Source: Alphaproteobacteria bacterium UBA7314 (GTDB lineage Bacteria > Pseudomonadota > Alphaproteobacteria > MPNO01 > UBA830). From it: a stretch of 64,000 bases of DNA. The stretch's first letter is position 1; each line of letters opens with the position of its first letter. The notes beneath the pieces are model-generated. The model had not been told where the DNA came from, searched no databases, and saw only the letters and a program-made list of their open reading frames with translations. This document shows positions 1 to 64,000 of this stretch, one piece after another. Where the stretch lies: contig DKQG01000046.1 in the NCBI GenBank assembly GCA_002471575.1, forward strand, positions 20,043 through 84,042, in the 5' to 3' direction. The position numbers and the translations under genes are program-made.

Positions 1-128
1 ACCCAGGACGGCACCCAGTACACCGCGTCTTCGGTATAAAGATCGATCCATTCATCCCATTCCCGCCGGTCCAGCAGAGTGGATTCAAGATAAATCAGGT
101 TCGTGACCTCTTGTTGCAGATCGCTCAT
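1..128 (-). CDS. Aromatic ring-hydroxylating dioxygenase beta (small) subunit, 5' part only (gene runs off the left edge)
   Basis: My own minus-strand translation from the ATG at 128..126 gives MSDLQQEVTNLIYLESTLLDRREWDEWIDLYTEDAVYWVPSW. This is a typical N-terminus for a Rieske-oxygenase beta subunit. The start overlaps the stop of the alpha gene (ATGA). It is absent from the ORF track because there is no stop inside the window. Confidence 0.7.
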   Translation of the reverse strand, partial: MSDLQQEVTNLIYLESTLLDRREWDEWIDLYTEDAVYWVPSW

Positions 129-1444
129 CCCCGAAAGTCCCCTTTCATCATTTTCAGCCAGTGCCGGTAAAAACCGTGATACAGCACTTCATGGTCCCAG
201 TTGTCGGTGCAGGCCTGCGGCTCGAAACCGAGTTCTTTCGCCTCTTTATCAGCGCCGTAGGTGATATGCGCCAGACCGCGGTTGAACTCGCTCCATTTCG
301 CGTCCCGCGCAAGTGACCCTTCATGAGTGTCTTCCAGCGCAGCGATATCGTCAGACGTCGCCATCCCCGCCGTCAGATAAAAGTCTTCGAACTTGCGCAA
401 GCGTCCGGCGCGGGCCTTTTCGCTCTCTCCCCTCGGCGCGATGCAATAGACCGTGATATCGACACGGTCGGCCGACACCGGTTTCATCACCCGAATCTGT
501 GTAGATGGGTTGTCCATCAACATGACATTGGGGAACAGGTACAGGTTCCTGCCCTTGGTCAAGATCCATTCAACCTGTTTCGGCACCAGTTCCTTTTCAA
601 GCCGTTCCTTCGCTTCCCAGATAGGCCGCACTTCCGGTGTCGTGTGCTGAGCCCAGATCGCCATGTGGCCATTGCCCAGATCGTAGGATGCCGTCGGCAC
701 ACCACCCGCGATGCGCCCGGATTCCGTTTTTCGAATACCGGTGTATTCGCCCTTGCTTTCCCGCGCCGCAATCGTGTGCGCGAAGACGCGGTGAACAGTG
801 GAGACGTGATATCCATCGACACTGTTTTCGGCCTGCAGTTTCCAGTTTCCGTCGGTCTTGTAGGTCGAATTTCCGGGCACCACTTCAAGACCGTCCGGTG
901 ATTGCGCCACCATCAGGTCGATCCACGTCGCCGCCGCGCCCAGCCAGTCCTCGATCGACGGCACATCGGTGCTGAGGCTGCCGAAAACGAAGCCCCTGTA
1001 TGACGCGAGGCTCGCGATTTCCCGCAGATCGAACTTGCTGCGGTCAGTGCCCTCTTCTTCGTTCTTGATCCCAACACAATCGCCCGAACACTTGTAGGTC
1101 CAACCATGAAATCGGCAGGTCAGTGTTTTGGCGTTACCCTGGCGGAACGGCGTCAGGATGGCAGCCCGGTGTGAGCACGCGTTGATAAAGCACTTCAGCG
1201 ATCCGTCTTCCTGGCGGTGGACATAAACCGGCTGGCGGCCGATTTCCGTCCAAAAATAATCGCCATGGTTCGCGACCTGGCTCTCATGACACAGGAATAC
1301 CCAACACTTTTCGAATATATTGGTGACTTCCTGCTCGAAGATATCCTGCTCGGTATAAACAGCCCTGTCGACGCGGAACATTCCCTCGTCCACACGGTCG
1401 TCCACGAGCGCGGACAAGTCGTCGGTTACGATAATTCCGTCCAT
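125..1444 (-). CDS. Rieske non-heme iron oxygenase alpha subunit (benzoate/anthranilate 1,2-dioxygenase-like), copy 1
   Basis: 439 aa. Rieske motif CSHRAAIL..(17)..CRFHGWTY and mononuclear-iron motif NSVDGYHVSTVH are present. The N-terminal block FRVDRAVYTEQDIFEQE..FLCHESQV resembles BenA/AntA (from memory). Confidence 0.9.
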   Translation of the reverse strand: MDGIIVTDDLSALVDDRVDEGMFRVDRAVYTEQDIFEQEVTNIFEKCWVFLCHESQVANHGDYFWTEIGRQPVYVHRQEDGSLKCFINACSHRAAILTPFRQGNAKTLTCRFHGWTYKCSGDCVGIKNEEEGTDRSKFDLREIASLASYRGFVFGSLSTDVPSIEDWLGAAATWIDLMVAQSPDGLEVVPGNSTYKTDGNWKLQAENSVDGYHVSTVHRVFAHTIAARESKGEYTGIRKTESGRIAGGVPTASYDLGNGHMAIWAQHTTPEVRPIWEAKERLEKELVPKQVEWILTKGRNLYLFPNVMLMDNPSTQIRVMKPVSADRVDITVYCIAPRGESEKARAGRLRKFEDFYLTAGMATSDDIAALEDTHEGSLARDAKWSEFNRGLAHITYGADKEAKELGFEPQACTDNWDHEVLYHGFYRHWLKMMKGDFRG

Positions 1445-1445
1445 C

Positions 1446-2780
1446 CTATTCTCCCTTCGGGGCGGCTACCTGGTCGCGCCACTTGCGGTAAAAACTGTAA
1501 TAAAGTGTTTCATGGTCCCAGCTTGAGTTACTGGTTTCGGGATTGAACCCGCCTTCTTCGGCGGCGTCGTCCGGACCCGCCTGCACCGTTCTGATACCGC
1601 GATGGAACTCGCCCCATTTCACCACCCGCGCACGGCTACCCTGATGCGTGGCTTCCAGTGCGACGACGTCGTCGGATGTCGCCATGCCGCTGGCCATGAA
1701 GAAATCCTCGAATTTGCGCAGACGCGCATAGCGGGCTTCCCGGCTTTCGTCCGACGGCGCAAGACAGTAGATCGTCACCTCTGTTTTATCGGCGGAGATA
1801 GGCCTGAACGTCCGGATCTGCGTTGCCGCGAAATCGTTGATCATCAGCGACGGGTAGATAATCAGGTTACGGCCGCGCCGTAGCATCCAGTTCACCTTGC
1901 CGCTCGGATGGTCAGCCTCCAGCCGTTCTTCCGCCTCGGACAATGGCGAGGACGCAACCGGGTCCCGGTCAGCCCAGATCACCATGTGCCCTTGCCCCAG
2001 ATCGTAGCAGCCGTTGCGGACCGTCTTTTTGGCCAGTCGCCCGGTTTCGGTCCGCATCATGCCTTCATAGCCTTCGCGGGCTTCGCGTTGCTTGACGGTG
2101 CTGGCAAAAATGCGATGTACGGTGCTGGTGTGATACCCGTCGACGGCATTCTCAGTCGACATCTTCCAGTTTCCGCCGATAATGTATTTCTGCGATCCCG
2201 GCAGCACTTCGAGCCCCGCAGCCGACTGGTCGGCGACGAAATCGATGAAGAACTGCGATTCCCCGAGAAAGTCTTCCAGCGACTGAACATCCGCCGACAG
2301 GCTGCCGAACACGAACCCCTTGTAGCTGGCGATCGCACCGATTTCCTTGAGGTCGTAGACACTGCGATCGAAACTGTCACCGTAGCCGCCTTCTTCCTCC
2401 TTTATACGAATGCATTTACCGCTGCACTTGTACGACCAGCCGTGGAAACGACATGTAATTGTTTTGGCATTGCCCTGGACAGTCGGCGTCAGGATCGCAC
2501 CGCGATGCGAACAGGCGTTTAGAAAGCCCTTCAGACTGCCGTCTTCCTGGCGATGCACAAACACCGGCTGCCGACCAAGATAAGCCGCAAAATAGTCGCC
2601 TGGTTTTTTCACCTGGCTTTCGTGGCACAGGAAAATCCAGTCAGCCTCGAAGATAGATTTCATCTCGGTATTGAAAATTTCCGGGTCGAGATAGATATCA
2701 CGGTCGACCCTGAAGACGCCCTCTTCCGGCCGGTCGTCAATCATATCCGCTACCCTCACCGGGCTTATAACTCCATCCAT
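1446..2780 (-). CDS. Rieske non-heme iron oxygenase alpha subunit, paralogous copy 2
   Basis: Rieske motif CSHRGAIL...CRFHGWSY and iron motif NAVDGYHTSTVH are present. I place the start at MDGVISP (ATG 2780), preceded by AGGAGG. The longer track ORF to 2918 would overlap the IclR gene. Confidence 0.9.
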   Translation of the reverse strand: MDGVISPVRVADMIDDRPEEGVFRVDRDIYLDPEIFNTEMKSIFEADWIFLCHESQVKKPGDYFAAYLGRQPVFVHRQEDGSLKGFLNACSHRGAILTPTVQGNAKTITCRFHGWSYKCSGKCIRIKEEEGGYGDSFDRSVYDLKEIGAIASYKGFVFGSLSADVQSLEDFLGESQFFIDFVADQSAAGLEVLPGSQKYIIGGNWKMSTENAVDGYHTSTVHRIFASTVKQREAREGYEGMMRTETGRLAKKTVRNGCYDLGQGHMVIWADRDPVASSPLSEAEERLEADHPSGKVNWMLRRGRNLIIYPSLMINDFAATQIRTFRPISADKTEVTIYCLAPSDESREARYARLRKFEDFFMASGMATSDDVVALEATHQGSRARVVKWGEFHRGIRTVQAGPDDAAEEGGFNPETSNSSWDHETLYYSFYRKWRDQVAAPKGE

Positions 2781-2791
2781 TACTTCGCCTC

Positions 2792-3526
2792 CTATTCGGC
2801 CGCCGTCGGGACGGCATATCCCAACGCCGAGGAAATTTCCCGGGATGCTTCCCGGACATATTCTATGCAACTGTCCCGCCGGCCGTCCGACAAACGGACT
2901 TCCGGCCCGAAGATACACACGCTGCCCTTCACAGAACCGTCACGGTTGAAAACAGGGGCCGCTATTGCCACCGCGCCCTCTATGATTTCACCCCTCGATA
3001 CACGCACGCCGGTCCGCCGCACATCGTCGAACTCGGGATCGTTAGCCGCCGCATCAGTATAGGCCAGCATCGCTTTTCCGGACGCGCCGACCGAGAGAGT
3101 TTCCGAGAAGCCGATCCCACGCTTGAACGTCAGCGCCTGGCGGCTTTGCAGTTCCTCTATACAGATCTTCTTCCCGTCGTCGGTGACCACGAACAGTGCT
3201 ACGGTTTCGTCGGTTTCTTCCCACAGACGATGCAGTACCGGGCCAGCCGCGCGGAGAAATTCATCCTGACCGATCCAGCTTGCCGCAAGACGGCTGGCTT
3301 CGTGGCCGAGAACGAAACGCTGTGGATCGCCGAAAGACCGGATGACCCCCTTACCTTCTAACGTGGCGAGAATGCGATACAGCGTCGGACGGCTGAGGTC
3401 AGTCCGTTTTTGCAAGTCGGTAACGCTTAGTTCAGGAGTTTCGTGATCGAAACAGGCAAGCACGTCCACTGCCCGCTCAATCGAGCGAATGGTCTTGGTT
3501 TCGTTAACGTTCCGGGCCGGTCGCAT
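2792..3526 (-). CDS. IclR family transcriptional regulator
   Basis: N-terminal wHTH (SIERAVDVLACF...LSVTDLQKRTDLSRPTLYRILATLE) and a C-terminal IclR effector domain. The start is taken at MRPARN (3526), because the track start at 3571 would read through a repeated TGTACAC motif. The start is uncertain. Confidence 0.85.
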   Translation of the reverse strand: MRPARNVNETKTIRSIERAVDVLACFDHETPELSVTDLQKRTDLSRPTLYRILATLEGKGVIRSFGDPQRFVLGHEASRLAASWIGQDEFLRAAGPVLHRLWEETDETVALFVVTDDGKKICIEELQSRQALTFKRGIGFSETLSVGASGKAMLAYTDAAANDPEFDDVRRTGVRVSRGEIIEGAVAIAAPVFNRDGSVKGSVCIFGPEVRLSDGRRDSCIEYVREASREISSALGYAVPTAAE

Positions 3527-3530
3527 CGGT

Positions 3531-3565
3531 GTGTACACAATGTGGACATGTTGTACACTAAATGT
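3531..3565. promoter_or_regulatory. Two copies of a TGTACAC-containing motif directly upstream of the IclR gene (candidate autoregulatory operator)
   Basis: GTGTACACAATGT at 3531-3543 and TTGTACACTAAATGT at 3551-3565. TGTACA is self-complementary. No other TGTACAC was seen elsewhere in the window. Confidence 0.3.
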
Positions 3566-3585
3566 AAGCAAGCCTCACACGGCTG

Positions 3586-4788
3586 TCAAACCGTGTGTCG
3601 CCCTGGATCGAACTCCTGCAGCACCGTATTGCGCTTTAAACGCATTTTTCGGGTTGACGGCGGCGTATTCCGCGATCGGTGAATGAACCGGGGGATACCG
3701 TCGGTAAACACCGCCGGGATCGCCGGATAGTCACCATGTTTGATCGCATCGAGCGCCGTCTTCCCGCTGCTGCCGAGCGGGGCGTCCACGATCATGATGT
3801 CGGCGTCTTTACCGCGTTTGATAAAACCCGTGTTCAACCTGTAGACGTTGGCGTTATTTCCGGTCGCAGCGCACACCATCATTTCAGGCGAATGGTCGGT
3901 CAGGCAGGCCATTTCGACCACGGTCTTTATCATACCCAGCGGCATCATGCCGGTACCGGTCGGGGTGTCGGTAGCAAAAATCAGACGGTCGAATTCGTTA
4001 GCTTCGACCGCCATGTTGAGACACATGATCGCGGTGCGGATATTGCCCGCCTGGCAAATCTGCATCGCGATATCGCTCTCGTTGATAATGCGGGCGAAAT
4101 CTTTGTCGGGCATCGCGACGGGACCGCCGTTGATATGGAATGAAACGGTCGGTTTCATATGCAGTAGATGATCGCCGGTAATCGGCGAAGAATCCGGGAT
4201 TGAGGCACCGCCGGTATGCACGTTTACAATCATGCCGGCTTTCTTCGCCATCGCGACATAGGGTTTGTAGTCGAACGGCGATTTGAACTTGCCGAAACCA
4301 GCCTTGGCCAGCCAAACGCCCTGTTTCGCCGCGTCGTTGAAATGTTTCTGCGTCAATCCGGGTTCGAGGATGATGGCACCCGCATGAACGTGCATCCCGC
4401 CTGGCGAGTAATTGTCGAAGCTTTTCTTCGCGGCAACGGCGAGGGCCACCACCCCGTCGGGATCGGACGGACGCCCGGGCACATGAACCTCGCTCGCCGA
4501 AATCGACGTCGTCACTCCGCCGTGCAAGTAGCTTTCGAGAAAACCAATGGTGCGCTGGCGAGGCGTGTAATCGGCAAAGGCCACATGGACCTGAGAATCG
4601 ATCAGTCCCGGCATCGCCGTCATTCCCCCCGCGTCTAGCACGACGTCGCAGGATTTTTCCTCCTTTGCCGAGAGAGTTCCCACCTTGGTGATCTTGCCAT
4701 TGTTCATCAGAATGGAATCGCCCTTGGCGAATGGTTTGCGCCAATCGCCCGAGACGATGGTTTTCAGATTGACGATTGCTGATTTCAT
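3586..4788 (-). CDS. Amidohydrolase superfamily protein, enamidase-like
   Basis: 400 aa. Blocks IVSGD, PGLIDSQVHV, YTPRQ, LHGGVTT, HTGGASIP, HINGGP and RNTPP resemble the enamidase / cyclic amidohydrolase family (from memory). The first metal motif reads QVH rather than HxH. Confidence 0.8.
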   Translation of the reverse strand: MKSAIVNLKTIVSGDWRKPFAKGDSILMNNGKITKVGTLSAKEEKSCDVVLDAGGMTAMPGLIDSQVHVAFADYTPRQRTIGFLESYLHGGVTTSISASEVHVPGRPSDPDGVVALAVAAKKSFDNYSPGGMHVHAGAIILEPGLTQKHFNDAAKQGVWLAKAGFGKFKSPFDYKPYVAMAKKAGMIVNVHTGGASIPDSSPITGDHLLHMKPTVSFHINGGPVAMPDKDFARIINESDIAMQICQAGNIRTAIMCLNMAVEANEFDRLIFATDTPTGTGMMPLGMIKTVVEMACLTDHSPEMMVCAATGNNANVYRLNTGFIKRGKDADIMIVDAPLGSSGKTALDAIKHGDYPAIPAVFTDGIPRFIHRSRNTPPSTRKMRLKRNTVLQEFDPGRHTV

Positions 4789-4799
4789 TTTACTGTTCC

Positions 4800-5375
4800 C
4801 TATCTCAGTCCGTCTTCGCCGACGATCTCGTCCTTGCTGGGCCCGCCGACGCGGTGATTGAGCCGCCCCCGATTAGCGAAACAGCAGATGATACAAATCT
4901 CGTCCTCCAGTGGAGCGTCTGGCAACATGAGGGTCATGCCGTCGTAATGCGAGCGAACGAACAATGCATCTTTATGCGCCAGAGGGATATCTACCTGCTC
5001 GCCCGGACGGGCGCGCTTCGTGATAGACGAGATCCACGCCTTGCCTCCGCCAACCGCATCGCGCAACACGTTGCCGTAAACGGTGGTCAGACAGGCCACA
5101 CCGTGCTCCTGCTCCCCTGCCGTGCCGATCAGAGCGGCCTTGCCGTATGAGTCTACAGTATAGGGTGCCATCTGTTCGGCCCCCATAGTCGCGATCTTCG
5201 ACCCCAGTTCAATGCTTGCGTCAGTCAGATCACTAAGATCCTCGACATAACCTTTGCCTGCATGCGGGTTGGAGATAACCGCGACCACTGCGACCTTTCG
5301 CAGAGGCTCCTCCCGATCTTGCTCCATATCATGGAGCGCCTCGTCCACGACTGTGTAAAGACGCCGGATCTTCAT
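4800..5375 (-). CDS. Amino acid synthesis family protein (DUF1185 / AA_synth)
   Basis: 191 aa. The pattern RKVAVVAVISNP..G.YVEDL...YGKAALIG..GE.EHG..C is as I remember for Pfam AA_synth. It lies 12 nt upstream of the amidohydrolase on the same strand. Confidence 0.7.
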   Translation of the reverse strand: MKIRRLYTVVDEALHDMEQDREEPLRKVAVVAVISNPHAGKGYVEDLSDLTDASIELGSKIATMGAEQMAPYTVDSYGKAALIGTAGEQEHGVACLTTVYGNVLRDAVGGGKAWISSITKRARPGEQVDIPLAHKDALFVRSHYDGMTLMLPDAPLEDEICIICCFANRGRLNHRVGGPSKDEIVGEDGLR

Positions 5376-5922
5376 TACGCTCCTCCCGTCGGTTTTCCTA
5401 ATCCTAAACCGCTATATATCAAAAGTTCTCACAGCTAAGCATTCTATTCCGGATTATGCTCTAACGTTTTCTCCCTAGCCAGCGATGTCTTGGCTAGTGA
5501 GAGATTGCAGAATGTCCGAGCTAGTAAAGCACCTCTCCAGATTGAGCTTTGTGAACGTGGAGGATCTGGATCCGAAGATTAACCTCGCCGGAGGTCTCGC
5601 CGCATGTTTCTTGACCATAGTGTGTGTTTTATGTCCAAACGGGCTCAGAGCACCGCGGCCATCAAAAAAAGCTTGAAGCCGCCATCGAACAATAGGAGCA
5701 CCCTCTTAACGCGGCTTCCAATCATGAGCTCTATTTCACCTGGCTTGGCTCGCCAATCACCATAAATTTACCCAAGGATTATTGATCATGGGTGCACGGG
5801 ATTAACGCTACAGCGCTTATTCCGCTGTTCCCGCAGGCCGTGAAGGCTCCCACTTGGACCTCTTCTTATCGATAACTTACCCGGCAATACTAATGCCGCA
5901 ACAGCCGACTAACGGCTTCAGT

Positions 5923-7488
5923 TCACTGCGTCTTCCGGCCGTTTATGTCATAACCGGATAGTGCGTAATCAACCAGACCCGTCGCCTTATCCCAATCATA
6001 AGTGCGATGCGCGTGCGTCTTCACAATAAATGGAGCACCCGCGTAGAACTTTTCGTATTGCTCGTGACGGCCAGCAAACTCTGAACCAATCATATCCCAT
6101 GCGAGTTTCATCAGCTTGATACGATCCTCGCCCGGTACGCCGGGAGATTGAACATACTTGGTAATCGTATCCCGGATCTCCGGGTTCTTGAGATCCTCCA
6201 CTGACGAAGGAAGTTGGATGAGGCCACCACCAGCCAGCTCGCGAACAATATCTAAAAGCTTGGGGTTTATTTCCGATTGAAGGTTCATGTTCGCGTAGAT
6301 GTGGGGCATGCTCGGAAGAACGTAACCGTTATCGTTTGTCCAACATTCTGCTTCTTGAGCGTAGACAAGGCCCTCGTACATTGTCGCATAAGTCGCCAGC
6401 TTTCCTAACTCGCCGATGACCGGCGGCAAGCTGCCCGTGCCATTCATGTCAGTGATCTTCTTGGCTAAGCCAACAAGAAATCTCAGTTTTGTCATGTAGC
6501 GTATCTGGGCTTGGCTATTCCCCATAATATGCGCCGGCGCCTCAAACCACTGCGCCCTCGCGACATCGACATTCTTGTAAACGAAGACCCTTTCCCAGGG
6601 AACGAAGACGTCATCGTAGACAAACAGCGAGTCAGTCTCATCGAAACGCGAGGCAAGCGGATAATCAAACACGCTACTGGCAGCTGACGCGTAAGACCTC
6701 CTCGAAAAGATTTTTACCCCTGGCGCATTGCAGGGAACTGCAACGGAGATCGCATAATTCTCATCGCCCTGCCGCATGGGGTGGATCGTGCTGAGTTGGA
6801 CGAAATCAGCCAATACTGCTCCTGTTCCCAGCATTTGCGCCCCTCGAATAATCACGCCATCATCGCGCTCTTCGACGATTCCCGCGTAAAGATCTGGCGG
6901 TTCCTGCTGATGAGCAGGTTTTGTGCGATCGATTTGTGGGGGGACAATAGTGTAGGCGATATACATATCGTGATCGCGACAGAATTCGTAGAATTTAACG
7001 GCGTTATCAGCAAACTTCTGTCCCCCCCTAGCCAAAACTTCAGGGGCCATCGCATAACCAGCAAAAAACCCTGCGACATGGTCAGGACTACGCCCCATTA
7101 AACCAAGAGTAAGTTCGGAGGTCTTCGTGAGAGCCTTCCGTCTGGCGACGAGCTCCTCCTTGCTGCGCGGCATTGCCCAGTGTCGATTGACCCTGTCGCC
7201 TGTATCCGGCGAAACGTACGTCATTAAATCCGCATTTTCCGGCGCAGCAGCATTGTCAAAGATACCGGCTACCGACGTAACCGCTCCCTCGAACGCCGGA
7301 TGCGTGGTTACATCCCTGATCACATCCCCATCATGAACAACATGGCGTCCGTCATCGCGAATACTGTCAACGTACTGAGCGCCTGAGCGCACCCCAGTGC
7401 CGAAGGCTTCCCCACGGCAAAAGTCGATACAGCCGCAAACCGGTTGTTTGCCGCAGTCTGCGGGAACGTCCGCTAGTCTTGTTGCCAT
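5923..7488 (-). CDS. 4-hydroxyphenylacetate 3-hydroxylase (HpaB) family flavin-dependent oxygenase component
   Basis: The N-terminal block GAQYVDSIRDDGRHVVHDGDVIRDVTTHPAF and the about 520 aa length are typical of the HpaB / 4-hydroxybutyryl-CoA dehydratase fold family. The start is taken at MATRLADV (7488). Confidence 0.85.
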   Translation of the reverse strand: MATRLADVPADCGKQPVCGCIDFCRGEAFGTGVRSGAQYVDSIRDDGRHVVHDGDVIRDVTTHPAFEGAVTSVAGIFDNAAAPENADLMTYVSPDTGDRVNRHWAMPRSKEELVARRKALTKTSELTLGLMGRSPDHVAGFFAGYAMAPEVLARGGQKFADNAVKFYEFCRDHDMYIAYTIVPPQIDRTKPAHQQEPPDLYAGIVEERDDGVIIRGAQMLGTGAVLADFVQLSTIHPMRQGDENYAISVAVPCNAPGVKIFSRRSYASAASSVFDYPLASRFDETDSLFVYDDVFVPWERVFVYKNVDVARAQWFEAPAHIMGNSQAQIRYMTKLRFLVGLAKKITDMNGTGSLPPVIGELGKLATYATMYEGLVYAQEAECWTNDNGYVLPSMPHIYANMNLQSEINPKLLDIVRELAGGGLIQLPSSVEDLKNPEIRDTITKYVQSPGVPGEDRIKLMKLAWDMIGSEFAGRHEQYEKFYAGAPFIVKTHAHRTYDWDKATGLVDYALSGYDINGRKTQ

Positions 7489-7600
7489 TTTAAAACCCTT
7501 CCAAGCGCTCTTTTTTCTCAGTATACGCAAAAACTCAGCAGATAGTTGTCGCTTTTTTGCAGAGATGGCAAATTTGTCGCAGATAAGAGGGAGAAATCCG

Positions 7601-8731
7601 ATGTTTAACCGCCCGCTCGCGGAGAACCCACTCTACAACGACAACAAGATGAAGATCGGCATCATTGCGATGAACTGCTCGCATGGCTCAACAATTTCAC
7701 AGGTGGAAGGCGCTTGGGAAATGAACTGGCCGGACACCCGCGAAGTAGCCGTTATGGCCGACCGCGCCGGGTTTGAAGCCTTATTACCAGTAGCGCGCTG
7801 GCGCGGTTACGGCGGACCCACCAATTTCAACAACCGCACGTTCGAGACCTACAACTGGGCCGCCGGCGTGGCCGCGGTGACGGAATATTCCTGCATATTC
7901 TCTACTTCTCACGTACCACTGACGCACCCGGTCGCCGCGGCCAAACAGTGCGCGACGATCGACCATATTTCCGGCGGACGCTTTGCGCTGAATGTCGTTT
8001 GTGGCTGGTTCAAGAACGAGTTCGAGATGTTCGGTGCCGATTGGAAAGAACACGATGTACGCTACGAATACGCCACCGAATGGCTGAACTTCGTGCGCCG
8101 GATCTGGACCGAAGACGGTGAATTCGATTTCCAGGGGCGCTGGTTCGATTCTAAGAACGTCTGGAGCGAACCCAAACCGATCCAATCGCCGATGCCGCCG
8201 GTGATGAATGCCGGAGGATCCGAGGCCGGTCAGATTTTCGCGGCGACCCAGGCTGATATGAACTTCGTGATCCTGAAAGAGCGCGATATCGAAGGCGGCA
8301 AGTCACAGATCGCGCACCTGAAGAACATGGCGAAGGACGCGGGTCGCGACGTCAAAAGCTGGATCCACGTCTACGTGGTGTGTCGGGACACGGAAAAGGA
8401 AGCGCAGGATTACCTCAACCACTACGTGAACGAAAAAGGTGACTTCGAAGCGGTGAACAACCTGCTTGAAATTTTCGGCATGCAGTCGGAAACGCTTCCA
8501 AACGAAGTACTCGATGAATTTCGCTTCCACTTTATCGCCGGACACGGCGGATATCCGCTGGTTGGCACGCCCGAACAGATCGTCGACGAAATCGGAAAGC
8601 TGATCGAAATCGGCGTCGACGGGATGCTGATTTCCTGGGTTGATTACAAGACTGAGTGCAAACAATGGATCGACGAAATTCTGCCGCTTATGGAGCAAGC
8701 TGGACAAAGAGCACCTGTAAAAAAGCTGTGA
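7601..8731 (+). CDS. LLM-class (luciferase-like) flavin-dependent monooxygenase, RutA-like subgroup
   Basis: The start at MFNRPL is preceded by GAGGGAG. Blocks MKIGIIAMNCSHG, LLPVARWRGYGG, ATIDHISGGRFALNVVCGW and NAGGSEAG resemble RutA-type LLM enzymes (from memory). The upstream part of the track ORF is antisense to hpaB. Confidence 0.85.
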   Translation: MFNRPLAENPLYNDNKMKIGIIAMNCSHGSTISQVEGAWEMNWPDTREVAVMADRAGFEALLPVARWRGYGGPTNFNNRTFETYNWAAGVAAVTEYSCIFSTSHVPLTHPVAAAKQCATIDHISGGRFALNVVCGWFKNEFEMFGADWKEHDVRYEYATEWLNFVRRIWTEDGEFDFQGRWFDSKNVWSEPKPIQSPMPPVMNAGGSEAGQIFAATQADMNFVILKERDIEGGKSQIAHLKNMAKDAGRDVKSWIHVYVVCRDTEKEAQDYLNHYVNEKGDFEAVNNLLEIFGMQSETLPNEVLDEFRFHFIAGHGGYPLVGTPEQIVDEIGKLIEIGVDGMLISWVDYKTECKQWIDEILPLMEQAGQRAPVKKL

Positions 8732-8808
8732 CCCAGCATTACACACGGCCTTGTCAGCGTCGTCTTATCTATGACAATATCAACACATCAAGATACAGGG
8801 AGAAAATA

Positions 8809-9828
8809 ATGTCCTTCAGACTAAGAAAATATGCCTTAGCTTCTATCGCTGCAGCCGCATCGCTTGGCGTCACATCAATGGCTTCTGCGCAGATCGATAT
8901 GAAAATCGGCTATCCAACAACCGCCGATCCGCAACATGACTATGCTGTAAAATTTGTGGCGGAGGTAAACAAACGGACAAATGGAAGAGTTAAAGGCCGC
9001 GTATTCCCTACCAGCCAACTCGGCAAAATCCCTCGCCAAATCGAGGCCATTCAGTTGGGCACCCAGGAGGGTTTCTTCGCACCACCAGGGTTCCTGCAGG
9101 GGGTGAATAAAGCGTTTCAAGTTGCTGATGTTCCCGGCTTCTTCGCAGATCATGCGCACGCTCACAGGACGCTGAACGTGCCACGCTTCAAAAATCCATT
9201 CAATTCTCTTGGCGTTGATAAAGGCATCCTGAGTGGCAGCCTTTGGGTGTACGACGGCGCCTCTTACATGGCGACGAAGCCAATTGCAAAATTGGCTGAT
9301 TTTAAAGGGCTAAAAATTCGCGTTCTTGCCACTGAAATTGAACGTAAAGGTGTCGCTACCCTGGGCGCTACTGGTGTCCCAATTCCGTTCACGTCAGTTG
9401 TTCCCTCTCTTCAGAGGAAGGTTGTAGACGGCGCTCGCACAAGCTTGGTTGTCGCAGCCAAAGCCAAGTTTCCGACCGTCACGAAGCACCTGACAATTAC
9501 AAATGACTATTACATTCCTTGCATCTCTGCATTCAGCATTAAGTTCCTTGATAAGCTGTCAAAAGAGGACCGAGCAACTGTTCTGAAAGTGTCGGATGAA
9601 CTCGGTCACTGGGCTTCTGCACGTTCTCAGAGCTTTGTGGACAAGATGATTGTGGAGTGGAAAAAAACGGGTGCAACGGTGAGCTACTTGCCGCCGGAAG
9701 AGCAAAAGCTTCACATGTCGCGTTTGGCGCCACTTGCCGATGAGGTTTTCGGAAAAAACAAAAATCCGACAATTCGGAAGTTATACGCGGTGCTTAAAGA
9801 AGAAGCCCAACGAATGGACGTTAGATAA
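8809..9828 (+). CDS. TRAP transporter substrate-binding protein (DctP family), orphan
   Basis: Signal peptide MSFRLRKYALASIAAAASLGVTSMASA. DctP-like blocks VFPTSQLGK..QIEAIQLGT, DVPGFF and DFKGLKIRV are present. No DctQ or DctM gene lies next to it. Confidence 0.8.
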   Translation: MSFRLRKYALASIAAAASLGVTSMASAQIDMKIGYPTTADPQHDYAVKFVAEVNKRTNGRVKGRVFPTSQLGKIPRQIEAIQLGTQEGFFAPPGFLQGVNKAFQVADVPGFFADHAHAHRTLNVPRFKNPFNSLGVDKGILSGSLWVYDGASYMATKPIAKLADFKGLKIRVLATEIERKGVATLGATGVPIPFTSVVPSLQRKVVDGARTSLVVAAKAKFPTVTKHLTITNDYYIPCISAFSIKFLDKLSKEDRATVLKVSDELGHWASARSQSFVDKMIVEWKKTGATVSYLPPEEQKLHMSRLAPLADEVFGKNKNPTIRKLYAVLKEEAQRMDVR

Positions 9829-9846
9829 GACCGAAAAAACCGCTTG

Positions 9847-9879
9847 AAAACGCCCTCTCATTCGAGAGGGCGTTTTTTT
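9847..9879. terminator. Bidirectional rho-independent terminator
   Basis: AAAACGCCCTCTC-ATTC-GAGAGGGCGTTTTTTT: a perfect 9-bp GC-rich stem flanked by an A-run and a T7 run. It sits between convergent genes, and the T-run overlaps the stop codon of the minus-strand gene. Confidence 0.85.
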
Positions 9880-11077
9880 AAGCAAGTGCCTCTGCCCGTT
9901 TGAGTGCCGTAATCATTGAGGATTGCAGCAGATAATCCCTAGCTAATTTTGGGTCAGCTGCTGAAGCACTCATTTCATCGTGCTTCCTCCGACGAGCATC
10001 TGGATCCGTCTCTTCGAGCATAGCTTTGTTTCGGATGGTGGTTTGCTGTACGTAGTCTATGGCTATAGGTCTACGCTGCGCATCGTACTTATCGAGCTCA
10101 CTATCGACAGCCTTCCCATTCCAGACTTTGACTAATTTCTCGGATAAATTTAACGCGTCATGGATACCACCGTTCATTCCCATGCCACCCAGCGGGTTAT
10201 TAATATGAGCAGCATCTCCCGCGAGAAAGACGCGCCCCCTTCTATATGTTTCCGCCACCCTTTGGTGAACAGCATATGCAGTTCTGTGGAACGTGTCGTA
10301 GTCCCCTTCGATAGGACACACTTGCTGCATTCGTTCCTGCACCGTCGCATCTGATACAAGCGATTCCGCAGTCTCGCCCGGACGAGAGGGCAGGAGAAGT
10401 CGCCATAGACCTGGTACACGAACAAATACAAACCAAAAGTTCGGATCAGCTATGTATGCTATTGGGGCCAAGTTCTCAAAATGATCTTCGAAATTAAATT
10501 CAGAACTAGTACACAGCCACAATTCGGGAAAAGTGAGCCCGGGGAACTCTATACCCTGCGAAATACGAATGACGCTGGACGCCCCATCCGCAGCAATTAA
10601 ATATTTACCGCAAAGTTCCCTCGGACCCTCCAGCGTTTCAGCCGACAGCGTCACCGTTTCGTCATCTTGTGAAACACCGGTGCCCTTTGCTTCAAAGAGG
10701 ACCTCTACATTGTCCATTTGTTGAAGTTCGGCAACAATGATCCTTGTAAGTTTGTATTGTTCGCACTGGACGCGGTAAGGGTGGCCGGTGTCATTTTCCA
10801 GAACGCTGAGATCCCACTCTGCAACTACGCCTTCTCGAGTATCACGGTACTGCCAAACAGGGCAGACGATGCCTTGTTCTATAACTTTATCCACGACCCC
10901 CAGCTCATCCAGCATATCCAGGGTCGGCGGATGAAAAGTTGAAGCACGGAGATCTTCGGGCAAATCGGCCGCCGCCTCCACCAACGTCACCGGAATTCCA
11001 CGCTTGGCGAGATACAAGGCTGCCGAACAGCCCACCGGACCGGCACCGGAAATCAATACGCGATCATTGTCCGACAT
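9878..11077 (-). CDS. FAD-dependent aromatic-type monooxygenase (group A flavoprotein hydroxylase)
   Basis: Dinucleotide fold VLISGAGPVGCSAALYLAKRG, DG motif LIAADGASSVIR and the GD motif FLAGDAAHINNPLGGMGMN are present. The start at MSDNDR (11077) is preceded by AGGAG. Confidence 0.85.
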   Translation of the reverse strand: MSDNDRVLISGAGPVGCSAALYLAKRGIPVTLVEAAADLPEDLRASTFHPPTLDMLDELGVVDKVIEQGIVCPVWQYRDTREGVVAEWDLSVLENDTGHPYRVQCEQYKLTRIIVAELQQMDNVEVLFEAKGTGVSQDDETVTLSAETLEGPRELCGKYLIAADGASSVIRISQGIEFPGLTFPELWLCTSSEFNFEDHFENLAPIAYIADPNFWFVFVRVPGLWRLLLPSRPGETAESLVSDATVQERMQQVCPIEGDYDTFHRTAYAVHQRVAETYRRGRVFLAGDAAHINNPLGGMGMNGGIHDALNLSEKLVKVWNGKAVDSELDKYDAQRRPIAIDYVQQTTIRNKAMLEETDPDARRRKHDEMSASAADPKLARDYLLQSSMITALKRAEALA

Positions 11078-11198
11078 GTTTTCTACTCCTGTTGGTGCAC
11101 GCCAAGATAGCCGCCGCTTTCGAGCGGTCAAGCGGTGTTGCGCCCTTGTTACGGGATTGGCACAGTGCGCGGATCAGAGGGATTAAGGAAAAATCATC

Positions 11199-11939
11199 GT
11201 GGCGCTTCAACACACCAAACCGATCGGGTGGCGATCCAAAATCGGCGTGATCGTCCCGCCGAGTAACACCGTCAACGAGGCAGAATTCAATCGCTTCGCT
11301 CCGGAAGGCGTCAGCTTTCATTTCACCCGCTCGCCTCTCCATTCCGACCCGGCGGCCGACGATTTTGCCGAAATGCTGGATGACGTTACCGGTGCGATGA
11401 AGAACCTTTCCGCCTGCAATGTCGATTACGCCACCTATGCTTGCACCGCCGGATCCATGGCCTGTCCGTCCGACCGACTGCTGGGCACCATGACCGAAAT
11501 CAGCGGTGTGCCTTCTAATTCTACGGCACAGGCCATCGTCGCCGCGCTCAACGCGCTGGAGGCGACCAGTATTGTCATGGCATCGCCCTACACACAGGAA
11601 ACCAATGAACACGAAGCCCACTATCTCGCCGACCACGGCATAGAGGTGTTGGCGACCACCGGTCTCAACCTGAATACATCGCTTGAGAACATCCAGAAAA
11701 TTTCTCGCGTCCCGCCGCCTGACGTGTTCGAGCACGCTACGTCCATAGACCGCCCGGAGGCGGAAGCGCTGCTGATTTGCTGCACCGATTTCAACACGTT
11801 CGATTCGATCGAACCGCTGGAATCCGAGCTCGGGAAACCGGTTGTTTCTAGCAACTCAGCGACGTTATGGCACAGCCTGCGGAATGCCCAAATCACGGAC
11901 CGGATCGACGGCCTTGGCACCCTGCTCCGCGATTTCTAG
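11199..11939 (+). CDS. Asp/Glu/hydantoin racemase superfamily protein, maleate isomerase / arylmalonate decarboxylase-like
   Basis: GTG start. Blocks IGVIVPPSNTVNEAEF, YACTAGS and LLICCTDF place two candidate catalytic Cys as in maleate cis-trans isomerases (from memory). Confidence 0.75.
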   Translation: MALQHTKPIGWRSKIGVIVPPSNTVNEAEFNRFAPEGVSFHFTRSPLHSDPAADDFAEMLDDVTGAMKNLSACNVDYATYACTAGSMACPSDRLLGTMTEISGVPSNSTAQAIVAALNALEATSIVMASPYTQETNEHEAHYLADHGIEVLATTGLNLNTSLENIQKISRVPPPDVFEHATSIDRPEAEALLICCTDFNTFDSIEPLESELGKPVVSSNSATLWHSLRNAQITDRIDGLGTLLRDF

Positions 11940-11942
11940 CCG

Positions 11943-12353
11943 CTACAGCAATCCTTCTTCTTCCGCCTGATCGAGTGCCTCACGCGCACTTCGGAACGCA
12001 TCGACCCCGGCGGGAATACCGCAATACACGGTCGCATGCGCCAAGACTTCGGTGATTTCCTCGACTGTACACCCATTTCGAAGCGCACCCCGCGTGTGCG
12101 ATTTCAACTCTTGCATCTTGCCCAGCGCCGTCAGGATGGCGAGGTTGAGCATGCTACGGGTCTTGTGGTCGAGCGTATCGTCCGTCCAGGCACCACCCCA
12201 GCAATACTCGGTCACCATGGTCTGGATCTTGCCGGTCAGATGATCCTTCTCGCCCTTTTCGATGTTGGGGTTTACGTATTGTTCACCCAACACTTTCTTT
12301 CGCGCAGCCAGTCCGGCTTCATAAAGATCCTCATTTGACGGTTCGATCGCCAT
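11943..12353 (-). CDS. Carboxymuconolactone decarboxylase (CMD/PcaC-like) family protein
   Basis: 136 aa from MAIEPSNEDLY, preceded by GGGAGA. The block HTRGALRNGCTVEEITEVLAHATVYCGIPAG is PcaC/CMD-like. The long track ORF to 12629 is a spurious 5' extension. Confidence 0.8.
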   Translation of the reverse strand: MAIEPSNEDLYEAGLAARKKVLGEQYVNPNIEKGEKDHLTGKIQTMVTEYCWGGAWTDDTLDHKTRSMLNLAILTALGKMQELKSHTRGALRNGCTVEEITEVLAHATVYCGIPAGVDAFRSAREALDQAEEEGLL

Positions 12354-12379
12354 TGGTCGTCTCCCTTGATTGAATAGCC

Positions 12380-13090
12380 TTAAATATCGAGTGTGAACGT
12401 GGCCGCTTCCGGTTCGGCCTTGTGATAGCGCTTGCCGTGGCGGTGATACACGACCAGATGGGTCTTGAACCAGTCGTTCTGAGCCAGCCTGTTGCGCCAT
12501 TCGGTGGCCCTCGCCGCGGCCAGGACATCGCTTTCCAGCGCATCTTCGCTTTCGATGTAATGGATGAACATGTGCGTAAACGGGTTCGGATCCGCGTCCA
12601 CGATTCTCATATGCCTTACCATTCGCCATAGGGGGCTGCCGAGCACTATGGGCGTGTGCTCTGTCTGGTACCAGTCGACAAATTCCTCCTCGGCGTCGTC
12701 GGGCAACTCGATGAACACTCCCAGAACAAACGGAGCGTCAAGCGCTTCATCTACCGCCAGTCCGTCACGCACATGGAAGCTGATTTCATCGCCGATGTAG
12801 CGCGTAAAGGCGGCCACTTCCGAAAGCATCTTCTTGGTCGGTGCATCAGGCTTGTACTTGCGGTTTACGTATTCGTCATCCGCTAGCGTCTGCGGCGACT
12901 CTAGGTCGTAGATTGCCAGATAGTCAGGTCGGTCCGGCACCTTGTAGCGCTGCCCTGACCGGAAGCCCGGTACGCCATACACATGGCTCGGCATGTGATG
13001 ATTGTTGTACCAGTCATTGAAGTGATCTTCGGCGCCATCTGGGGGCGTCATCTCAGAAAAGAGAACAGCTCCGCCCTTCCTGTTCGACAT
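12380..13090 (-). CDS. Hypothetical protein with an internal tandem repeat (two ferredoxin-like / dimeric alpha-beta-barrel-like halves)
   Basis: 236 aa from MSNRKGG. The halves AVLFSEMTPPDGAEDHFNDWYNNHHMP... and FVLGVFIELPDDAEEEFVDWYQTEHTP... align with each other. The start shares one nucleotide with the aminotransferase stop (TGATG). Confidence 0.6.
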   Translation of the reverse strand: MSNRKGGAVLFSEMTPPDGAEDHFNDWYNNHHMPSHVYGVPGFRSGQRYKVPDRPDYLAIYDLESPQTLADDEYVNRKYKPDAPTKKMLSEVAAFTRYIGDEISFHVRDGLAVDEALDAPFVLGVFIELPDDAEEEFVDWYQTEHTPIVLGSPLWRMVRHMRIVDADPNPFTHMFIHYIESEDALESDVLAAARATEWRNRLAQNDWFKTHLVVYHRHGKRYHKAEPEAATFTLDI

Positions 13091-14418
13091 CAGATTTTCT
13101 TGCAGGCTGCATCCAACGCCCGGACAGTATCCTCGATATCCTGCCCAGTATGAACGCCAGAGACGAAACGCCGGACATTCGGCAACACGTAAAGCCCTTC
13201 GTGCATCTGGGCTAGATCGAGAGCCCGGGTCGCGGCGGCGTCTGAGTTCATGACGTCGGCATGATTGTTGGGCGGTTTGTCCATAAACAGGATCTGCCAG
13301 AAGGATGCTTTGCCCGTCGCGATCGCGGGTACGTTGTTCTTGTCGAGCACTTCCTGACACGCCTTGCAGACGTCGTCTGCCAATGCGTGGAGGTCCTTGT
13401 AGAACGACGGCTTTTTTAGTTCGGCAAGCGTTGCCATACCCGCCACGGCCGCGATGGGGTTTCCGTGCAGTGTGCCGTTCACATAGGAATAGTTGGCCTG
13501 GCCCTTGTTTCTCGGGTTCATCAGATCCATGTATTCGGCCTTACCACCGACGCAACCCAGCGGTCCACCGCCGCCAACAATTTTGCCGTAGCTGGCGATA
13601 TCGGGAAGCACGCCGAAATATTCCTGTGCCCCCCCAAGGGCAAGGCGGAAACCGGTTACGACTTCATCAAAGATCAAAAGTACATCGTTGTCGTCGCAAG
13701 TCTTTCGAAGACCCGGCAGAAAATCGTCGTCGGGCAGGATGATCCGTTGCAACGGCTCAACGATGATCGCGGCCAGGTCATCGCGATGCTCCTCGACGAT
13801 CCGGCGAACGGTATCAAGATCGTTGTACGGAGACACCAGCACGTTCTCCGCCATGTTGGCCGGGAGCCCGCCGGTGTCGGGACGTCCCTGCGGGTAGTTT
13901 GACAAAGCAGTCGGTGTGACACTGAACGCGGAGTAATCGTGGTTACCATGATAGGCGCCTTCGAACTTGAGTATCTTACTCCGTCCCGTTGCCGCCCGTG
14001 CAGTGCGCATGGCGTAGGCCGTTGCCTCAGAGCCGGTCGTTGTAAAGGCGACCCGGTCGGCGCAGGGGATGATTTCCTTCAGATCCTCGGCAAGCTGGAT
14101 GCATTGCTCGTTTAGCGTTCCGAAAAAATGGATGCCGCGTTCTGCCTGATCCTTTATCGCGTCGACCACTGTGGGAAACGCGTGTCCCAGGATTAGCGTT
14201 CCGGCACCGCCTACATAATCGATGTACCAGCGGCCCCGGACATCCTGCAGGCGCGATCCCGCGCCCTTGCGAATGACGAAACGAACATCATCGGGCAGTG
14301 AATAGCTGCCCAGACCAGCGCCCGGCAGGCTATCCGTAGCGACCTTGTAGTAATCTTCATGCCCCATCGCGCCCACGGGATCGGGCGCTTCGGCGATGGC
14401 GGTATCAGCAGGAGTCAT
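13090..14418 (-). CDS. Class-III PLP-dependent aminotransferase (GSA-aminomutase-like / omega-transaminase)
   Basis: Blocks TTTGSEATAYAMRTARA, KFEGAYHG, FDEVVTGFR and the PLP-lysine block SYGKIVGGG are present. Confidence 0.9.
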   Translation of the reverse strand: MTPADTAIAEAPDPVGAMGHEDYYKVATDSLPGAGLGSYSLPDDVRFVIRKGAGSRLQDVRGRWYIDYVGGAGTLILGHAFPTVVDAIKDQAERGIHFFGTLNEQCIQLAEDLKEIIPCADRVAFTTTGSEATAYAMRTARAATGRSKILKFEGAYHGNHDYSAFSVTPTALSNYPQGRPDTGGLPANMAENVLVSPYNDLDTVRRIVEEHRDDLAAIIVEPLQRIILPDDDFLPGLRKTCDDNDVLLIFDEVVTGFRLALGGAQEYFGVLPDIASYGKIVGGGGPLGCVGGKAEYMDLMNPRNKGQANYSYVNGTLHGNPIAAVAGMATLAELKKPSFYKDLHALADDVCKACQEVLDKNNVPAIATGKASFWQILFMDKPPNNHADVMNSDAAATRALDLAQMHEGLYVLPNVRRFVSGVHTGQDIEDTVRALDAACKKI

Positions 14419-14485
14419 TGGAACACTTCCAGTAAAGGTTTACTGCCGGGAGGCTACCCCCGGGCCACTTCGGAAACAAGCTAAC

Positions 14486-16534
14486 TCAGTCGTCATAGCG
14501 GCGCCGGCAGTCGAGAGAACCGGACGCATGAACCGTGACCGTCCAGCCCGGCGGTACAACCGACGTCCCGCCGGCCTCCTCTATGATCATCGGTCCTTGG
14601 AACACTTCGCCGGCACCCATCTTAGTACGGTCCATGATTGGACAATCCGCCCAGTCATCGCCAAACCAAACTTGCCGGCATTCAATCACCGGATCTCCGG
14701 CATCGTCGGCGCTGAAGCTCAGTTCCGGCTTGTCGATCAGCCCTAGTGAGAACAGGCGTATGTTCACCAGTTCGACATCGCTGTGACGGTCGGCGCGTCC
14801 GAACGTCTGTTCATGGCGGTTATGAAATGCCTCGCGCAGGTCATCCCAGCTCGCCTTGTCAGGATCGCACGGGATCGACAGTGTAAACGACTGTCCGACA
14901 TAGCGCATGTCGACGGTAAAAGTATGTTCGTGGCGACCTTCGGCAAAGCCGTCTTCAGACAAAAGCGCCGCCGCGTCGCGTCGCATTTCGGCCGCCCGGG
15001 TCCCGAATTCAGCGATGTCCAGAGTGTCCAGCGGACCGCCCCAGGCAATGACGAAATCGTGACGCAGATCTGCCAGCAACTGCCCGAGCGCGGAGAGATG
15101 ACCCGGGAACCGCGGCACGATGACCTGCGGGATCGACAGTTCTTCCGCGACCAAGAAAACATGCATCGGCCCGGCCCCGCCGAACCCGAGCAGCGCAAAA
15201 TCCCGCGGATCAAAACCGCGGTGAACGGATACTTCACGCACCGCACCGGCCATCTTCGAAACCGCGATACGCAAGACACCGTCTGCAAGCTGTATCGGCG
15301 TCCCAGCGCCTTCACCCAGTCTGTCGGCCAGGTCCTCGAACGCTTTTTCGGACAATTCCTTCGAAAGCTCTAACCCGCCGGAGAGTGTTCGATCGGTTGG
15401 CAACCGGCCAAGCATCAGGTTGGCATCGGAAATCGTCGGTTCCGTGCCGCCGCGCTGGTAGCACGCCGGTCCGGGCATGGCGCCCGCGCTTTGTGGTCCG
15501 ACTTCAAGCGTCCCATCCGGCTGAACCCAGGCGATCGAGCCACCGCCGGCGCCGATGGTGTGGATGTCGAGCTGAGGTACCTGAAGGGGATAGGCGTCGA
15601 TCTGGTTCGTATGGCTGATCCGCGGCATCAACTGATGAATCAGGGCGACGTCCGTGCTGGTTCCGCCCATGTCGAAGGTTATGCAATCGTCCACACCGGC
15701 CATCTCGCAGATTCGAACGGCACCACCGGCGCCGCCCACCGGACCGGAAAGGAATGTACCGGCAGCGAACTGCGCGGCCTGGTCCAGCGTCATAACCCCG
15801 CCGTTGGAGCCCATCACGTTTACCGGCGCGGAGATACCCTGCCCTTCGAGTTCTCCGGCGAGCGTATCGAGATATGTCCGGATTACCGGCGTCAGGTAGG
15901 CGTTCAGGACGCAGGTCGAAAATCGTTCAAATTCGCCTTTTTCCGGCACCACGCCAGTGGAGGTACATACCGGAATATCGCCCGCCATCGCCTGTAGTTT
16001 TTCGAGCGCCGCCGCTTCGTTCTCATCGTTGCGATAGGCGTTAATAAACGCGATGGCAATCGATTCAACGCCGCTTTCCCGGAATTTTTCCATGATCAGC
16101 GAGAAATCAACTTCGGCGGCGGTCTTCAGAATTTCACCGTCCGCCGCGACACGTTCGTCGATTTCCACTCTGAGATCACGCGACACCAGTGGCTTCGGCC
16201 GGACGAATTTTATGTCGAAAAGCCCGCCGATCAGCCGCCGCGTACGGCCAATTTCGAGCGTATCGCGGAAACCGTCCGTAGTGACCAGACCGGTTTTGGC
16301 CCCCTTGCGTTCCAGCAACGCGTTGGTTGCGATGGTGGTCCCGTGCACGAAAGCGCGGATTTCGCTGTAATCTATACCAAGTTTCTCGAGCGCACCCAGC
16401 ACACCCTCCCACTGCCTTCCCGGAATAGAGGGCACCTTTTCAGACAGCAATTCCTGCGATTCGGAATTAAGGCAAAGCAAATCGGTGAATGTGCCGCCGA
16501 CATCGATACCAACGATATATTTTTGTTCAGTCAT
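14486..16534 (-). CDS. hyuA: Hydantoinase/oxoprolinase family, A subunit (ATP-dependent lactamase/carboxylase family)
   Basis: 682 aa. The N-terminus YIVGIDVGGTFTDLL is an ASKHA-fold phosphate-1 motif, and the length is typical of HyuA/OplA/CapA-like proteins. Confidence 0.9.
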   Translation of the reverse strand: MTEQKYIVGIDVGGTFTDLLCLNSESQELLSEKVPSIPGRQWEGVLGALEKLGIDYSEIRAFVHGTTIATNALLERKGAKTGLVTTDGFRDTLEIGRTRRLIGGLFDIKFVRPKPLVSRDLRVEIDERVAADGEILKTAAEVDFSLIMEKFRESGVESIAIAFINAYRNDENEAAALEKLQAMAGDIPVCTSTGVVPEKGEFERFSTCVLNAYLTPVIRTYLDTLAGELEGQGISAPVNVMGSNGGVMTLDQAAQFAAGTFLSGPVGGAGGAVRICEMAGVDDCITFDMGGTSTDVALIHQLMPRISHTNQIDAYPLQVPQLDIHTIGAGGGSIAWVQPDGTLEVGPQSAGAMPGPACYQRGGTEPTISDANLMLGRLPTDRTLSGGLELSKELSEKAFEDLADRLGEGAGTPIQLADGVLRIAVSKMAGAVREVSVHRGFDPRDFALLGFGGAGPMHVFLVAEELSIPQVIVPRFPGHLSALGQLLADLRHDFVIAWGGPLDTLDIAEFGTRAAEMRRDAAALLSEDGFAEGRHEHTFTVDMRYVGQSFTLSIPCDPDKASWDDLREAFHNRHEQTFGRADRHSDVELVNIRLFSLGLIDKPELSFSADDAGDPVIECRQVWFGDDWADCPIMDRTKMGAGEVFQGPMIIEEAGGTSVVPPGWTVTVHASGSLDCRRRYDD

Positions 16535-16543
16535 TGTCTCTGC

Positions 16544-18553
16544 TCATGCTGCTGTTTCGGGTCGCGAAACCGTCGCGCGCAAACGCACGCGGTCGCCGGG
16601 TGCGGTGCCTATGATATCCATACTGGTAGAACTGACGACGACGGCTTCCCCGTCGCCGGCGATCGTCGTCCACGCTCTCAGCGGGGCGCCTCGGCCGGTA
16701 ACCAGTTCGACCAGATCGCCGTCAGAAACGCCGATCCGGTCAGCCAGCGCCCGCGGGACAGCAAACTGTCGGCGCGGTCCGTCCGCGAGTTCCTCGTTGG
16801 ACAATTCCAGCGTTACTGTAATCTGCTCTTCGAACATCGCCTGACGACGCGCCTTCGTGGCGGCACCATCGACTGAGCCACCGTGGATCACCACGCCGAA
16901 GCGTGCCTCGGCATCGGCTTCCGACAGGTAATTTTCCGCAACGTCCGCCAGAACCTTCTCGGGTTCACGTTCGAGCGGATCCCCGTACCCGCCGCCGCCG
17001 GCAGTTTCCTCGCGTACGATATCACCCGGACGAAGGGCAAAACCCGACACCTTACCCGGCATGTCGGACGGTTCCACGATTTCGCCGTCCCGGATTACCA
17101 CGAAGCTGTTCGCAGCCCCGTTCGATGCCCCTTCGACGCCGTAAGGAGGTATCACGTTCTTTTCTGAGATAACTGAAAGCGCGCCCCGGCCGGAGAGGAT
17201 ACGGACATCACGGCGCAGGCCGAACCCCCCGCGGTATTCGCCATCGCCGCACATATTCTCACGGATTTCGCAGCGCTCGACACGCAGCGGAAACTGGCCT
17301 TCAACCATCTCCACCGACTGGATCGAATTAAAATCCCCTTCGTTGAAGCTGCGCACGGCGTTTGACCCATCGGTCCCGTCGGATGCGCCCGTGCCACCGG
17401 CAGGCCATTCGTAATGGATGTAGTTTCCACCTCCGTCATCTACCCCCGATATGATTACATGGTTCGCCCCACCTTTCAGATCGCCCACAGTCATTTCGGG
17501 TGCAACATGTCCCATAGCTGAAGCGACAACGGAATCGATCAGAAACTTACATTCTGCCATGCCGCCACAGGGGGCATCGTTCCGAGCATTGATAAAGGTG
17601 CCTTCCTCTGAAATTACGGTGATCGGGTTGAATGAACCCTGATTGATCGGCGTTTTCGGATCGAGGAAAGATTTCACGATCGTGCCCACGGCATTGAGCG
17701 CCATGGCGGGGCCACAATTGGTGGGGCCGTTGGTCTGCGCCGAAGTACCGGTGAAGTCCGCGATAATCTCGTCGCCCCGCACTGTCAGTTTCAGTTTGAC
17801 CACCAACGGATCGGGATTGGTACCGTCGCTTTCGATATACCCTTCCCCGAAATAATCGCCATCTGGACGTTCGGATATCTTTGCCCGAAGCTGCCGTTCC
17901 GAACGGTCGATCAGTTCCTCGACACCGCTCAACAAGCCGTCGCCGAACCGTTTGTACAATCGTTGCAGGTGTTCTTCCGCCTTGCGGCCGGTGCCAACCA
18001 TGGCGTTGAAATCGCCAAGCCGTTCAGACCGCGCCCGCATATTGTTAAACAACAGGTTCATGAACGGCTCGTTCATGACGCCACGGTCGCAAATCTTTGT
18101 GGGTTCGATACGAATTCCTTCTTGGATGATCTCATTTACCCGCCCGGACAGGCTGCCTGGCGTCATCCCGCCGACGTCGTTCCAGTGACACCGCATCGCG
18201 GCAAACATGCCGAGCTTGCCGCCTAAAAACACAGGCTGGAGCATCAGCACATCGTTGAGATGCGTGCCGCCCGTGTAGGGGTCGTTATGCAGGAACAGAT
18301 CACCCTCGTTGATGTCATCCTTGAAGGTTGCGACCACCTGTTGCGTCGAATACGGAACCGCGAAGATATGGATGGGATGATCCGCCAGCCCCTGCGCTAC
18401 CTGACGACCGTCCGCCGACATCAGCGCACAGGAAAAATCGTGGCCTTCATATATGATGGGCGCATAGGAGGAATGGATGATGTTCGCGCGCATCTCGTTA
18501 ACCACTGCGATTAGCGATTCCCGGATAAGTTCAAGCTGCACAAGATCTTTCAA
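16544..18553 (-). CDS. hyuB: Hydantoinase B/oxoprolinase family, B subunit, with an extra C-terminal domain of about 90 aa
   Basis: HyuB blocks LELIRESLIAVVNEM, NDPYTGGTHLND and GGGGYGDP are present. I prefer the TTG start at 18553, which has GGAGG 5 nt upstream and gives MKDLVQLELIR. The track ATG at 18622 is the alternative. Confidence 0.9.
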   Translation of the reverse strand: MKDLVQLELIRESLIAVVNEMRANIIHSSYAPIIYEGHDFSCALMSADGRQVAQGLADHPIHIFAVPYSTQQVVATFKDDINEGDLFLHNDPYTGGTHLNDVLMLQPVFLGGKLGMFAAMRCHWNDVGGMTPGSLSGRVNEIIQEGIRIEPTKICDRGVMNEPFMNLLFNNMRARSERLGDFNAMVGTGRKAEEHLQRLYKRFGDGLLSGVEELIDRSERQLRAKISERPDGDYFGEGYIESDGTNPDPLVVKLKLTVRGDEIIADFTGTSAQTNGPTNCGPAMALNAVGTIVKSFLDPKTPINQGSFNPITVISEEGTFINARNDAPCGGMAECKFLIDSVVASAMGHVAPEMTVGDLKGGANHVIISGVDDGGGNYIHYEWPAGGTGASDGTDGSNAVRSFNEGDFNSIQSVEMVEGQFPLRVERCEIRENMCGDGEYRGGFGLRRDVRILSGRGALSVISEKNVIPPYGVEGASNGAANSFVVIRDGEIVEPSDMPGKVSGFALRPGDIVREETAGGGGYGDPLEREPEKVLADVAENYLSEADAEARFGVVIHGGSVDGAATKARRQAMFEEQITVTLELSNEELADGPRRQFAVPRALADRIGVSDGDLVELVTGRGAPLRAWTTIAGDGEAVVVSSTSMDIIGTAPGDRVRLRATVSRPETAA

Positions 18554-18625
18554 AACGGCCTCCAGCGGCTTCGATGGACGGATCAGTATCCACGATGTAG
18601 CAGCCGATCCCCTTGATTCCAAGAA

Positions 18626-18647
18626 AATTTTACACTAACGTAAAATT
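18626..18647. promoter_or_regulatory. Palindromic operator candidate AATTTTAC-N6-GTAAAATT (copy 1), hyuB / CoA-ligase divergent promoter
   Basis: AATTTTACACTAACGTAAAATT has perfect 8-bp arms. A near-identical site lies at 22132-22153. Confidence 0.5.
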
Positions 18648-18763
18648 ATATCCGGGAAGTCTCTTTTTCAGGCATAGAGACGGTCTGCGTGTTCGATCCC
18701 GAAACGGTTGGCCAAGAGCAATGCGCGCTCTAAATTCTATACAGATAAAAAGGCAAAGGCGTC

Positions 18764-20419
18764 ATGATAGAACCGACTTCTCATGTAGACACATTCATCC
18801 GCGACAACATGCCCGCCCCGGAATTATGGCCGGAGATGGATTATTCGGTTCTGCCGGAGCTTGCGGACTACCCCACCCGTTTTAACATTGCCGATGTCCT
18901 GATCGACCAACAGGTTGCCGCGGGCTACGCCGACACCGCGGCATTAATTTTCGGCGACGTGACCTGGACATACACGGAACTGATGGATCGCGCCAATCAG
19001 ATTGCGAACGTTTTGGTAGAGGATTACGGCTTCGTCCCCGGCGAGCGGGTGCTTATCCGCAGCGGCAATCACCCGATGCTGATCGCGTCATGGCTGGCGG
19101 TGCTGAAAGCCGGTGGCGTGGCGATTACTACGATGCCGGTGCTGCGCGAACGCGAACTGGTCTACATGATCGACAAGGCCAAAGTACGTTTTGCCATTTC
19201 GCACGACAACCTGGCCAAAGACATCGACAGGGCGCAGAACGGCGCACCTGACCTCGAACACATCCTTTATTTTGGGGCCGACCGTAACGATGCGCTCGAA
19301 AAGATCATGGAAGGCAAGTCCAAGACCTTCGAAAATGTCGATACCGCCGCCGACGACCCGGCAATCATCGGTTTCACGTCCGGATCGACCGGAACCCCTA
19401 AGGGCACGCTTCACTTCCACCGCGATATCCTGGCTGCCGCCGATTGCTTCATAGGGCACGTTGTCAAGATCAGACCGGGCGACATCGTGTGCGGCAGCCC
19501 TCAGATTGCGTTCCTGTACGGGCTTTGCGCCTTCATCGCGGATACATTCCGGTTCGGGGCAACGGCCGTGCTGCTGGAGCGCGGCACGCCGGAAGCGGTT
19601 CTGGAGACGATTGAGAAACACAAGGCGACTGTCTGCTTTTCGACGCCATCCGGCTACAAGCTGATGCTCGACAAGGCGCGGGACTACGATCTGTCCAGCC
19701 TGAGGGAGTGCGTTGGTGGCGGAGAGCCGCTGCTGCCTGCCATCTTCAACGAATGGAAGGAGATCACTGGCGTCGAGATGATAAACGGCTTAGGCATTTC
19801 GGAACTGTTGCACATCTTCATTTCAGCCAGCGGCGACGACATCAAGCCGGGCGCCATCGGCAAGGCGGTACCCGGTTTTGAGGTCCGTGTGGTGGACGAA
19901 CAGTTCGAAGACGTCAAACCAGGCGAAACGGGGCTGATGGTCGTCAAGGGCCCCAATGGCTGCCGTTACCTGGACGACCTGGAGAAGCAGAAGGCCTATA
20001 TTCAAGACGGCTGGAACAAATCAGGCGATTTGTGCCGCATCGACGAGGACGGCTATTTCTATTACGAAGCTCGAACTGACGACATGATCTTGACTGGTGG
20101 CTATAATGTCTCGGGTCTGGAAGTAGAGGCGGTGCTGCTGGAACATCCCACGGTCCATGAAGCCGCCGTCGTCGGCACACCGGACAAAGACCGGGGACAG
20201 ATCGTGAAGGCGTTCATAATCCCCAAGGATGCCGATAGCGTTGGCGAGGAAACCGTTTCAGAGTTGCAGGATTTCGTTAAATCGCAGATATCTGCATTCA
20301 AGTATCCGCGGTCGGTGGAGTTCGTCGACAAACTACCGCTAACCGCGACCGGAAAAATCCAGCGCGGCGCCCTGCGCCAGCTGGAGCGCGAACGTGCGGA
20401 AGAAGCCGGTATTATTTGA
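18764..20419 (+). CDS. AMP-forming acyl/aryl-CoA ligase (benzoate / 2-aminobenzoate-CoA ligase-like)
   Basis: AMP-binding motifs FTSGSTGTPKG, YGLCAF, GDL and KIQR are present. The N-terminal HVDTFIRDNMPAPELWPE resembles aryl-CoA ligases (from memory). Confidence 0.9.
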   Translation: MIEPTSHVDTFIRDNMPAPELWPEMDYSVLPELADYPTRFNIADVLIDQQVAAGYADTAALIFGDVTWTYTELMDRANQIANVLVEDYGFVPGERVLIRSGNHPMLIASWLAVLKAGGVAITTMPVLRERELVYMIDKAKVRFAISHDNLAKDIDRAQNGAPDLEHILYFGADRNDALEKIMEGKSKTFENVDTAADDPAIIGFTSGSTGTPKGTLHFHRDILAAADCFIGHVVKIRPGDIVCGSPQIAFLYGLCAFIADTFRFGATAVLLERGTPEAVLETIEKHKATVCFSTPSGYKLMLDKARDYDLSSLRECVGGGEPLLPAIFNEWKEITGVEMINGLGISELLHIFISASGDDIKPGAIGKAVPGFEVRVVDEQFEDVKPGETGLMVVKGPNGCRYLDDLEKQKAYIQDGWNKSGDLCRIDEDGYFYYEARTDDMILTGGYNVSGLEVEAVLLEHPTVHEAAVVGTPDKDRGQIVKAFIIPKDADSVGEETVSELQDFVKSQISAFKYPRSVEFVDKLPLTATGKIQRGALRQLERERAEEAGII

Positions 20420-20442
20420 ACCCGAATAACGAAAGACGAACC

Positions 20443-21039
20443 ATGTCCGAACTGAATAACCTAAACAGCAACACCATCGACTTTCTGACCAGCCGCCGAT
20501 CTACGGTGGCTCGGATGATGGATGGTCCGGGCCCTAGCGAACACGATCTGCGCAAAATCATGGAAGCCGGGATGCGGGTCCCCGATCACGGCCGCTTGAC
20601 GCCGTGGCGGTTTATAGTGATCCGCGGGGATGCGCGAGAAAAACTGGGAAATGTCATCGCGGATTCGTTCAAGAGGAACAACCCGGACGCGATTGAAGAA
20701 CAGGTTGAGATCGAGCAGGAACGGTTGACGCGGGCACCGGTCGTTATCGCGGTCGTCTCCCACGTCCAGCGGGAACACAAAATTCCGGAGTGGGAACAGG
20801 TTCTTTCGTCAGGCGCCGCCTGCCAGACTATGCTGATCGCCGCCCAATCAATGGGATATGCGGCGCAGTGGCTTACCGAATGGTACGCCTACGACGCGAG
20901 CGTCAAGCAGGCTATCGGGGCCGGTCCAGAGGGCGAGATCGCCGGATTTCTGTATCTCGGCAACGGCATAAGCGATCTGTCCGATCGTGCCCGCCCAGAG
21001 TACGAGGATATTGTCTCCGAATGGTCGCCTAGCGACTAG
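20443..21039 (+). CDS. Nitroreductase family protein (YdjA-like)
   Basis: Blocks LTSRRSTV, MRVPDHGRLTPWRFIVI, IPEWEQVLSSGAACQ and IAGFLYLG parallel E. coli YdjA (from memory). A TTG at 20416 overlapping the upstream stop is an alternative start. Confidence 0.85.
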   Translation: MSELNNLNSNTIDFLTSRRSTVARMMDGPGPSEHDLRKIMEAGMRVPDHGRLTPWRFIVIRGDAREKLGNVIADSFKRNNPDAIEEQVEIEQERLTRAPVVIAVVSHVQREHKIPEWEQVLSSGAACQTMLIAAQSMGYAAQWLTEWYAYDASVKQAIGAGPEGEIAGFLYLGNGISDLSDRARPEYEDIVSEWSPSD

Positions 21040-21073
21040 AACTAAACTGAATAAATGAATTTAAGTTAAGATA

Positions 21074-22060
21074 TTAACTCATTGATATAACTACTTTTCC
21101 TTGGATCTTCCGGTCGATGATAATTTGGCAGGCATCGACCACTTGGTCCATCGGATAGACCGCCTGAACGGGTACGTGAATCTTGCCGTCCGCGACCATG
21201 TCAAACAGCTCGGCCTGAACCCGCTGGACCCATTCGGGATCGCGGTCGCGGTACTCGGCCCAGTTAACGCCAGTGACCGCGATATTTTTCAACAGCGCAT
21301 AGTTGACCTTAAAAGTCGGGATAGTTCCCCCCGTGAAGCCGACAACCACCAGGCTGCCACCGAAGTTCAGCGCCCTTACAGATCCATCGAAAACCTCGCC
21401 GCCGACGATCTCGATCACAATATCGACGCCACCGCCGGTAATTTCCCGAATATCGTCTCGGATCGTGTCTCGCACCTCGGCGCCCGACACGTCGATAACA
21501 TTATCGGCGCCATTTGCACGTGCCAGACTCTCTTTCGACATGGTGGTCAGACCGGCGATGACTTCGCAACCCCACGCCTTCGCAAGCTGCATTGCGGCCA
21601 GCCCCACGCTGCCGGAGGCGCCGGTGACCAGCACTTTGTGTCCATGTTTCAGGTTTGCCCGCGCGAATAGCGCGAAATGCGCTGTTTGATAGGCGATACC
21701 GATCGCCGCCGCTTCCTCGAACGAGACATCTTCGGGGACCGGATAACACTGTGATTCATCTGCCAGCACTTCCTGCGCGTAGGTGCCGTATTCAACCTGT
21801 ACCATCACACGATCGCCGACTTTCAACCTGTCGACGCCGGCCCCAACTTCCTTTACCACGCCGGCGCCTTCCTTGCCAGGCGTGAAGGGTAACGGCGGTC
21901 GGACCTGATATTTTCCCTCCATAACAAGCAGATCGGGGAAATTGATAGCGGCTGCCCGATTATCGACAACGACCTGGCCGGGACCCGGCTGCAGGGAATT
22001 GATTTCCTCAATCACTAGGTCCTCCGGTGGCCCCAGCTTCTTGGCGACGATAGCCCGCAT
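21074..22060 (-). CDS. NADPH:quinone oxidoreductase / zeta-crystallin-type MDR family protein
   Basis: The start at MRAIVAKKLG (22060) is preceded by AAGGA. Blocks INFPDLLVMEGKYQ and VLVTGASGSVGLAAMQLAK are present. Confidence 0.85.
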   Translation of the reverse strand: MRAIVAKKLGPPEDLVIEEINSLQPGPGQVVVDNRAAAINFPDLLVMEGKYQVRPPLPFTPGKEGAGVVKEVGAGVDRLKVGDRVMVQVEYGTYAQEVLADESQCYPVPEDVSFEEAAAIGIAYQTAHFALFARANLKHGHKVLVTGASGSVGLAAMQLAKAWGCEVIAGLTTMSKESLARANGADNVIDVSGAEVRDTIRDDIREITGGGVDIVIEIVGGEVFDGSVRALNFGGSLVVVGFTGGTIPTFKVNYALLKNIAVTGVNWAEYRDRDPEWVQRVQAELFDMVADGKIHVPVQAVYPMDQVVDACQIIIDRKIQGKVVISMS

Positions 22061-22131
22061 CACATTTTTATCCTTACTTCGAGGTCGGTTGCTGCGTTCA
22101 CACTCTATCGTAGAAATCGATCCGTACAACT

Positions 22132-22153
22132 AATTTTACATAAACGTAAAATT
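22132..22153. promoter_or_regulatory. Palindromic operator candidate AATTTTAC-N6-GTAAAATT (copy 2), qor / ald divergent promoter
   Basis: AATTTTACATAAACGTAAAATT has the same 8-bp arms and the same spacing as 18626-18647. The flanks also match (..TTAT after the site). Confidence 0.5.
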
Positions 22154-22216
22154 ATGTGTGATATAGAGAAAATCCGCGCTACATAGAACGCGGATAGCGA
22201 CGCAAAGGAGCAGAGA

Positions 22217-23335
22217 ATGCTGATCGGCGTTCCAAGGGAAATCAAATCTTTCGAAAACCGCGTCGGCATGACACCCGCAAGCGTGCGCGAAATCATCGCC
22301 GCGGGTAACCGGGTACTGGTTGAACGAAACGCTGGTCATACGATCGGCTTCGACGACACGGATTACGAAGCCGCGGGCGCCAAGATCGCCGCATCGGCCG
22401 CCGACGTCTTCGCCGAGGCAGACATGATCGTGAAGGTCAAGGAACCGCAGCCGGTCGAAATCGAAATGCTCCGTGAAGGCCAGATCCTTTTTACCTATTT
22501 GCATCTTGCCCCTGATGAGGCACAGACACAGGGTCTGATGGACAGCGGCTGTACCGCGATCGCCTATGAAACCGTGACCGACAGCCGCTGTGGACTACCG
22601 CTGCTGGCACCGATGAGCGAGGTTGCAGGACGCATGGCGGTCCAAGCAGGCGCGACCTCCCTTGAAATCACCCATGGCGGCCGCGGTGTGCTGCTGGGCG
22701 GCGTACCGGGCGTAACACCGGGCAAGGTCGTCGTGATCGGCGGCGGAGTGGTGGGCAGCAATTCGATCTTCGTCGCGACAGGTATGGGTGGACATGTCAC
22801 GGTCATCGACCGCGACATCCGCCGTCTCGCCGAAATCGACGCACAATACAAAAGCCTTATAACCACTCGGTTTTCCAACCAGGCCAATATCGAGGAAGCA
22901 GTCCTCAGTGCCGATCTTGTCATCGGTGCGGTGCTCGTGCCGGGTGCGGAAGCTCCCAAATTGGTCACCACTGACATGGTGAAGAAGATGAAACGCGGCG
23001 CAGTGATCGTGGATGTCGCCATCGATCAGGGTGGGTGCTGCGAGACCAGCCGGCCAACCACCCATGACGAGCCGACCTACGTGGTCGACGAAGTGGTGCA
23101 TTACTGTGTCGCGAACATGCCAGGCGGGGTCGCCCGAACGTCCACCTTTGCGCTCAATAATGCCACCCTGCCTTTCGCCCTGAAAATCGCCGGGAACGGC
23201 GTAAAAGAGGCACTCAACGACGACCCGCACCTGATGGCGGGTCTGAACATACACGCTGGCAAGCTGACGTACGAAGCGGTAGCCACGGCACAGAACCGGG
23301 AATACACCCCGTCGGAAGCTGCTTTGGTGTCTTAA
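22217..23335 (+). CDS. ald: Alanine dehydrogenase
   Basis: The N-terminus MLIGVPREIKSFENRVGMTPASVRE, the block KVKEP and the NAD fold VVVIGGGVVGSN are present, with the typical length of 372 aa. Confidence 0.95.
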   Translation: MLIGVPREIKSFENRVGMTPASVREIIAAGNRVLVERNAGHTIGFDDTDYEAAGAKIAASAADVFAEADMIVKVKEPQPVEIEMLREGQILFTYLHLAPDEAQTQGLMDSGCTAIAYETVTDSRCGLPLLAPMSEVAGRMAVQAGATSLEITHGGRGVLLGGVPGVTPGKVVVIGGGVVGSNSIFVATGMGGHVTVIDRDIRRLAEIDAQYKSLITTRFSNQANIEEAVLSADLVIGAVLVPGAEAPKLVTTDMVKKMKRGAVIVDVAIDQGGCCETSRPTTHDEPTYVVDEVVHYCVANMPGGVARTSTFALNNATLPFALKIAGNGVKEALNDDPHLMAGLNIHAGKLTYEAVATAQNREYTPSEAALVS

Positions 23336-23412
23336 GGTCGTTCGTCTAGCTCTCGTTTGTTGGCTGCCAACTACCGAAAATTGTTGTATCGGTTGGCGCC
23401 GTTTGCCCGAAA

Positions 23413-23577
23413 TTACGACAGATCAAAGACGTACAATAATACTATAGCTCGCTCGACTAGATCAGAGCTGCGATAACCACCAAGCTTCTTCTCTAGTCCA
23501 TCGACTATTGCGGTTCGCTCTCGATCGGATGTCAACTCAATGGTGAACCCGAAATTTCTGCGGACGACCTGTATCAT
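23413..23577 (-). CDS. Candidate small ribbon-helix-helix-like protein (54 aa), very uncertain
   Basis: My own translation gives MIQVVRRNFGFTIELTSDRERTAIVDGLEKKLGGYRSSDLVERAIVLLYVFDLS, a beta-alpha-alpha pattern like CopG/ParD antitoxins. There is no Shine-Dalgarno sequence, no adjacent toxin gene and only weak codon bias. Confidence 0.2.
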   Translation of the reverse strand: MIQVVRRNFGFTIELTSDRERTAIVDGLEKKLGGYRSSDLVERAIVLLYVFDLS

Positions 23578-23586
23578 GAGGGCGGA

Positions 23587-23621
23587 AGAAAACGGCGAAT
23601 CCCGATACAGCTCGCCGTTTC
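23587..23621 (-). terminator. Probable rho-independent terminator of the GT9-TetR transcript
   Basis: On the minus strand the sequence is AAACGGCGA-(13-nt loop)-TCGCCGTTT followed by TCTTCC. It begins about 50 nt after the TetR stop. Confidence 0.4.
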
Positions 23622-23673
23622 TCTGATCGAAGAAAGTAGGCTGCCCAAGCCGGCATAGTCGTTGCGGAGGGGT

Positions 23674-24282
23674 TTAGCCCGCCTCCAGGCTGCGCAGCAC
23701 CATCCGGTTGTACATCTCGATAAGCTCCGGCACGGGGAGCGACTCGCCCGGTTTGTACCAGCGCGCCGCCCAGTTACAGAGACCGAGAATACCAAGATGC
23801 GCGATCCGCGGATCCAGCGACCTATCGAAAACGCCGGCTGTTTGTCCTTCCTCGATAATGTCGATCCACAGTCGTTCGTAATCGTCCCAGATAGGCCGCA
23901 TTTCGGCGAGAACGTCCTCGTTCTCTGAGAAATAGTCATCGCGCAGCGTAATCTGGGATTCGGCGAAACGGTTTTCGAACCGCATCAGGTGATTTTCCAC
24001 CGTCTGGCGCATCTTTTCGTCCGGCGGAACATCACTCTCCCGTATTTCCCTGACGCGGTCACGGAGCTGCAGTCCGAGCGGCTTGATGATCTCGATTAGT
24101 ATCTGGGGCCGATTGGGAAAATAGTAGTAAAGCCCTTCGCGCTTGATCCCAACCGCGCGGGCGATATCGTCCAACGAGGTATTTGAGTAGCCCTTACGCA
24201 GAAACAAATCCTGCGCCGCTTGCAGGATTTCCTCCCGCCGGTTTTCGCGGCGTTGTGCGGCAGTAGTGCGCTGCGCAGTCAC
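23674..24282 (-). CDS. TetR/AcrR family transcriptional regulator
   Basis: The HTH block ILQAAQDLFLRKGYSNTSLDDIARAVGIKREGLYYYFPNR is present. The GTG start overlaps the upstream stop (GTGA). Confidence 0.9.
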   Translation of the reverse strand: MTAQRTTAAQRRENRREEILQAAQDLFLRKGYSNTSLDDIARAVGIKREGLYYYFPNRPQILIEIIKPLGLQLRDRVREIRESDVPPDEKMRQTVENHLMRFENRFAESQITLRDDYFSENEDVLAEMRPIWDDYERLWIDIIEEGQTAGVFDRSLDPRIAHLGILGLCNWAARWYKPGESLPVPELIEMYNRMVLRSLEAG

Positions 24283-25250
24283 GTGGTTCCCCTCTCCGAG
24301 GTATTTTTTACGGATGCGTAAAGTTTTTCAAGCGCGGCGTAAGCGCTGTCGACTGTCAGCGACTCCATTAGAGACCGCTGGCTTGTGTAATCGAATCCGT
24401 CAGCCATCACGATTTCCTTGAAAGCTTCGGGCGTACGCACGGCTGCGCAATGTTCCCCCCACGGCCCGTAGCGGGTTTCGGACGACGGCCCGAAGAGTCC
24501 CAGCGTCGGCGTCCCCGCCGCTGCCGCTATATGCATCAGCCCGGAGTCGTTCCCGACATAAAAATTTGCCAACCGAATGCAGGCGGCAGCAACCCGCAGC
24601 GGTTGCCCCATAAGATCTACCCGCTGCGCCGTCGGTAGTGCCTCCAGAACTGGCTGTGCCATCTTTCGCTCTGATCCGGCTCCCAGCACGGCAACCGCCG
24701 CGCCAGGCAATATGCCGTCCGGCGCAGTAGCCTGCTTCACAAGTTTGGCAAAACGGTCCGCCGGCCATTGTTTGCCCCCCCAGTTCGCCGTCGGCCCGAT
24801 AGCAAGGATCGGGCCTGTTTCCGGTAGCAGCGATTTAGCCGCTGCACGGTCGGTATCGGCAAGCCAGAGTGTTGGCTCCGGCGGCGACGGCAGCCCAGTC
24901 AAGACAGCCAGTTCCCGGACCCGATGGATAGTCTCGTCGCGATGGACGCCGACCATGCGCCTCCGCGCCCATAAAAGCCGGGCTATCGCCGATCCCCGAA
25001 GGTCGCAAATGATATCCCAGCGTTTCAGCGCAACCACCGACCAAAGCGCGATCCAGTGACTGTGAAACCGCTTTTTTTCGGTGACGATCAGCCGGTCGAG
25101 GTTGGGCATGGTTTCGAACAGGGGTGCCGGCGGAACACCGCAGGCAATGGTGAAACGCGCATCAGGATAGCGTGCGGCGAAATCGGCAACTACGCCCGTC
25201 GACAGGACGGCGTCACCGATTCGTGTCGCGGTGATAAAGAGGATTTTCAA
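24279..25250 (-). CDS. Glycosyltransferase family 9 (heptosyltransferase-like)
   Basis: Blocks KILFITATRIGDAVLS and GNDSGLMHIAAAAGTPTLGLFGPS are present. A TTG start at 25250 gives the family-typical MKILFI N-terminus. The track ATG at 25337 is the alternative. Confidence 0.8.
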   Translation of the reverse strand: MKILFITATRIGDAVLSTGVVADFAARYPDARFTIACGVPPAPLFETMPNLDRLIVTEKKRFHSHWIALWSVVALKRWDIICDLRGSAIARLLWARRRMVGVHRDETIHRVRELAVLTGLPSPPEPTLWLADTDRAAAKSLLPETGPILAIGPTANWGGKQWPADRFAKLVKQATAPDGILPGAAVAVLGAGSERKMAQPVLEALPTAQRVDLMGQPLRVAAACIRLANFYVGNDSGLMHIAAAAGTPTLGLFGPSSETRYGPWGEHCAAVRTPEAFKEIVMADGFDYTSQRSLMESLTVDSAYAALEKLYASVKNTSERGTT

Positions 25251-25271
25251 TGAAACATCATCCCGGGTGTG

Positions 25272-25299
25272 CCTGTTATTTCGGTACGGATGTAACAGG
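25272..25299. promoter_or_regulatory. Inverted repeat CCTGTTA-N14-TAACAGG upstream of the GT9-TetR operon
   Basis: 7-bp perfect arms at 25272-25278 and 25293-25299, between the proposed GT9 start (25250) and the divergent EamA gene (25377). Confidence 0.25.
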
Positions 25300-25376
25300 T
25301 CGGGCGATTCCGCGACAGGGCCGGTGCGACATCGCATTGAACCCGCGGCGCCGGTCTGTTACGCAGGACCTTCTCC

Positions 25377-26297
25377 ATGCCCTGCCGGATTAGTCGGAAA
25401 GAAGAGCATTTGAACGCCCCCGGCGCCTATGAACCAGAGCTGAACAACGTCCGCGGTATTCTGTGGATGCTGGCGGCCGTCACGACGCTGACCACCATGT
25501 TCGCCATCGTAAAACAGATGTCGACGGAATTGCCGGTCTTCGTTGTCGCGCTGGCACGTACCTTCTTTGCGCTGTGCATGCTGACGCCATGGCTGATACG
25601 GAACGGCCGTGCAGGGATCCGGACCACCCGGCACGGATTACATTTCGTTCGCGCCTTTTTCGGAATAACCGCGTTCGTCTGCGTGGTATTCGCGTTGGAA
25701 CACCTGATACTCGCAGATGTGATGGTGTTGGCGTTTACGTCGCCTTTCTGGTCAATATTGATCGGCGCGGTGGTGCTGCACGAAGTCATTCGCGGCCGCC
25801 GCGTGGCGGCAACCCTGGTGGGCTTCTGTGGTGTCCTGATGATCGTCAAGCCGCAGGGCGGTATCGAGCCCGCAATGCTGTTGGCATTGCTGAGCGCCGT
25901 GCTGACGTCCTGCGCGATGATCTCGATGAAAAGCCTGTCGGCCACTGAGCCGCCGACGCGGATCGTGTTCTATTTCATGTTCTTCGGCACGCTGATCATG
26001 TTGCCTGGTGCCATACTGACATGGGAAACGCCGACGCTGGCGCAAACCGGCTGGCTGCTAATGGCCGGCGTTCTGGGCGCGGTTGGCCAGGATTTTCTCG
26101 CACGGGCCTACGACGCAGGCGAAATCGGCATCGTCGCCCCTTTCGATTTCATGCGGCTGCCAGTGGCCGCATTGCTTGGCTATCTGATCTTCGCAGAGCT
26201 CCCCGATCCGTGGTCCATCGCGGGAACCATCGTGATCATCGCCTCTGCACTCTACCTGATGCGCCGTGGCCGGATCGAACAGCGCGGGCGCAGGTAA
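25377..26297 (+). CDS. DMT superfamily (EamA-like) transporter
   Basis: About ten hydrophobic segments with duplicated EamA-type halves (ILWMLAAVTTLTTMFAIVK..., LLALLSAVLTSCAMISMK...). The start is uncertain. Confidence 0.8.
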   Translation: MPCRISRKEEHLNAPGAYEPELNNVRGILWMLAAVTTLTTMFAIVKQMSTELPVFVVALARTFFALCMLTPWLIRNGRAGIRTTRHGLHFVRAFFGITAFVCVVFALEHLILADVMVLAFTSPFWSILIGAVVLHEVIRGRRVAATLVGFCGVLMIVKPQGGIEPAMLLALLSAVLTSCAMISMKSLSATEPPTRIVFYFMFFGTLIMLPGAILTWETPTLAQTGWLLMAGVLGAVGQDFLARAYDAGEIGIVAPFDFMRLPVAALLGYLIFAELPDPWSIAGTIVIIASALYLMRRGRIEQRGRR

Positions 26298-26315
26298 GCC
26301 GACAAGGAAGGTTAT

Positions 26316-27506
26316 TTACTTCCGCTTCGAAATTGACTTCACCTTGCGCTGCTTGACCCCGCCATAGGCACTCAACGGCCGGATCAGGCTGTTGCTCGCA
26401 TTCTGTTCCAGGATATGAGCCGACCAGCCGGTGATCCGGCTCATCACGAAGATCGGCGTATACATATCGATCTCGAAACCCATCAGGTAGTAGGCGGGGC
26501 CCGCCGGGAAATCGAGATTGGGATGAATACCCTTCTCGTTGATCATGATGTCCTGGAGAATGTCTGAGATCTCCAGCCACTTGGTGTCGCCCTTCCATGC
26601 CGCAAGGTCTTCGAGGGCAGCGCGCATTGTCGGGACGCGGGAGTCTCCCTGCTTGTAGACCCGGTGGCCGAAACCCATGACGAGTTCCTTATTTGCCTGT
26701 TTGTCGCGCAGCCATTTCTCGGCACGCGCCGGCGTTTTGATATCGATCAGATTGTACATGACCGCTTCGTTCGCCCCGCCGTGCAGCGGACCCTTTAGGG
26801 ATCCGATCCCACCGGTCACCGCGCTGTAAATATCCGAGCGCGACGAGGTAATCACCCGCGCAGTGAAGGTCGATGCGTTGAAGCTGTGTTCCGCGTACAG
26901 GATTAGCGAAATGTCGAATGCCCGGATGACTTCTCTCGGCGGCACCTTGCCGAAGCACATGTGGAAAAAGTTTTCCGACATCGTCAGATCCTTACGCGGC
27001 GCGATACGCTTCATGCCCTTCCGGAACCGGTAGTCGGTGGCGATCATGGTCGGGATCTTGGCCAGCATGTTCATTGCCCGTTCTAGGTCATTATCCGCTG
27101 ACTCACCGCCCCAGGCGGTTTCCGTGGTTCCGAGATAACTGACGGAGGTGCGCAAAGTATCCATCGGATGGGCGCGTTTCGGATACTGCCGGATAACCTC
27201 GACATGCGATCGCGAAATATTGCGCCGGCTGCGTTCGTCTTTCTCGAACTTGCGCAACTGCGACCGGGTCGGGAGTTCACCATGCCACATTAGATAGGCA
27301 ACTTCTTCGAACCGACAGTTGGCGGCCAGGTCCTGCACCGCATAGCCGCGATAAGTCAGCGAATTAGTCTCCGGCATGACTTTTGACACAGATGTGGTAT
27401 CGACGGTGACACCGGCCAGCCCCTTATAGATTGTCGGTTCCGCCGCCTTCGCCTTATTTAATCTCTTCGACTTTTTGGCCGTTTTCTTCGCTGCTTTCTT
27501 TGCCAT
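26316..27506 (-). CDS. prpC: 2-methylcitrate synthase
   Basis: Blocks LTYRGYAVQDLA...FEEVAYLMWHGELPT, ILYAEHSFNASTF, GPLHGGANE and GFGHRVYK are close to E. coli PrpC (from memory). The ATG shares one nucleotide with the prpB stop. Confidence 0.9.
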   Translation of the reverse strand: MAKKAAKKTAKKSKRLNKAKAAEPTIYKGLAGVTVDTTSVSKVMPETNSLTYRGYAVQDLAANCRFEEVAYLMWHGELPTRSQLRKFEKDERSRRNISRSHVEVIRQYPKRAHPMDTLRTSVSYLGTTETAWGGESADNDLERAMNMLAKIPTMIATDYRFRKGMKRIAPRKDLTMSENFFHMCFGKVPPREVIRAFDISLILYAEHSFNASTFTARVITSSRSDIYSAVTGGIGSLKGPLHGGANEAVMYNLIDIKTPARAEKWLRDKQANKELVMGFGHRVYKQGDSRVPTMRAALEDLAAWKGDTKWLEISDILQDIMINEKGIHPNLDFPAGPAYYLMGFEIDMYTPIFVMSRITGWSAHILEQNASNSLIRPLSAYGGVKQRKVKSISKRK

Positions 27507-28417
27507 CACTCGCCTCCGTGACCATCGGTTCCAAAATTGAAGATGTCCTTATCGAACTTGTTGTAATCCTCATAATTGATCAACTCGTAGAGCCGTGCCC
27601 GCGTCTGCATCCGGTCGACGATTTCCTTCTGCGTACCCTGATGCTTGATCGCGGCGAAGCCGTCCTCGACCGCCTTCATCGACAAACGCAGCGAGGTCAC
27701 TGGATAGATTGCGATGTTGTAACCAAGTTCTTCCAGCTCGGTCTTGTTCAGCAACGGCGTCTTTCCAAATTCTGTCAGATTGGCGAGCAGCGGTACGTCA
27801 ATCGCTTCGCGTACTTTTTCGTATTCTTCCCAGCCCTGCAGCGCCTCTGGAAAGATCGCGTCCGCGCCCGCGTCGATGTAGGCCTTGCAGCGATCGATTG
27901 CGGCACTCAGTCCTTCCGACGCCCGCGCGTCCGTGCGCGCCATTAGAAGAAAATTGGTATCTTTCTTCGCATCCGAGGCGGCACGCAGCTTCATGGTCAT
28001 CTCCGCGACCGGCACGATCGATTTATTGTCCAGATGGCCGCAGCGCTTCGGGTTGACCTGGTCTTCCAGATGGCAGCCCGCCAGACCCAGCTCTTCGAAC
28101 TCCTGGACGCTGCGCGCCGCGCTAATCGGCTCGCCGAAACCAGTATCGATATCGATCAGCGCCGGCAGGTCGGTGACCCGCGAAATCTGACGACCGCGCT
28201 GAGAAACTTCGGTCAGTGTCGTCAGCCCGATATCCGGCAGGCCGAGCTCGGCCGAAAGCGCCGCACCCGAGATATAGACTCCATCGAAGCCCTGCTCCTC
28301 GATCACTAGTGACACGATGGGCGCATACGCGCCGGGAAACTGCAGAAGCCGCCCAGTCGCCAGCTCCTCGCGGAATGCGACCCGTTTTTCCGCGGCGGTC
28401 TTTTTGCCGAACAGCAT
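27506..28417 (-). CDS. prpB: Methylisocitrate lyase
   Basis: Blocks LQFPGAYAPI, VYISGAALS, IDIDTGFG, GCHLEDQVNPKRCGHL and MARTDA are PrpB/ICL-family motifs. Confidence 0.9.
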   Translation of the reverse strand: MLFGKKTAAEKRVAFREELATGRLLQFPGAYAPIVSLVIEEQGFDGVYISGAALSAELGLPDIGLTTLTEVSQRGRQISRVTDLPALIDIDTGFGEPISAARSVQEFEELGLAGCHLEDQVNPKRCGHLDNKSIVPVAEMTMKLRAASDAKKDTNFLLMARTDARASEGLSAAIDRCKAYIDAGADAIFPEALQGWEEYEKVREAIDVPLLANLTEFGKTPLLNKTELEELGYNIAIYPVTSLRLSMKAVEDGFAAIKHQGTQKEIVDRMQTRARLYELINYEDYNKFDKDIFNFGTDGHGGE

Positions 28418-29967
28418 CAGAAAATCCCCCTGTTGTCGCGGGCGGCATGATCCAGAGACGCGGCGTCAAGCGTGACGTGCAGCCCGCCAAGTTCGTTCGC
28501 TGTCAATTCGGGCAGGCGCTGCACGGTATCGAGGAAACGGTCGCGTTCGCCGTCGCTGATAATTCCGTCAACCAGCGTGTTGAACTTGTTGATGTAGTCT
28601 TCCCGCGCGAACGGGCGCGCACCCGCCGGATGCGCATCAGCCACCGCCAGTTCGTCTTCCAGCGTCGACCCATCCTTCATGGTGATGACGACGCGACCGC
28701 CAAATGCCCGCTGATTGGGGTCCGGATGGTGATAGCGCTCCGTCCATTTCGGGTCCTCGACCGTGGAAATACTGTGCCACAGTTTCACGGTGTCCGGTCG
28801 CTGGGCACGTTCGGGCGTGTAGGAATTGACGTGATGCCATGCCTGGTCTTGCAACGCGACCGCAAAGATATACATGATTGAATGATCAAGCGTTTCGCGG
28901 CTGGCGGTGGGATCCATCTTCTGCGGATCGCCGGCCCCAGTGCCAATTACGTAGTGGGTATGATGACTGGTCTGAATAACGATGTTATCGACGGCGTCGA
29001 AATCCGAAATCTTCGCACCCATCTTGCGCGCCAGGTCGATCAGCGCCTGGCTCTGGTATTCCGCAGAGTGTTCCTTGGTATAGGTTTCTAGGATCGCGCG
29101 CTTGGCCTCGCCCGCCTCCGGTAGCGGCACGGTATAGTTGGCGTCCGGCCCGTCCAGCATCCAGGCGATCACGCTGTCTTCGCCCTCGTAGATCGGCGAC
29201 GGCGCGCCCTCGCCCCGCATGCAGCGGTCGACGGCTTCAATCGCCAGCTTACCGGCATGAGCGGGCGCATAGGCCTTCCAGCTTGAAATCTCGCCCTTGC
29301 GCGACTGCCGCGTGGTGCAGGTAACGTGCAGACCCTGCTGTACCGACTGATAGATCGTCTCCGTATCCAGCCCTAAAAGCGTGCCGATCGCCGCCGATGC
29401 CGACGGACCGATATGGGCGATGTGATCGATTTTGTGCTCGTGCAGGCAGATGCCCTTCACGAGGTTAACCTGGATCTCGTAGCCCGTGGCGACGCCACGC
29501 AGCAGTTCGGCACCGGTCCGGCCTTTTTGCTGGGCGACAGCCAGGGTCGGCGGAATGTTATCGCCAGGATGGGAGTAATCTGCGGCGAGAAACGTGTCGT
29601 GATAGTCCAATTCGCGCACCGCCGTGCCGTTAGCCCAGGCCGCCCATTCGGCGGAAAACCGCTGATCGCCGGGCAACCCAAAGATCGTCGCGCCTCCATC
29701 TCTCGGATGGCAGATGGCCATCGCGCGGGCGTTCGCCACAGGACCGCGGTTGACCGACGCCATCGCCACGGATGCGTTGTCGATCACCCGGTTGATGACC
29801 ATGTCGGTCACTTCTTCGTCAATTGCGACCGGATCGGAGGCTACAGCGGCGATCTTCCACGCCAGCTGGTCTTCGCGTTTTAGCTCCTGCTTGGAGGGGT
29901 AAACCTTGACCTTATGATTTTTCACGGATGACGGCTCCGAATGGGGGCTGAAGAGGCGCGTCATCAT
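28417..29967 (-). CDS. prpD: 2-methylcitrate dehydratase
   Basis: MmgE/PrpD fold with PrpD-like blocks ([12 protein letters not shown]..., [23 protein letters not shown]). The start is taken at MMTRLF (29967). The stop shares one nucleotide with the prpB start. Confidence 0.9.
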
Positions 29968-30247
29968 AGTCCAGCCCGCGCTTGCGTCAACGAAACGGGG
30001 TCGCTGCCTTGCCGCACTTCTGACGCTGTGATAGGCCGGATGCAAATATACTGGACATAAGAGAAAATAACCGATGTCCGACTATACCTGCGGCTTTGCG
30101 TCGCCGCTCTGAATGAAAAGGCTAGGTTGTCCGAGCAGTTGACCACTGGCAATCGCTCTACTTACGTTGTCGGCCGCACGGTGACGATTTCGGATCCCGG
30201 GACAAACCCCGGATGACAATAGACTTTTTGACTTAAGGACGAATAAT

Positions 30248-31930
30248 ATGCCTGACGGTTCCTCTTCCAATCTCCGCACCGGCGGACAAATCTTGGTCGA
30301 TTGTCTGCGCCTGCACGGTGTCGATACCGTGTTCTGCGTACCGGGGGAAAGCTATCTCGCGACGCTCGATGCGTTCCACGACGTTCATGACAAGATCGAA
30401 CTTGTCGTATGCCGACAGGAAGGCGGCGTCACCAACATGGCCGATGCCTGGGGCAAGATGACTGGCAAACCCGGTATCGCCTTCGTCACCCGCGGGCCAG
30501 GCGCAACGAACGCCTCGGTCGGAATACACACCGCTCATCAGGATTCGACTCCGCTGATATTGTTCGTCGGGCAGATCGGCCGCGATATGGCCGAGCGCGA
30601 AGCCTTCCAGGAAGTCGATTACCGCCGCATGTTCGGTGAGATGACCAAATGGGTCGCCCAGATCGACAATCCTGCCCGCATCCCGGAGATGGTAAGCCGT
30701 GCGTTCCACGTTGCAACGTCGGGCCGCCCGGGCCCAGTGGTGCTCGCACTGCCAGAAGACATGCAGACCGAACGCGCCGATGCCGAGAACGGCCAGACCT
30801 ACCATACCGCGCAGGCAAATCCCGGAGCTGCCGACATAGACAGGTTCCGCGACATGCTCTCCGGCGCAAAGAACCCGCTGGTGCTGGCGGGCGGTGGCGG
30901 CTGGACGCAGGATGCCTGCGACGATCTGGCGGCCTTCACCGAGGCCAATCACCTGCCGGTCGCGGTCGCGTTTCGGCGCCAGGACCTGATGGACAACCGG
31001 CACCGAAACTTCGCCGGCGTTATAGGGCTCGGCATCAACCCGAAGCTAAAAGACCGGCTCGACGCCACTGACCTGCTGATCGTCCTCGGTTCGCAACTGG
31101 GAGAAATCGTCAGCGGCGGCTATACCTATTTCACATTCCCCAAGCCTAAGCAGACTATGATCCATATCTGTGCCGGGGTCGACGAACTCGGCAAGGTCTA
31201 TCAGGCCGATCTGGGGATTAATTCAGGAATGGCCGAATTCTGCGCCGCGGCGAGAGCCATGGCGCCGGTCGACGCACCATGGGAACGCGAAGCAGAGACC
31301 GCGCACTCGGATTACATCGCGTTTTCTACCCCGCCCGCGATGCCTGGAGACGTGAACTATTCGGAAATCGTGGGCTGGCTCAGCGACAACCTGCCGGAAG
31401 ACGCGGTCATCACCAACGGGGCTGGCAACTACACTGTCTGGGTGCACCGGTTCTTCCGCTACAAGCACTATGGCACGCAACTCGCACCGCAGTCAGGTGC
31501 GATGGGCTATGGCGTCCCGTCCGGCGTGGCCGCCGGCGTTTGCCACCGCGACCGAGTGGTCGTCTCGTTCAGCGGCGATGGCTGTTTCCAGATGAACGGC
31601 CAAGAAATCGGCACCGCTGTCCAGCACGGCGCCAAAACAATTTTCATAGTCGTCAATAACGGCATGTACGGCACGATCCGTATGCACCAGGAAACGCACT
31701 ATCCGAAGCGCAAATCCGGTACCGACCTGGTCAACCCGGATTTCGCCGCACTCGCTCGCGCCTATGGCGCCCATGGCGAAACGGTGACCAAGACCGCAGA
31801 TTTCGAAGTCGCTTTCGAGCGCTGCCGCGCGTTCGACGGCCCGGCGCTGATCGAGCTGGTGATCGAGCCAGACGCGGTGCTGCCGACGAACACGCTGTCG
31901 GGAATTCAGAAGGCGGCTTTGGAGGGATAA
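30248..31930 (+). CDS. Thiamine-diphosphate-dependent enzyme (acetolactate synthase large-subunit-like)
   Basis: 560 aa. Blocks FCVPGESYLATLDA, RQEGGVTNMADAWGKMTGKPG and the TPP motif GDGCFQMNGQE...NNGMYG are present. Confidence 0.9.
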   Translation: MPDGSSSNLRTGGQILVDCLRLHGVDTVFCVPGESYLATLDAFHDVHDKIELVVCRQEGGVTNMADAWGKMTGKPGIAFVTRGPGATNASVGIHTAHQDSTPLILFVGQIGRDMAEREAFQEVDYRRMFGEMTKWVAQIDNPARIPEMVSRAFHVATSGRPGPVVLALPEDMQTERADAENGQTYHTAQANPGAADIDRFRDMLSGAKNPLVLAGGGGWTQDACDDLAAFTEANHLPVAVAFRRQDLMDNRHRNFAGVIGLGINPKLKDRLDATDLLIVLGSQLGEIVSGGYTYFTFPKPKQTMIHICAGVDELGKVYQADLGINSGMAEFCAAARAMAPVDAPWEREAETAHSDYIAFSTPPAMPGDVNYSEIVGWLSDNLPEDAVITNGAGNYTVWVHRFFRYKHYGTQLAPQSGAMGYGVPSGVAAGVCHRDRVVVSFSGDGCFQMNGQEIGTAVQHGAKTIFIVVNNGMYGTIRMHQETHYPKRKSGTDLVNPDFAALARAYGAHGETVTKTADFEVAFERCRAFDGPALIELVIEPDAVLPTNTLSGIQKAALEG

Positions 31931-31982
31931 ATACTGCGAAAGGCTGAAACGCGATCAAAATTTTTTTCGCGGATATCAACCT

Positions 31983-32813
31983 CTACCCCATCAGCTTGTT
32001 CATATCCGGATGCAGGATGTTGTCCTTGCCCCAGGCAAGTTCGCCAGTATCAGCCAGCTCAGCGCAGGCGTCGCGGACATGGGTGTAGACCATCAGCGAG
32101 AATAATCCGCCGATACTGACCCGGGCGATACCGATGTCACGCAAATCGTCTAGCTTCGGCGCGGCGGGATTAGCAAGGACGTTCACAGGCCCGTCGATGC
32201 CGGCCACCAGCTTTTCCATAATTTCCCGATCTCGCACGAAGGGTACGAACACGCAACCAGCGCCTTCTTCCAGATAGGCGTTACCGCGCCGGATGGCCTC
32301 GTCGAGTGATTTCTCGTTGCCGCCACCGTAGAACACGTCGGTCCTCGCGTTAATCACAAAGGGCACGCCGGCGGCATCCGATGCCGCCTTGCCCGCCCTG
32401 ATGCGCGCCACCGATAGATCATAATCTAGCATCGGGTGCCCCGCGGCCTGCGAAGACGAATCCTCGATATTGGCACCGACCGCGCCAGCACCCAGCGTGG
32501 CGATCACTGTTTCTGCTACCGCTTCCGGTGCTTCGTCGTAGCCTGCCTCCATGTCGGCGGTCACCGGTACATCGACGCATTCCGCGATACGGCGCACGAT
32601 AAACAGCATGTCGTCGCGAGTGATGACCTCGCCGTCGGGATAACCAAGCGACCAGGCGACGCCAGCGCTGGAGGTCGCGATGACGGGATAGCCCGCATCA
32701 ACCACCACGCGGGCGCTGGCCACATCCCAAACGTTCGGAAGAATCAGCGTTTCATCTGCGTCGATCAGGGCCTGAAGTTTTTCGGCTTTCGCGATCAGTG
32801 CGGTTTTGTCCAT
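31983..32813 (-). CDS. Isocitrate lyase / PEP mutase family protein (PrpB paralog type)
   Basis: The start at MDKTALIAK is preceded by AAGGGGGA. Blocks LPNVWDVASA, ATSSAGVAWSLGYPDGE, DMEAGY, NIED and INARTD are present. Confidence 0.85.
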   Translation of the reverse strand: MDKTALIAKAEKLQALIDADETLILPNVWDVASARVVVDAGYPVIATSSAGVAWSLGYPDGEVITRDDMLFIVRRIAECVDVPVTADMEAGYDEAPEAVAETVIATLGAGAVGANIEDSSSQAAGHPMLDYDLSVARIRAGKAASDAAGVPFVINARTDVFYGGGNEKSLDEAIRRGNAYLEEGAGCVFVPFVRDREIMEKLVAGIDGPVNVLANPAAPKLDDLRDIGIARVSIGGLFSLMVYTHVRDACAELADTGELAWGKDNILHPDMNKLMG

Positions 32814-32993
32814 AGCATCCCCCTTGTTCCCGCCGATCATATCAGGCGAGAAAGAAGATGACAGGGCGGCAATCGCGCATCCCACTATCAATCTATTTCC
32901 CCGAGACTGACACTAGGGTCCAGCGCAACCGCATAGCGTGCAGCCACCAAAGCTTATTTCCCCAGATCAAGTCCTGAGGAAATAAATTGAGGG

Positions 32994-34316
32994 TTATTGT
33001 AGCGAGAAACCCGGTACAGCGCCGCCGTTTGCCATGTCCAGTACGCCATCGACGACTGCGTCCACATCGTTGATCGCCGCAAAGGACAGCAGTTCCCGCG
33101 CCTTAGCGATCATTTCGTCGCGGTTCAGTGGCAATTCAGGGTCGCCTTTGCAGGCATTGCGCACCGCCATAACCGACCCGCCGCCTTTCAGGTTCACCGT
33201 TACTTCGCCGCCCCAGTCTTCCGGGTATGCAGCGGTATAGTCTTCTCCGGCACGGACCGAGATCAGCTTGCGCAATTCGGCCGCCCTGTCACGAGACGTT
33301 AGGTCGTAGGATGCAAACTCGTTCTTACCGTCTATGAGGCTGATACCGACGCAGTGCTGCAATGAAAACTTGGCTTCGTACTCGCTTTCGGGCACCGGAC
33401 GATCACAAACATCGATGGCGGCCTGGTATGCAGCCACGTCGACGCTTTCGATGTTGTCGATATCGATCTTGCCGGACAGTTCGATCGCCGCGTCGATCAC
33501 CGGGTGCGTGTGCCGGCAGGATGGCCACGGCTTTATAGACGTTTTATGCACTTGCCAGGGCTCGTCCGGGTCGCGCAAAACTGCGCCTGGATCGGGGTCC
33601 GGGCAGGCGCCCGCAAACAGGCCCTGCGGTCCTTCGAGGATAGCCGGCGGTCCTGTAAACCCAAGCTGCGCCAGTTGTGCAGAGACGATCCCGGCCTCCG
33701 CGCCGCGACCGGCATGCAGATGCTTGCTCATCGCCCCGGTATTCAGGAATTCCCACAGCCCCGCCGATTGCGTTCCCGCATTGCCCAATGCATGAACGGT
33801 TTCCTCGTCCGTCAGCCTGAGCAACGTCGCCGCCGTCATCGCACCTCCGAACGTGCCGCAGGTCGCCGTGTTGTGCCAAATTTTGTAATGCGCCTTGCCG
33901 ACAGCCATGCCGACCCGTGTACAGGCCTCGAAGCCGCAGAGAATTGCTCTCAGAAATTCTTCCCCGCTCGGCATATTATCCTGCGCCAGTGCTATCGCCG
34001 CCGGAATGGTGACACAGGCCGGATGCACAACCGATGCCTTGTGCAAGTCGTCGACTTCTAGGATATGCGTCAGCCCACCCATCACCAAAGCGCGGCGGCC
34101 GGTGTCACCTTCGCGGCCTTTCAGATACGCCAGCAGCTTTTCACCCGGCACAGACCTGCGCCCCGCCAGCATGTTGGCGACGCCGTCTAGCGCGAACAGC
34201 GCCATCGCGTCCAGGTCTTCCTGGGCTACTGGCTTGTTGCGGATCAGTGACACCAGCTCCGCCGTCAGACTGCCATCGAAGGAGGGGTCGCGTATCTGTT
34301 TGCCGTCCGTGGTCAT
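32994..34316 (-). CDS. MmgE/PrpD family protein (function unknown; second family member in the window)
   Basis: 440 aa with the family pattern (LDGVANMLAG..., HILEVDDLH, VHPACV, HNTATCGTFG). Confidence 0.85.
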   Translation of the reverse strand: MTTDGKQIRDPSFDGSLTAELVSLIRNKPVAQEDLDAMALFALDGVANMLAGRRSVPGEKLLAYLKGREGDTGRRALVMGGLTHILEVDDLHKASVVHPACVTIPAAIALAQDNMPSGEEFLRAILCGFEACTRVGMAVGKAHYKIWHNTATCGTFGGAMTAATLLRLTDEETVHALGNAGTQSAGLWEFLNTGAMSKHLHAGRGAEAGIVSAQLAQLGFTGPPAILEGPQGLFAGACPDPDPGAVLRDPDEPWQVHKTSIKPWPSCRHTHPVIDAAIELSGKIDIDNIESVDVAAYQAAIDVCDRPVPESEYEAKFSLQHCVGISLIDGKNEFASYDLTSRDRAAELRKLISVRAGEDYTAAYPEDWGGEVTVNLKGGGSVMAVRNACKGDPELPLNRDEMIAKARELLSFAAINDVDAVVDGVLDMANGGAVPGFSLQ

Positions 34317-34339
34317 GGCTTGGAATACAGTTCAGATTA

Positions 34340-35566
34340 TTATGACGGCCGATAATTGGGGAAGCGATCCGATACATCCAGGTTAAACAGTTTCCGTGCA
34401 TTTTCACCGATGATGTTCCTGCGCTGCCGGTCGTCGAGGAACGGAAGGTCCCAGATGACACTCGGTAAGTCCATGTCCCAGTGCGGGTAATCGGAAGACC
34501 AGCAGAGCTGGGTTTCAGCGTTGATCATCTTGAAGGTCATTTCGAGGATATCGAGATCGTGCGGCATCTCCATAGGCTGCGACGAATAGTACATGTCAGC
34601 CATGTATTCGCTGGGTAGTTTCTTCAGCAACGGTGCCTCCGACGACCGCATGCGGTAGTCGTTGTCGAGCCGCTGCATCAGCCATGGGATCCAGGCGAGC
34701 CCGCTTTCGATCCACATCACATTCAGTTTAGGGAACCGTTCGGGCAGACCGTTTACGATCCAGTTGCACAGGTGCACGGCGTTGTAGATCGTGAAGCCGA
34801 GCGCGTGAGTGACAAGGAAACGGTTGGTATTGCCAAGCAGCTTGTCACTCCAGCTGTAGGACGCGTGGAACGACAGCGGCTTTCCCATTTCCTCGATAAG
34901 GGAATAGGTCTTCATATAGGCGTTGTCGTAGACAGGCTTGTAGCGCGTAGACACCACCATAAATCCGGCAACGCCCGGCGCGTCGCCGAAATCCTGCACG
35001 GTTTTGTAGGCCGCCTCCGGATCATTAAACGGCAGATACAGCATGGTCTTCAGCCGCGGTTCCTCCGCCAGGACCCGTTCGGTGAGCCAGCGGTTGTAGG
35101 CCCGCGACATCGCCACCTCGTATTCCGGCACCGGATGAAGGCCGAGCAACAACATCGGGCCGGGAAACAGCATCGCATAATCGACGCCAAGCGCATCCAT
35201 CCATTTAAGCGACAGGTGAATGTCCCGGTGACGGCCGTCTTCAGGCGTCAGATCCATTTTGCGTAGCGGGTAGCGCGTGATGCGCCCTGCCACGTCCTGC
35301 GCGCCGGGACTGCCTATCATGAACGGATTGTTCGCACCCGTGCCGGCACCGGCATAGACCTGGCCAGTCCGGCGCAGGACCGGGTCCTCGATGAATTCGA
35401 TGATCTCGGCCATAGATTCATTTTCGTAGTGATGGCAGTCGACATCGACGACCAGCGTGTCCTGCAGGTTCCGCTGATCACGCTGACGGGCAGCATTGAT
35501 AAGGAGCTTCGACGTGTCGAACTCCTCGATCGTCATCTTGTGCAGATGATCTGTAGGGATTTCCAT
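34340..35566 (-). CDS. Amidohydrolase_2 (ACMSD/LigW-type metal-dependent hydrolase/decarboxylase) family protein, copy A
   Basis: 408 aa. Blocks VVDVDCHHYENE, HALGFT and WSSDYPHWDMD are present. It is near-identical to the next gene. Confidence 0.85.
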   Translation of the reverse strand: MEIPTDHLHKMTIEEFDTSKLLINAARQRDQRNLQDTLVVDVDCHHYENESMAEIIEFIEDPVLRRTGQVYAGAGTGANNPFMIGSPGAQDVAGRITRYPLRKMDLTPEDGRHRDIHLSLKWMDALGVDYAMLFPGPMLLLGLHPVPEYEVAMSRAYNRWLTERVLAEEPRLKTMLYLPFNDPEAAYKTVQDFGDAPGVAGFMVVSTRYKPVYDNAYMKTYSLIEEMGKPLSFHASYSWSDKLLGNTNRFLVTHALGFTIYNAVHLCNWIVNGLPERFPKLNVMWIESGLAWIPWLMQRLDNDYRMRSSEAPLLKKLPSEYMADMYYSSQPMEMPHDLDILEMTFKMINAETQLCWSSDYPHWDMDLPSVIWDLPFLDDRQRRNIIGENARKLFNLDVSDRFPNYRPS

Positions 35567-35594
35567 CCGCTAAACCTCTCCCTCCGCCCTGTCT

Positions 35595-36824
35595 TTATAC
35601 AGGGGGCTGGTAGTTAGGGAAGCGATCTGAAACATCAAGGTTGTAAAGTTTTCGCGCATTCTCACCGATGATGTTTTTCTTCTGCTTCTCGTCAAGGAAT
35701 GGCAGGTCCCAAATCACGCTCGGCACGTCCATATCCCAGTGCGGATAATCGGAACTCCAGCATAGCTGCGTTTCCGCATTTATCATCTTGAACGTCATTT
35801 CGAGTACATCCGGGTTATGCGGCATTTCCATTGGCTGAGACGAATAGAACATCTCGCCCATATATTCGCTGGGCAGGCGTTTCAGCAGCGGCGCTTCCGA
35901 CGACCGCATGCGGTAATCATTGTCGAGGCGCTGCATAAGCCATGGCACCCAGGCGAGCCCGGATTCGATCCACATCACATTCAGTTTAGGGAACCGTTCG
36001 GGCAGCCCGTTGGCAATCCAGTTACAAAGATGGACCGCGTTGAAGATTGTGAAGCCGAGCGCGTGGGTGACAAGGAAACGGTTGGTATTTCCAAGAAGTT
36101 GGTCGTTCCAGCTGTACGATCCGTGGAACGCCAAAGGCTTACCCATTTCCTCGATCAGGGAATAGGTTTTCATATACGCGTTGTCGTAGACCGGCTTGTA
36201 TCGGGTCGACACCACCATGAAGCCACACACGCCTTCACTGTCGCCGAAATCCTGAACCATCTTGTAGGTCGCATCCGGATCGTTGAAAGGCAGGTAAAGC
36301 ATCGTCTTGAGCCGCTTTTCTTCCTTCAGGATTTTTTCCGTCAGCCAGCGGTTATAGGCACGCGACATTACGGCTTCGTATTCCGGCACCGGGTGCAAGC
36401 CAAGCAACAGCATTGGGGTCGGGAACAACATGACGTAATCCACACCCATCGCGTCCATCCAGCGGAGTGACAGGTGGATATCTCGATGCGTATCGTCTTC
36501 GGGTGTTTCTTCCATTTTGCGCAACGGGTAGCGTGTAACCCGACCGGCTACGTCCTGCGAGCCGGGACTACCCATCATGAACGGGTTATTGGCACCAGTG
36601 CCTGCGCCAGAGTAGACCTGCGCGGTTCTGCGCAGCACCGGATCGTCGATAAATTCGACGATTTCCCTCATGGATTCGTTTTCGTAGTGATGACAATCAA
36701 CGTCGACGATCAGCACATCTTCAAGACCGCGTTGATCGCGCTGGCGTGCCGCGTTAATCATGAGTTTCGACGTATCGAACTCCGCGACGGACATCTTGTT
36801 AAGGTGATCTGTGGGGATTTCCAT
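35595..36824 (-). CDS. Amidohydrolase_2 family protein, copy B (tandem duplicate of copy A)
   Basis: 409 aa. It shares long identical runs with copy A, for example FMVVSTRYKPVYDNAYMKTYSLIEEMGKPL and FKMINAETQLCWSSDYPHWDMD. Confidence 0.85.
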   Translation of the reverse strand: MEIPTDHLNKMSVAEFDTSKLMINAARQRDQRGLEDVLIVDVDCHHYENESMREIVEFIDDPVLRRTAQVYSGAGTGANNPFMMGSPGSQDVAGRVTRYPLRKMEETPEDDTHRDIHLSLRWMDAMGVDYVMLFPTPMLLLGLHPVPEYEAVMSRAYNRWLTEKILKEEKRLKTMLYLPFNDPDATYKMVQDFGDSEGVCGFMVVSTRYKPVYDNAYMKTYSLIEEMGKPLAFHGSYSWNDQLLGNTNRFLVTHALGFTIFNAVHLCNWIANGLPERFPKLNVMWIESGLAWVPWLMQRLDNDYRMRSSEAPLLKRLPSEYMGEMFYSSQPMEMPHNPDVLEMTFKMINAETQLCWSSDYPHWDMDVPSVIWDLPFLDEKQKKNIIGENARKLYNLDVSDRFPNYQPPV

Positions 36825-36850
36825 GTCGCCCCTCCTTCATAAATAAATTC

Positions 36851-37231
36851 TTAACCGCTCGACCAGGCCTGCCACATACCCAATTCGAACAATTCAATAT
36901 TCACCGCCTGCAGCATGGCAGTCGACATGATCATGACAGATGTCACCGGCATCGCGCGACCGTTCAGGAAAGGATCCCAGCGCTCACCCTCCTGAAAACG
37001 CACCGTATAAAGTTTGGTGAGAGCATCTAGGCCTTCTTGGATCATCTCCGGTGACGGAGATTCCCCTTCTGGCAAATCGATCAGTTTCTGCGCTAGTTTT
37101 TTCAGAGCCTCGGTTTCATGATCGACATTGGCAAGCGGATCGCCAGTCTCTTGTGCGATCCGCGCAGTAGCCTTGCCATGAAATGGCGATTTGGCGAAAT
37201 CCTCGTCGCTGATCTCGTCAGAGGGTGACAT
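36851..37231 (-). CDS. Hypothetical protein (about 126 aa), no family recognised
   Basis: The ORF lies in operon context. The start is taken at MSPSDEISDEDF (37231), which overlaps the Rieske gene's 3' end by 14 nt. The track start is 37258. Confidence 0.5.
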   Translation of the reverse strand: MSPSDEISDEDFAKSPFHGKATARIAQETGDPLANVDHETEALKKLAQKLIDLPEGESPSPEMIQEGLDALTKLYTVRFQEGERWDPFLNGRAMPVTSVMIMSTAMLQAVNIELFELGMWQAWSSG

Positions 37232-37586
37232 AGACGCCGTCATCCTTTTCGACCACATCGTATTTCTTCAAACGGAATTTACGATCAGCCACCATATCTC
37301 CGGTCGCCAGATCAAATTCCCACCCGTGCCAGGGACAAACGATATGCATTTCGTCGTGGTTGAACGTCATGCCCTGATAGGTCTTGTCCTCGGCAATCAC
37401 CTCTTCTACCTTCGCCATCAACAGACCTTCACAGGCCGGTCCGCCTTGGTGCGGACATACATTCTGATAGGCGAACAGTTCGCCGTTCACACGATAGACC
37501 CCGATTTCGTAATTGCCGTTGGGGACGATCTTGCGGTCCCCGTCGGCCAGCTCGTCCGCTTTCGAGACAAACAGTTCCTTGGCCAT
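37218..37586 (-). CDS. Free-standing Rieske [2Fe-2S] domain protein
   Basis: The start at MAKELF is preceded by GGGGAGG. Cluster ligands are VCPHQGG and VCPWHGWEF. I count 43 residues between the ligand His of CPH and the Cys of CPWH. Confidence 0.85.
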   Translation of the reverse strand: MAKELFVSKADELADGDRKIVPNGNYEIGVYRVNGELFAYQNVCPHQGGPACEGLLMAKVEEVIAEDKTYQGMTFNHDEMHIVCPWHGWEFDLATGDMVADRKFRLKKYDVVEKDDGVYVTL

Positions 37587-37614
37587 TTTTTTCGCCTCCC
37601 CTTTTTTTACGTAA

Positions 37615-38487
37615 CTAGTTTGTGCCGACAACGCCTAGGCCGCCTGACGCCGTGGCGGCGGCTTTTTTGCCCTTGGTCGTGGTCGGTGCCATATGCCGAT
37701 TTACCCGGTCCTGCAGTCTTGTCATCCCGACATTCGCCGCCGCAGCCAACGCGAATATAATTAGTATGATCGCATACATTGGCGCGATCCGGAATTGTTC
37801 GTAGTAGATGCCGAGCCTGTACCCGAGACCACCATCGGCAAATTTCAGCTCCGCCACCAGCACCCCAATAACCGTGATCGCCATTCCCAGACGAAGCCCG
37901 GTGATCACCGGATTGACCATCGCAGGCATGTAGACCTTCGTGATCATCTGCCATTTATTCAGGTTGAATGTCTTTCCGACACGGATCAGTACTGGGTTAA
38001 TCAGGACCATGCCCAACGTGGTTGTGAATACGACCGGAAAGAAGGCGGAAAGCGAACCTTTTGCCATTTTGGATTCGATACCCGTTCCGAACATCAGGAA
38101 CAGGATCGGTAGAAAAATTATCTTGGGCGTCGAGCCGATGGCATTCAGGTAAGGCTCCAGCGCACCCCGGACCAACGGGCTGGTCCCCATCCAGATGCCA
38201 ACGAAAATGGCAATTATCGACCCGACAATAAAGCCGACGACATGCTCAGCGAAGGTAATACCTAGATCCCGGTAGAAACCGGCGGAGATCAGTTCCTCGT
38301 ATATCGCGACCACTATGTTCCAGATATGGGGCACCACGTCGTTGTACAGAACCCCCACCGTACCCAGCGTCGCGATGATTTCCCAAGCAAAAACTAGGCC
38401 AAGAGCAGTAAACAACCGTATGCGGCGAACAGACCCGTCCATCGACGGTACCGCAGGTTTTGCTTCAGTCACACCGGCCTGAGCCAT
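37615..38487 (-). CDS. ABC transporter permease (NitT/TauT family type)
   Basis: Six hydrophobic segments and an EAA-like loop region. It lies in an operon with an NMT1/SsuA-type binding protein and an ATPase. Confidence 0.85.
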   Translation of the reverse strand: MAQAGVTEAKPAVPSMDGSVRRIRLFTALGLVFAWEIIATLGTVGVLYNDVVPHIWNIVVAIYEELISAGFYRDLGITFAEHVVGFIVGSIIAIFVGIWMGTSPLVRGALEPYLNAIGSTPKIIFLPILFLMFGTGIESKMAKGSLSAFFPVVFTTTLGMVLINPVLIRVGKTFNLNKWQMITKVYMPAMVNPVITGLRLGMAITVIGVLVAELKFADGGLGYRLGIYYEQFRIAPMYAIILIIFALAAAANVGMTRLQDRVNRHMAPTTTKGKKAAATASGGLGVVGTN

Positions 38488-39233
38488 TTTTCAACCCTTC
38501 CGAAGCCCCAGTAGAAAAAGACGCTTACGAAAACAACAGCGATGATGCTGGCATAGGTGCCCGGCGTGTCAAATCGAAAATACATTTCCGAGACAATTCG
38601 TCCCAGTCCACCGAAATCGATCAGGTATTCGATCGCAACGATATTCACTAGCGTGTACATCACGCCGATCCGGATGCCTGTAAAAATTGTGGGAACCGCA
38701 CTGGGAAGCTGAATTTTCCAGAACATATCACGCTCCGAGACATTGAAGCTGCGTCCAACGTTCAACAGCGTCTTCGATACGCCCAACAATCCCTGTCGCG
38801 TCTGAATGATGATGGGTATTGCGCCGGGGATGAAGCCCATGGCGATCAGGGTCGCGTGGCTTCGCCCGAAGATAACCAGAAACAGCGGGTACAACAGAAC
38901 CGTAGGTGCGGCGAACGCAGCCGCCAGCCAGCCTTCATAGGCGACGCCGTAACGTGTATTTCGATAGAGAAAATAACCGAACGGCACCCCGATGATCAAT
39001 GCAAGCAGGGTCGCAGCTGCCGTCATGGCCAGGGTAACGAAGAAATTCCCGAACAGATCCATATCTGCCTGGACTTCGGGAAAGGCCAGAATGGTATCCG
39101 ATGGCCGGGGAACTACCAGTTGCATTACCCAGCCCGCATCGACGGAATATTCGAGTATCAGCGCGCACGCTAAAAGCCCGATCAGACCGACGACGATAGG
39201 CATCTTGTGCAGCTTGGACATGTTCCCCAGCAA
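38469..39233 (-). CDS. ABC transporter permease (NitT/TauT family type)
   Basis: 254 aa polytopic membrane protein and the second permease of the same importer. Its 3' end overlaps the downstream permease's start by 19 nt. Confidence 0.85.
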   Translation of the reverse strand: MLGNMSKLHKMPIVVGLIGLLACALILEYSVDAGWVMQLVVPRPSDTILAFPEVQADMDLFGNFFVTLAMTAAATLLALIIGVPFGYFLYRNTRYGVAYEGWLAAAFAAPTVLLYPLFLVIFGRSHATLIAMGFIPGAIPIIIQTRQGLLGVSKTLLNVGRSFNVSERDMFWKIQLPSAVPTIFTGIRIGVMYTLVNIVAIEYLIDFGGLGRIVSEMYFRFDTPGTYASIIAVVFVSVFFYWGFGRVEKWLRPV

Positions 39234-39259
39234 TCGGTTGTTTTTATAGGATCAGACGA

Positions 39260-40222
39260 TCAGGGCTTGTTGCCCATCGGATGAACCAATTCCTTCAACT
39301 GCGCGGCGGTCAGCAGTTTCTTGATCTTTTTGCTCTCGAGCGCGATCTGATTGATCTTATCGAGGCCCGCTACCGGCAGAAATGTCGTCACTTCGGCGGG
39401 CGTGTCCTGCGGCGCCGATTTGACATCCGCGAAATTGAGTTTCCAGCGCTTCGCGTAGGACCGGAGGCGCTTTTCACTGGTGTATGTCATCGCGCGGGCT
39501 TCTTTGAATGCCGTCATCATGCGCTTAGCAACGTCACGGTTTTTGTTTAGCCAGTTCACATTGGCCGCGATTACTCGGATCGTCACACCATTTAGTCCGG
39601 CTGCTTCCTTACCGGTACCGATGATCCGGATCTTGCCTTCCCGCAACAGATTTTTATTAAGCGGGAAGACAGACCAACCGGTCGCAACCTGACCGGACAT
39701 CAACTGGGTCCGGGAACCTGACGGTCCGCCAACCGACGTCAGTTTCGCCGGTAGTTTCAGGGCTTCTTTTATATAAATCGCGGCGAGATTGGTGGTCGAG
39801 CCGGGCCGCGAATAGGTAAACTCTTGCCCGGCCTTCAGGTCCTTGAACGACTTAATGGGACTGTCTGTCTTCACGTACCAGTATAGGTCCGGCACGCCGC
39901 GGATGTTGCTGCCGAGGATACGCACCGGCGCACCCTTGGCATACGCCGACAGCACGCCGAGAACGCCGTTGCCCCAGACGATGTCCTGGCTTCCGGTCAG
40001 AACAGCCTGCAATGAAGCGGCACCGCCGGAACCATGGATGACCGAAACATCGAGATTGTGCTTTTTAAAAATACCTTCTTCGAGTGCCGTATAGGGATGC
40101 TCGGTTTCGAACACCACTTTGGTGCTGTTGACAAGTCGCACCTTGTCCGCAGCGATGGCGGGTGCTGCCAGAACGGCACTCCCTGCGGCGGCTATTACCA
40201 GTGATTTCAACATCTTGGACAT
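39260..40222 (-). CDS. ABC transporter substrate-binding protein (NMT1/SsuA/TauA-like)
   Basis: Signal peptide MSKMLKSLVIAAAGSAVLAAPAIAADK. At 320 aa, the size and pattern match the NitT/TauT family binding proteins. Confidence 0.85.
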   Translation of the reverse strand: MSKMLKSLVIAAAGSAVLAAPAIAADKVRLVNSTKVVFETEHPYTALEEGIFKKHNLDVSVIHGSGGAASLQAVLTGSQDIVWGNGVLGVLSAYAKGAPVRILGSNIRGVPDLYWYVKTDSPIKSFKDLKAGQEFTYSRPGSTTNLAAIYIKEALKLPAKLTSVGGPSGSRTQLMSGQVATGWSVFPLNKNLLREGKIRIIGTGKEAAGLNGVTIRVIAANVNWLNKNRDVAKRMMTAFKEARAMTYTSEKRLRSYAKRWKLNFADVKSAPQDTPAEVTTFLPVAGLDKINQIALESKKIKKLLTAAQLKELVHPMGNKP

Positions 40223-40293
40223 TTTTTTCCTCCCGGGTTTTGTGTCCTTTAGTTCGACTCTAGTTCAAATACCGTTCGGTTGCGAACGGGTCT

Positions 40294-41100
40294 CTAAGTG
40301 GCGGCGATTTCGGCCTCCGCCTCTTCCATCCCGCGCGAGGCTTCTTCGCGCAGCAATGTCCATAATTTGCCGACGTAAGTACCGAATTCCGGCGTCGAAA
40401 TGACCTCCGAAGACCGGGGACGCGGCAGCTCAATGTTGATGATTTCCTTGATCGTACCCGGACGGTACGACATCACCACCACGCGATCGGACAACTGCAC
40501 AGCCTCCGTGATGTTGTGGGTGATCAGCAACATTGTCTGGTTCAACGCCGACCAAATTTCCAGCATCTTGTCGCCCAGCAGCATGCGGGTCTGTTCGTCC
40601 AGTGCACCGAAGGGTTCGTCTAGCAGCATGATACGGGGTTCATAGGCGAGTGTCCGTGCCACGGCGGTACGCTGCTTCATCCCGCCCGACAACTGCGCGG
40701 GAAAATGGTTTTCGAATCCGTCCAGCCCGACCAGCTTTATGAACTTGCGGGCAAGCGCGTCCCGCTCTTCCTTGCCGACCCCTTCGATTTCAAGCGGAAA
40801 CGCAACGTTATCAAGCGTTGTTCGCCAGGGGAATGTTGACTCCTCCTGGAAAACCACACCCACGTCCTTGTGCGCACCGTCCACCGGCCGGCCTTCGATC
40901 AGGACTTCGCCATGGTGATCGTCGATCAGACCGCCGATCACATTGAACAACGTAGATTTTCCGCATCCCGAAGGTCCGATGATCGAGACGAATTCGCCTT
41001 CAGCCACGTTCAGATCGACGCCGTCCAGCGCCACCACCGGGTTGTCGCTGTCGGCATTGTATGTCTTTGAGACTTTCTTGATCTCGAGAATATCAGCCAT
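40294..41100 (-). CDS. ABC transporter ATP-binding protein (NitT/TauT family type)
   Basis: Walker A GPSGCGKST, signature LSGGMKQR and Walker B MLLDEPFGALD are present. Confidence 0.9.
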   Translation of the reverse strand: MADILEIKKVSKTYNADSDNPVVALDGVDLNVAEGEFVSIIGPSGCGKSTLFNVIGGLIDDHHGEVLIEGRPVDGAHKDVGVVFQEESTFPWRTTLDNVAFPLEIEGVGKEERDALARKFIKLVGLDGFENHFPAQLSGGMKQRTAVARTLAYEPRIMLLDEPFGALDEQTRMLLGDKMLEIWSALNQTMLLITHNITEAVQLSDRVVVMSYRPGTIKEIINIELPRPRSSEVISTPEFGTYVGKLWTLLREEASRGMEEAEAEIAAT

Positions 41101-41111
41101 GGCGTCCCTCC

Positions 41112-42926
41112 TTAGCTCGCCTTACCGGTGGATGCTTCGCCGCTCGCGCGGGTTACCATCGGCGACGAATAACCCGGTTGCACCCGGACATCGATGAAAT
41201 ACGGCTCGCCGCTGGCAACTGCCGCGATACCTTTTTCAAGCGCACCCACGAGATCGCCGACCTTTTCAATCGGCCCGTCCGAGCGCACACCCTGCGAGCG
41301 AGCATAACCGGCGAGGTCGATTGGTGGGTCGTCGATCCGCTGACCGATCCAACGATTCTCCACCGGACGATTACGTTGCGTAGCCATCGCTTCCTGATGG
41401 ACTTCGTCGTTGAAGTTCGAACGATTATTGGAAATTATAATCAACACGGGTATCTGGTAATGCGCCGCCGTCCAAAGCGCAGACCCGCCCTGCATGAAAT
41501 CGCCATCGCCGAGAATTGCCACAGGGATACGGTCACTGTCCATGAGTGCCAGACCAACGCCGATTGCGCTGCCGGCCCCGTTGCCGAGACCGCCGCCACC
41601 ATCGTTGCCCAGATAATCCAGCGGATGACTGACTTCCCATGAATCCGCTGCCCAGCCCAACGGCACGCGGGTCAGCGTAATGTCATGGCCGCCGCGCGCT
41701 TCCTTTAAGGCGTAGGCAATATCCCTCGGCGCGATCGCTGAATCTGCTGATTTATTTTCCTCTTCCGGCGGCACCGCCTTTTCTTTCGCCGTTCCATCCC
41801 AGCGGGATTTACCGTCGAATTTCTTCTTCAGCGTGTCGAGCAACTGACCGGCAAACACATCTGGGTCTGCCAGAACCGGGATATCAGCGGGCGCCAGACC
41901 GAAGTGATCGGCACTCCATCCGTTGTGCACGTAGGAATCGACCGAACAGTTCACGATCCGGCCGGGAATACCACCCCTTGGCAAAAGCGGTTTCAGAGAA
42001 CCCGCCAGATCGACCCAGTCGAACACGACAACGGCATCCGCCTGCATCAGTTCTTCCTGGCCTATTGGACTGACCCAATTCGACGGCGCACCGACATGCA
42101 ATGCGTGCCCGGTGGGAAACGACGCGCGGTTCTTCAGATCGGTAATAACGCCGGCCCCAATTAGTTCGGCAAGATCAATCCTCTGCTGCCAGTCTTTCAT
42201 CGTTGGCGACATGCGTCCAAACATGAAAACCACGTTATTCGAAGTCGAAATCAATTCTGCAGTCGCATTAATTGCGTCGTCGGAAGCCGGTGGCGGATCG
42301 GCCAGCTGGAACCGCGCGACATCCGGGATGGTCACCTCGCCCTCCTTTAGCGGCGTTTCCTGCAGCCCTGCATCGAAGCAGACATAAACAGGTCCCTTAG
42401 GTGATTGCTGCGCCATGATATTGGCGCGCAGCATTGTCTCCACAATGGCCTCTGCAGAGCGCGGTTCGTCGTCGTATTTAACGTAGTTGCGCAGCAGCGC
42501 TCCTTGGTCCTTCGCGGTGTGAATCCAGTCAATCCAGGGACGTCGAAGCGGTGCATCGACCGGGCCCGTCGCGCCCATCACCAGGATAGGTGCACGGTCA
42601 CACCAGGCATTGAAGATACCCATCAGACCGTGCATTAGCCCGACATTTGAATGCAGGATCGCCCCCATCATTTCATCGGCAACCTTGGAATAGCCGTGCG
42701 CGATCGAGACCGCATGATCTTCATGCAGACAAAGCAACATCTGCGGTTCATCGTTGCCGAGATAATTGACCAGCGAGTCGTGAAATCCGCGATAACTCGC
42801 CCCCGGGTTTAGCGAAACGTATTTCACGCCAAGCTTTCTGAGCATCTCGGCGGAAACGTCGCTAACCCATTCCATCTGTTTGTTGTCGCCAGGAACGGGC
42901 CTGTCGAACTTACTGATGTCGTTCAT
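41112..42926 (-). CDS. Thiamine-diphosphate-dependent enzyme (604 aa)
   Basis: An N-terminal PYR domain (HEDHAVSIAHGYSKV...) and the C-terminal TPP motif GDGDFMQGGSALWTAAHY...NNRS are present. Confidence 0.9.
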   Translation of the reverse strand: MNDISKFDRPVPGDNKQMEWVSDVSAEMLRKLGVKYVSLNPGASYRGFHDSLVNYLGNDEPQMLLCLHEDHAVSIAHGYSKVADEMMGAILHSNVGLMHGLMGIFNAWCDRAPILVMGATGPVDAPLRRPWIDWIHTAKDQGALLRNYVKYDDEPRSAEAIVETMLRANIMAQQSPKGPVYVCFDAGLQETPLKEGEVTIPDVARFQLADPPPASDDAINATAELISTSNNVVFMFGRMSPTMKDWQQRIDLAELIGAGVITDLKNRASFPTGHALHVGAPSNWVSPIGQEELMQADAVVVFDWVDLAGSLKPLLPRGGIPGRIVNCSVDSYVHNGWSADHFGLAPADIPVLADPDVFAGQLLDTLKKKFDGKSRWDGTAKEKAVPPEEENKSADSAIAPRDIAYALKEARGGHDITLTRVPLGWAADSWEVSHPLDYLGNDGGGGLGNGAGSAIGVGLALMDSDRIPVAILGDGDFMQGGSALWTAAHYQIPVLIIISNNRSNFNDEVHQEAMATQRNRPVENRWIGQRIDDPPIDLAGYARSQGVRSDGPIEKVGDLVGALEKGIAAVASGEPYFIDVRVQPGYSSPMVTRASGEASTGKAS

Positions 42927-42930
42927 TCTT

Positions 42931-43224
42931 TCAGTAGCCCTGCGACGATGGATTAAGAAACGGAAAATAGCTGAACTGCCCCTGCGGAACTACCGGGGTC
43001 ATGGAGACGAGAATTTCCTCGCTGAGTTTGTCAAGGCTGTCGAGCGCTCGCCGGTCGCGGAGCAGAGAAATTTCCGTGTCAGCTCCACCAATCAGGTAGT
43101 TCCACGCACCAGGAGATAAGTTCCGGTGAGCAGCCACTCTGATTTCATGTAACGTGGCTAAATTGCTCACGTCCCCCCCCCCTGATAGCTGGGTTAAATC
43201 CCAGTCTTTAGCGCTAGAGATCAT
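42931..43224 (-). pseudogene. N-terminal fragment of an FMN-dependent alpha-hydroxy-acid dehydrogenase (lactate/mandelate/glycolate oxidase family)
   Basis: LHEIRVAAHRNLSPGAWNYLIGGADTEISLLRDRRALDSL matches the family N-terminus (from memory). Similarity stops after about 65 aa of an expected length near 380 aa, and the ORF then runs to a stop 5 nt before the TPP gene. Confidence 0.6.
43173..43182. repeat. Homopolymeric C10 (G10 on the coding strand) tract
   Basis: Counted directly: gtCCCCCCCCCCtgat. It lies inside the 5' part of the dehydrogenase fragment (codons SGGGD). Confidence 0.95.
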
Positions 43225-43497
43225 CTAGCGTGAATACCGTTCATACTAAAGGAGCCCTATCGCCCTGGCCATATTGAATTTTCATTTTTCAATCTTTTTT
43301 GTGTGCCCAATTGGTTCACTACAGCCGAGAATATTTTGATTTAAAATTGCCAAGACATCAAAGTCTCATAGTAAGCTTCTGTTTCTAATAGGAATTTGGG
43401 GCCTACAATCAATACAAATTAATAAGTGAGGCCTATACCTGTTTTGGTCGATAATAGGTTAGAATTGGGCGGCCATCAGATAAAGGAACAAAACGAC

Positions 43498-44568
43498 ATG
43501 AAACGTTTCTCGATAAAAATTGCAGCAGTCGCTCTGAGTCTCGGGGTTGTTGCCTGTGATGAGACACCCAAAGAAAAAGAGAGCAAGGTAGCACCGACAT
43601 CAAGCGTCGCTTCCGGGGGAACTCTAGATGACGTTAAGAAACGCGGGGTCCTACAATGCGGAATAAACACTGGGCTTGCGGGCTTTGCCTATACAGACGA
43701 CGCGGGAAAATGGGCAGGCTTTGACGTTGCCTACTGTCGAGCCTTAGCGGCTGCCGTTCTGGGGGATCCAGACAAAGTTAAATATGTAAATCTTACTGGG
43801 AAAAACAGGTTTCCTGCCCTTGCTTCAGGGGAAATTGATGTCCTTTCAAGGAACACCACCTGGACATTTTCTCGTGACGTAAAATTGGGATTTACGTTTA
43901 TAGGCGTCAGCTACTACGACGGTCAGGGTTTCATCGGACGTAAAAAGCTTGGTGTTAAAAGTGCCAAGGAACTTGATGGAGCCTCCATTTGTATTCAAAC
44001 CGGTACGACTACTGAACTTAACCTCGCTGATTTCTTTCGCGTAAATAAGATCAAATACGAGCCAGTACCGATTGAAACAAACGAGGAAGCTCGCAAGGCC
44101 TACCTTGCGGAACGTTGTGACGTCTACACAACCGACGCTTCTGGTCTTGCAGCGACAAAATCAACATTTTCAGACGCTGACAAGCATATGGTTTTTCCGG
44201 AAATTATCTCAAAAGAACCATTGGGCCCCTTGGTCAGGCAGGGCGATGATGCATGGGCAGACATCGCCCGTTGGACGCTTAATGCCCTTATCAATGCCGA
44301 AGAGTACGGCGTTACCAGTGCCAATATTGACCAGATGTTAAAAGGGACGAAAAACCCGGAGATTAACCGCATGCTCGGCACCGAGGGTAGCCTCGGTGAG
44401 ATGCTTGGCCTTCCGAAAGATTGGGCGGTAAAAGCACTCAAAGCCGGCGGAAATTATGGCGAGATTTTTGACCGTTATCTCGGTGAAAAGACACCGCTCG
44501 GTCTCTCCCGCGGTTTGAACGCTTTATGGAAAAACGGTGGAATTTTGTACGCACCACCGATGCGTTAA
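43498..44568 (+). CDS. aapJ: General L-amino acid ABC transporter substrate-binding protein (AapJ/BztA-like), probable lipoprotein
   Basis: The start at MKRFSIK is preceded by AAGGAA. The sequence LSLGVVAC looks like a lipobox. Blocks GVLQCGINTGLAGFAY, WAGFDVAYCRALAAAV and GEIDVLSRNTTW are AapJ-like. Confidence 0.85.
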   Translation: MKRFSIKIAAVALSLGVVACDETPKEKESKVAPTSSVASGGTLDDVKKRGVLQCGINTGLAGFAYTDDAGKWAGFDVAYCRALAAAVLGDPDKVKYVNLTGKNRFPALASGEIDVLSRNTTWTFSRDVKLGFTFIGVSYYDGQGFIGRKKLGVKSAKELDGASICIQTGTTTELNLADFFRVNKIKYEPVPIETNEEARKAYLAERCDVYTTDASGLAATKSTFSDADKHMVFPEIISKEPLGPLVRQGDDAWADIARWTLNALINAEEYGVTSANIDQMLKGTKNPEINRMLGTEGSLGEMLGLPKDWAVKALKAGGNYGEIFDRYLGEKTPLGLSRGLNALWKNGGILYAPPMR

Positions 44569-44574
44569 TTTTGT

Positions 44575-44610
44575 GGGGCTGCCTGCGATTTCGGGCAGCC
44601 CCCTTATTTC
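44575..44610 (+). terminator. Intercistronic hairpin / partial terminator after aapJ
   Basis: GGGGCTGCC-(10 nt)-GGCAGCCCC followed by CTTATTTC. This is a common arrangement after the binding-protein gene of ABC operons. Confidence 0.4.
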
Positions 44611-44659
44611 AAAATCAGAATAGCTGGCAGATTGCCACAGTGACGGGAAGTCTGCCCCA

Positions 44660-45826
44660 ATGGCCGAGAGAATAACCCTCAGAACCATATGGTTTGATAG
44701 ACGAGGGAGAGGGTACCTTTTACAGCTCATCGTCCTTTTACTCGTTGCAGTTTTTTTCGCTGTTATAACTTCAAACACAATCGCTAACCTACAAAAAGCA
44801 GGTCTCACCTCCGGTTTTGGCTTTCTCGGAGATCAAGCATTTTTCGACATCAACCAGCGGCTAATCGATTATACCTCGCAGTCATCGTTCGGCCGGGCCC
44901 TGATTGTCGGACTTTTAAATACAGTCTTGGTCTCAAGCCTTGGAATAATAACGGCCACTCTTATTGGTTTTTTTGCAGGAATACTGAGGCTCTCAAATAA
45001 CTGGCTAGTTAGTCGACTTGTGACTGGGTACGTAGAAATTACGAGGAATGTGCCTCTACTACTCCAGATAATTTTCTGGTGGGCTATCCTGACCAGCCTC
45101 CCCAGGGTTCGCGAGAGCATCCCTTTTTTGGGATCATTCCTTTTAAATAATCGCGGATTACGCGCGCCATCGCCGAATTTTGAGAGCCCATTTTTATGGG
45201 TGTTTATAACGTTAATTCTATGCTCCATCGTCACGGTGGCCATCTCAATTTGGTCGCGACGGCGTCAAAAACTCACCGGAAAAACATTTCCGATTACGCT
45301 TGCTGGCGTCTTTCTTCTCATCATTATCCCACTCTTCGTCTATTACGGCTTGGGTCAACCGATAAACTGGGACATTCCTGAAAGAACACGTTTTAATTTT
45401 CGGGGTGGCTTCAATATTACTCCTGAATTACTCGCACTCTGGATTGCCCTTGCCACTTATACCGGGGCTTTCATCTCAGAAATTGTAAGAGCGGGAGTTC
45501 TTTCCGTCAGCACTGGGCAATCCGAAGCCGCTTTCTCTTTGGGACTCCGAAAAAATCATACAATGCGATTGATCGTCATACCTCAGGCACTTCGTGTGAT
45601 TATCCCTCCATTGACGAGCCAGTATTTAAATCTCACGAAAAATTCCTCTCTGGCGATCGCTATTGGCTATCAAGATCTCGTCTCTATTGGCGGCACGATC
45701 CTTAACCAAAGCGGACACGCGCTCGAGGTCGTCGCAATCTGGATGGTGGTGTATCTCAGCCTCAGTCTAGCAACCTCGGCGTTTATGAACTGGTACAATA
45801 AGCGAATATCATTGGTAGAACGCTGA
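44660..45826 (+). CDS. aapQ: General L-amino acid ABC transporter permease (AapQ/BztB-like)
   Basis: 388 aa long-form amino-acid permease. The N-terminus WFDRRGRGYLLQ... and the block NLQKAGLTSGFGFL are typical of AapQ. Confidence 0.85.
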   Translation: MAERITLRTIWFDRRGRGYLLQLIVLLLVAVFFAVITSNTIANLQKAGLTSGFGFLGDQAFFDINQRLIDYTSQSSFGRALIVGLLNTVLVSSLGIITATLIGFFAGILRLSNNWLVSRLVTGYVEITRNVPLLLQIIFWWAILTSLPRVRESIPFLGSFLLNNRGLRAPSPNFESPFLWVFITLILCSIVTVAISIWSRRRQKLTGKTFPITLAGVFLLIIIPLFVYYGLGQPINWDIPERTRFNFRGGFNITPELLALWIALATYTGAFISEIVRAGVLSVSTGQSEAAFSLGLRKNHTMRLIVIPQALRVIIPPLTSQYLNLTKNSSLAIAIGYQDLVSIGGTILNQSGHALEVVAIWMVVYLSLSLATSAFMNWYNKRISLVER

Positions 45827-46920
45827 TGATGGCCGCAGTAGACAATTATAAGAAATCCCGCCCACCGCCCGCCGCATCCGCGGGGGTGATAGGCTGGTGT
45901 CGCCAAAACCTGTTTTCCAGCTTTTCAAACACGATTTTAACCCTCGTTTCCTTTTACCTCCTCGCTTTGGCAATCCCGGCATTTTTGGATTGGGCGTTCT
46001 TCAGCTCTCAAATCTCGGGGAACACGAGGTTTGATTGCAAGGTGGAGGGTGCGTGCTGGGCTTGGGTAGATCAACGGTTTGGACAATTTCTCTTCGGCTT
46101 CTATCCAGAGGGCGAAAGATGGAGGGTTATACTCGCGTTTGTCCTCTTATTCCCCGCGCTCATACCGTGGGTAACCCAAGATTTACCCGGTCAGAGATAC
46201 CTGCGGTGGTTCTCTGTTGCTTATCCCGCTATTGCCACGATTCTATTGGCTGGGGGCCTTGGCCTCCGGGAGGTTCCAACCGACAAATTCGGTGGTTTTA
46301 TGCTGAATTTGATTGTGGGGCTGTCCGGAATTGTCCTGTCCCTTCCGGTGGGAATTCTTTTGGCGCTGGGCAGGCAATCGAAATTACCTCTGATAAGATG
46401 GTTATCAATCGGCTTTATCGAGGCTATCCGCGGCGTGCCTTTGATAACGCTTTTATTTGTCTCAAATATCCTTTTACCCATTTTTCTGCCACCGGATATG
46501 ACGCTGGATTCGATTATTCGTGTGATCATAATGGTTACGGCTTTTGCGTCCGCATATATGGCCGAGGTAATTCGAGGTGGACTTCAGGCGATACCCTCAG
46601 GGCAAATCGAAGCCGCCCACGCGATGGGTCTCAACTATTGGAAATCTATGCGGCTGATTGTACTTCCTCAGGCCCTCAGAATATCAATACCTGGCATCGT
46701 CAACACATTTATTGGGCTATTTAAAGACACGACGCTGGTGATCGTTATTGGCCTATTTGATATCCTAGGGATTGCCAACGCAATGGTCTCCAATCCAGAT
46801 TGGCTTGGTTTATCAACAGAGACCTACGTCTTTGTCGCCGTCTTCTTCTTTGCGGTTTGTTTTTCTATGTCACGGTATTCAATGTGGCTCGAGCGTCGCC
46901 TCGGCAAACAACGTCATTAG
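45826..46920 (+). CDS. aapM: General L-amino acid ABC transporter permease (AapM/BztC-like)
   Basis: 364 aa. The block [11 protein letters not shown]... and an EAA loop ([24 protein letters not shown]) are present. The start overlaps the aapQ stop. Confidence 0.85.
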
Positions 46921-46931
46921 GAGGCTATTTT

Positions 46932-47702
46932 TTGGACAACAGTAAATTAAACAACTCAGACAATCATTTGCGGGTTATAGAGATTGAGGGGCTCAACAAA
47001 TGGTTCGGTTCCTTTCATGTTTTGCGGGATGTATCACTATCTGTCGAACAAGGTGAAAAAATAGTCATTTGTGGCCCCTCCGGAAGCGGTAAATCCACCT
47101 TAATCCGCTGCATTAATTTTCTGGAGGAGCATCAGGAAGGGCAGATTGTTGTTGATGGAATTGAATTAACTGGAGATTTAAAAAATATTGATGCGGTCCG
47201 GCGAGAGGTTGGAATGGTTTTCCAATCGTTCAATTTGTTTCCTCATTTATCAGTGCTCGAGAATTGCACTCTCGCGCCAATCTGGGTTCGAAAGACGCCG
47301 CAGGCGGAAGCAGAAAAACTCGCGATGGAATATCTCGATAGGGTAAAAATACCGGAGCAGGCTCACAAATATCCTGGTCAACTATCCGGCGGCCAGCAGC
47401 AGAGGGTTGCGATTGCGCGTTCGCTATGCATGAAGCCCAAAATAATGCTGTTTGATGAGCCGACATCCGCCCTTGACCCAGAGATGATCAAGGAAGTGCT
47501 GGACGTTATGGTCGATCTGGCAGACTCCGGCATGACCATGCTTGTCGTCACTCATGAAATGGGCTTCGCTTCACAGGTAGCTGATCAAATTATCTTTATG
47601 GATGAGGGTCAAATTGTTGAGCAGAACACACCCAGTGAATTTTTCGATAACCCACAGTCGGACCGAACCAAACTTTTTCTGAGCCAAATCCTCAGCCACT
47701 AA
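46932..47702 (+). CDS. aapP: General L-amino acid ABC transporter ATP-binding protein (AapP/BztD-like)
   Basis: A TTG start lies 7 nt after AGGAGG and gives MDNSKLNN. Walker [10 protein letters not shown], signature LSGGQQQR and Walker [12 protein letters not shown] are present. The track ORF from 46800 overlaps aapM. Confidence 0.9.
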
Positions 47703-47881
47703 TCTCGATACCTCTCTCGTCCCCTTTATTTCGTCCCAGACAGTCAGCTTGCTTACACGTCACCGACGCCTACGAATAGCCCTAGAGTATGGGATTTGTA
47801 GATGGGGAGAGATTTCTTGGGACTTTGATTGATAAATTCAGGATTGTCGAGAAGTCGGGTAATTAAGCCTTACAATAATAT

Positions 47882-49600
47882 TTAGCTATTTCCGCAGACC
47901 ACGTTAACCAACGCCTGACGCTTTTCCCCCGTGACAACGTTCAACGCCTTATCCAGCGTCGACATCAGATCATCTGGTTCTGTGACACGAAAGCCAGCGC
48001 CTCCGGACACCTCAACCGCTTTCTCGTAGTGCTGATCGACCGTGAAGTGCGTCAACGGCTGACGATTGGCCTTCGACGCATACCCATCCGGTTCCAGGCC
48101 CACCGTTGAACGATGAACCGCTTGCCATTGCTGATTATTGAACACGACCCACAGTATGGGAAGGTTCTGCTCCGCAGCAACGTAATGGCAGGAAACCGGC
48201 ACATTGAACATGTAGGCGCCGTCCCCCTCCGTGCCGATCACCAGCTTGTCCGGCGCAGCAAGTTGCGCGCCAAGTGCTACGCCCATGCCATGGCCAAGCC
48301 CTGAGGCAGCGCCTGCATTCAGCATTTTCCCTGGTTTCTCGGTATCGATATATTGCTGCATTAACGGGGATTCACGGACCATGATGGTGTCTGGGTCCCT
48401 GATCTGGTTCAAGCAATAGGATATAAAGGCAGGGCTGATCGGCGATTGCGATTTCTCCGCATCCAGCTTCGATCGCCAGGCGTCTTCCAGTTCCTGATGT
48501 GCCGCCACCGCCTTGTCACGACGTTTTGTGATCTTGGCCGCCGCGGCTTTTTCGTGCTCTGCCATTGCCGGAATCAATGCACGAAATCCAATATCCGCCG
48601 GACATGTCAGCGATATATCAGCGGGAAACCCGCGCACAGGCACCATCGTGTACATGGGATCGGTCGCTATATGGATCACCTTGCAGTCATCCGGCGGAGT
48701 TACCTGCGATGGCAACCAGGGCACGACCGTATCGAAGACGACGATGACATCGGCATCTGCAACATAGGGATTCGGGTTGTAGCCAGCATGCATCGGATGA
48801 CGGGGCGAGATCGAAGTAAAACGGTTCCGGTACTCGACCACCGGGATCGCATACCTATCGGCCAGTTCGGTCAGGGGAGCCATAACGCCAGGGTTTCGCC
48901 CACCCCAGTTCGTGATCATCACCGGGCGTTCCGAATTGGCCAGCAGATCCGCCACCTCATCAATCATATTTGGGTCAGGCCAAGGCGGCGATGCCGGCTG
49001 AACCCGGTTCGGCGAATCGAAACTGAACTCCTCCATCTTTTTTGACAGCACCTCACGCGGCAAGGACAAGTATATTGGACCTTTTGGTTCGCTCATCGAT
49101 ACCGATAGCGCCCGATCGACTATTGCCGCTACCTGCTCTCCATTGCGTAGTTCGTAATCCCACTTGACCGCTTCGCGGGTCATCGCCGCCTGGTCGTACA
49201 TTTCCTGCGTCCAATGGATGTCGAGGCTACGGTGGCCTTTAAGCGTGTCTTCGTTAGTCGGCGTGCGCCCCGCCGTGAACAGCATCGGCACATATCCTCG
49301 TGCGGCATTCAGCAACCCGTTCAGCCCATTTGCGGTGCCTACATTGACGTGCATCATCGTCATCTGAGGCCGGCCTGATACGAGGTAATGACCGATCGCC
49401 ATGTGCTGAGCCGTATTTTCATGAGGACAAGTGATCGGTTCCGGGATCGGTGTTCCCAGTGCCTGCGCCTTCGCCAGAGATTCGATTAGAGGAGCGAAAT
49501 CCGTGCCCGCATTCGCAAACAGATAATCTACGCCCCGGTCCGCCAGAACGGCGAGATAGGCGTCGGCGACCGTACAGTTTTTCAATGTTTTCTTTGGCAC
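47882..49600 (-). CDS. Thiamine-diphosphate-dependent enzyme (572 aa)
   Basis: A PYR domain (PHENTAQHMAIGHY...VNVGTANG) and the TPP motif GDGAYMFNVP...NNQQW are present. Confidence 0.9.
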   Translation of the reverse strand: MPKKTLKNCTVADAYLAVLADRGVDYLFANAGTDFAPLIESLAKAQALGTPIPEPITCPHENTAQHMAIGHYLVSGRPQMTMMHVNVGTANGLNGLLNAARGYVPMLFTAGRTPTNEDTLKGHRSLDIHWTQEMYDQAAMTREAVKWDYELRNGEQVAAIVDRALSVSMSEPKGPIYLSLPREVLSKKMEEFSFDSPNRVQPASPPWPDPNMIDEVADLLANSERPVMITNWGGRNPGVMAPLTELADRYAIPVVEYRNRFTSISPRHPMHAGYNPNPYVADADVIVVFDTVVPWLPSQVTPPDDCKVIHIATDPMYTMVPVRGFPADISLTCPADIGFRALIPAMAEHEKAAAAKITKRRDKAVAAHQELEDAWRSKLDAEKSQSPISPAFISYCLNQIRDPDTIMVRESPLMQQYIDTEKPGKMLNAGAASGLGHGMGVALGAQLAAPDKLVIGTEGDGAYMFNVPVSCHYVAAEQNLPILWVVFNNQQWQAVHRSTVGLEPDGYASKANRQPLTHFTVDQHYEKAVEVSGGAGFRVTEPDDLMSTLDKALNVVTGEKRQALVNVVCGNS

Positions 49601-49681
49601 GTTTCATCCCCGAGTTTGGTATACTCACCAAAAGCATGCCCCTTTGGCGCCAGGATGGCAAAACCTGCTGAATTCCCAGGC

Positions 49682-49882
49682 TCAGCCCCGACGCTGGCGG
49701 TCAATCGTTACACGAACGATGTTGATGCACTGGCTGCGGAGTTGCACAACCGTAGCGTCGGAATTGTCTGAGCACCTGAAGATGGACCCTGTGCTTGCCG
49801 GCAGATCAATATCCAAGATCCGGACGGCCACCTGATCGGATTTGGTCAGGACATGAAACCGGACGCGAAAAGACCCGGCCAT
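49682..49882 (-). CDS. Candidate small ORF (66 aa) in the pobA upstream region, very uncertain
   Basis: The internal Met of track ORF 49682..50173 gives MAGSFRVRFHVLTKSDQVAVRILDIDLPASTGSIF.... My by-eye GC3 is about two thirds. The RBS is weak, no family was recognised, and the 3' end contains an operator-like 14-mer. Confidence 0.2.
   Translation of the reverse strand: MAGSFRVRFHVLTKSDQVAVRILDIDLPASTGSIFRCSDNSDATVVQLRSQCINIVRVTIDRQRRG
49696..49709. promoter_or_regulatory. Half-site copy (GGCGGTCAATCGTT) of the palindrome found upstream of the UbiD operon
   Basis: It is 14/14 identical to 57138-57151. Here the right arm is degenerate (TTACACGA against TTGACCGC). Confidence 0.3.
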
Positions 49883-49949
49883 AGGTTTTCCCAAAGCGCC
49901 CGCCTCTTTCCGATCATATGATAATAATTTATGAACAGGAGAGACACTG

Positions 49950-51161
49950 ATGCGAAACGTACAGCAGAGATTTAAAATGCATGTTCCTGTTGCAATCATC
50001 GGCGCCGGCCCATCGGGCTCGCTCCTCGCGTGGATGCTCAGGCGGAAAGGCATCGAAAGCATTGTCATAGAGGCCCGGAGCCGGGAATACGTCGAGGGCC
50101 GCATCCGTGCAGGCGTTCTGGAGCAAGGGACCGTGGACACCCTGATCGCCGCGGGCGTGGGCGACCGACTCAAAAAAGAATCTTTACATCACCGCGGTGT
50201 GTGTATCGGGTTCAAAAACGAACACTACATTCTCGATTTTGACAAGCTGATCGGCCGAGGCGTTACCGTCTACGGACAGCAGGAAATTACGAAGGACCTC
50301 CTTTCTGCTCTCGACCGCGAAAATCACAATGTACTTTATGAAGCGCCTGCCACGATGGTCGAAGATTTGGAGTCAGAGACCCCAACTTTACGTTACACGT
50401 ACGAGGGTAAAGAGTGCGAACTCACCGCGGACTTCATCATCGGGTGCGACGGTTTTCGTGGCGTCTCCCGTCAATCAATTCCCGCGTCGGTTCTTAAGAC
50501 ACATGATCTCGTCTATCCCTTCGGCTGGCTCGGTATTCTTGCAAATGTGAAACCTTCGAAGGAAGTCGCGCTGTTCTCCCATAATGACCGCGGTTTTGCG
50601 TTACTGAGCATGCGGTCAGAATCAGTCGGGCGTCTGTACCTACAATGCCGAAACGATGAAAATCTGGACGAATGGCGGGACGACCGGATTTGGGACGAAC
50701 TCGATGCACGTCTTGGAGCGCCCGGATGGACGTTGGAGCGCGGAGAGATTACGCAGAAAGACGTCACACCATTACGCAGCTTCTTCTCGGAACCGATGCA
50801 GCATGGACGCCTTTTCCTGGCCGGGGACGCAGCGCATATCGTCCCGCCCACAGGTGCAAAGGGTTTGAATTCCGCGGTCGCGGATATCAATGTTCTCGCG
50901 GCCGCTTTGATCAACCGCATTCAGAACGACGACGAGACGTTGCTACGCGACTACTCCGATATTGCGCTCAGCCGGAACTGGCAGGTACAGCGTTTTTCAT
51001 GGTCGAATACGGCCATGTATCACATTTTTCCAGAAAGCAATTCGTTCACGCGGCGCATGCAGGACGCGCAGCTCGAATATCTCGTGAGTGACGAGACAGC
51101 TCAAATCCTGTACGCGCAGAACCACACGGGTCTGCCCTTTGCCCACAAGCCGGAGTTCTAG
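49950..51161 (+). CDS. pobA: 4-hydroxybenzoate 3-monooxygenase
   Basis: Blocks VAIIGAGPSG, GRIRAGVLEQGTVD, VTVYGQQEITKDL, IGCDGFRGVSRQSIP, YPFGWLGIL, PMQHGRLFLAGDAAHIVPPTGAKGLN and RFSWSNT match Pseudomonas PobA closely (from memory). The ATG at 49977 (MHVPVAI) is an alternative start. Confidence 0.9.
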   Translation: MRNVQQRFKMHVPVAIIGAGPSGSLLAWMLRRKGIESIVIEARSREYVEGRIRAGVLEQGTVDTLIAAGVGDRLKKESLHHRGVCIGFKNEHYILDFDKLIGRGVTVYGQQEITKDLLSALDRENHNVLYEAPATMVEDLESETPTLRYTYEGKECELTADFIIGCDGFRGVSRQSIPASVLKTHDLVYPFGWLGILANVKPSKEVALFSHNDRGFALLSMRSESVGRLYLQCRNDENLDEWRDDRIWDELDARLGAPGWTLERGEITQKDVTPLRSFFSEPMQHGRLFLAGDAAHIVPPTGAKGLNSAVADINVLAAALINRIQNDDETLLRDYSDIALSRNWQVQRFSWSNTAMYHIFPESNSFTRRMQDAQLEYLVSDETAQILYAQNHTGLPFAHKPEF

Positions 51162-51179
51162 TCCGCCTTCGGGGGACTA
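51159..51179. terminator. Short hairpin spanning both convergent stop codons (pobA TAG and ubiD-1 TAG)
   Basis: In TAGTCCGCCTTCGGGGGACTA the two ends pair, giving 8 bp with one G-G mismatch. There is no U-run, so its terminator function is doubtful. Confidence 0.25.
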
Positions 51180-52823
51180 CTCTTCTTCGTCTTTCAGGGT
51201 TCGAACTTCGGTGTTCATGGTCAGGTCGTTCCGGCGGCGCTGGGCGATGATCTCGCCGGTTTTGAAGTAGTCGCTTTCGACCGCGCGCTGCGCCATTACG
51301 TCAAATTCCTCTTCCCATTCGCCCAGCGAGTAGCCGTGCCAAGGTACCTGCGGTTTGAGCTCCGGCAGGCCGAGCTCGTCCCAGATTGCCTTAGCATTCA
51401 CCATATATTCCTTTTTCGGCAGCGAAATCGGCGGAAAATCCTCTTTCAGAGTCGCATCGAACAGGACCGACGCGTCTTCGCCGCCGGCACGGTCGCTGCG
51501 CGGCCCGTGACCGGGGTCCCGATGCTTCAGGATCTCGACGTCGAGCGCCGGATTGGCACGGTAGGCCATGGCCCAGAACACAGCGTCCGCATTGTCGGGA
51601 TCTATATCGTCGTTCACAGCGATGACGTATTTGCCCGCTGCACGATGCAGCGACGCCGCCCCGTACATGGCACGCCAGATTTCCGTTGTCGGCATACCGC
51701 GTTCACAGATGATGACGATCAGTTTCCGGATATTGGTCAGTGGCTCGTGCATCGAAACCCTGATGACACCCTTGATGCCCAGGTGATCGCGCAGATGCTC
51801 GGTGAACATGGGCTCGTAGGCGACGCGCTTGATGACAGAAGACTCCGACGGCGTCACCTGGCTGATAATCGACGTCAGGATTGCGTCACGCTTCCGCGTG
51901 ATGCAGGTGACATCCATGTAGGCATTGTATTCTTGCAGGTTCACATGACCATGGGACTCTCCGAACGGGGCTTCGGGCTCTAGATATTCCGTATCTATGT
52001 ATCCTTCGATCACGATCTCGGCCTCGGCCGGGACCATCAGGTCGACCGTCTTTGCCTTAACGATGTTAATCGGCGAACCGGCTAGCGCGCCCGCGACGCG
52101 AAACTCGTCGAGATCCTCCGTCAGCTTGATGGCCGACGTGAATGTCACAGAGGGTGGCGCACCGAGAACGACGGCGGCGGGCATTTTCTCGCCGCGCTTC
52201 TTGTATTTCTCCCAGTGGATGTAAATCCCAGGACGCAGTTCCAGCGACGGGTTCATGCCCATCCGCTTCTGGCCTTTGATCTGACCGCGGTAGTTACCCA
52301 TGTTCTGGATGCCGCTGTCCGGATCTTTTGTGATGTACTGCGACAACGTCGTATAGGGCGCGTTGTCCCAACCGGGTGTCGAGATGGGTACGGGCACGCC
52401 GTCTAACCCCTGCCCCGCGATATCGAGGTCCTCACCCTGCCATACGATTTCCTGGCACGGCGCTTCGGTGACTTCTACCGGATCGATCGGGTTGCCCGTT
52501 GCCCGTTTCCAGGTTTCCTCGATTTCGTCTAGCTCGCAGCCGATGCCAGTGCGATAGATATCGCGGCTCGCCGCCAGCACGCCGACCGCGACAGGTATAT
52601 CGAACTTGCGCCCCTTTGAATCCACGACGTTGGTGAACAAAAAGGCTTTGCGATCCTTTTCTTCGAGGCCGCCGCGAAATTGCCAGCGTACCAGCGGATG
52701 CAGTTCGGTATCCTTGTTGATCTCACGGTTCACCCGCACCAGCAACCCGCGTCGATCCAGTTCTTCCAGATGATCGTGCAGGTCGGGATAATCACGTTTC
52801 GGTGCTTTGTCTTTCGTTGCCAT
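51177..52823 (-). CDS. UbiD family (prFMN-dependent) decarboxylase, paralog 1, with C-terminal tail
   Basis: 548 aa. Blocks INKDTELHPLVRWQFRGG, GIQNMGNYRG, EAPFGESHGHVN and IDPDNADAVFWAM are UbiD-family motifs. About 60 aa follow the usual end (..IWDELGLP). Confidence 0.9.
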   Translation of the reverse strand: MATKDKAPKRDYPDLHDHLEELDRRGLLVRVNREINKDTELHPLVRWQFRGGLEEKDRKAFLFTNVVDSKGRKFDIPVAVGVLAASRDIYRTGIGCELDEIEETWKRATGNPIDPVEVTEAPCQEIVWQGEDLDIAGQGLDGVPVPISTPGWDNAPYTTLSQYITKDPDSGIQNMGNYRGQIKGQKRMGMNPSLELRPGIYIHWEKYKKRGEKMPAAVVLGAPPSVTFTSAIKLTEDLDEFRVAGALAGSPINIVKAKTVDLMVPAEAEIVIEGYIDTEYLEPEAPFGESHGHVNLQEYNAYMDVTCITRKRDAILTSIISQVTPSESSVIKRVAYEPMFTEHLRDHLGIKGVIRVSMHEPLTNIRKLIVIICERGMPTTEIWRAMYGAASLHRAAGKYVIAVNDDIDPDNADAVFWAMAYRANPALDVEILKHRDPGHGPRSDRAGGEDASVLFDATLKEDFPPISLPKKEYMVNAKAIWDELGLPELKPQVPWHGYSLGEWEEEFDVMAQRAVESDYFKTGEIIAQRRRNDLTMNTEVRTLKDEEE

Positions 52824-52880
52824 ATTCTGCGTCCCAGTATGGATGTTTTGAGTCTTGAAGCCGGTTCTTCGCAGAGGGCG

Positions 52881-53639
52881 TCACCACATCGCCGACCCAC
52901 CGTCAACAACAAGCGTCTGGCCGGTGATGAAATCGCTCTCCCCGGAAGCGAGAAATACGCAGGCGCCAACCAGATCTTCAGGCTCTTCGTGTCGCTTGAT
53001 TGCCCGGGTCTGCATCGTTGCGTCGGCGTTCCCGCCCTTCCAGTTCGTCCTCGCCACCACGTTCTCGCTCATGGTCGAGCCAGGGGCAATGGCATTGACG
53101 CAGATATTGTCGTCACCGACCTCGCGGGCGAGGGAGCGCGTAATGCCAATCACTGCCGCTTTCGACGCGTCGTAATGCAGAAAAAAGGGTGTGCCCTTGA
53201 AAACGCGGCCGGTGGAAATCGAGATAATCTTGCCGTATCCGTTTTTGCGCATTTCCGGAACGGCGGCGCAGCAGCCAAGCCAGACGCCTCGCACGTTCAC
53301 TCCCATAACCGCGTCCCATTCATCAACCGGTATATCGTCGAAATTCTTGCGTTCCACTGCGGTAAAAATTGCCGCGTTATTCACCAGAATATCCAGCCGA
53401 CCAAACGACTCGATCGCTTTCGAGACCATGTTTTCACAGCCATCCTTTGTCGAAACGTCCGTTGGGACATCAACGGCTACCCCGCCGGCCGACCGGATTT
53501 CCTCGACAACGGACGCGCCGGTGTCGAGATCCGCGATCACCAGCCGGGAGCCTTCAAAGGCAAGCGCCTTTGCAAATGCCGCGCCTATGCCCTGGGCTGC
53601 GCCTGTGACGATGGCGACCCGTCCATCCAGTTTTCCCAT
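52881..53639 (-). CDS. Short-chain dehydrogenase/reductase (SDR) family oxidoreductase
   Basis: The NAD(P)-binding TGAAQGIG, NNAA and the catalytic YDASK are present. Confidence 0.9.
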   Translation of the reverse strand: MGKLDGRVAIVTGAAQGIGAAFAKALAFEGSRLVIADLDTGASVVEEIRSAGGVAVDVPTDVSTKDGCENMVSKAIESFGRLDILVNNAAIFTAVERKNFDDIPVDEWDAVMGVNVRGVWLGCCAAVPEMRKNGYGKIISISTGRVFKGTPFFLHYDASKAAVIGITRSLAREVGDDNICVNAIAPGSTMSENVVARTNWKGGNADATMQTRAIKRHEEPEDLVGACVFLASGESDFITGQTLVVDGGSAMW

Positions 53640-53670
53640 TGCTTATCCTCCGCGCCGAAGGTCCGGCCCG

Positions 53671-55404
53671 CTATTTATCCTTGTCTTTCACCTGGGACGC
53701 GTCTTCGAGCTTGTCCCACGTCAGGTTTTCGTCGACATCGTCGCCCGCCCCCGGATTGCCCATGTCGAGTGTCCGGATTTCGGTGTTGATAGGCACATCG
53801 CCGCGGCGGCGCTGGGCAATGATCTGACCGGTCGTCCAGTATTCGCTTTTAACGGCTCGGCGCGCCATCGCCTCCAGTCCCGTGTTCCATTCGCCCATGT
53901 CGTAGCCGAACCATGGCGCTTTCGGTTTCAGCTTCGGCAGGCCCAGCTCTTCCCAAATTTCCTTGGCCTTTTCCATGAACTCGCGCTTGGGCAGCGACAC
54001 CGGCGGGAAAGTTTCCTTTAGCGTCGCATCGATCAGCACTGCACTGTCCTCGGAATCGAGCAGGCTTCGCGGACCGTGACCCTCGTGTTTATGTTTCAGG
54101 ATCTCGACATCGTTGTGCGGTTTGCAGCGATACGACATAGCCCAGAACACTGCATCGGTATCGTCCGGGTCTATATCTTCGTTCACGCAGATGATCCACT
54201 TGCCCTCGGCCTGCCGCAACGACGCAACTCCGTACATTGCACGCCAGATCTCGGTACGCGGAACACCCCGCTCCACCACGACGATGATCAGTTTGTGCAG
54301 TGACGTCAGAGGTTCGTGGGTCGAGACGTGCTTGATGCCCTTTATGCCGAGATGGTCACGCAGATGCTCGATCTGCCGGGCTTCGTAGGCCGGTCGTTTG
54401 ATCGTTCCGGATTCCGAGGGCGTCACCTGACTGACCCAAGACGTCATGATCGATTTTTTGCGCCGGGTAATCGCCGTGATGTCTATATACGCGTTGTATT
54501 CCTGCAGGTTCACATGGCCGTGGGACTCACCGAACGGCGCCTCCGGTTCGAGCAATTCGGTAGACACGAACCCCTCGATCACGATTTCCGATTCGGCAGG
54601 GACGATCAGATCGACCGTCTTACACCTAGTCACGTTGAGCGGCGCGCCTGCAAGACCACCCGAAACCGCTAGTTCATCCAGTTTTTCCGGCACTTTCTGC
54701 ACCGCCGTAAATGACACCACGGGTGGCGCGCCAATTACGACGGCAACCGGCATCGGCTTGCCGAGTTTCTTCCATTCTAGCCAGTGCATGTAACCGCCCG
54801 TGCGAAGTTCGGTCGAAGGGTTCATGCCAAGCCGCGTAGGCGCCTTCACCATACCGCGATAATTGCCCATGTTCTGGATACCGGTGTGCGGGTCCTTGGT
54901 GATGAAATGTGACGACGAAAAATATGGGGCATTGTCCCATCCCGGAGAAGAAATCGGCACCGGTATCGCATCGAGACCGTTGCCGTTCAGCAGGTCTTCG
55001 CCCTCGAACACCAGGTCGTGACAGGGCGCATCGCCGTCCGGGACCATATTCGGCTCCAGCGGGTTGTTGATGGCGTTGATCCAGGTGTTTTTGAGGTCTT
55101 TCAGATCGCAACGCATGCCGAGCTGATAGATTTTCTGATTACCTGCAAGACCACAGACCAGAACCGGAATATCGTATTTTCGGCCCTTCGAGTCGGTAAT
55201 GTTCGTGAATAGAAACGCTTTGCGGTCCTCTTCATCAATGCCGCCGCGGAACTGCCAGCGCACCAGCGGGTGCATCTCCGTATCCTTGTTGATCTCGCGG
55301 TCTATTTCGATCAGCAGGCCTTTTGCTCGCAACTCCTCGATATGTTCATGTAGATCGGTGTATCCCCGCTCATCGACCGTCATATATCCCGTCGTAGTTG
55401 CCAT
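53671..55404 (-). CDS. UbiD family decarboxylase, paralog 2, with C-terminal tail
   Basis: 577 aa. It has the same motif set (INKDTEMHPLVRWQFRGG, GIQNMGNYRG, EAPFGESHGHVN) and the longest tail, ending in an acidic/lysine-rich stretch. Confidence 0.9.
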   Translation of the reverse strand: MATTTGYMTVDERGYTDLHEHIEELRAKGLLIEIDREINKDTEMHPLVRWQFRGGIDEEDRKAFLFTNITDSKGRKYDIPVLVCGLAGNQKIYQLGMRCDLKDLKNTWINAINNPLEPNMVPDGDAPCHDLVFEGEDLLNGNGLDAIPVPISSPGWDNAPYFSSSHFITKDPHTGIQNMGNYRGMVKAPTRLGMNPSTELRTGGYMHWLEWKKLGKPMPVAVVIGAPPVVSFTAVQKVPEKLDELAVSGGLAGAPLNVTRCKTVDLIVPAESEIVIEGFVSTELLEPEAPFGESHGHVNLQEYNAYIDITAITRRKKSIMTSWVSQVTPSESGTIKRPAYEARQIEHLRDHLGIKGIKHVSTHEPLTSLHKLIIVVVERGVPRTEIWRAMYGVASLRQAEGKWIICVNEDIDPDDTDAVFWAMSYRCKPHNDVEILKHKHEGHGPRSLLDSEDSAVLIDATLKETFPPVSLPKREFMEKAKEIWEELGLPKLKPKAPWFGYDMGEWNTGLEAMARRAVKSEYWTTGQIIAQRRRGDVPINTEIRTLDMGNPGAGDDVDENLTWDKLEDASQVKDKDK

Positions 55405-55437
55405 ATCCCTACTCTCCCGTCGGTTTTCTCTACGATC

Positions 55438-57111
55438 TTAGGTCTGGTCTTCATCCCAGCCCGGTACGGACCGGACATGGGTATTCGGTTTAACGCCGGC
55501 GCGGCGGCGTTGGGCGCTGCGCTTGCCGTTTTCAAGATACTCGCCCTGCGCCGCGCGCTCGGCCAGGGCATCCCACTCGTCGCTCCAGTCACCGAGCGAG
55601 TAACCGTGCCATGGGCTTTCCGGATTGAGTGCCGGTAAACCGAGATCATCCCACAGCTCTCTTGCGCGCTCCATATATTCGCGTTTAGGCAAGGCCAGAG
55701 GCGGCATTTCACGTTTCAGGGTCGCATCGATCAACAGCGTGGAGTCTTCGGGCCGCGCACCATCCTTGTCTTTGGGTCCGTGACCGGCATCCCGATGACG
55801 GAGGATTTCGACATCCTTGTCCGGATCGGCACGATAGCCAAGTGACCAGAATACAGCATCACCATTATCAGGATCGATGTCCTCGTTCACCGCAATCACG
55901 TATTTTCCGCAATCTGCCCGCAGGCTGGTCGCCCCGTATAGTGCGCGCCATACTTCTGTCCGTGGAGTACCCGGCTCCATCTGTAGAAATATCACCCGAC
56001 GGATGTTGGTCAGCGGTTCATGCAGAAAGACCCGTTTCACGCCCTTTATCCCAAGCTGATCCTGCAGATGAGCGAGGAACATAGGTTCGTACGCAACGCG
56101 TTTGATCACCGAAGATTCCGACGGTGTCACCTGGCTGATAATCGACGAAAGGACGGCATCGGTTTTCCGCGTGATCGCAGACACCTCGAAGATCATGTTG
56201 AAATCCTCGAGCGAAATATGCCCGTGAGACTCCCCAAATGGGGCTTCCGGTTCGAGGCACTCCGTATCGACAAAGCCTTCGATGATGATTTCCGAGTCCG
56301 CAGGCACCATCAGGTCGGATGTCCGACACTTCACGATAGGGATCGGCGCTCCGGCAAGCGCCCCCGCAATCGTTAGTTCGTCGACGTCGCGCCGGATTTT
56401 CTGAGGTCCGGTATATGCAACGGCCGGCGGGGACCCAAGGACAACTACGCATGGCATCTTTTCGCCGCGCTTCTTGTATTTCTCCCAGTGAAGGTAGCCG
56501 CCGGCACCGCCTTCGCGCGCCGACATACGGACGGCCATGCGGTTCGATGCCTTTAGCCCGGCTCGGTAGGTGCCCATGTTCTGGATACCCGTGTCCGGAT
56601 CGGCGGTAATGAACAGCCCGGCCGTCAGGTACGGCGCGCTGTCGAAACCCGGGGTTGAAATGGGCACAGGCAGCGCGTCCAGTCCGTTTCCTTCACCTAC
56701 CAGATCCTTACCAGTCATCACGACTTCTTGACAGGGCGCATTCGACACCGTCACCGGATCGACCGGGTTGTTTACCGCATTCGCCCAGTGCGGACCGATT
56801 TCATCCAACGGCACGCCGATGCCGGTGCGATAAACTTCCCGGTTTGCGGCAAGGGCGCCGACCACTACGGGCATATCGTATTTCCGCCCCCGGCTATCAT
56901 GAACATTCGTAAACAGAAAGGCCTTACGCCCTGCGTCAGGTATGCCGCCACGATACTGCCAGCGCACCAGGGGATGGAGCTCAGTATCCTTGTTGACTGG
57001 TTTTTCGATGCGAAGCAGAAGCCCGGCTTCGTCGAGCGCTGAAAGATGCTCCTGCAGATCGCGATAACACGCAACGTCGGTCTTACTGGGTGATGTCGCG
57101 CGGGTCACCAT
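55438..57111 (-). CDS. UbiD family decarboxylase, paralog 3, with C-terminal tail
   Basis: The start is taken at MVTRATSP (57111). Motifs VNKDTELHPLVRWQYRGG, GIQNMGTYRA and EAPFGESHGHIS are present. Confidence 0.9.
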   Translation of the reverse strand: MVTRATSPSKTDVACYRDLQEHLSALDEAGLLLRIEKPVNKDTELHPLVRWQYRGGIPDAGRKAFLFTNVHDSRGRKYDMPVVVGALAANREVYRTGIGVPLDEIGPHWANAVNNPVDPVTVSNAPCQEVVMTGKDLVGEGNGLDALPVPISTPGFDSAPYLTAGLFITADPDTGIQNMGTYRAGLKASNRMAVRMSAREGGAGGYLHWEKYKKRGEKMPCVVVLGSPPAVAYTGPQKIRRDVDELTIAGALAGAPIPIVKCRTSDLMVPADSEIIIEGFVDTECLEPEAPFGESHGHISLEDFNMIFEVSAITRKTDAVLSSIISQVTPSESSVIKRVAYEPMFLAHLQDQLGIKGVKRVFLHEPLTNIRRVIFLQMEPGTPRTEVWRALYGATSLRADCGKYVIAVNEDIDPDNGDAVFWSLGYRADPDKDVEILRHRDAGHGPKDKDGARPEDSTLLIDATLKREMPPLALPKREYMERARELWDDLGLPALNPESPWHGYSLGDWSDEWDALAERAAQGEYLENGKRSAQRRRAGVKPNTHVRSVPGWDEDQT

Positions 57112-57138
57112 AATCACACCGCCTTTTTGGGAATACCG

Positions 57139-57157
57139 GCGGTCAATCGTTGACCGC
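57139..57157. promoter_or_regulatory. Perfect 19-bp palindrome GCGGTCAA-TCG-TTGACCGC between the TetR gene and ubiD-3 (operator candidate)
   Basis: It has 8-bp perfect arms, lies 28-46 nt upstream of the ubiD-3 ATG and contains a TTGACC (-35-like) hexamer on both strands. Confidence 0.5.
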
Positions 57158-57224
57158 AATTTAATACTACGCCCTTGGCATACACGGTTCAATACGCCAC
57201 CGTATGGGAGCTAATATGCTGATA

Positions 57225-57812
57225 TTATTTGTTAATACCGGCTGACAGAAGTAGGTGATACTCGTGGGCGCGGTCAATCCGTTCCTCCAGCGGTAATCCG
57301 CCATTGCGCAGGAACTCGCCGGTCATGATCGCCTGATAAACCTGCCCGCGCACCCGCGCTTCTTCTCGCGAAAAACCGATTTCTTCCAGCCGCTGCATCA
57401 AAAATGCCAGTCGCTGTGCATCCCGCTCGTCGATGCGGCGCGCTATCTCCGGGTCCTTGTGCGACAAAAGTCGCAGGGATACCGTTTGCCCGCGTGTCGT
57501 CCGGCGGATGACGCTTTCGAAAAGTGCCCAAATCCGCTCCTCCGCATTCCCGTCTCCGTCAATATCCGGCGACATCTGATCGTCCCAGATCGAAAACCAG
57601 AGATCGAGCAACACATCCAGCAACTCCTGGCGGTCGCGAAAGTGCCAGTAAAAGCTTCCCTTAGTCACGCCCAGGCGCCTTGCGAGGGGTTCCACCCTGA
57701 CGCCGTCCAGCCCGGCGTCGCCCAGCATTTCCCATGCACCAGTGATCCAGTCTTCCCGAGTCAGACAGTCATTTGTCCGCCCTACTGAGGTTGTTTCAGT
57801 GGTTTCCGCCAT
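57225..57812 (-). CDS. TetR family transcriptional regulator
   Basis: The start is taken at MAETTETT (57812). The HTH block LDGVRVEPLARRLGVTKGSFYWHFRDRQELL is present. Confidence 0.85.
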   Translation of the reverse strand: MAETTETTSVGRTNDCLTREDWITGAWEMLGDAGLDGVRVEPLARRLGVTKGSFYWHFRDRQELLDVLLDLWFSIWDDQMSPDIDGDGNAEERIWALFESVIRRTTRGQTVSLRLLSHKDPEIARRIDERDAQRLAFLMQRLEEIGFSREEARVRGQVYQAIMTGEFLRNGGLPLEERIDRAHEYHLLLSAGINK

Positions 57813-57971
57813 TGTTATATTTCTCCACGCGAAATGATTGCCGCCAAAACAGGCTGAGGGCAAGCCGCAATAATCTGCAGGAACGAAATTATCGCCCCCT
57901 CTTTCCAAGTCGATGAAGCTTGCATAGTCTTTTGGAGCGTATGACTGACAGGACAAAAAAGGGAGGAACCA

Positions 57972-59003
57972 ATGTCCAAGCGTACCAAACTCACTTTTTC
58001 AATATTGCCCGCAGTCGCGGTGCTCGGGCTCACCGCACCGGCTGTCGCCGACGGCCACGGAAAAGTGGCCGACTTCTACAAAGGAAAAACGGTTACTGTT
58101 ATGGTCCCGTCGGGCCTTGGTGCCACACTGGGTCTGTATGGCCGGTTGACCACCGAGCACCTAGGCAAACACATTCCGGGTAACCCAAACGTCATTATCC
58201 AGTCGCGTCCAGGTGGCGGCGGAACGAAGGGCGCAGCCTATGCCTATAATGCCGCGCCGAAGGACGGCACGTATATCGCGGAAGCGCTGGCACCGTCGGT
58301 TCTGGCTCCGCTGCTCCGGACGATGAAGTTCGATGCGTCCAAATTCCAGTGGCTGGGATCGATCGCGCCGCGCCCGGCAGTTATATCTGTCTGGCACAAG
58401 GCGCCGGTAAGCGATCTCGCCTCAGCCAGGCAACGCGAAGCGATCATGGGCTCGACCGGTCTCGGTTCCGAAACCTATCTTGCCCCCACCCTCCTGAACC
58501 ATATCGCCGGAACAAAATTCAAAATTGTCAAAGGCTACAAGGGTGGTGCAAAGATCAACAAGGCGATGGAAGGCGGCGAAGTCCACGGCCGGATGAATTA
58601 CTGGTCGGGCTGGACCGCAGGCAAACCCGCATGGGTAAGCGGCGGTAAGCTTCGCCATATCGTCAGCTACGGCGGCCAGATCCCGGCGCTGCCGAACCTG
58701 CCAAAAATGGGCGATCTCGCTAAAACGGCGGAACAGAAAGCCATGGTGAAATTCCTCGAAGTCGCGCCGCGGATCGGCATGGGCTTCTGGGTTCACCCAG
58801 AAGTTCCGAAGGCGCGCGTCGCGGCGCTGCGGCAGGCTTTCATGTCGATGCTGAATTCGCCGGAATTCCGGGCCGACGCTAAGAAACGCAAAGCGCCGGT
58901 CAACCCGGTACCGGGTAAAGAGCTCGACAAGCTGGTGGCGGAAGCCTACGCAACCCCGCCCGCGACAATCGCCAAACTGAAAAAGGTATTTGGCTTCAAG
59001 TAA
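57972..59003 (+). CDS. tctC: Tripartite tricarboxylate transporter (TTT) substrate-binding protein (TctC/Bug superfamily, divergent subgroup)
   Basis: It has a signal peptide (..LGLTAPAVADG). Blocks GKTVTVMVPSGLGATLGLYGR, IPGNPNVIIQSRPGGGG and AAPKDGT fit the family as I remember it. It lies next to a tctA gene. Confidence 0.75.
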   Translation: MSKRTKLTFSILPAVAVLGLTAPAVADGHGKVADFYKGKTVTVMVPSGLGATLGLYGRLTTEHLGKHIPGNPNVIIQSRPGGGGTKGAAYAYNAAPKDGTYIAEALAPSVLAPLLRTMKFDASKFQWLGSIAPRPAVISVWHKAPVSDLASARQREAIMGSTGLGSETYLAPTLLNHIAGTKFKIVKGYKGGAKINKAMEGGEVHGRMNYWSGWTAGKPAWVSGGKLRHIVSYGGQIPALPNLPKMGDLAKTAEQKAMVKFLEVAPRIGMGFWVHPEVPKARVAALRQAFMSMLNSPEFRADAKKRKAPVNPVPGKELDKLVAEAYATPPATIAKLKKVFGFK

Positions 59004-59027
59004 GGAGGACAAAACCCTAAACGACAA

Positions 59028-59060
59028 CACCCCGGAGCCGACGCTCCGGGGTGTTTTTTT
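59028..59060. terminator. Bidirectional rho-independent terminator between convergent tctC and tctA-B
   Basis: CACCCCGGAGC-CGAC-GCTCCGGGGTG has a perfect 11-bp stem followed by T7. Confidence 0.85.
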
Positions 59061-59079
59061 GTCTACACCTGATGGGCAC

Positions 59080-61215
59080 CTAGAACATGTTTGCCCATGG
59101 GACGGACCGCAGATGCGGGAATAGGTCCCCAACCAATGCCTGCGGCCACGGTATGACGAGAAGTTTGTGGAAAAGAAAATACGAAAGAAGCCATATAGAC
59201 GTTGCAACAGCCAGCGTCGTACCCCAGCCTTCCTTTCCTTCGAACCGCATATACCCAACAAGGAACACGAACATTGCGGGCAGCAATCCGATCACCGCAG
59301 ATGCGCCGAAGAAGAAGAGCAGCCAGGCAAAATAAGTTATAACCCGCTTGGTAACTTCTGCCCCTGGCAGATCGCCGTAGTCGGCACTGATGTCAAAGTG
59401 GACGTCACTTTGCGCCGGAGCGCCGCCCTCGCCGCGGCCAGGCACACCCTCCTCGTCCACAGGAGCAGCTTCGCCCGGTGCGATGAACAATGCCGATAGG
59501 ATCAACCAGCCGATAAATATCATCGCCGCGACGGAAACCACCTGCGGGATAAGACGTGCGCCGAACTCCCACGTGGACGCGATACCGAATGCGGCCGCAA
59601 ACAACGCAAACAAAATAATCGCGAAGTAGAAATCGGGATTTAGCGCATCCCTCTGAAACCCAAATCTGCTGGCCGCCTGGGTCGTTTTCGCACGCGCGCG
59701 GTAGCCCCGGATTATAGGCGCTAGAACACCGTAAAGGGTGACCGCAAAAATAATCGGAACGTAAGGCGCGAAGACGACATTTCCGTCTCCGAAGTCACGC
59801 CAGATCCATAACCAGTCGGCACCGTACCGTTCCGTCGAGATAAACATGTAGCGTTCGACCAGACCACCAAGCACGAAGCCAAGGATCAGTGGCGGCCGCG
59901 GCCAGCGCAGACGTTTCATGATCCAGCCGATCAGACCGAAGATCAGCAGTGCATAGATATCGCCCCACTGGCGCGATCCCTGAAACGCGCCGACATAGGT
60001 TACGGCCAGAACAACCGGCGCAAGTATTCCGATCCGGATCAACGCAACCTTGGCCAGCTGGTTAGCGAACGTGAAGCAAATGCCGGCGCCGAGAATGTTG
60101 GCAATCGCCACCGACCACACCAGAGTGTAGGTCACATCCAGGTTCTTGGTCAGCATTTCCGGCCCCGGGACCAGCCCGTGGATCAGAAACGCGCCCAGGA
60201 TAAGCGCCATCGACGCCGAACCAGGCACGCCGAACGCAATGGTGGGCACCAGAGCGCCGCCTTCCTTCGCGTTGTTGGAGGATTCCGAGGCGATGACCCC
60301 GCGAACATCGCCCTTACCGAACGTCTCGGCAGCGCCCTTTTCGGAACGCGCCGCATGTCCATAGGCAATCCAGTCGATGACGGACGCCCCGATTCCCGGT
60401 ACAGCGCCGAGCGACGAGCCGATAGATGAGCATCTTATGACTAGAAACCAGTTTCTGAGCGTGTCCTTAATGCCGTCAATCTGTCCGAACCGCGCGTCCT
60501 GTTTTTCACCCGCTTTGACGTTGATCGATTGCTTGGTAATCGCCATGTCCGCGAGTTCTGGAATGGCGAAAAGGCCAAGTGCCAGTGGCACAACTGGCAG
60601 TCCATCCCACAGGTAAAGGGAATCGAACGTCCATCGAAGCGTCCCTGTCTGGGGATCGTCACCTGCGGTCGCCACCATAAGACCGATACACGCACCCGCG
60701 AGCCCTTTCAGCGGCGATCCGCCCGACAGAACCGCGACCAGCGACAGACCGAATACGCAAATCGCGAGCAATTCCGGTGACCCTATCTGCAGCACGATCG
60801 GCCGCAAAACAGGGACACTGACGCCAAGCAGTAACGCACCGAACAAACCGCCGATAACCGACGCCGAAAAAGCGGCACCGAAGGCCCGCCCCGCTTCACC
60901 CTTTCGCGCCATGGGATAGCCGTCCAGAATCGTTGCCGCCGACCCAACGGTCCCAGGCACCCCGAACAGGACTGCTGGTATCGTATCGGAGGTCACCACC
61001 ACGGCCTGAAGACCCATCATGAACGCCAGAGCTGTGAACGGATCCATGTTGAACGTAAACGGCAACAACAGCGACAAGCCCACAAGACCACCGAGACCGG
61101 GGATCACGCCGAGGACGAGACCTATCAAAACACCGAAGGAGAGAAATCCGAGCCTTTCTAGGCTCGCCATGTTCTGGAACGCCTCAATGGCGCTACCCAG
61201 CATATCAACTTCCAT
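59080..61215 (-). CDS. tctA: TTT large permease TctA fused to a C-terminal TctB-like four-helix domain
   Basis: 711 aa. Residues 1 to about 510 carry TctA blocks (GVIPGLGG, VLFGVPG, DGYPMARKGEAGRA, GAVPGIGASV). Residues from about 515 to 711 add four more hydrophobic helices and a TctB-like end. Confidence 0.85.
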   Translation of the reverse strand: MEVDMLGSAIEAFQNMASLERLGFLSFGVLIGLVLGVIPGLGGLVGLSLLLPFTFNMDPFTALAFMMGLQAVVVTSDTIPAVLFGVPGTVGSAATILDGYPMARKGEAGRAFGAAFSASVIGGLFGALLLGVSVPVLRPIVLQIGSPELLAICVFGLSLVAVLSGGSPLKGLAGACIGLMVATAGDDPQTGTLRWTFDSLYLWDGLPVVPLALGLFAIPELADMAITKQSINVKAGEKQDARFGQIDGIKDTLRNWFLVIRCSSIGSSLGAVPGIGASVIDWIAYGHAARSEKGAAETFGKGDVRGVIASESSNNAKEGGALVPTIAFGVPGSASMALILGAFLIHGLVPGPEMLTKNLDVTYTLVWSVAIANILGAGICFTFANQLAKVALIRIGILAPVVLAVTYVGAFQGSRQWGDIYALLIFGLIGWIMKRLRWPRPPLILGFVLGGLVERYMFISTERYGADWLWIWRDFGDGNVVFAPYVPIIFAVTLYGVLAPIIRGYRARAKTTQAASRFGFQRDALNPDFYFAIILFALFAAAFGIASTWEFGARLIPQVVSVAAMIFIGWLILSALFIAPGEAAPVDEEGVPGRGEGGAPAQSDVHFDISADYGDLPGAEVTKRVITYFAWLLFFFGASAVIGLLPAMFVFLVGYMRFEGKEGWGTTLAVATSIWLLSYFLFHKLLVIPWPQALVGDLFPHLRSVPWANMF

Positions 61216-61339
61216 CTCGCACTCCCTTTGGGGCCCCGTTTTCCACGGCTTTACTTACATACGTCGGCGTATGTTAATTGGTATCAGACCGCTTCCACGT
61301 GTCAAGCAACCCGCAACACGCAGTCGCTCTGAATTCAGG

Positions 61340-62578
61340 TTATTCAGCCGCCACCGCTTCGTAACCCGGGTGACGCTCGCTGACATCGATCTTGAAAATC
61401 TTCTGCGCCGTCCGCCCAAGAATATTCCTTTTCGCATCTTCGTCGATGAAGGGCAGGTCCCAGACGACGGACGGGATATCCATATCCCAGTGCGGATAAT
61501 CTGATGACCACAAGAGTTGGGTTTCCGCATTCATCGCCCGGAACGTGGTCTCCAGCAGTTGGATATCGTCGGGCATCTCCATCGGCTGCGTTGTGTAATA
61601 CATGTCACGCATATAGTCGCTCGGTAGCTTCCTGAGAAGCGGGCACTCGGAAGAACGCATACGGTACTGCGTATCCAGCCGCTGCATGAGGAATGGAATC
61701 CACGAGATACCGGATTCGATCCACACAACTGGCAGATCGGGAAAACGCTCGTTCATCCCGTTCAAAACCCAGTTGGTGCAGTGAACGACATTGTACCAGG
61801 TAAAGCCCAACGCATGGACCGCGAGGAACCGGTTGCAGGTGCGGAACATTGGATCATCCCAGTTGAACCCGGAATGAAAGCCGATGGGCAACCCGCGTTC
61901 CTCGATGGCGCGGTAAATCTTCATATAGTCGTTATGATGGACGGGCCGGTGCCGAACCGACGTTACCATGAACCCAATCACGCCTGCGGCATCGCCGAAA
62001 TCCTCGACGATTTTCAGCGCCGCGTCGGGGTTGTTGAAAGGCAGATACAACATGGATTTCATTCGCGGGCTGCCGGGCAGAATTTTTTCGACAAGCCAGC
62101 GGTTGTAAGCGCGCGCGAGCGTGACCTCGACATCGGGTTGCGGATGCATGGCCAGACCGAGCATCGGGGTTGGAAACACGCAGGCGTAGTCGACGCCCAT
62201 CGCGTCCATCCAGCGGTGACTAAGATGCACGTCGCGGTGCGTGCCGTCGTCCGGCGTTTCCTCCAGACCGCGGAGTGGGTAGCGGGTGACGCGGCCGCCG
62301 ATATCCTGATAGCCCACGCGCCCCAGCGAAAACATAGACCCACGATGGGCAATCTGTTGGGCTGACCGCGCGAGTTGGCGCAGCACCGGATCCTCGATGA
62401 ATTCGACGATTTCCTTCATCGACTCCGTTTCGTAATGATGCGCATCGACATCGATGATCAGCATATCGTTGAATTTGCGCTGGTCTCGCTGGCGTGCCGC
62501 ATTCTGCATAAGCTTTTCGGTGTCGAATTCCTCGACGCTCATGCGGAAATAGCGCTCGTTCCCTGTGGGGAGTTCCAT
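61340..62578 (-). CDS. Amidohydrolase_2 family protein, copy C (diverged paralog of 34340..36824)
   Basis: 412 aa. Blocks IIDVDAHHYETE, HALGFT and WSSDYPHWDMD are present, and it has the same N-terminal EEFDTEKLMQNAARQRDQR extension as copies A and B. Confidence 0.85.
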   Translation of the reverse strand: MELPTGNERYFRMSVEEFDTEKLMQNAARQRDQRKFNDMLIIDVDAHHYETESMKEIVEFIEDPVLRQLARSAQQIAHRGSMFSLGRVGYQDIGGRVTRYPLRGLEETPDDGTHRDVHLSHRWMDAMGVDYACVFPTPMLGLAMHPQPDVEVTLARAYNRWLVEKILPGSPRMKSMLYLPFNNPDAALKIVEDFGDAAGVIGFMVTSVRHRPVHHNDYMKIYRAIEERGLPIGFHSGFNWDDPMFRTCNRFLAVHALGFTWYNVVHCTNWVLNGMNERFPDLPVVWIESGISWIPFLMQRLDTQYRMRSSECPLLRKLPSDYMRDMYYTTQPMEMPDDIQLLETTFRAMNAETQLLWSSDYPHWDMDIPSVVWDLPFIDEDAKRNILGRTAQKIFKIDVSERHPGYEAVAAE

Positions 62579-62705
62579 CGCCCCCGTCTCCCGAATCTAT
62601 ACTCAACCCTGTTATTGTAGCGTGAAACACGCGCGCCGCGAAAGGATTGGATTTCGCACGCGGCTGCCCCATAAAGGTCCTAACAGACATCTCTGGGAGC
62701 GCCCA

Positions 62706-63470
62706 ATGACCGACAAGCCCTTCACCCGCATCGGTACCCCGACATCTGATACCGACCGTTTCCGCATGCGCGGCCGGGACGTGCTGAGCGAAATTCTCGG
62801 TGAGAAGAGCTTTACAGAGACCTTCTACCTGCTGGTGACCGGCAATGAGCTGCCTGAGAACTATGCTCGAACATTCGATGCCTGCATGGTCATCCTGATG
62901 GATCACGGCATCACGCCGACCGCGCTTGTCGCGCGCATGGTTCACGATTCTCTGCCGGACGACGTCCAGTTGCCGATGATCGCGGGCTCGATGATGGTCG
63001 GCAACAAGTTCGCCGGCACGATGGCTGGGGCCGGGGCGATCTTCAAGGAAGGTGTCGAGGCTGGCGGAGATCCCCGCGATTTCGCGCAAAACGTCATTGC
63101 CCGACACAAGGAACAGAAGAAATTCATCCCCGGTTACGGTCACCCTTATTACTTCCCTACCGACCCGCGCTCCGACAGGATATTCCAGATCGCACATCAA
63201 GGCAGCGTCGGCGGTAAATACATCGAGCTTGCGAAAATTTTGGCGGAAGAAATTGAGAAATCCCGGGGCAAACCGCTGACGCTTAACGTCACGGGCGCAT
63301 TGGGCGCCGTCCTCAACGAAGTGTCTTTCCCGGTCGAGGTCATGCGTGGGGTTGCCGCCGTCAGCCGTGCCGCGGGACTCATTGGCCACGTATACGAAGA
63401 GATGGAAAATCCGATCGCGCCGTCGGTGGTCGAGTTCATCAATAACATTGAATACCGCGATCCGGATTGA
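62706..63470 (+). CDS. Citrate synthase family short form (citryl-CoA lyase-like)
   Basis: 254 aa from MTDKPFTRI, preceded by GGGAG. Blocks LMDHGITPT, GYGHPYY, DPR and LNVTGALGAV correspond to the C-terminal catalytic part of citrate synthases (from memory). Confidence 0.8.
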   Translation: MTDKPFTRIGTPTSDTDRFRMRGRDVLSEILGEKSFTETFYLLVTGNELPENYARTFDACMVILMDHGITPTALVARMVHDSLPDDVQLPMIAGSMMVGNKFAGTMAGAGAIFKEGVEAGGDPRDFAQNVIARHKEQKKFIPGYGHPYYFPTDPRSDRIFQIAHQGSVGGKYIELAKILAEEIEKSRGKPLTLNVTGALGAVLNEVSFPVEVMRGVAAVSRAAGLIGHVYEEMENPIAPSVVEFINNIEYRDPD

Positions 63471-63574
63471 AGAACGCAAGGAACGGGTGGCATTTTTTAC
63501 GCCTCCCGCACCCCTAGAAGAGTTCGCAGAGTGCTTCTCACTGCACAAGAAAAAAGACAGCGAAGGAAACATGA

Positions 63575-64000
63575 ATGGCGGCGCCGACAAATAGCAACCT
63601 AACCATGACGCCCTACGCCTGGGGCATGCTGGTGACCCTGTCGATCGTGTGGGGCGGTACCTTCTTTTTTCAGGAAATCGCCGTGCAGGAACTCCCTGTG
63701 TTTACCATTGTTTCTATCCGCGTGCTGATCGCCGCACTGTTGCTCTGGGCGGTGACGGCACTGACCGGGAACACGTTGCCGTCGGGGCTAAAAATCTGGG
63801 CCGCCCTGTTCCTGCTGGCGTTGGTCAACAACGTCATCCCGTTCACCCTAATCGTATGGGGGCAACAGGAAATCTCTTCCGGTCTCGCGGCTATCCTGAA
63901 CGCCACAGTACCGCTGTTCACGGTCCTTATCGCTCATTTCGTCACCACCGACGAAAAACTGACGCGCACTAAGTTTGCCGGGGTAATCATCGGACTTTTC
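63575..64000 (+). CDS. DMT superfamily (EamA-like) transporter, 5' part (runs off the right edge)
   Basis: My own translation from the ATG at 63575 (AAGGAA 6 nt upstream) gives MAAPTNSNLTMTPYAWGMLVTLSIVWGGTFFFQEIAVQELPVFTIVSIRVLIAALLLW...NATVPLFTVLIAHF.... It stays open to the window end and is not in the ORF track. Confidence 0.7.
   Translation, partial: MAAPTNSNLTMTPYAWGMLVTLSIVWGGTFFFQEIAVQELPVFTIVSIRVLIAALLLWAVTALTGNTLPSGLKIWAALFLLALVNNVIPFTLIVWGQQEISSGLAAILNATVPLFTVLIAHFVTTDEKLTRTKFAGVIIGLF

Follow-up and report, generated by a model that had tools for sequence, protein, structure and literature searches.

Three adjacent long-tailed UbiD-family paralogs of a marine alphaproteobacterium, probable isoenzymes belonging to a large clade

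Three genes for UbiD-family decarboxylases lie next to one another in a stretch of 64,000 nucleotides (the window) from Alphaproteobacteria bacterium UBA7314, a marine alphaproteobacterium. This raises the question of whether their products form one enzyme, act in turn on one compound or work as separate enzymes, and of what the C-terminal tail that they share signifies. The features discussed are collected in Table 1.

Table 1. Features of the UbiD block and its surroundings in the window
Feature	Position	Strand	Description	Evidence
TPP_a	41112..42926	-	second TPP-dependent enzyme	Pfam TPP_enzyme_N/M/C
TPP_b	47882..49600	-	TPP-dependent enzyme, PRK08327 type	NF006203, 648 bits vs cut-off 456
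PobA-like	49950..51161	+	FAD monooxygenase, convergent with UbiD1	NF006091 subfamily, 525 bits vs 351
UbiD1	51177..52823	-	548 aa long-tailed UbiD-family decarboxylase	Pfam match
UbiD1 tail	51201-51374	-	conserved 58-residue extension	
SDR	52881..53639	-	252 aa oxidoreductase between UbiD1 and UbiD2	
UbiD2	53671..55404	-	577 aa long-tailed UbiD-family decarboxylase	Pfam match
UbiD2 tail	53773-53946	-	conserved 58-residue extension	
UbiD3	55438..57111	-	557 aa from ATG	Pfam UbiD_N/UbiD/UbiD_C
UbiD3 tail	55471-55644	-	conserved 58-residue extension	
TetR	57225..57812	-	TetR-family regulator	Pfam TetR_N, E 3e-11
TctC	57972..59003	+	periplasmic solute receptor, TTT transporter	Pfam TctC, E 8e-10
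TctA-TctB	59080..61215	-	fused membrane component, 711 aa	Pfam TctA, E 2e-129, plus TctB
Amidohydro_2	61340..62578	-	Amidohydro_2-fold protein, 412 aa, next to TTT genes	PF04909, E 3e-23

The open reading frame coordinates agree with the original prediction of three full-length UbiD genes (548, 577 and 557 aa) with an SDR gene between two of them. The UbiD genes run head-to-tail on the minus strand; the gaps across UbiD3-UbiD2-SDR-UbiD1 are 33, 31 and 57 nt, and no terminator-like sites were found inside them. The UbiD3 frame extends past the ATG at 57111 to a TTG at 57192, but the ATG is likely to be the true start since an RBS-like ggcggtg lies upstream and gene calls of 557 aa also appear on marine metagenome contigs (some from Tara Oceans) with an identical UbiD2 protein. 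That exact UbiD2 protein is indexed in 51 blocks of a public assembly collection, and all six places listed are ENA marine metagenome contigs, again including Tara Oceans. The TetR gene opens the co-directional block and is divergent from tctC over a 160-bp intergenic region; it is called at 195 aa on marine metagenome contigs (some of them Tara Oceans) with the matching gene set and, in the synteny comparison, is kept upstream of UbiD3 in L001-L008, the closest MAGs. An operator palindrome was looked for at this regulator and not found. TetR-UbiD3-UbiD2-SDR-UbiD1 is probably a single operon.

The three UbiD copies are 61-63% identical to one another. All three match the Pfam families UbiD and UbiD_C above the gathering score, while UbiD_N does so in UbiD1 and UbiD3 only (22.5 vs 24.3 bits in UbiD2). 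The UbiD three-domain fold is confirmed by an AF2 model and Foldseek; the model, of UbiD1, has a pLDDT of 76.9, with a C-terminal domain that is moderately confident only. Six residues, N174, R179, H203, E240, E284 and E289 (UbiD1 numbering), are invariant in 126 of the 126 clade members examined and are retained in UbiD1, UbiD2 and UbiD3. From motif spacing and the A. niger Fdc1 numbering, N174/H203/E240/R179/E284/E289 are taken to correspond to Fdc1 N168/H191/E233/R173/E277/E282, and the six would presumably be the Mn/K-phosphate ligands and the Glu-Arg-Glu triad. The family hallmark motifs originally noted are present in the copies (QNMGTYR and EAPFGE in UbiD3) and, with these residues intact, none of the copies is decayed. 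Furthermore, dN/dS against orthologs is 0.03-0.14 for UbiD1, 0.03-0.12 for UbiD2 and 0.04-0.14 for UbiD3; it is clear that all three are under strong purifying selection. The 16 positions that distinguish the lineages are concentrated at residues 190-200, in the loop immediately preceding the metal-binding His203, which is consistent with substrate pockets that differ between the copies. Fold, catalytic residues and cofactor logic are all those of UbiD, and this is no new kind of system.

The alignment with E. coli UbiD stops at IWDEL, residue 490 of 497, so the roughly 60 residues past this motif are extra relative to that protein, which, as the original prediction had it, ends soon after (7 residues further on). 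The expected tail common to all three copies was seen in the alignment: after the IWDEL helix each carries the pattern LGLPxLxPxxPWxGYxLGxW...A.rA..g.Y..tG...a.rRR.d...nTevR, and UbiD2 then runs on for about 30 variable, acidic residues. Among 127 clade members 10 of the 58 tail positions are invariant, the mean major-residue frequency is 0.70 in the tail against 0.76-0.77 in the body, and conservation drops off sharply past residue 541; the tail is nearly as conserved as the catalytic body. In the model of UbiD1 it consists of a loop and two helices, 505-515 and 519-527 (pLDDT 70-90). It is not a peculiarity of the trio but the mark of a huge clade, with at least 8,000 sequence matches across many phyla, those listed being 507-621 aa long. 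Relatives at 36-45% identity still have the first half of the tail, whereas shorter UbiDs at 33-37% lack it. A search for tail homologs found none known, and the solved structures searched included none from the clade, the best identity being at most 28%. The tail is thus a structural addition common to the clade as a whole; it may extend the C-terminal oligomerisation helix and pack on a neighbouring subunit or over the domain hinge.

Homologs of UbiD1 at 70-97% identity occur over Alpha- and Betaproteobacteria. The clade is large and highly conserved across classes, the exact UbiD2 protein recurs in marine metagenomes, and the structural addition is found in no solved structure. Substrates are described as known for only a handful of UbiD enzymes (PMC8988006), and finding those of the clade would add new prFMN chemistry and help to explain how abundant marine, freshwater and soil bacteria break down carboxylated aromatics and heteroaromatics.

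The long-tailed clade falls below every NCBIfam equivalog cut-off and fits no named UbiD subfamily; a characterised member was sought and none was found. Since no assayed member was found, decarboxylase activity and prFMN use are predicted for the clade by homology. The best solved match in both sequence (E 3e-34) and fold (Foldseek E 9e-34) is HmfF of Pelotomaculum thermopropionicum (PDB 6h6v/6h6x), a 2,5-furandicarboxylate decarboxylase that acts on a heteroaromatic dicarboxylate and belongs to a catabolic cluster with UbiX (HmfG), as do HmfFG of Cupriavidus basilensis. However, HmfF is only 27-28% identical to the window UbiDs, has about 430-450 residues and lacks the tail, and the hmfABCDE genes are absent at this locus. 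HmfF H296 and R304, which we take to be substrate-contact residues, align to Ser328 and Tyr336 in SQVTPSESS.IKR.AYE, invariant among the window copies. Many hmf clusters also carry an SDR, psfG (PMC8091172). E. coli UbiD (PDB 2idb, 5m1b-e), about 26% identical, shares the three-domain fold along with the metal and Glu-Arg-Glu residues, but it serves ubiquinone whereas the window genes lie in a catabolic context; UbiD sensu stricto was rejected, with 124-149 bits for NF008175 against a cut-off of 788.

In context, many long-tailed UbiDs resemble the single candidate for a characterised member, xanthine-8-carboxylate decarboxylase, XCDC (Cupriavidus sp. LA-1 LA1_0150, PMC12391406), a prFMN-dependent UbiD enzyme of a pterin/lumazine N-heterocycle catabolic cluster that holds a molybdenum hydroxylase and UbiX. 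The comparison was made through a syntenic ortholog standing in for the LA-1 protein, from the Burkholderia sp. PAMC 26561 plasmid, whose cluster comprises an IOR-like XOR, two amidohydrolases, UbiD, UbiX, a GTPase and a deaminase. Identity with XCDC was rejected: the ortholog has 468 aa, is tailless and is 26% identical to UbiD1, and the XCDC cluster genes (lumazine dehydrogenase, the DHL isomerase pair, GTPase and deaminase) are missing from the window. Two further candidates failed. The C subunit of VdcBCD/LpdBCD scores 141-163 bits (NF041204, cut-off 650), gaps of 31-57 nt leave no space for a D subunit and there is no B (UbiX-like) gene. Phthaloyl-CoA decarboxylase (PDB 8pmk/8oz5) matches at E ~1e-20 only; a family III CoA-transferase gene lies past the window end and is not a conserved neighbour.

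As the original prediction had said, the 64-kb window has no UbiX: a tblastn probe that detects UbiX in 16 other loci found none, and PF02441 was not matched among the window proteins scanned against Pfam. This absence is no sign of new cofactor logic: of 160 clade loci, 14 have UbiX next to the clade member or no more than 10 kb away, and these come from several phyla and include seven cultured strains and one single-cell genome. Genera with UbiX beside clade members are Paraburkholderia, Neorhizobium, Sinorhizobium, Amycolatopsis, Cognatishimia, Inquilinus and Puniceispirillum. None was found within 10 kb at the closest marine and freshwater loci, 23 in number. A housekeeping UbiX cannot simply be assumed, since another alphaproteobacterium, Rhodobacter capsulatus, grows normally in air without ubiD-ubiX (PMC10626278). 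On the isoenzyme reading, prFMN would be made here by a UbiX from another part of the genome.

The same 160 clade loci were used to count copies: 119 have one, 20 have two and 21 have three. The window copies are old and separate: in a neighbour-joining tree they fall into three orthologous lineages older than this genome. Each lineage is also found alone in other genomes, and UbiD2 and UbiD3 have their own usual neighbours. UbiD1, the commonest lineage and elsewhere mostly single-copy, has variable ones. UbiD2 is usually followed by the SDR (adjacent in 5/6, 3/3, 2/3 and 8/20 loci of four locus classes), which is missing from the closest MAGs (L001-L008). For UbiD3-type genes the usual company, seen in 6-7 of 9 loci, is TctC, TctAB, a TPP_a-like enzyme and UbiX, and this lineage stands alone with these partners in Neorhizobium, S. 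meliloti, Puniceispirillum and Cognatishimia. These neighbour rules provide starting points in cultured Neorhizobium petrolearium, Sinorhizobium meliloti LMB1, Paraburkholderia caribensis and Cognatishimia. Gene order varies among relatives (UbiD3-UbiD2-UbiD1 in some, UbiD2-SDR-UbiD3-UbiD1 in others). Elsewhere, long-tailed relatives adjoin molybdenum hydroxylases, a PucR-type regulator, an adenine-deaminase-like amidohydrolase and NMT1/ThiY-like binding proteins. Such contexts hint at heteroaromatic carboxylates as substrates.

The UbiD block is part of a larger conserved supercluster, which the original prediction missed. The TTT system that it placed alongside is there (TctC and the fused TctA-TctB); the position of TctC is conserved in L001-L023, and distant genomes have TctA-TctB homologs of 46-52% identity alongside their UbiD3-type genes. 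TPP_a homologs (41-44% identity) adjoin TctAB and UbiD3-type genes in L081, L082, L139, L141 and L152. The nearest solved proteins to TPP_b are oxalyl-CoA decarboxylase, benzaldehyde lyase and benzoylformate decarboxylase (E ~1e-25). The SDR (Pfam adh_short_C2, E 9e-58) is below all NCBIfam equivalog cut-offs, its best PDB matches being 8cxa and (S)-1-phenylethanol dehydrogenase 2ew8. In relatives TPP_b lies directly downstream of UbiD1; here the PobA-like gene intervenes. Its product is below the TIGR02360 equivalog cut-off. None of 80 related loci has a counterpart of the gene, although it occurs in marine metagenome contigs carrying the identical UbiD2 protein; it is a lineage-specific insertion into the conserved block. 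With transporters, the PobA-like enzyme, oxygenases and methylcitrate genes in the window, the context of the block reads as catabolic and aerobic.

Among the options originally put forward, isoenzymes fit the evidence best. The three genes probably encode prFMN-dependent UbiD isoenzymes, each its own homo-oligomer acting on related acids, with UbiX supplied from elsewhere in the genome; homo-oligomers are favoured over an obligate heteromer because the lineages occur alone and two of them have their own neighbours. The acids decarboxylated would be unsaturated, aromatic or heteroaromatic, chemically related but different for each enzyme; alternatively, the three may act on successive intermediates of one pathway. 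The substrates would probably be imported by the adjacent TTT transporter and perhaps also by the NitT/TauT-type ABC transporter of the supercluster, and the SDR and the two TPP-dependent enzymes may process side chains before or after decarboxylation. Counting against isoenzymes, the trio genes are always adjacent and co-directional in the trio lineage, as those of a complex would be.

A special case of isoenzymes, possible but doubtful, is serial action on one imported aromatic or N-heteroaromatic tricarboxylate, each enzyme taking one carboxyl. One operon encoding three intact enzymes, lineage-specific changes near the active-site loop, a conserved transporter of tricarboxylate type next door and relatives' neighbours typical of N-heterocycle catabolism would all suit it. 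However, TTT receptors bind many mono- and dicarboxylates, the array resembles a fusion of modules that are independent elsewhere, the SDR is lost in the closest MAGs, no molybdenum hydroxylase was found in the window by Pfam scans, and one to three copies among relatives fit parallel substrates at least equally well. An undescribed prFMN pathway, widespread in ocean Alphaproteobacteria, with the trio at its centre and stepwise decarboxylation of one aromatic or N-heteroaromatic polycarboxylate imported by the TTT system, perhaps in a channelling assembly mediated by the tail, is unlikely.

Quite unlikely is a single hetero-oligomeric (de)carboxylase, like the alpha and beta subunits PpcA/B of phenylphosphate carboxylase, with the shared tail as an assembly element. 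UbiD enzymes are dimers or hexamers in which the C-terminal region forms contacts, and here three genes of similar length, with a common tail and under comparable selection, lie next to each other in the same direction, separated by very short gaps, in 21 loci; PpcABCD and other multi-UbiD anaerobic carboxylases likewise have several paralogs side by side. Nevertheless, some subunits of paralog complexes are often degenerate, whereas all three active sites are complete here; moreover, every lineage occurs alone elsewhere, two of the three with their own partners, and the gene order differs between relatives. PpcABCD was also rejected directly, with 70-102 bits for TIGR02723/TIGR02724, whose cut-offs are 565 and 469; the block has no genes for gamma or delta subunits, and an anaerobic system is set against an aerobic context. 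With most loci single-copy, the proposed analogy is weak. Finally, a carboxylating direction or a non-decarboxylase role, such as a prFMN-independent function conferred by the tail, is very improbable: UbiD reactions are described as reversible (PMC8379154), the tail has no known homolog and UbiX is not nearby in the marine lineage, but the context is catabolic and aerobic, the presumed cofactor-phosphate, metal and triad residues (by motif spacing) are invariant, and linkage of UbiX to clade members is seen in many other genomes.

Two further features of the surroundings deserve mention. The Amidohydro_2-fold protein is a candidate enzyme of decarboxylase or ARO type, and its counterpart in L001-L007 is 61-62% identical to another window protein, AH2_b (35595-36824). 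Of the Rieske oxygenase context originally described, the protein close to the UbiD genes is a small Rieske ferredoxin of NirD-like type and not a ring-hydroxylating oxygenase; two true Rieske oxygenase alpha subunits are encoded at 125-2918, about 50 kb away.

Open reading frames and Pfam domains bear out the original prediction of three full-length UbiD genes on the minus strand with an intervening SDR gene. UbiD_N, UbiD and UbiD_C were matched in all three proteins, with the UbiD_N match of UbiD2 falling slightly below the gathering score, and pairwise identity among the paralogs is 61-63%. The genes of the UbiD3-UbiD2-SDR-UbiD1 array are spaced by 33, 31 and 57 nt; a sequence scan of the array found no terminator-like sites inside these gaps, and a palindrome search found no TetR operator. 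The start of UbiD3 is most likely the ATG at 57111, which is preceded by an RBS-like ggcggtg; the protein is also called as 557 aa on marine metagenome contigs, some from Tara Oceans, that carry an identical UbiD2 protein. A 456-aa ORF without family match (62220-63590, minus strand) was rejected as spurious; it overlaps both an Amidohydro_2 gene and a citrate-synthase-like gene.

Features of the UbiD region and its surroundings, in window positions
Feature	Position	Strand	Remarks
prpC-prpB-prpD	26316-30045		methylcitrate genes
Third TPP enzyme	30248-31930		after prpC-prpB-prpD
Second PEP-mutase/isocitrate-lyase-family gene	31983-32891		
Second PrpD-like gene	32994-34316		
Amidohydro_2/135-aa/Rieske set	34340-37631		two adjacent Amidohydro_2 (408/409 aa), 135-aa protein without family match, small NirD-like Rieske protein
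NitT/TauT ABC transporter	37615-41100		accompanies the 34340-37631 set; NMT1-type binding protein at 39260-40222
TPP_a	41112-42926	minus	TPP-dependent enzyme
Amino-acid-type ABC transporter	43426-47702	plus	SBP_bac_3, two permeases, ATPase; between TPP_a and TPP_b
TPP_b	47882-49600	minus	TPP-dependent enzyme
PobA-like flavin monooxygenase	49950-51161		convergent, wedged between UbiD1 and TPP_b
UbiD1	51177-52823	minus	548 aa, full-length UbiD-family
SDR	52881-53639	minus	252 aa, between UbiD2 and UbiD1
UbiD2	53671-55404	minus	577 aa, full-length UbiD-family
UbiD3	55438-57111	minus	557 aa, full-length UbiD-family
TetR	57225-57812	minus	
TctC	57972-59003	plus	TTT transporter part
Fused TctAB	59080-61215	minus	TTT transporter part
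Amidohydro_2	61340-62578	minus	overlapped by the spurious 456-aa ORF
Citrate-synthase-like gene	62706-63470	plus	254 aa

In line with the original prediction, none of the three is a decaying copy on sequence grounds. Residues N174, R179, H203, E240, E284 and E289 (UbiD1 numbering), which we take from motif spacing and A. niger Fdc1 numbering to be the metal and phosphate ligands and the Glu-Arg-Glu network, are invariant in 126 of the 126 clade members examined. Compared with its orthologs, each gene of the trio shows a dN/dS of 0.03-0.14, with synonymous sites saturated. A further 16 positions are fixed within the UbiD lineages and differ between them; these cluster at residues 190-200, in the loop preceding the metal-binding histidine, and would fit diverged substrate pockets if the pocket mapping is correct.

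The alignment with E. coli UbiD reaches the IWDEL helix and stops there (residue 490 of 497), and the window proteins do continue beyond it as predicted. The tail of UbiD1 (484-541) follows the pattern LGLPxLxPxxPWxGYsLGeW...A.rAv.gdY..tG..ia.rRR.dv.mnTevR. Across 127 clade members it is nearly as conserved as the catalytic domains (major-residue frequency 0.70 vs 0.76-0.77 in the body), 10 of its 58 positions are invariant, and conservation collapses beyond residue 541. The idea that the tail is peculiar to the trio did not hold: the first protein search gave at least 8,000 clade matches, those listed (n=120) being 74-97% identical and 507-621 aa long. In a library of 50%-identity representatives, alignments to full-length relatives (36-45% identity) extend across the first half of the tail, and those to shorter UbiDs (33-37%) end at about residue 490; the AQRRR..NT.VR ending is limited to a narrower clade. 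The tail was searched against Pfam, as had been proposed, and against PDB sequences, with no match in either. The AlphaFold2 model of UbiD1 (mean pLDDT 76.9) places a loop after the IWDEL helix, followed by short helices at 505-515 and 519-527 (pLDDT 70-90). The nearest structures by Foldseek are HmfF and E. coli UbiD, at 25-28% identity, and in the Foldseek and PDB comparison no solved structure represents the long-tailed clade.

A tail-only query of a 5.8-billion-protein set returned only 22 matches, all of them short UbiD-gene fragments, a result which carries no information on tails in other host proteins. Two short ORFs from this search, P0128 (98 aa, on a 103.8-kb contig) and P0141 (100 aa, on a 21-kb contig), hold little beyond the UbiD tail and may be either genes with a frameshift or tail peptides that stand alone. 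Some betaproteobacterial UbiD1-type proteins carry an extra 40-60 residues rich in Lys, Ala and Pro after the tail (loci L061 9926-11749, L064 9893-11734 and L069 9956-11698), unlike the C-terminus of the window UbiD2, which is an acidic stretch.

UbiX is indeed missing from the 64-kb window, and in the closest marine loci none was found within 10 kb. Across several phyla, 14 loci have UbiX beside or close to clade members; in a Rhodoferax MAG it directly follows a UbiD3-type gene, and in three Paraburkholderia loci (two genomes and one plasmid) it is transcribed divergently from the UbiD gene. This linkage supports a prFMN-dependent clade. An alphaproteobacterial housekeeping UbiX is not to be presumed, since Rhodobacter capsulatus without ubiD-ubiX grows normally in air (PMC10626278). 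The genomes retrieved in a scan with a SAR116 UbiX query did not include MAGs of the window's lineage, so that scan has no bearing on their ubiX. A 'TIGR02444 family protein' gene adjoins UbiX in two unrelated UbiD-UbiX clusters, from Neorhizobium (L081, 17476-17973) and Paracoccus (L161, 15441-16007).

A neighbour-joining tree resolved three orthologous UbiD lineages. The UbiD1-type is the common form and is mostly solitary, in betaproteobacteria often beside a CoxLMS-like molybdenum hydroxylase, CoxG, an enoyl-CoA hydratase, a hydrolase and binding proteins. The UbiD3-type is solitary in Neorhizobium petrolearium, Sinorhizobium meliloti LMB1, Ca. Puniceispirillum, Cognatishimia and others, where its neighbours are almost always TctC, fused TctAB, a TPP_a-like enzyme and UbiX. 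These surroundings also hold two molybdenum-hydroxylase catalytic subunits, CoxG, an alpha/beta hydrolase, a GMC oxidoreductase and a GntR regulator. Cultured carriers include Neorhizobium petrolearium OS53, S. meliloti LMB1, Paraburkholderia caribensis MBA4 and Cognatishimia sp. F0-27. The SDR gene typically comes directly after the UbiD2-type gene. Since the order of the array genes varies among relatives, the window array reads as juxtaposed modules, each independent elsewhere. UbiD1-3 are probably three prFMN-dependent isoenzymes of the tail-bearing clade, co-transcribed with the SDR gene beside a likely uptake system. Serial action on one polycarboxylate is a less likely possibility. That they form an obligate heteromer is unlikely, given that 119 of 160 loci hold a single clade copy (20 hold two and 21 three) and that gene order differs between relatives. 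The observations of the original prediction were thus confirmed and its interpretation partly supported, with isoenzymes the best of its options.

MAGs of marine and freshwater alphaproteobacteria, UBA830 for example, are the closest genomes. An index of a public assembly collection holds the exact UbiD2 protein in 51 blocks, and the six places listed are all ENA marine metagenome contigs, Tara Oceans included. In the window and in 22 of the 23 closest loci, the UbiD array lies within a conserved supercluster, which runs Amidohydro_2, TctAB, TctC, TetR, UbiD3, UbiD2, (SDR), UbiD1, TPP_b, (FMN dehydrogenase), TPP_a, NitT/TauT ABC transporter, small Rieske protein, 135-aa protein, Amidohydro_2 proteins and PrpD-like protein. 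The window version is broken at two points, by the PobA-like gene and by the amino-acid-type ABC transporter, neither of which has a counterpart in 80 related loci. The transporter is probably an insertion; its GC content is about 48% vs about 57% in its surroundings, and relatives such as L001 carry an FMN-dependent dehydrogenase at its position. The PobA-like protein scores above the subfamily cut-off and below the equivalog cut-off for 4-hydroxybenzoate 3-monooxygenase.

Relatives keep the Amidohydro_2/135-aa/Rieske set downstream of their UbiD block, and the best PDB match is 8sm7 (E 3e-41). The set looks like an amidohydrolase-related dinuclear oxygenase of the AibH1H2/SfbO type with a Rieske ferredoxin, and not like decarboxylases. 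In locus L012, the third TPP, second PEP-mutase/isocitrate-lyase-family and second PrpD-like genes are syntenic with the UbiD supercluster.

All NCBIfam equivalogs compared (UbiD, menaquinone decarboxylase, VdcC, BagN/FevL and phenylphosphate carboxylase alpha and beta) were missed widely. In the PDB sequence comparison HmfF and E. coli UbiD are closest, and phthaloyl-CoA decarboxylase, AroY, Fdc1, HudA, PhdA and indole-3-carboxylate decarboxylase lie farther away. HmfF orthology was rejected on 27-28% identity, a length mismatch and missing hmfABCDE genes, and a partner of the phthaloyl-CoA-decarboxylase style was also rejected: the family III CoA transferase just outside the window is not conserved near clade members.

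XCDC, the recently characterised xanthine-8-carboxylate decarboxylase of the lumazine pathway, has a genomic context similar to that of the clade: its gene lies together with those for a molybdenum hydroxylase and for UbiX (PMC12391406). The syntenic Burkholderia plasmid ortholog, used in place of the LA-1 protein, is 468 aa long, tailless and 26% identical to UbiD1; XCDC was rejected as a clade member on this ortholog, and no characterised member was found in the literature covered. L169 (Burkholderia sp. PAMC 26561 plasmid NZ_CP014309.1, 506663-525835) is a complete pterin/lumazine degradation cluster ortholog, with a two-subunit IOR-like XOR, two amidohydrolases, UbiD, UbiX, a GTPase, a nucleobase symporter and a deaminase. 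The genome profile scan for XCDC returned no Cupriavidus; two Agrobacterium plasmid UbiDs were discarded as belonging to UbiUVT-linked ubiquinone genes, and a Paracoccus plasmid UbiD as part of a different short UbiD-UbiX pair. The literature searched, with subscription journals outside its coverage, held no described long-tailed UbiD subgroup or marine UbiD pathway, so the prospect that the long tail marks a known subgroup found no support there; UbiD is absent from the text of the dipicolinate 'dip' cluster paper (PMC11472048). The trio is a good enzyme-discovery lead but not a new type of system.

The UbiD3 lineage travels with the TTT transporter and with TPP enzymes that are benzoylformate-decarboxylase-like. 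No molybdenum hydroxylase was found in the window. In other loci, clade members lie near molybdenum hydroxylases and NMT1/ThiY-like binding proteins and, in Amycolatopsis, near a PucR regulator and an adenine-deaminase-like amidohydrolase; these neighbours weakly suggest carboxylated N-heteroaromatic or aromatic acids as substrates. The actinomycete multi-UbiD cluster L127 (Amycolatopsis alkalitolerans NZ_VDFW01000011.1) combines one long-tailed UbiD (60% identical) and two distant paralogs with UbiX, a PucR-type regulator, an adenine-deaminase-like amidohydrolase, a CoA ligase and an enoyl-CoA hydratase. Within the window, tandem Rieske ring-hydroxylating oxygenase alpha-subunit genes (125-2918; 439 and 490 aa) have no adjacent beta-subunit gene, and an arylmalonate-decarboxylase-like (Amdase) gene adjoins a carboxymuconolactone-decarboxylase-family (CMD) gene at 11199-12629. 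Decarboxylase-type enzymes are unusually abundant in the window: three UbiD, three TPP, Amdase and CMD.
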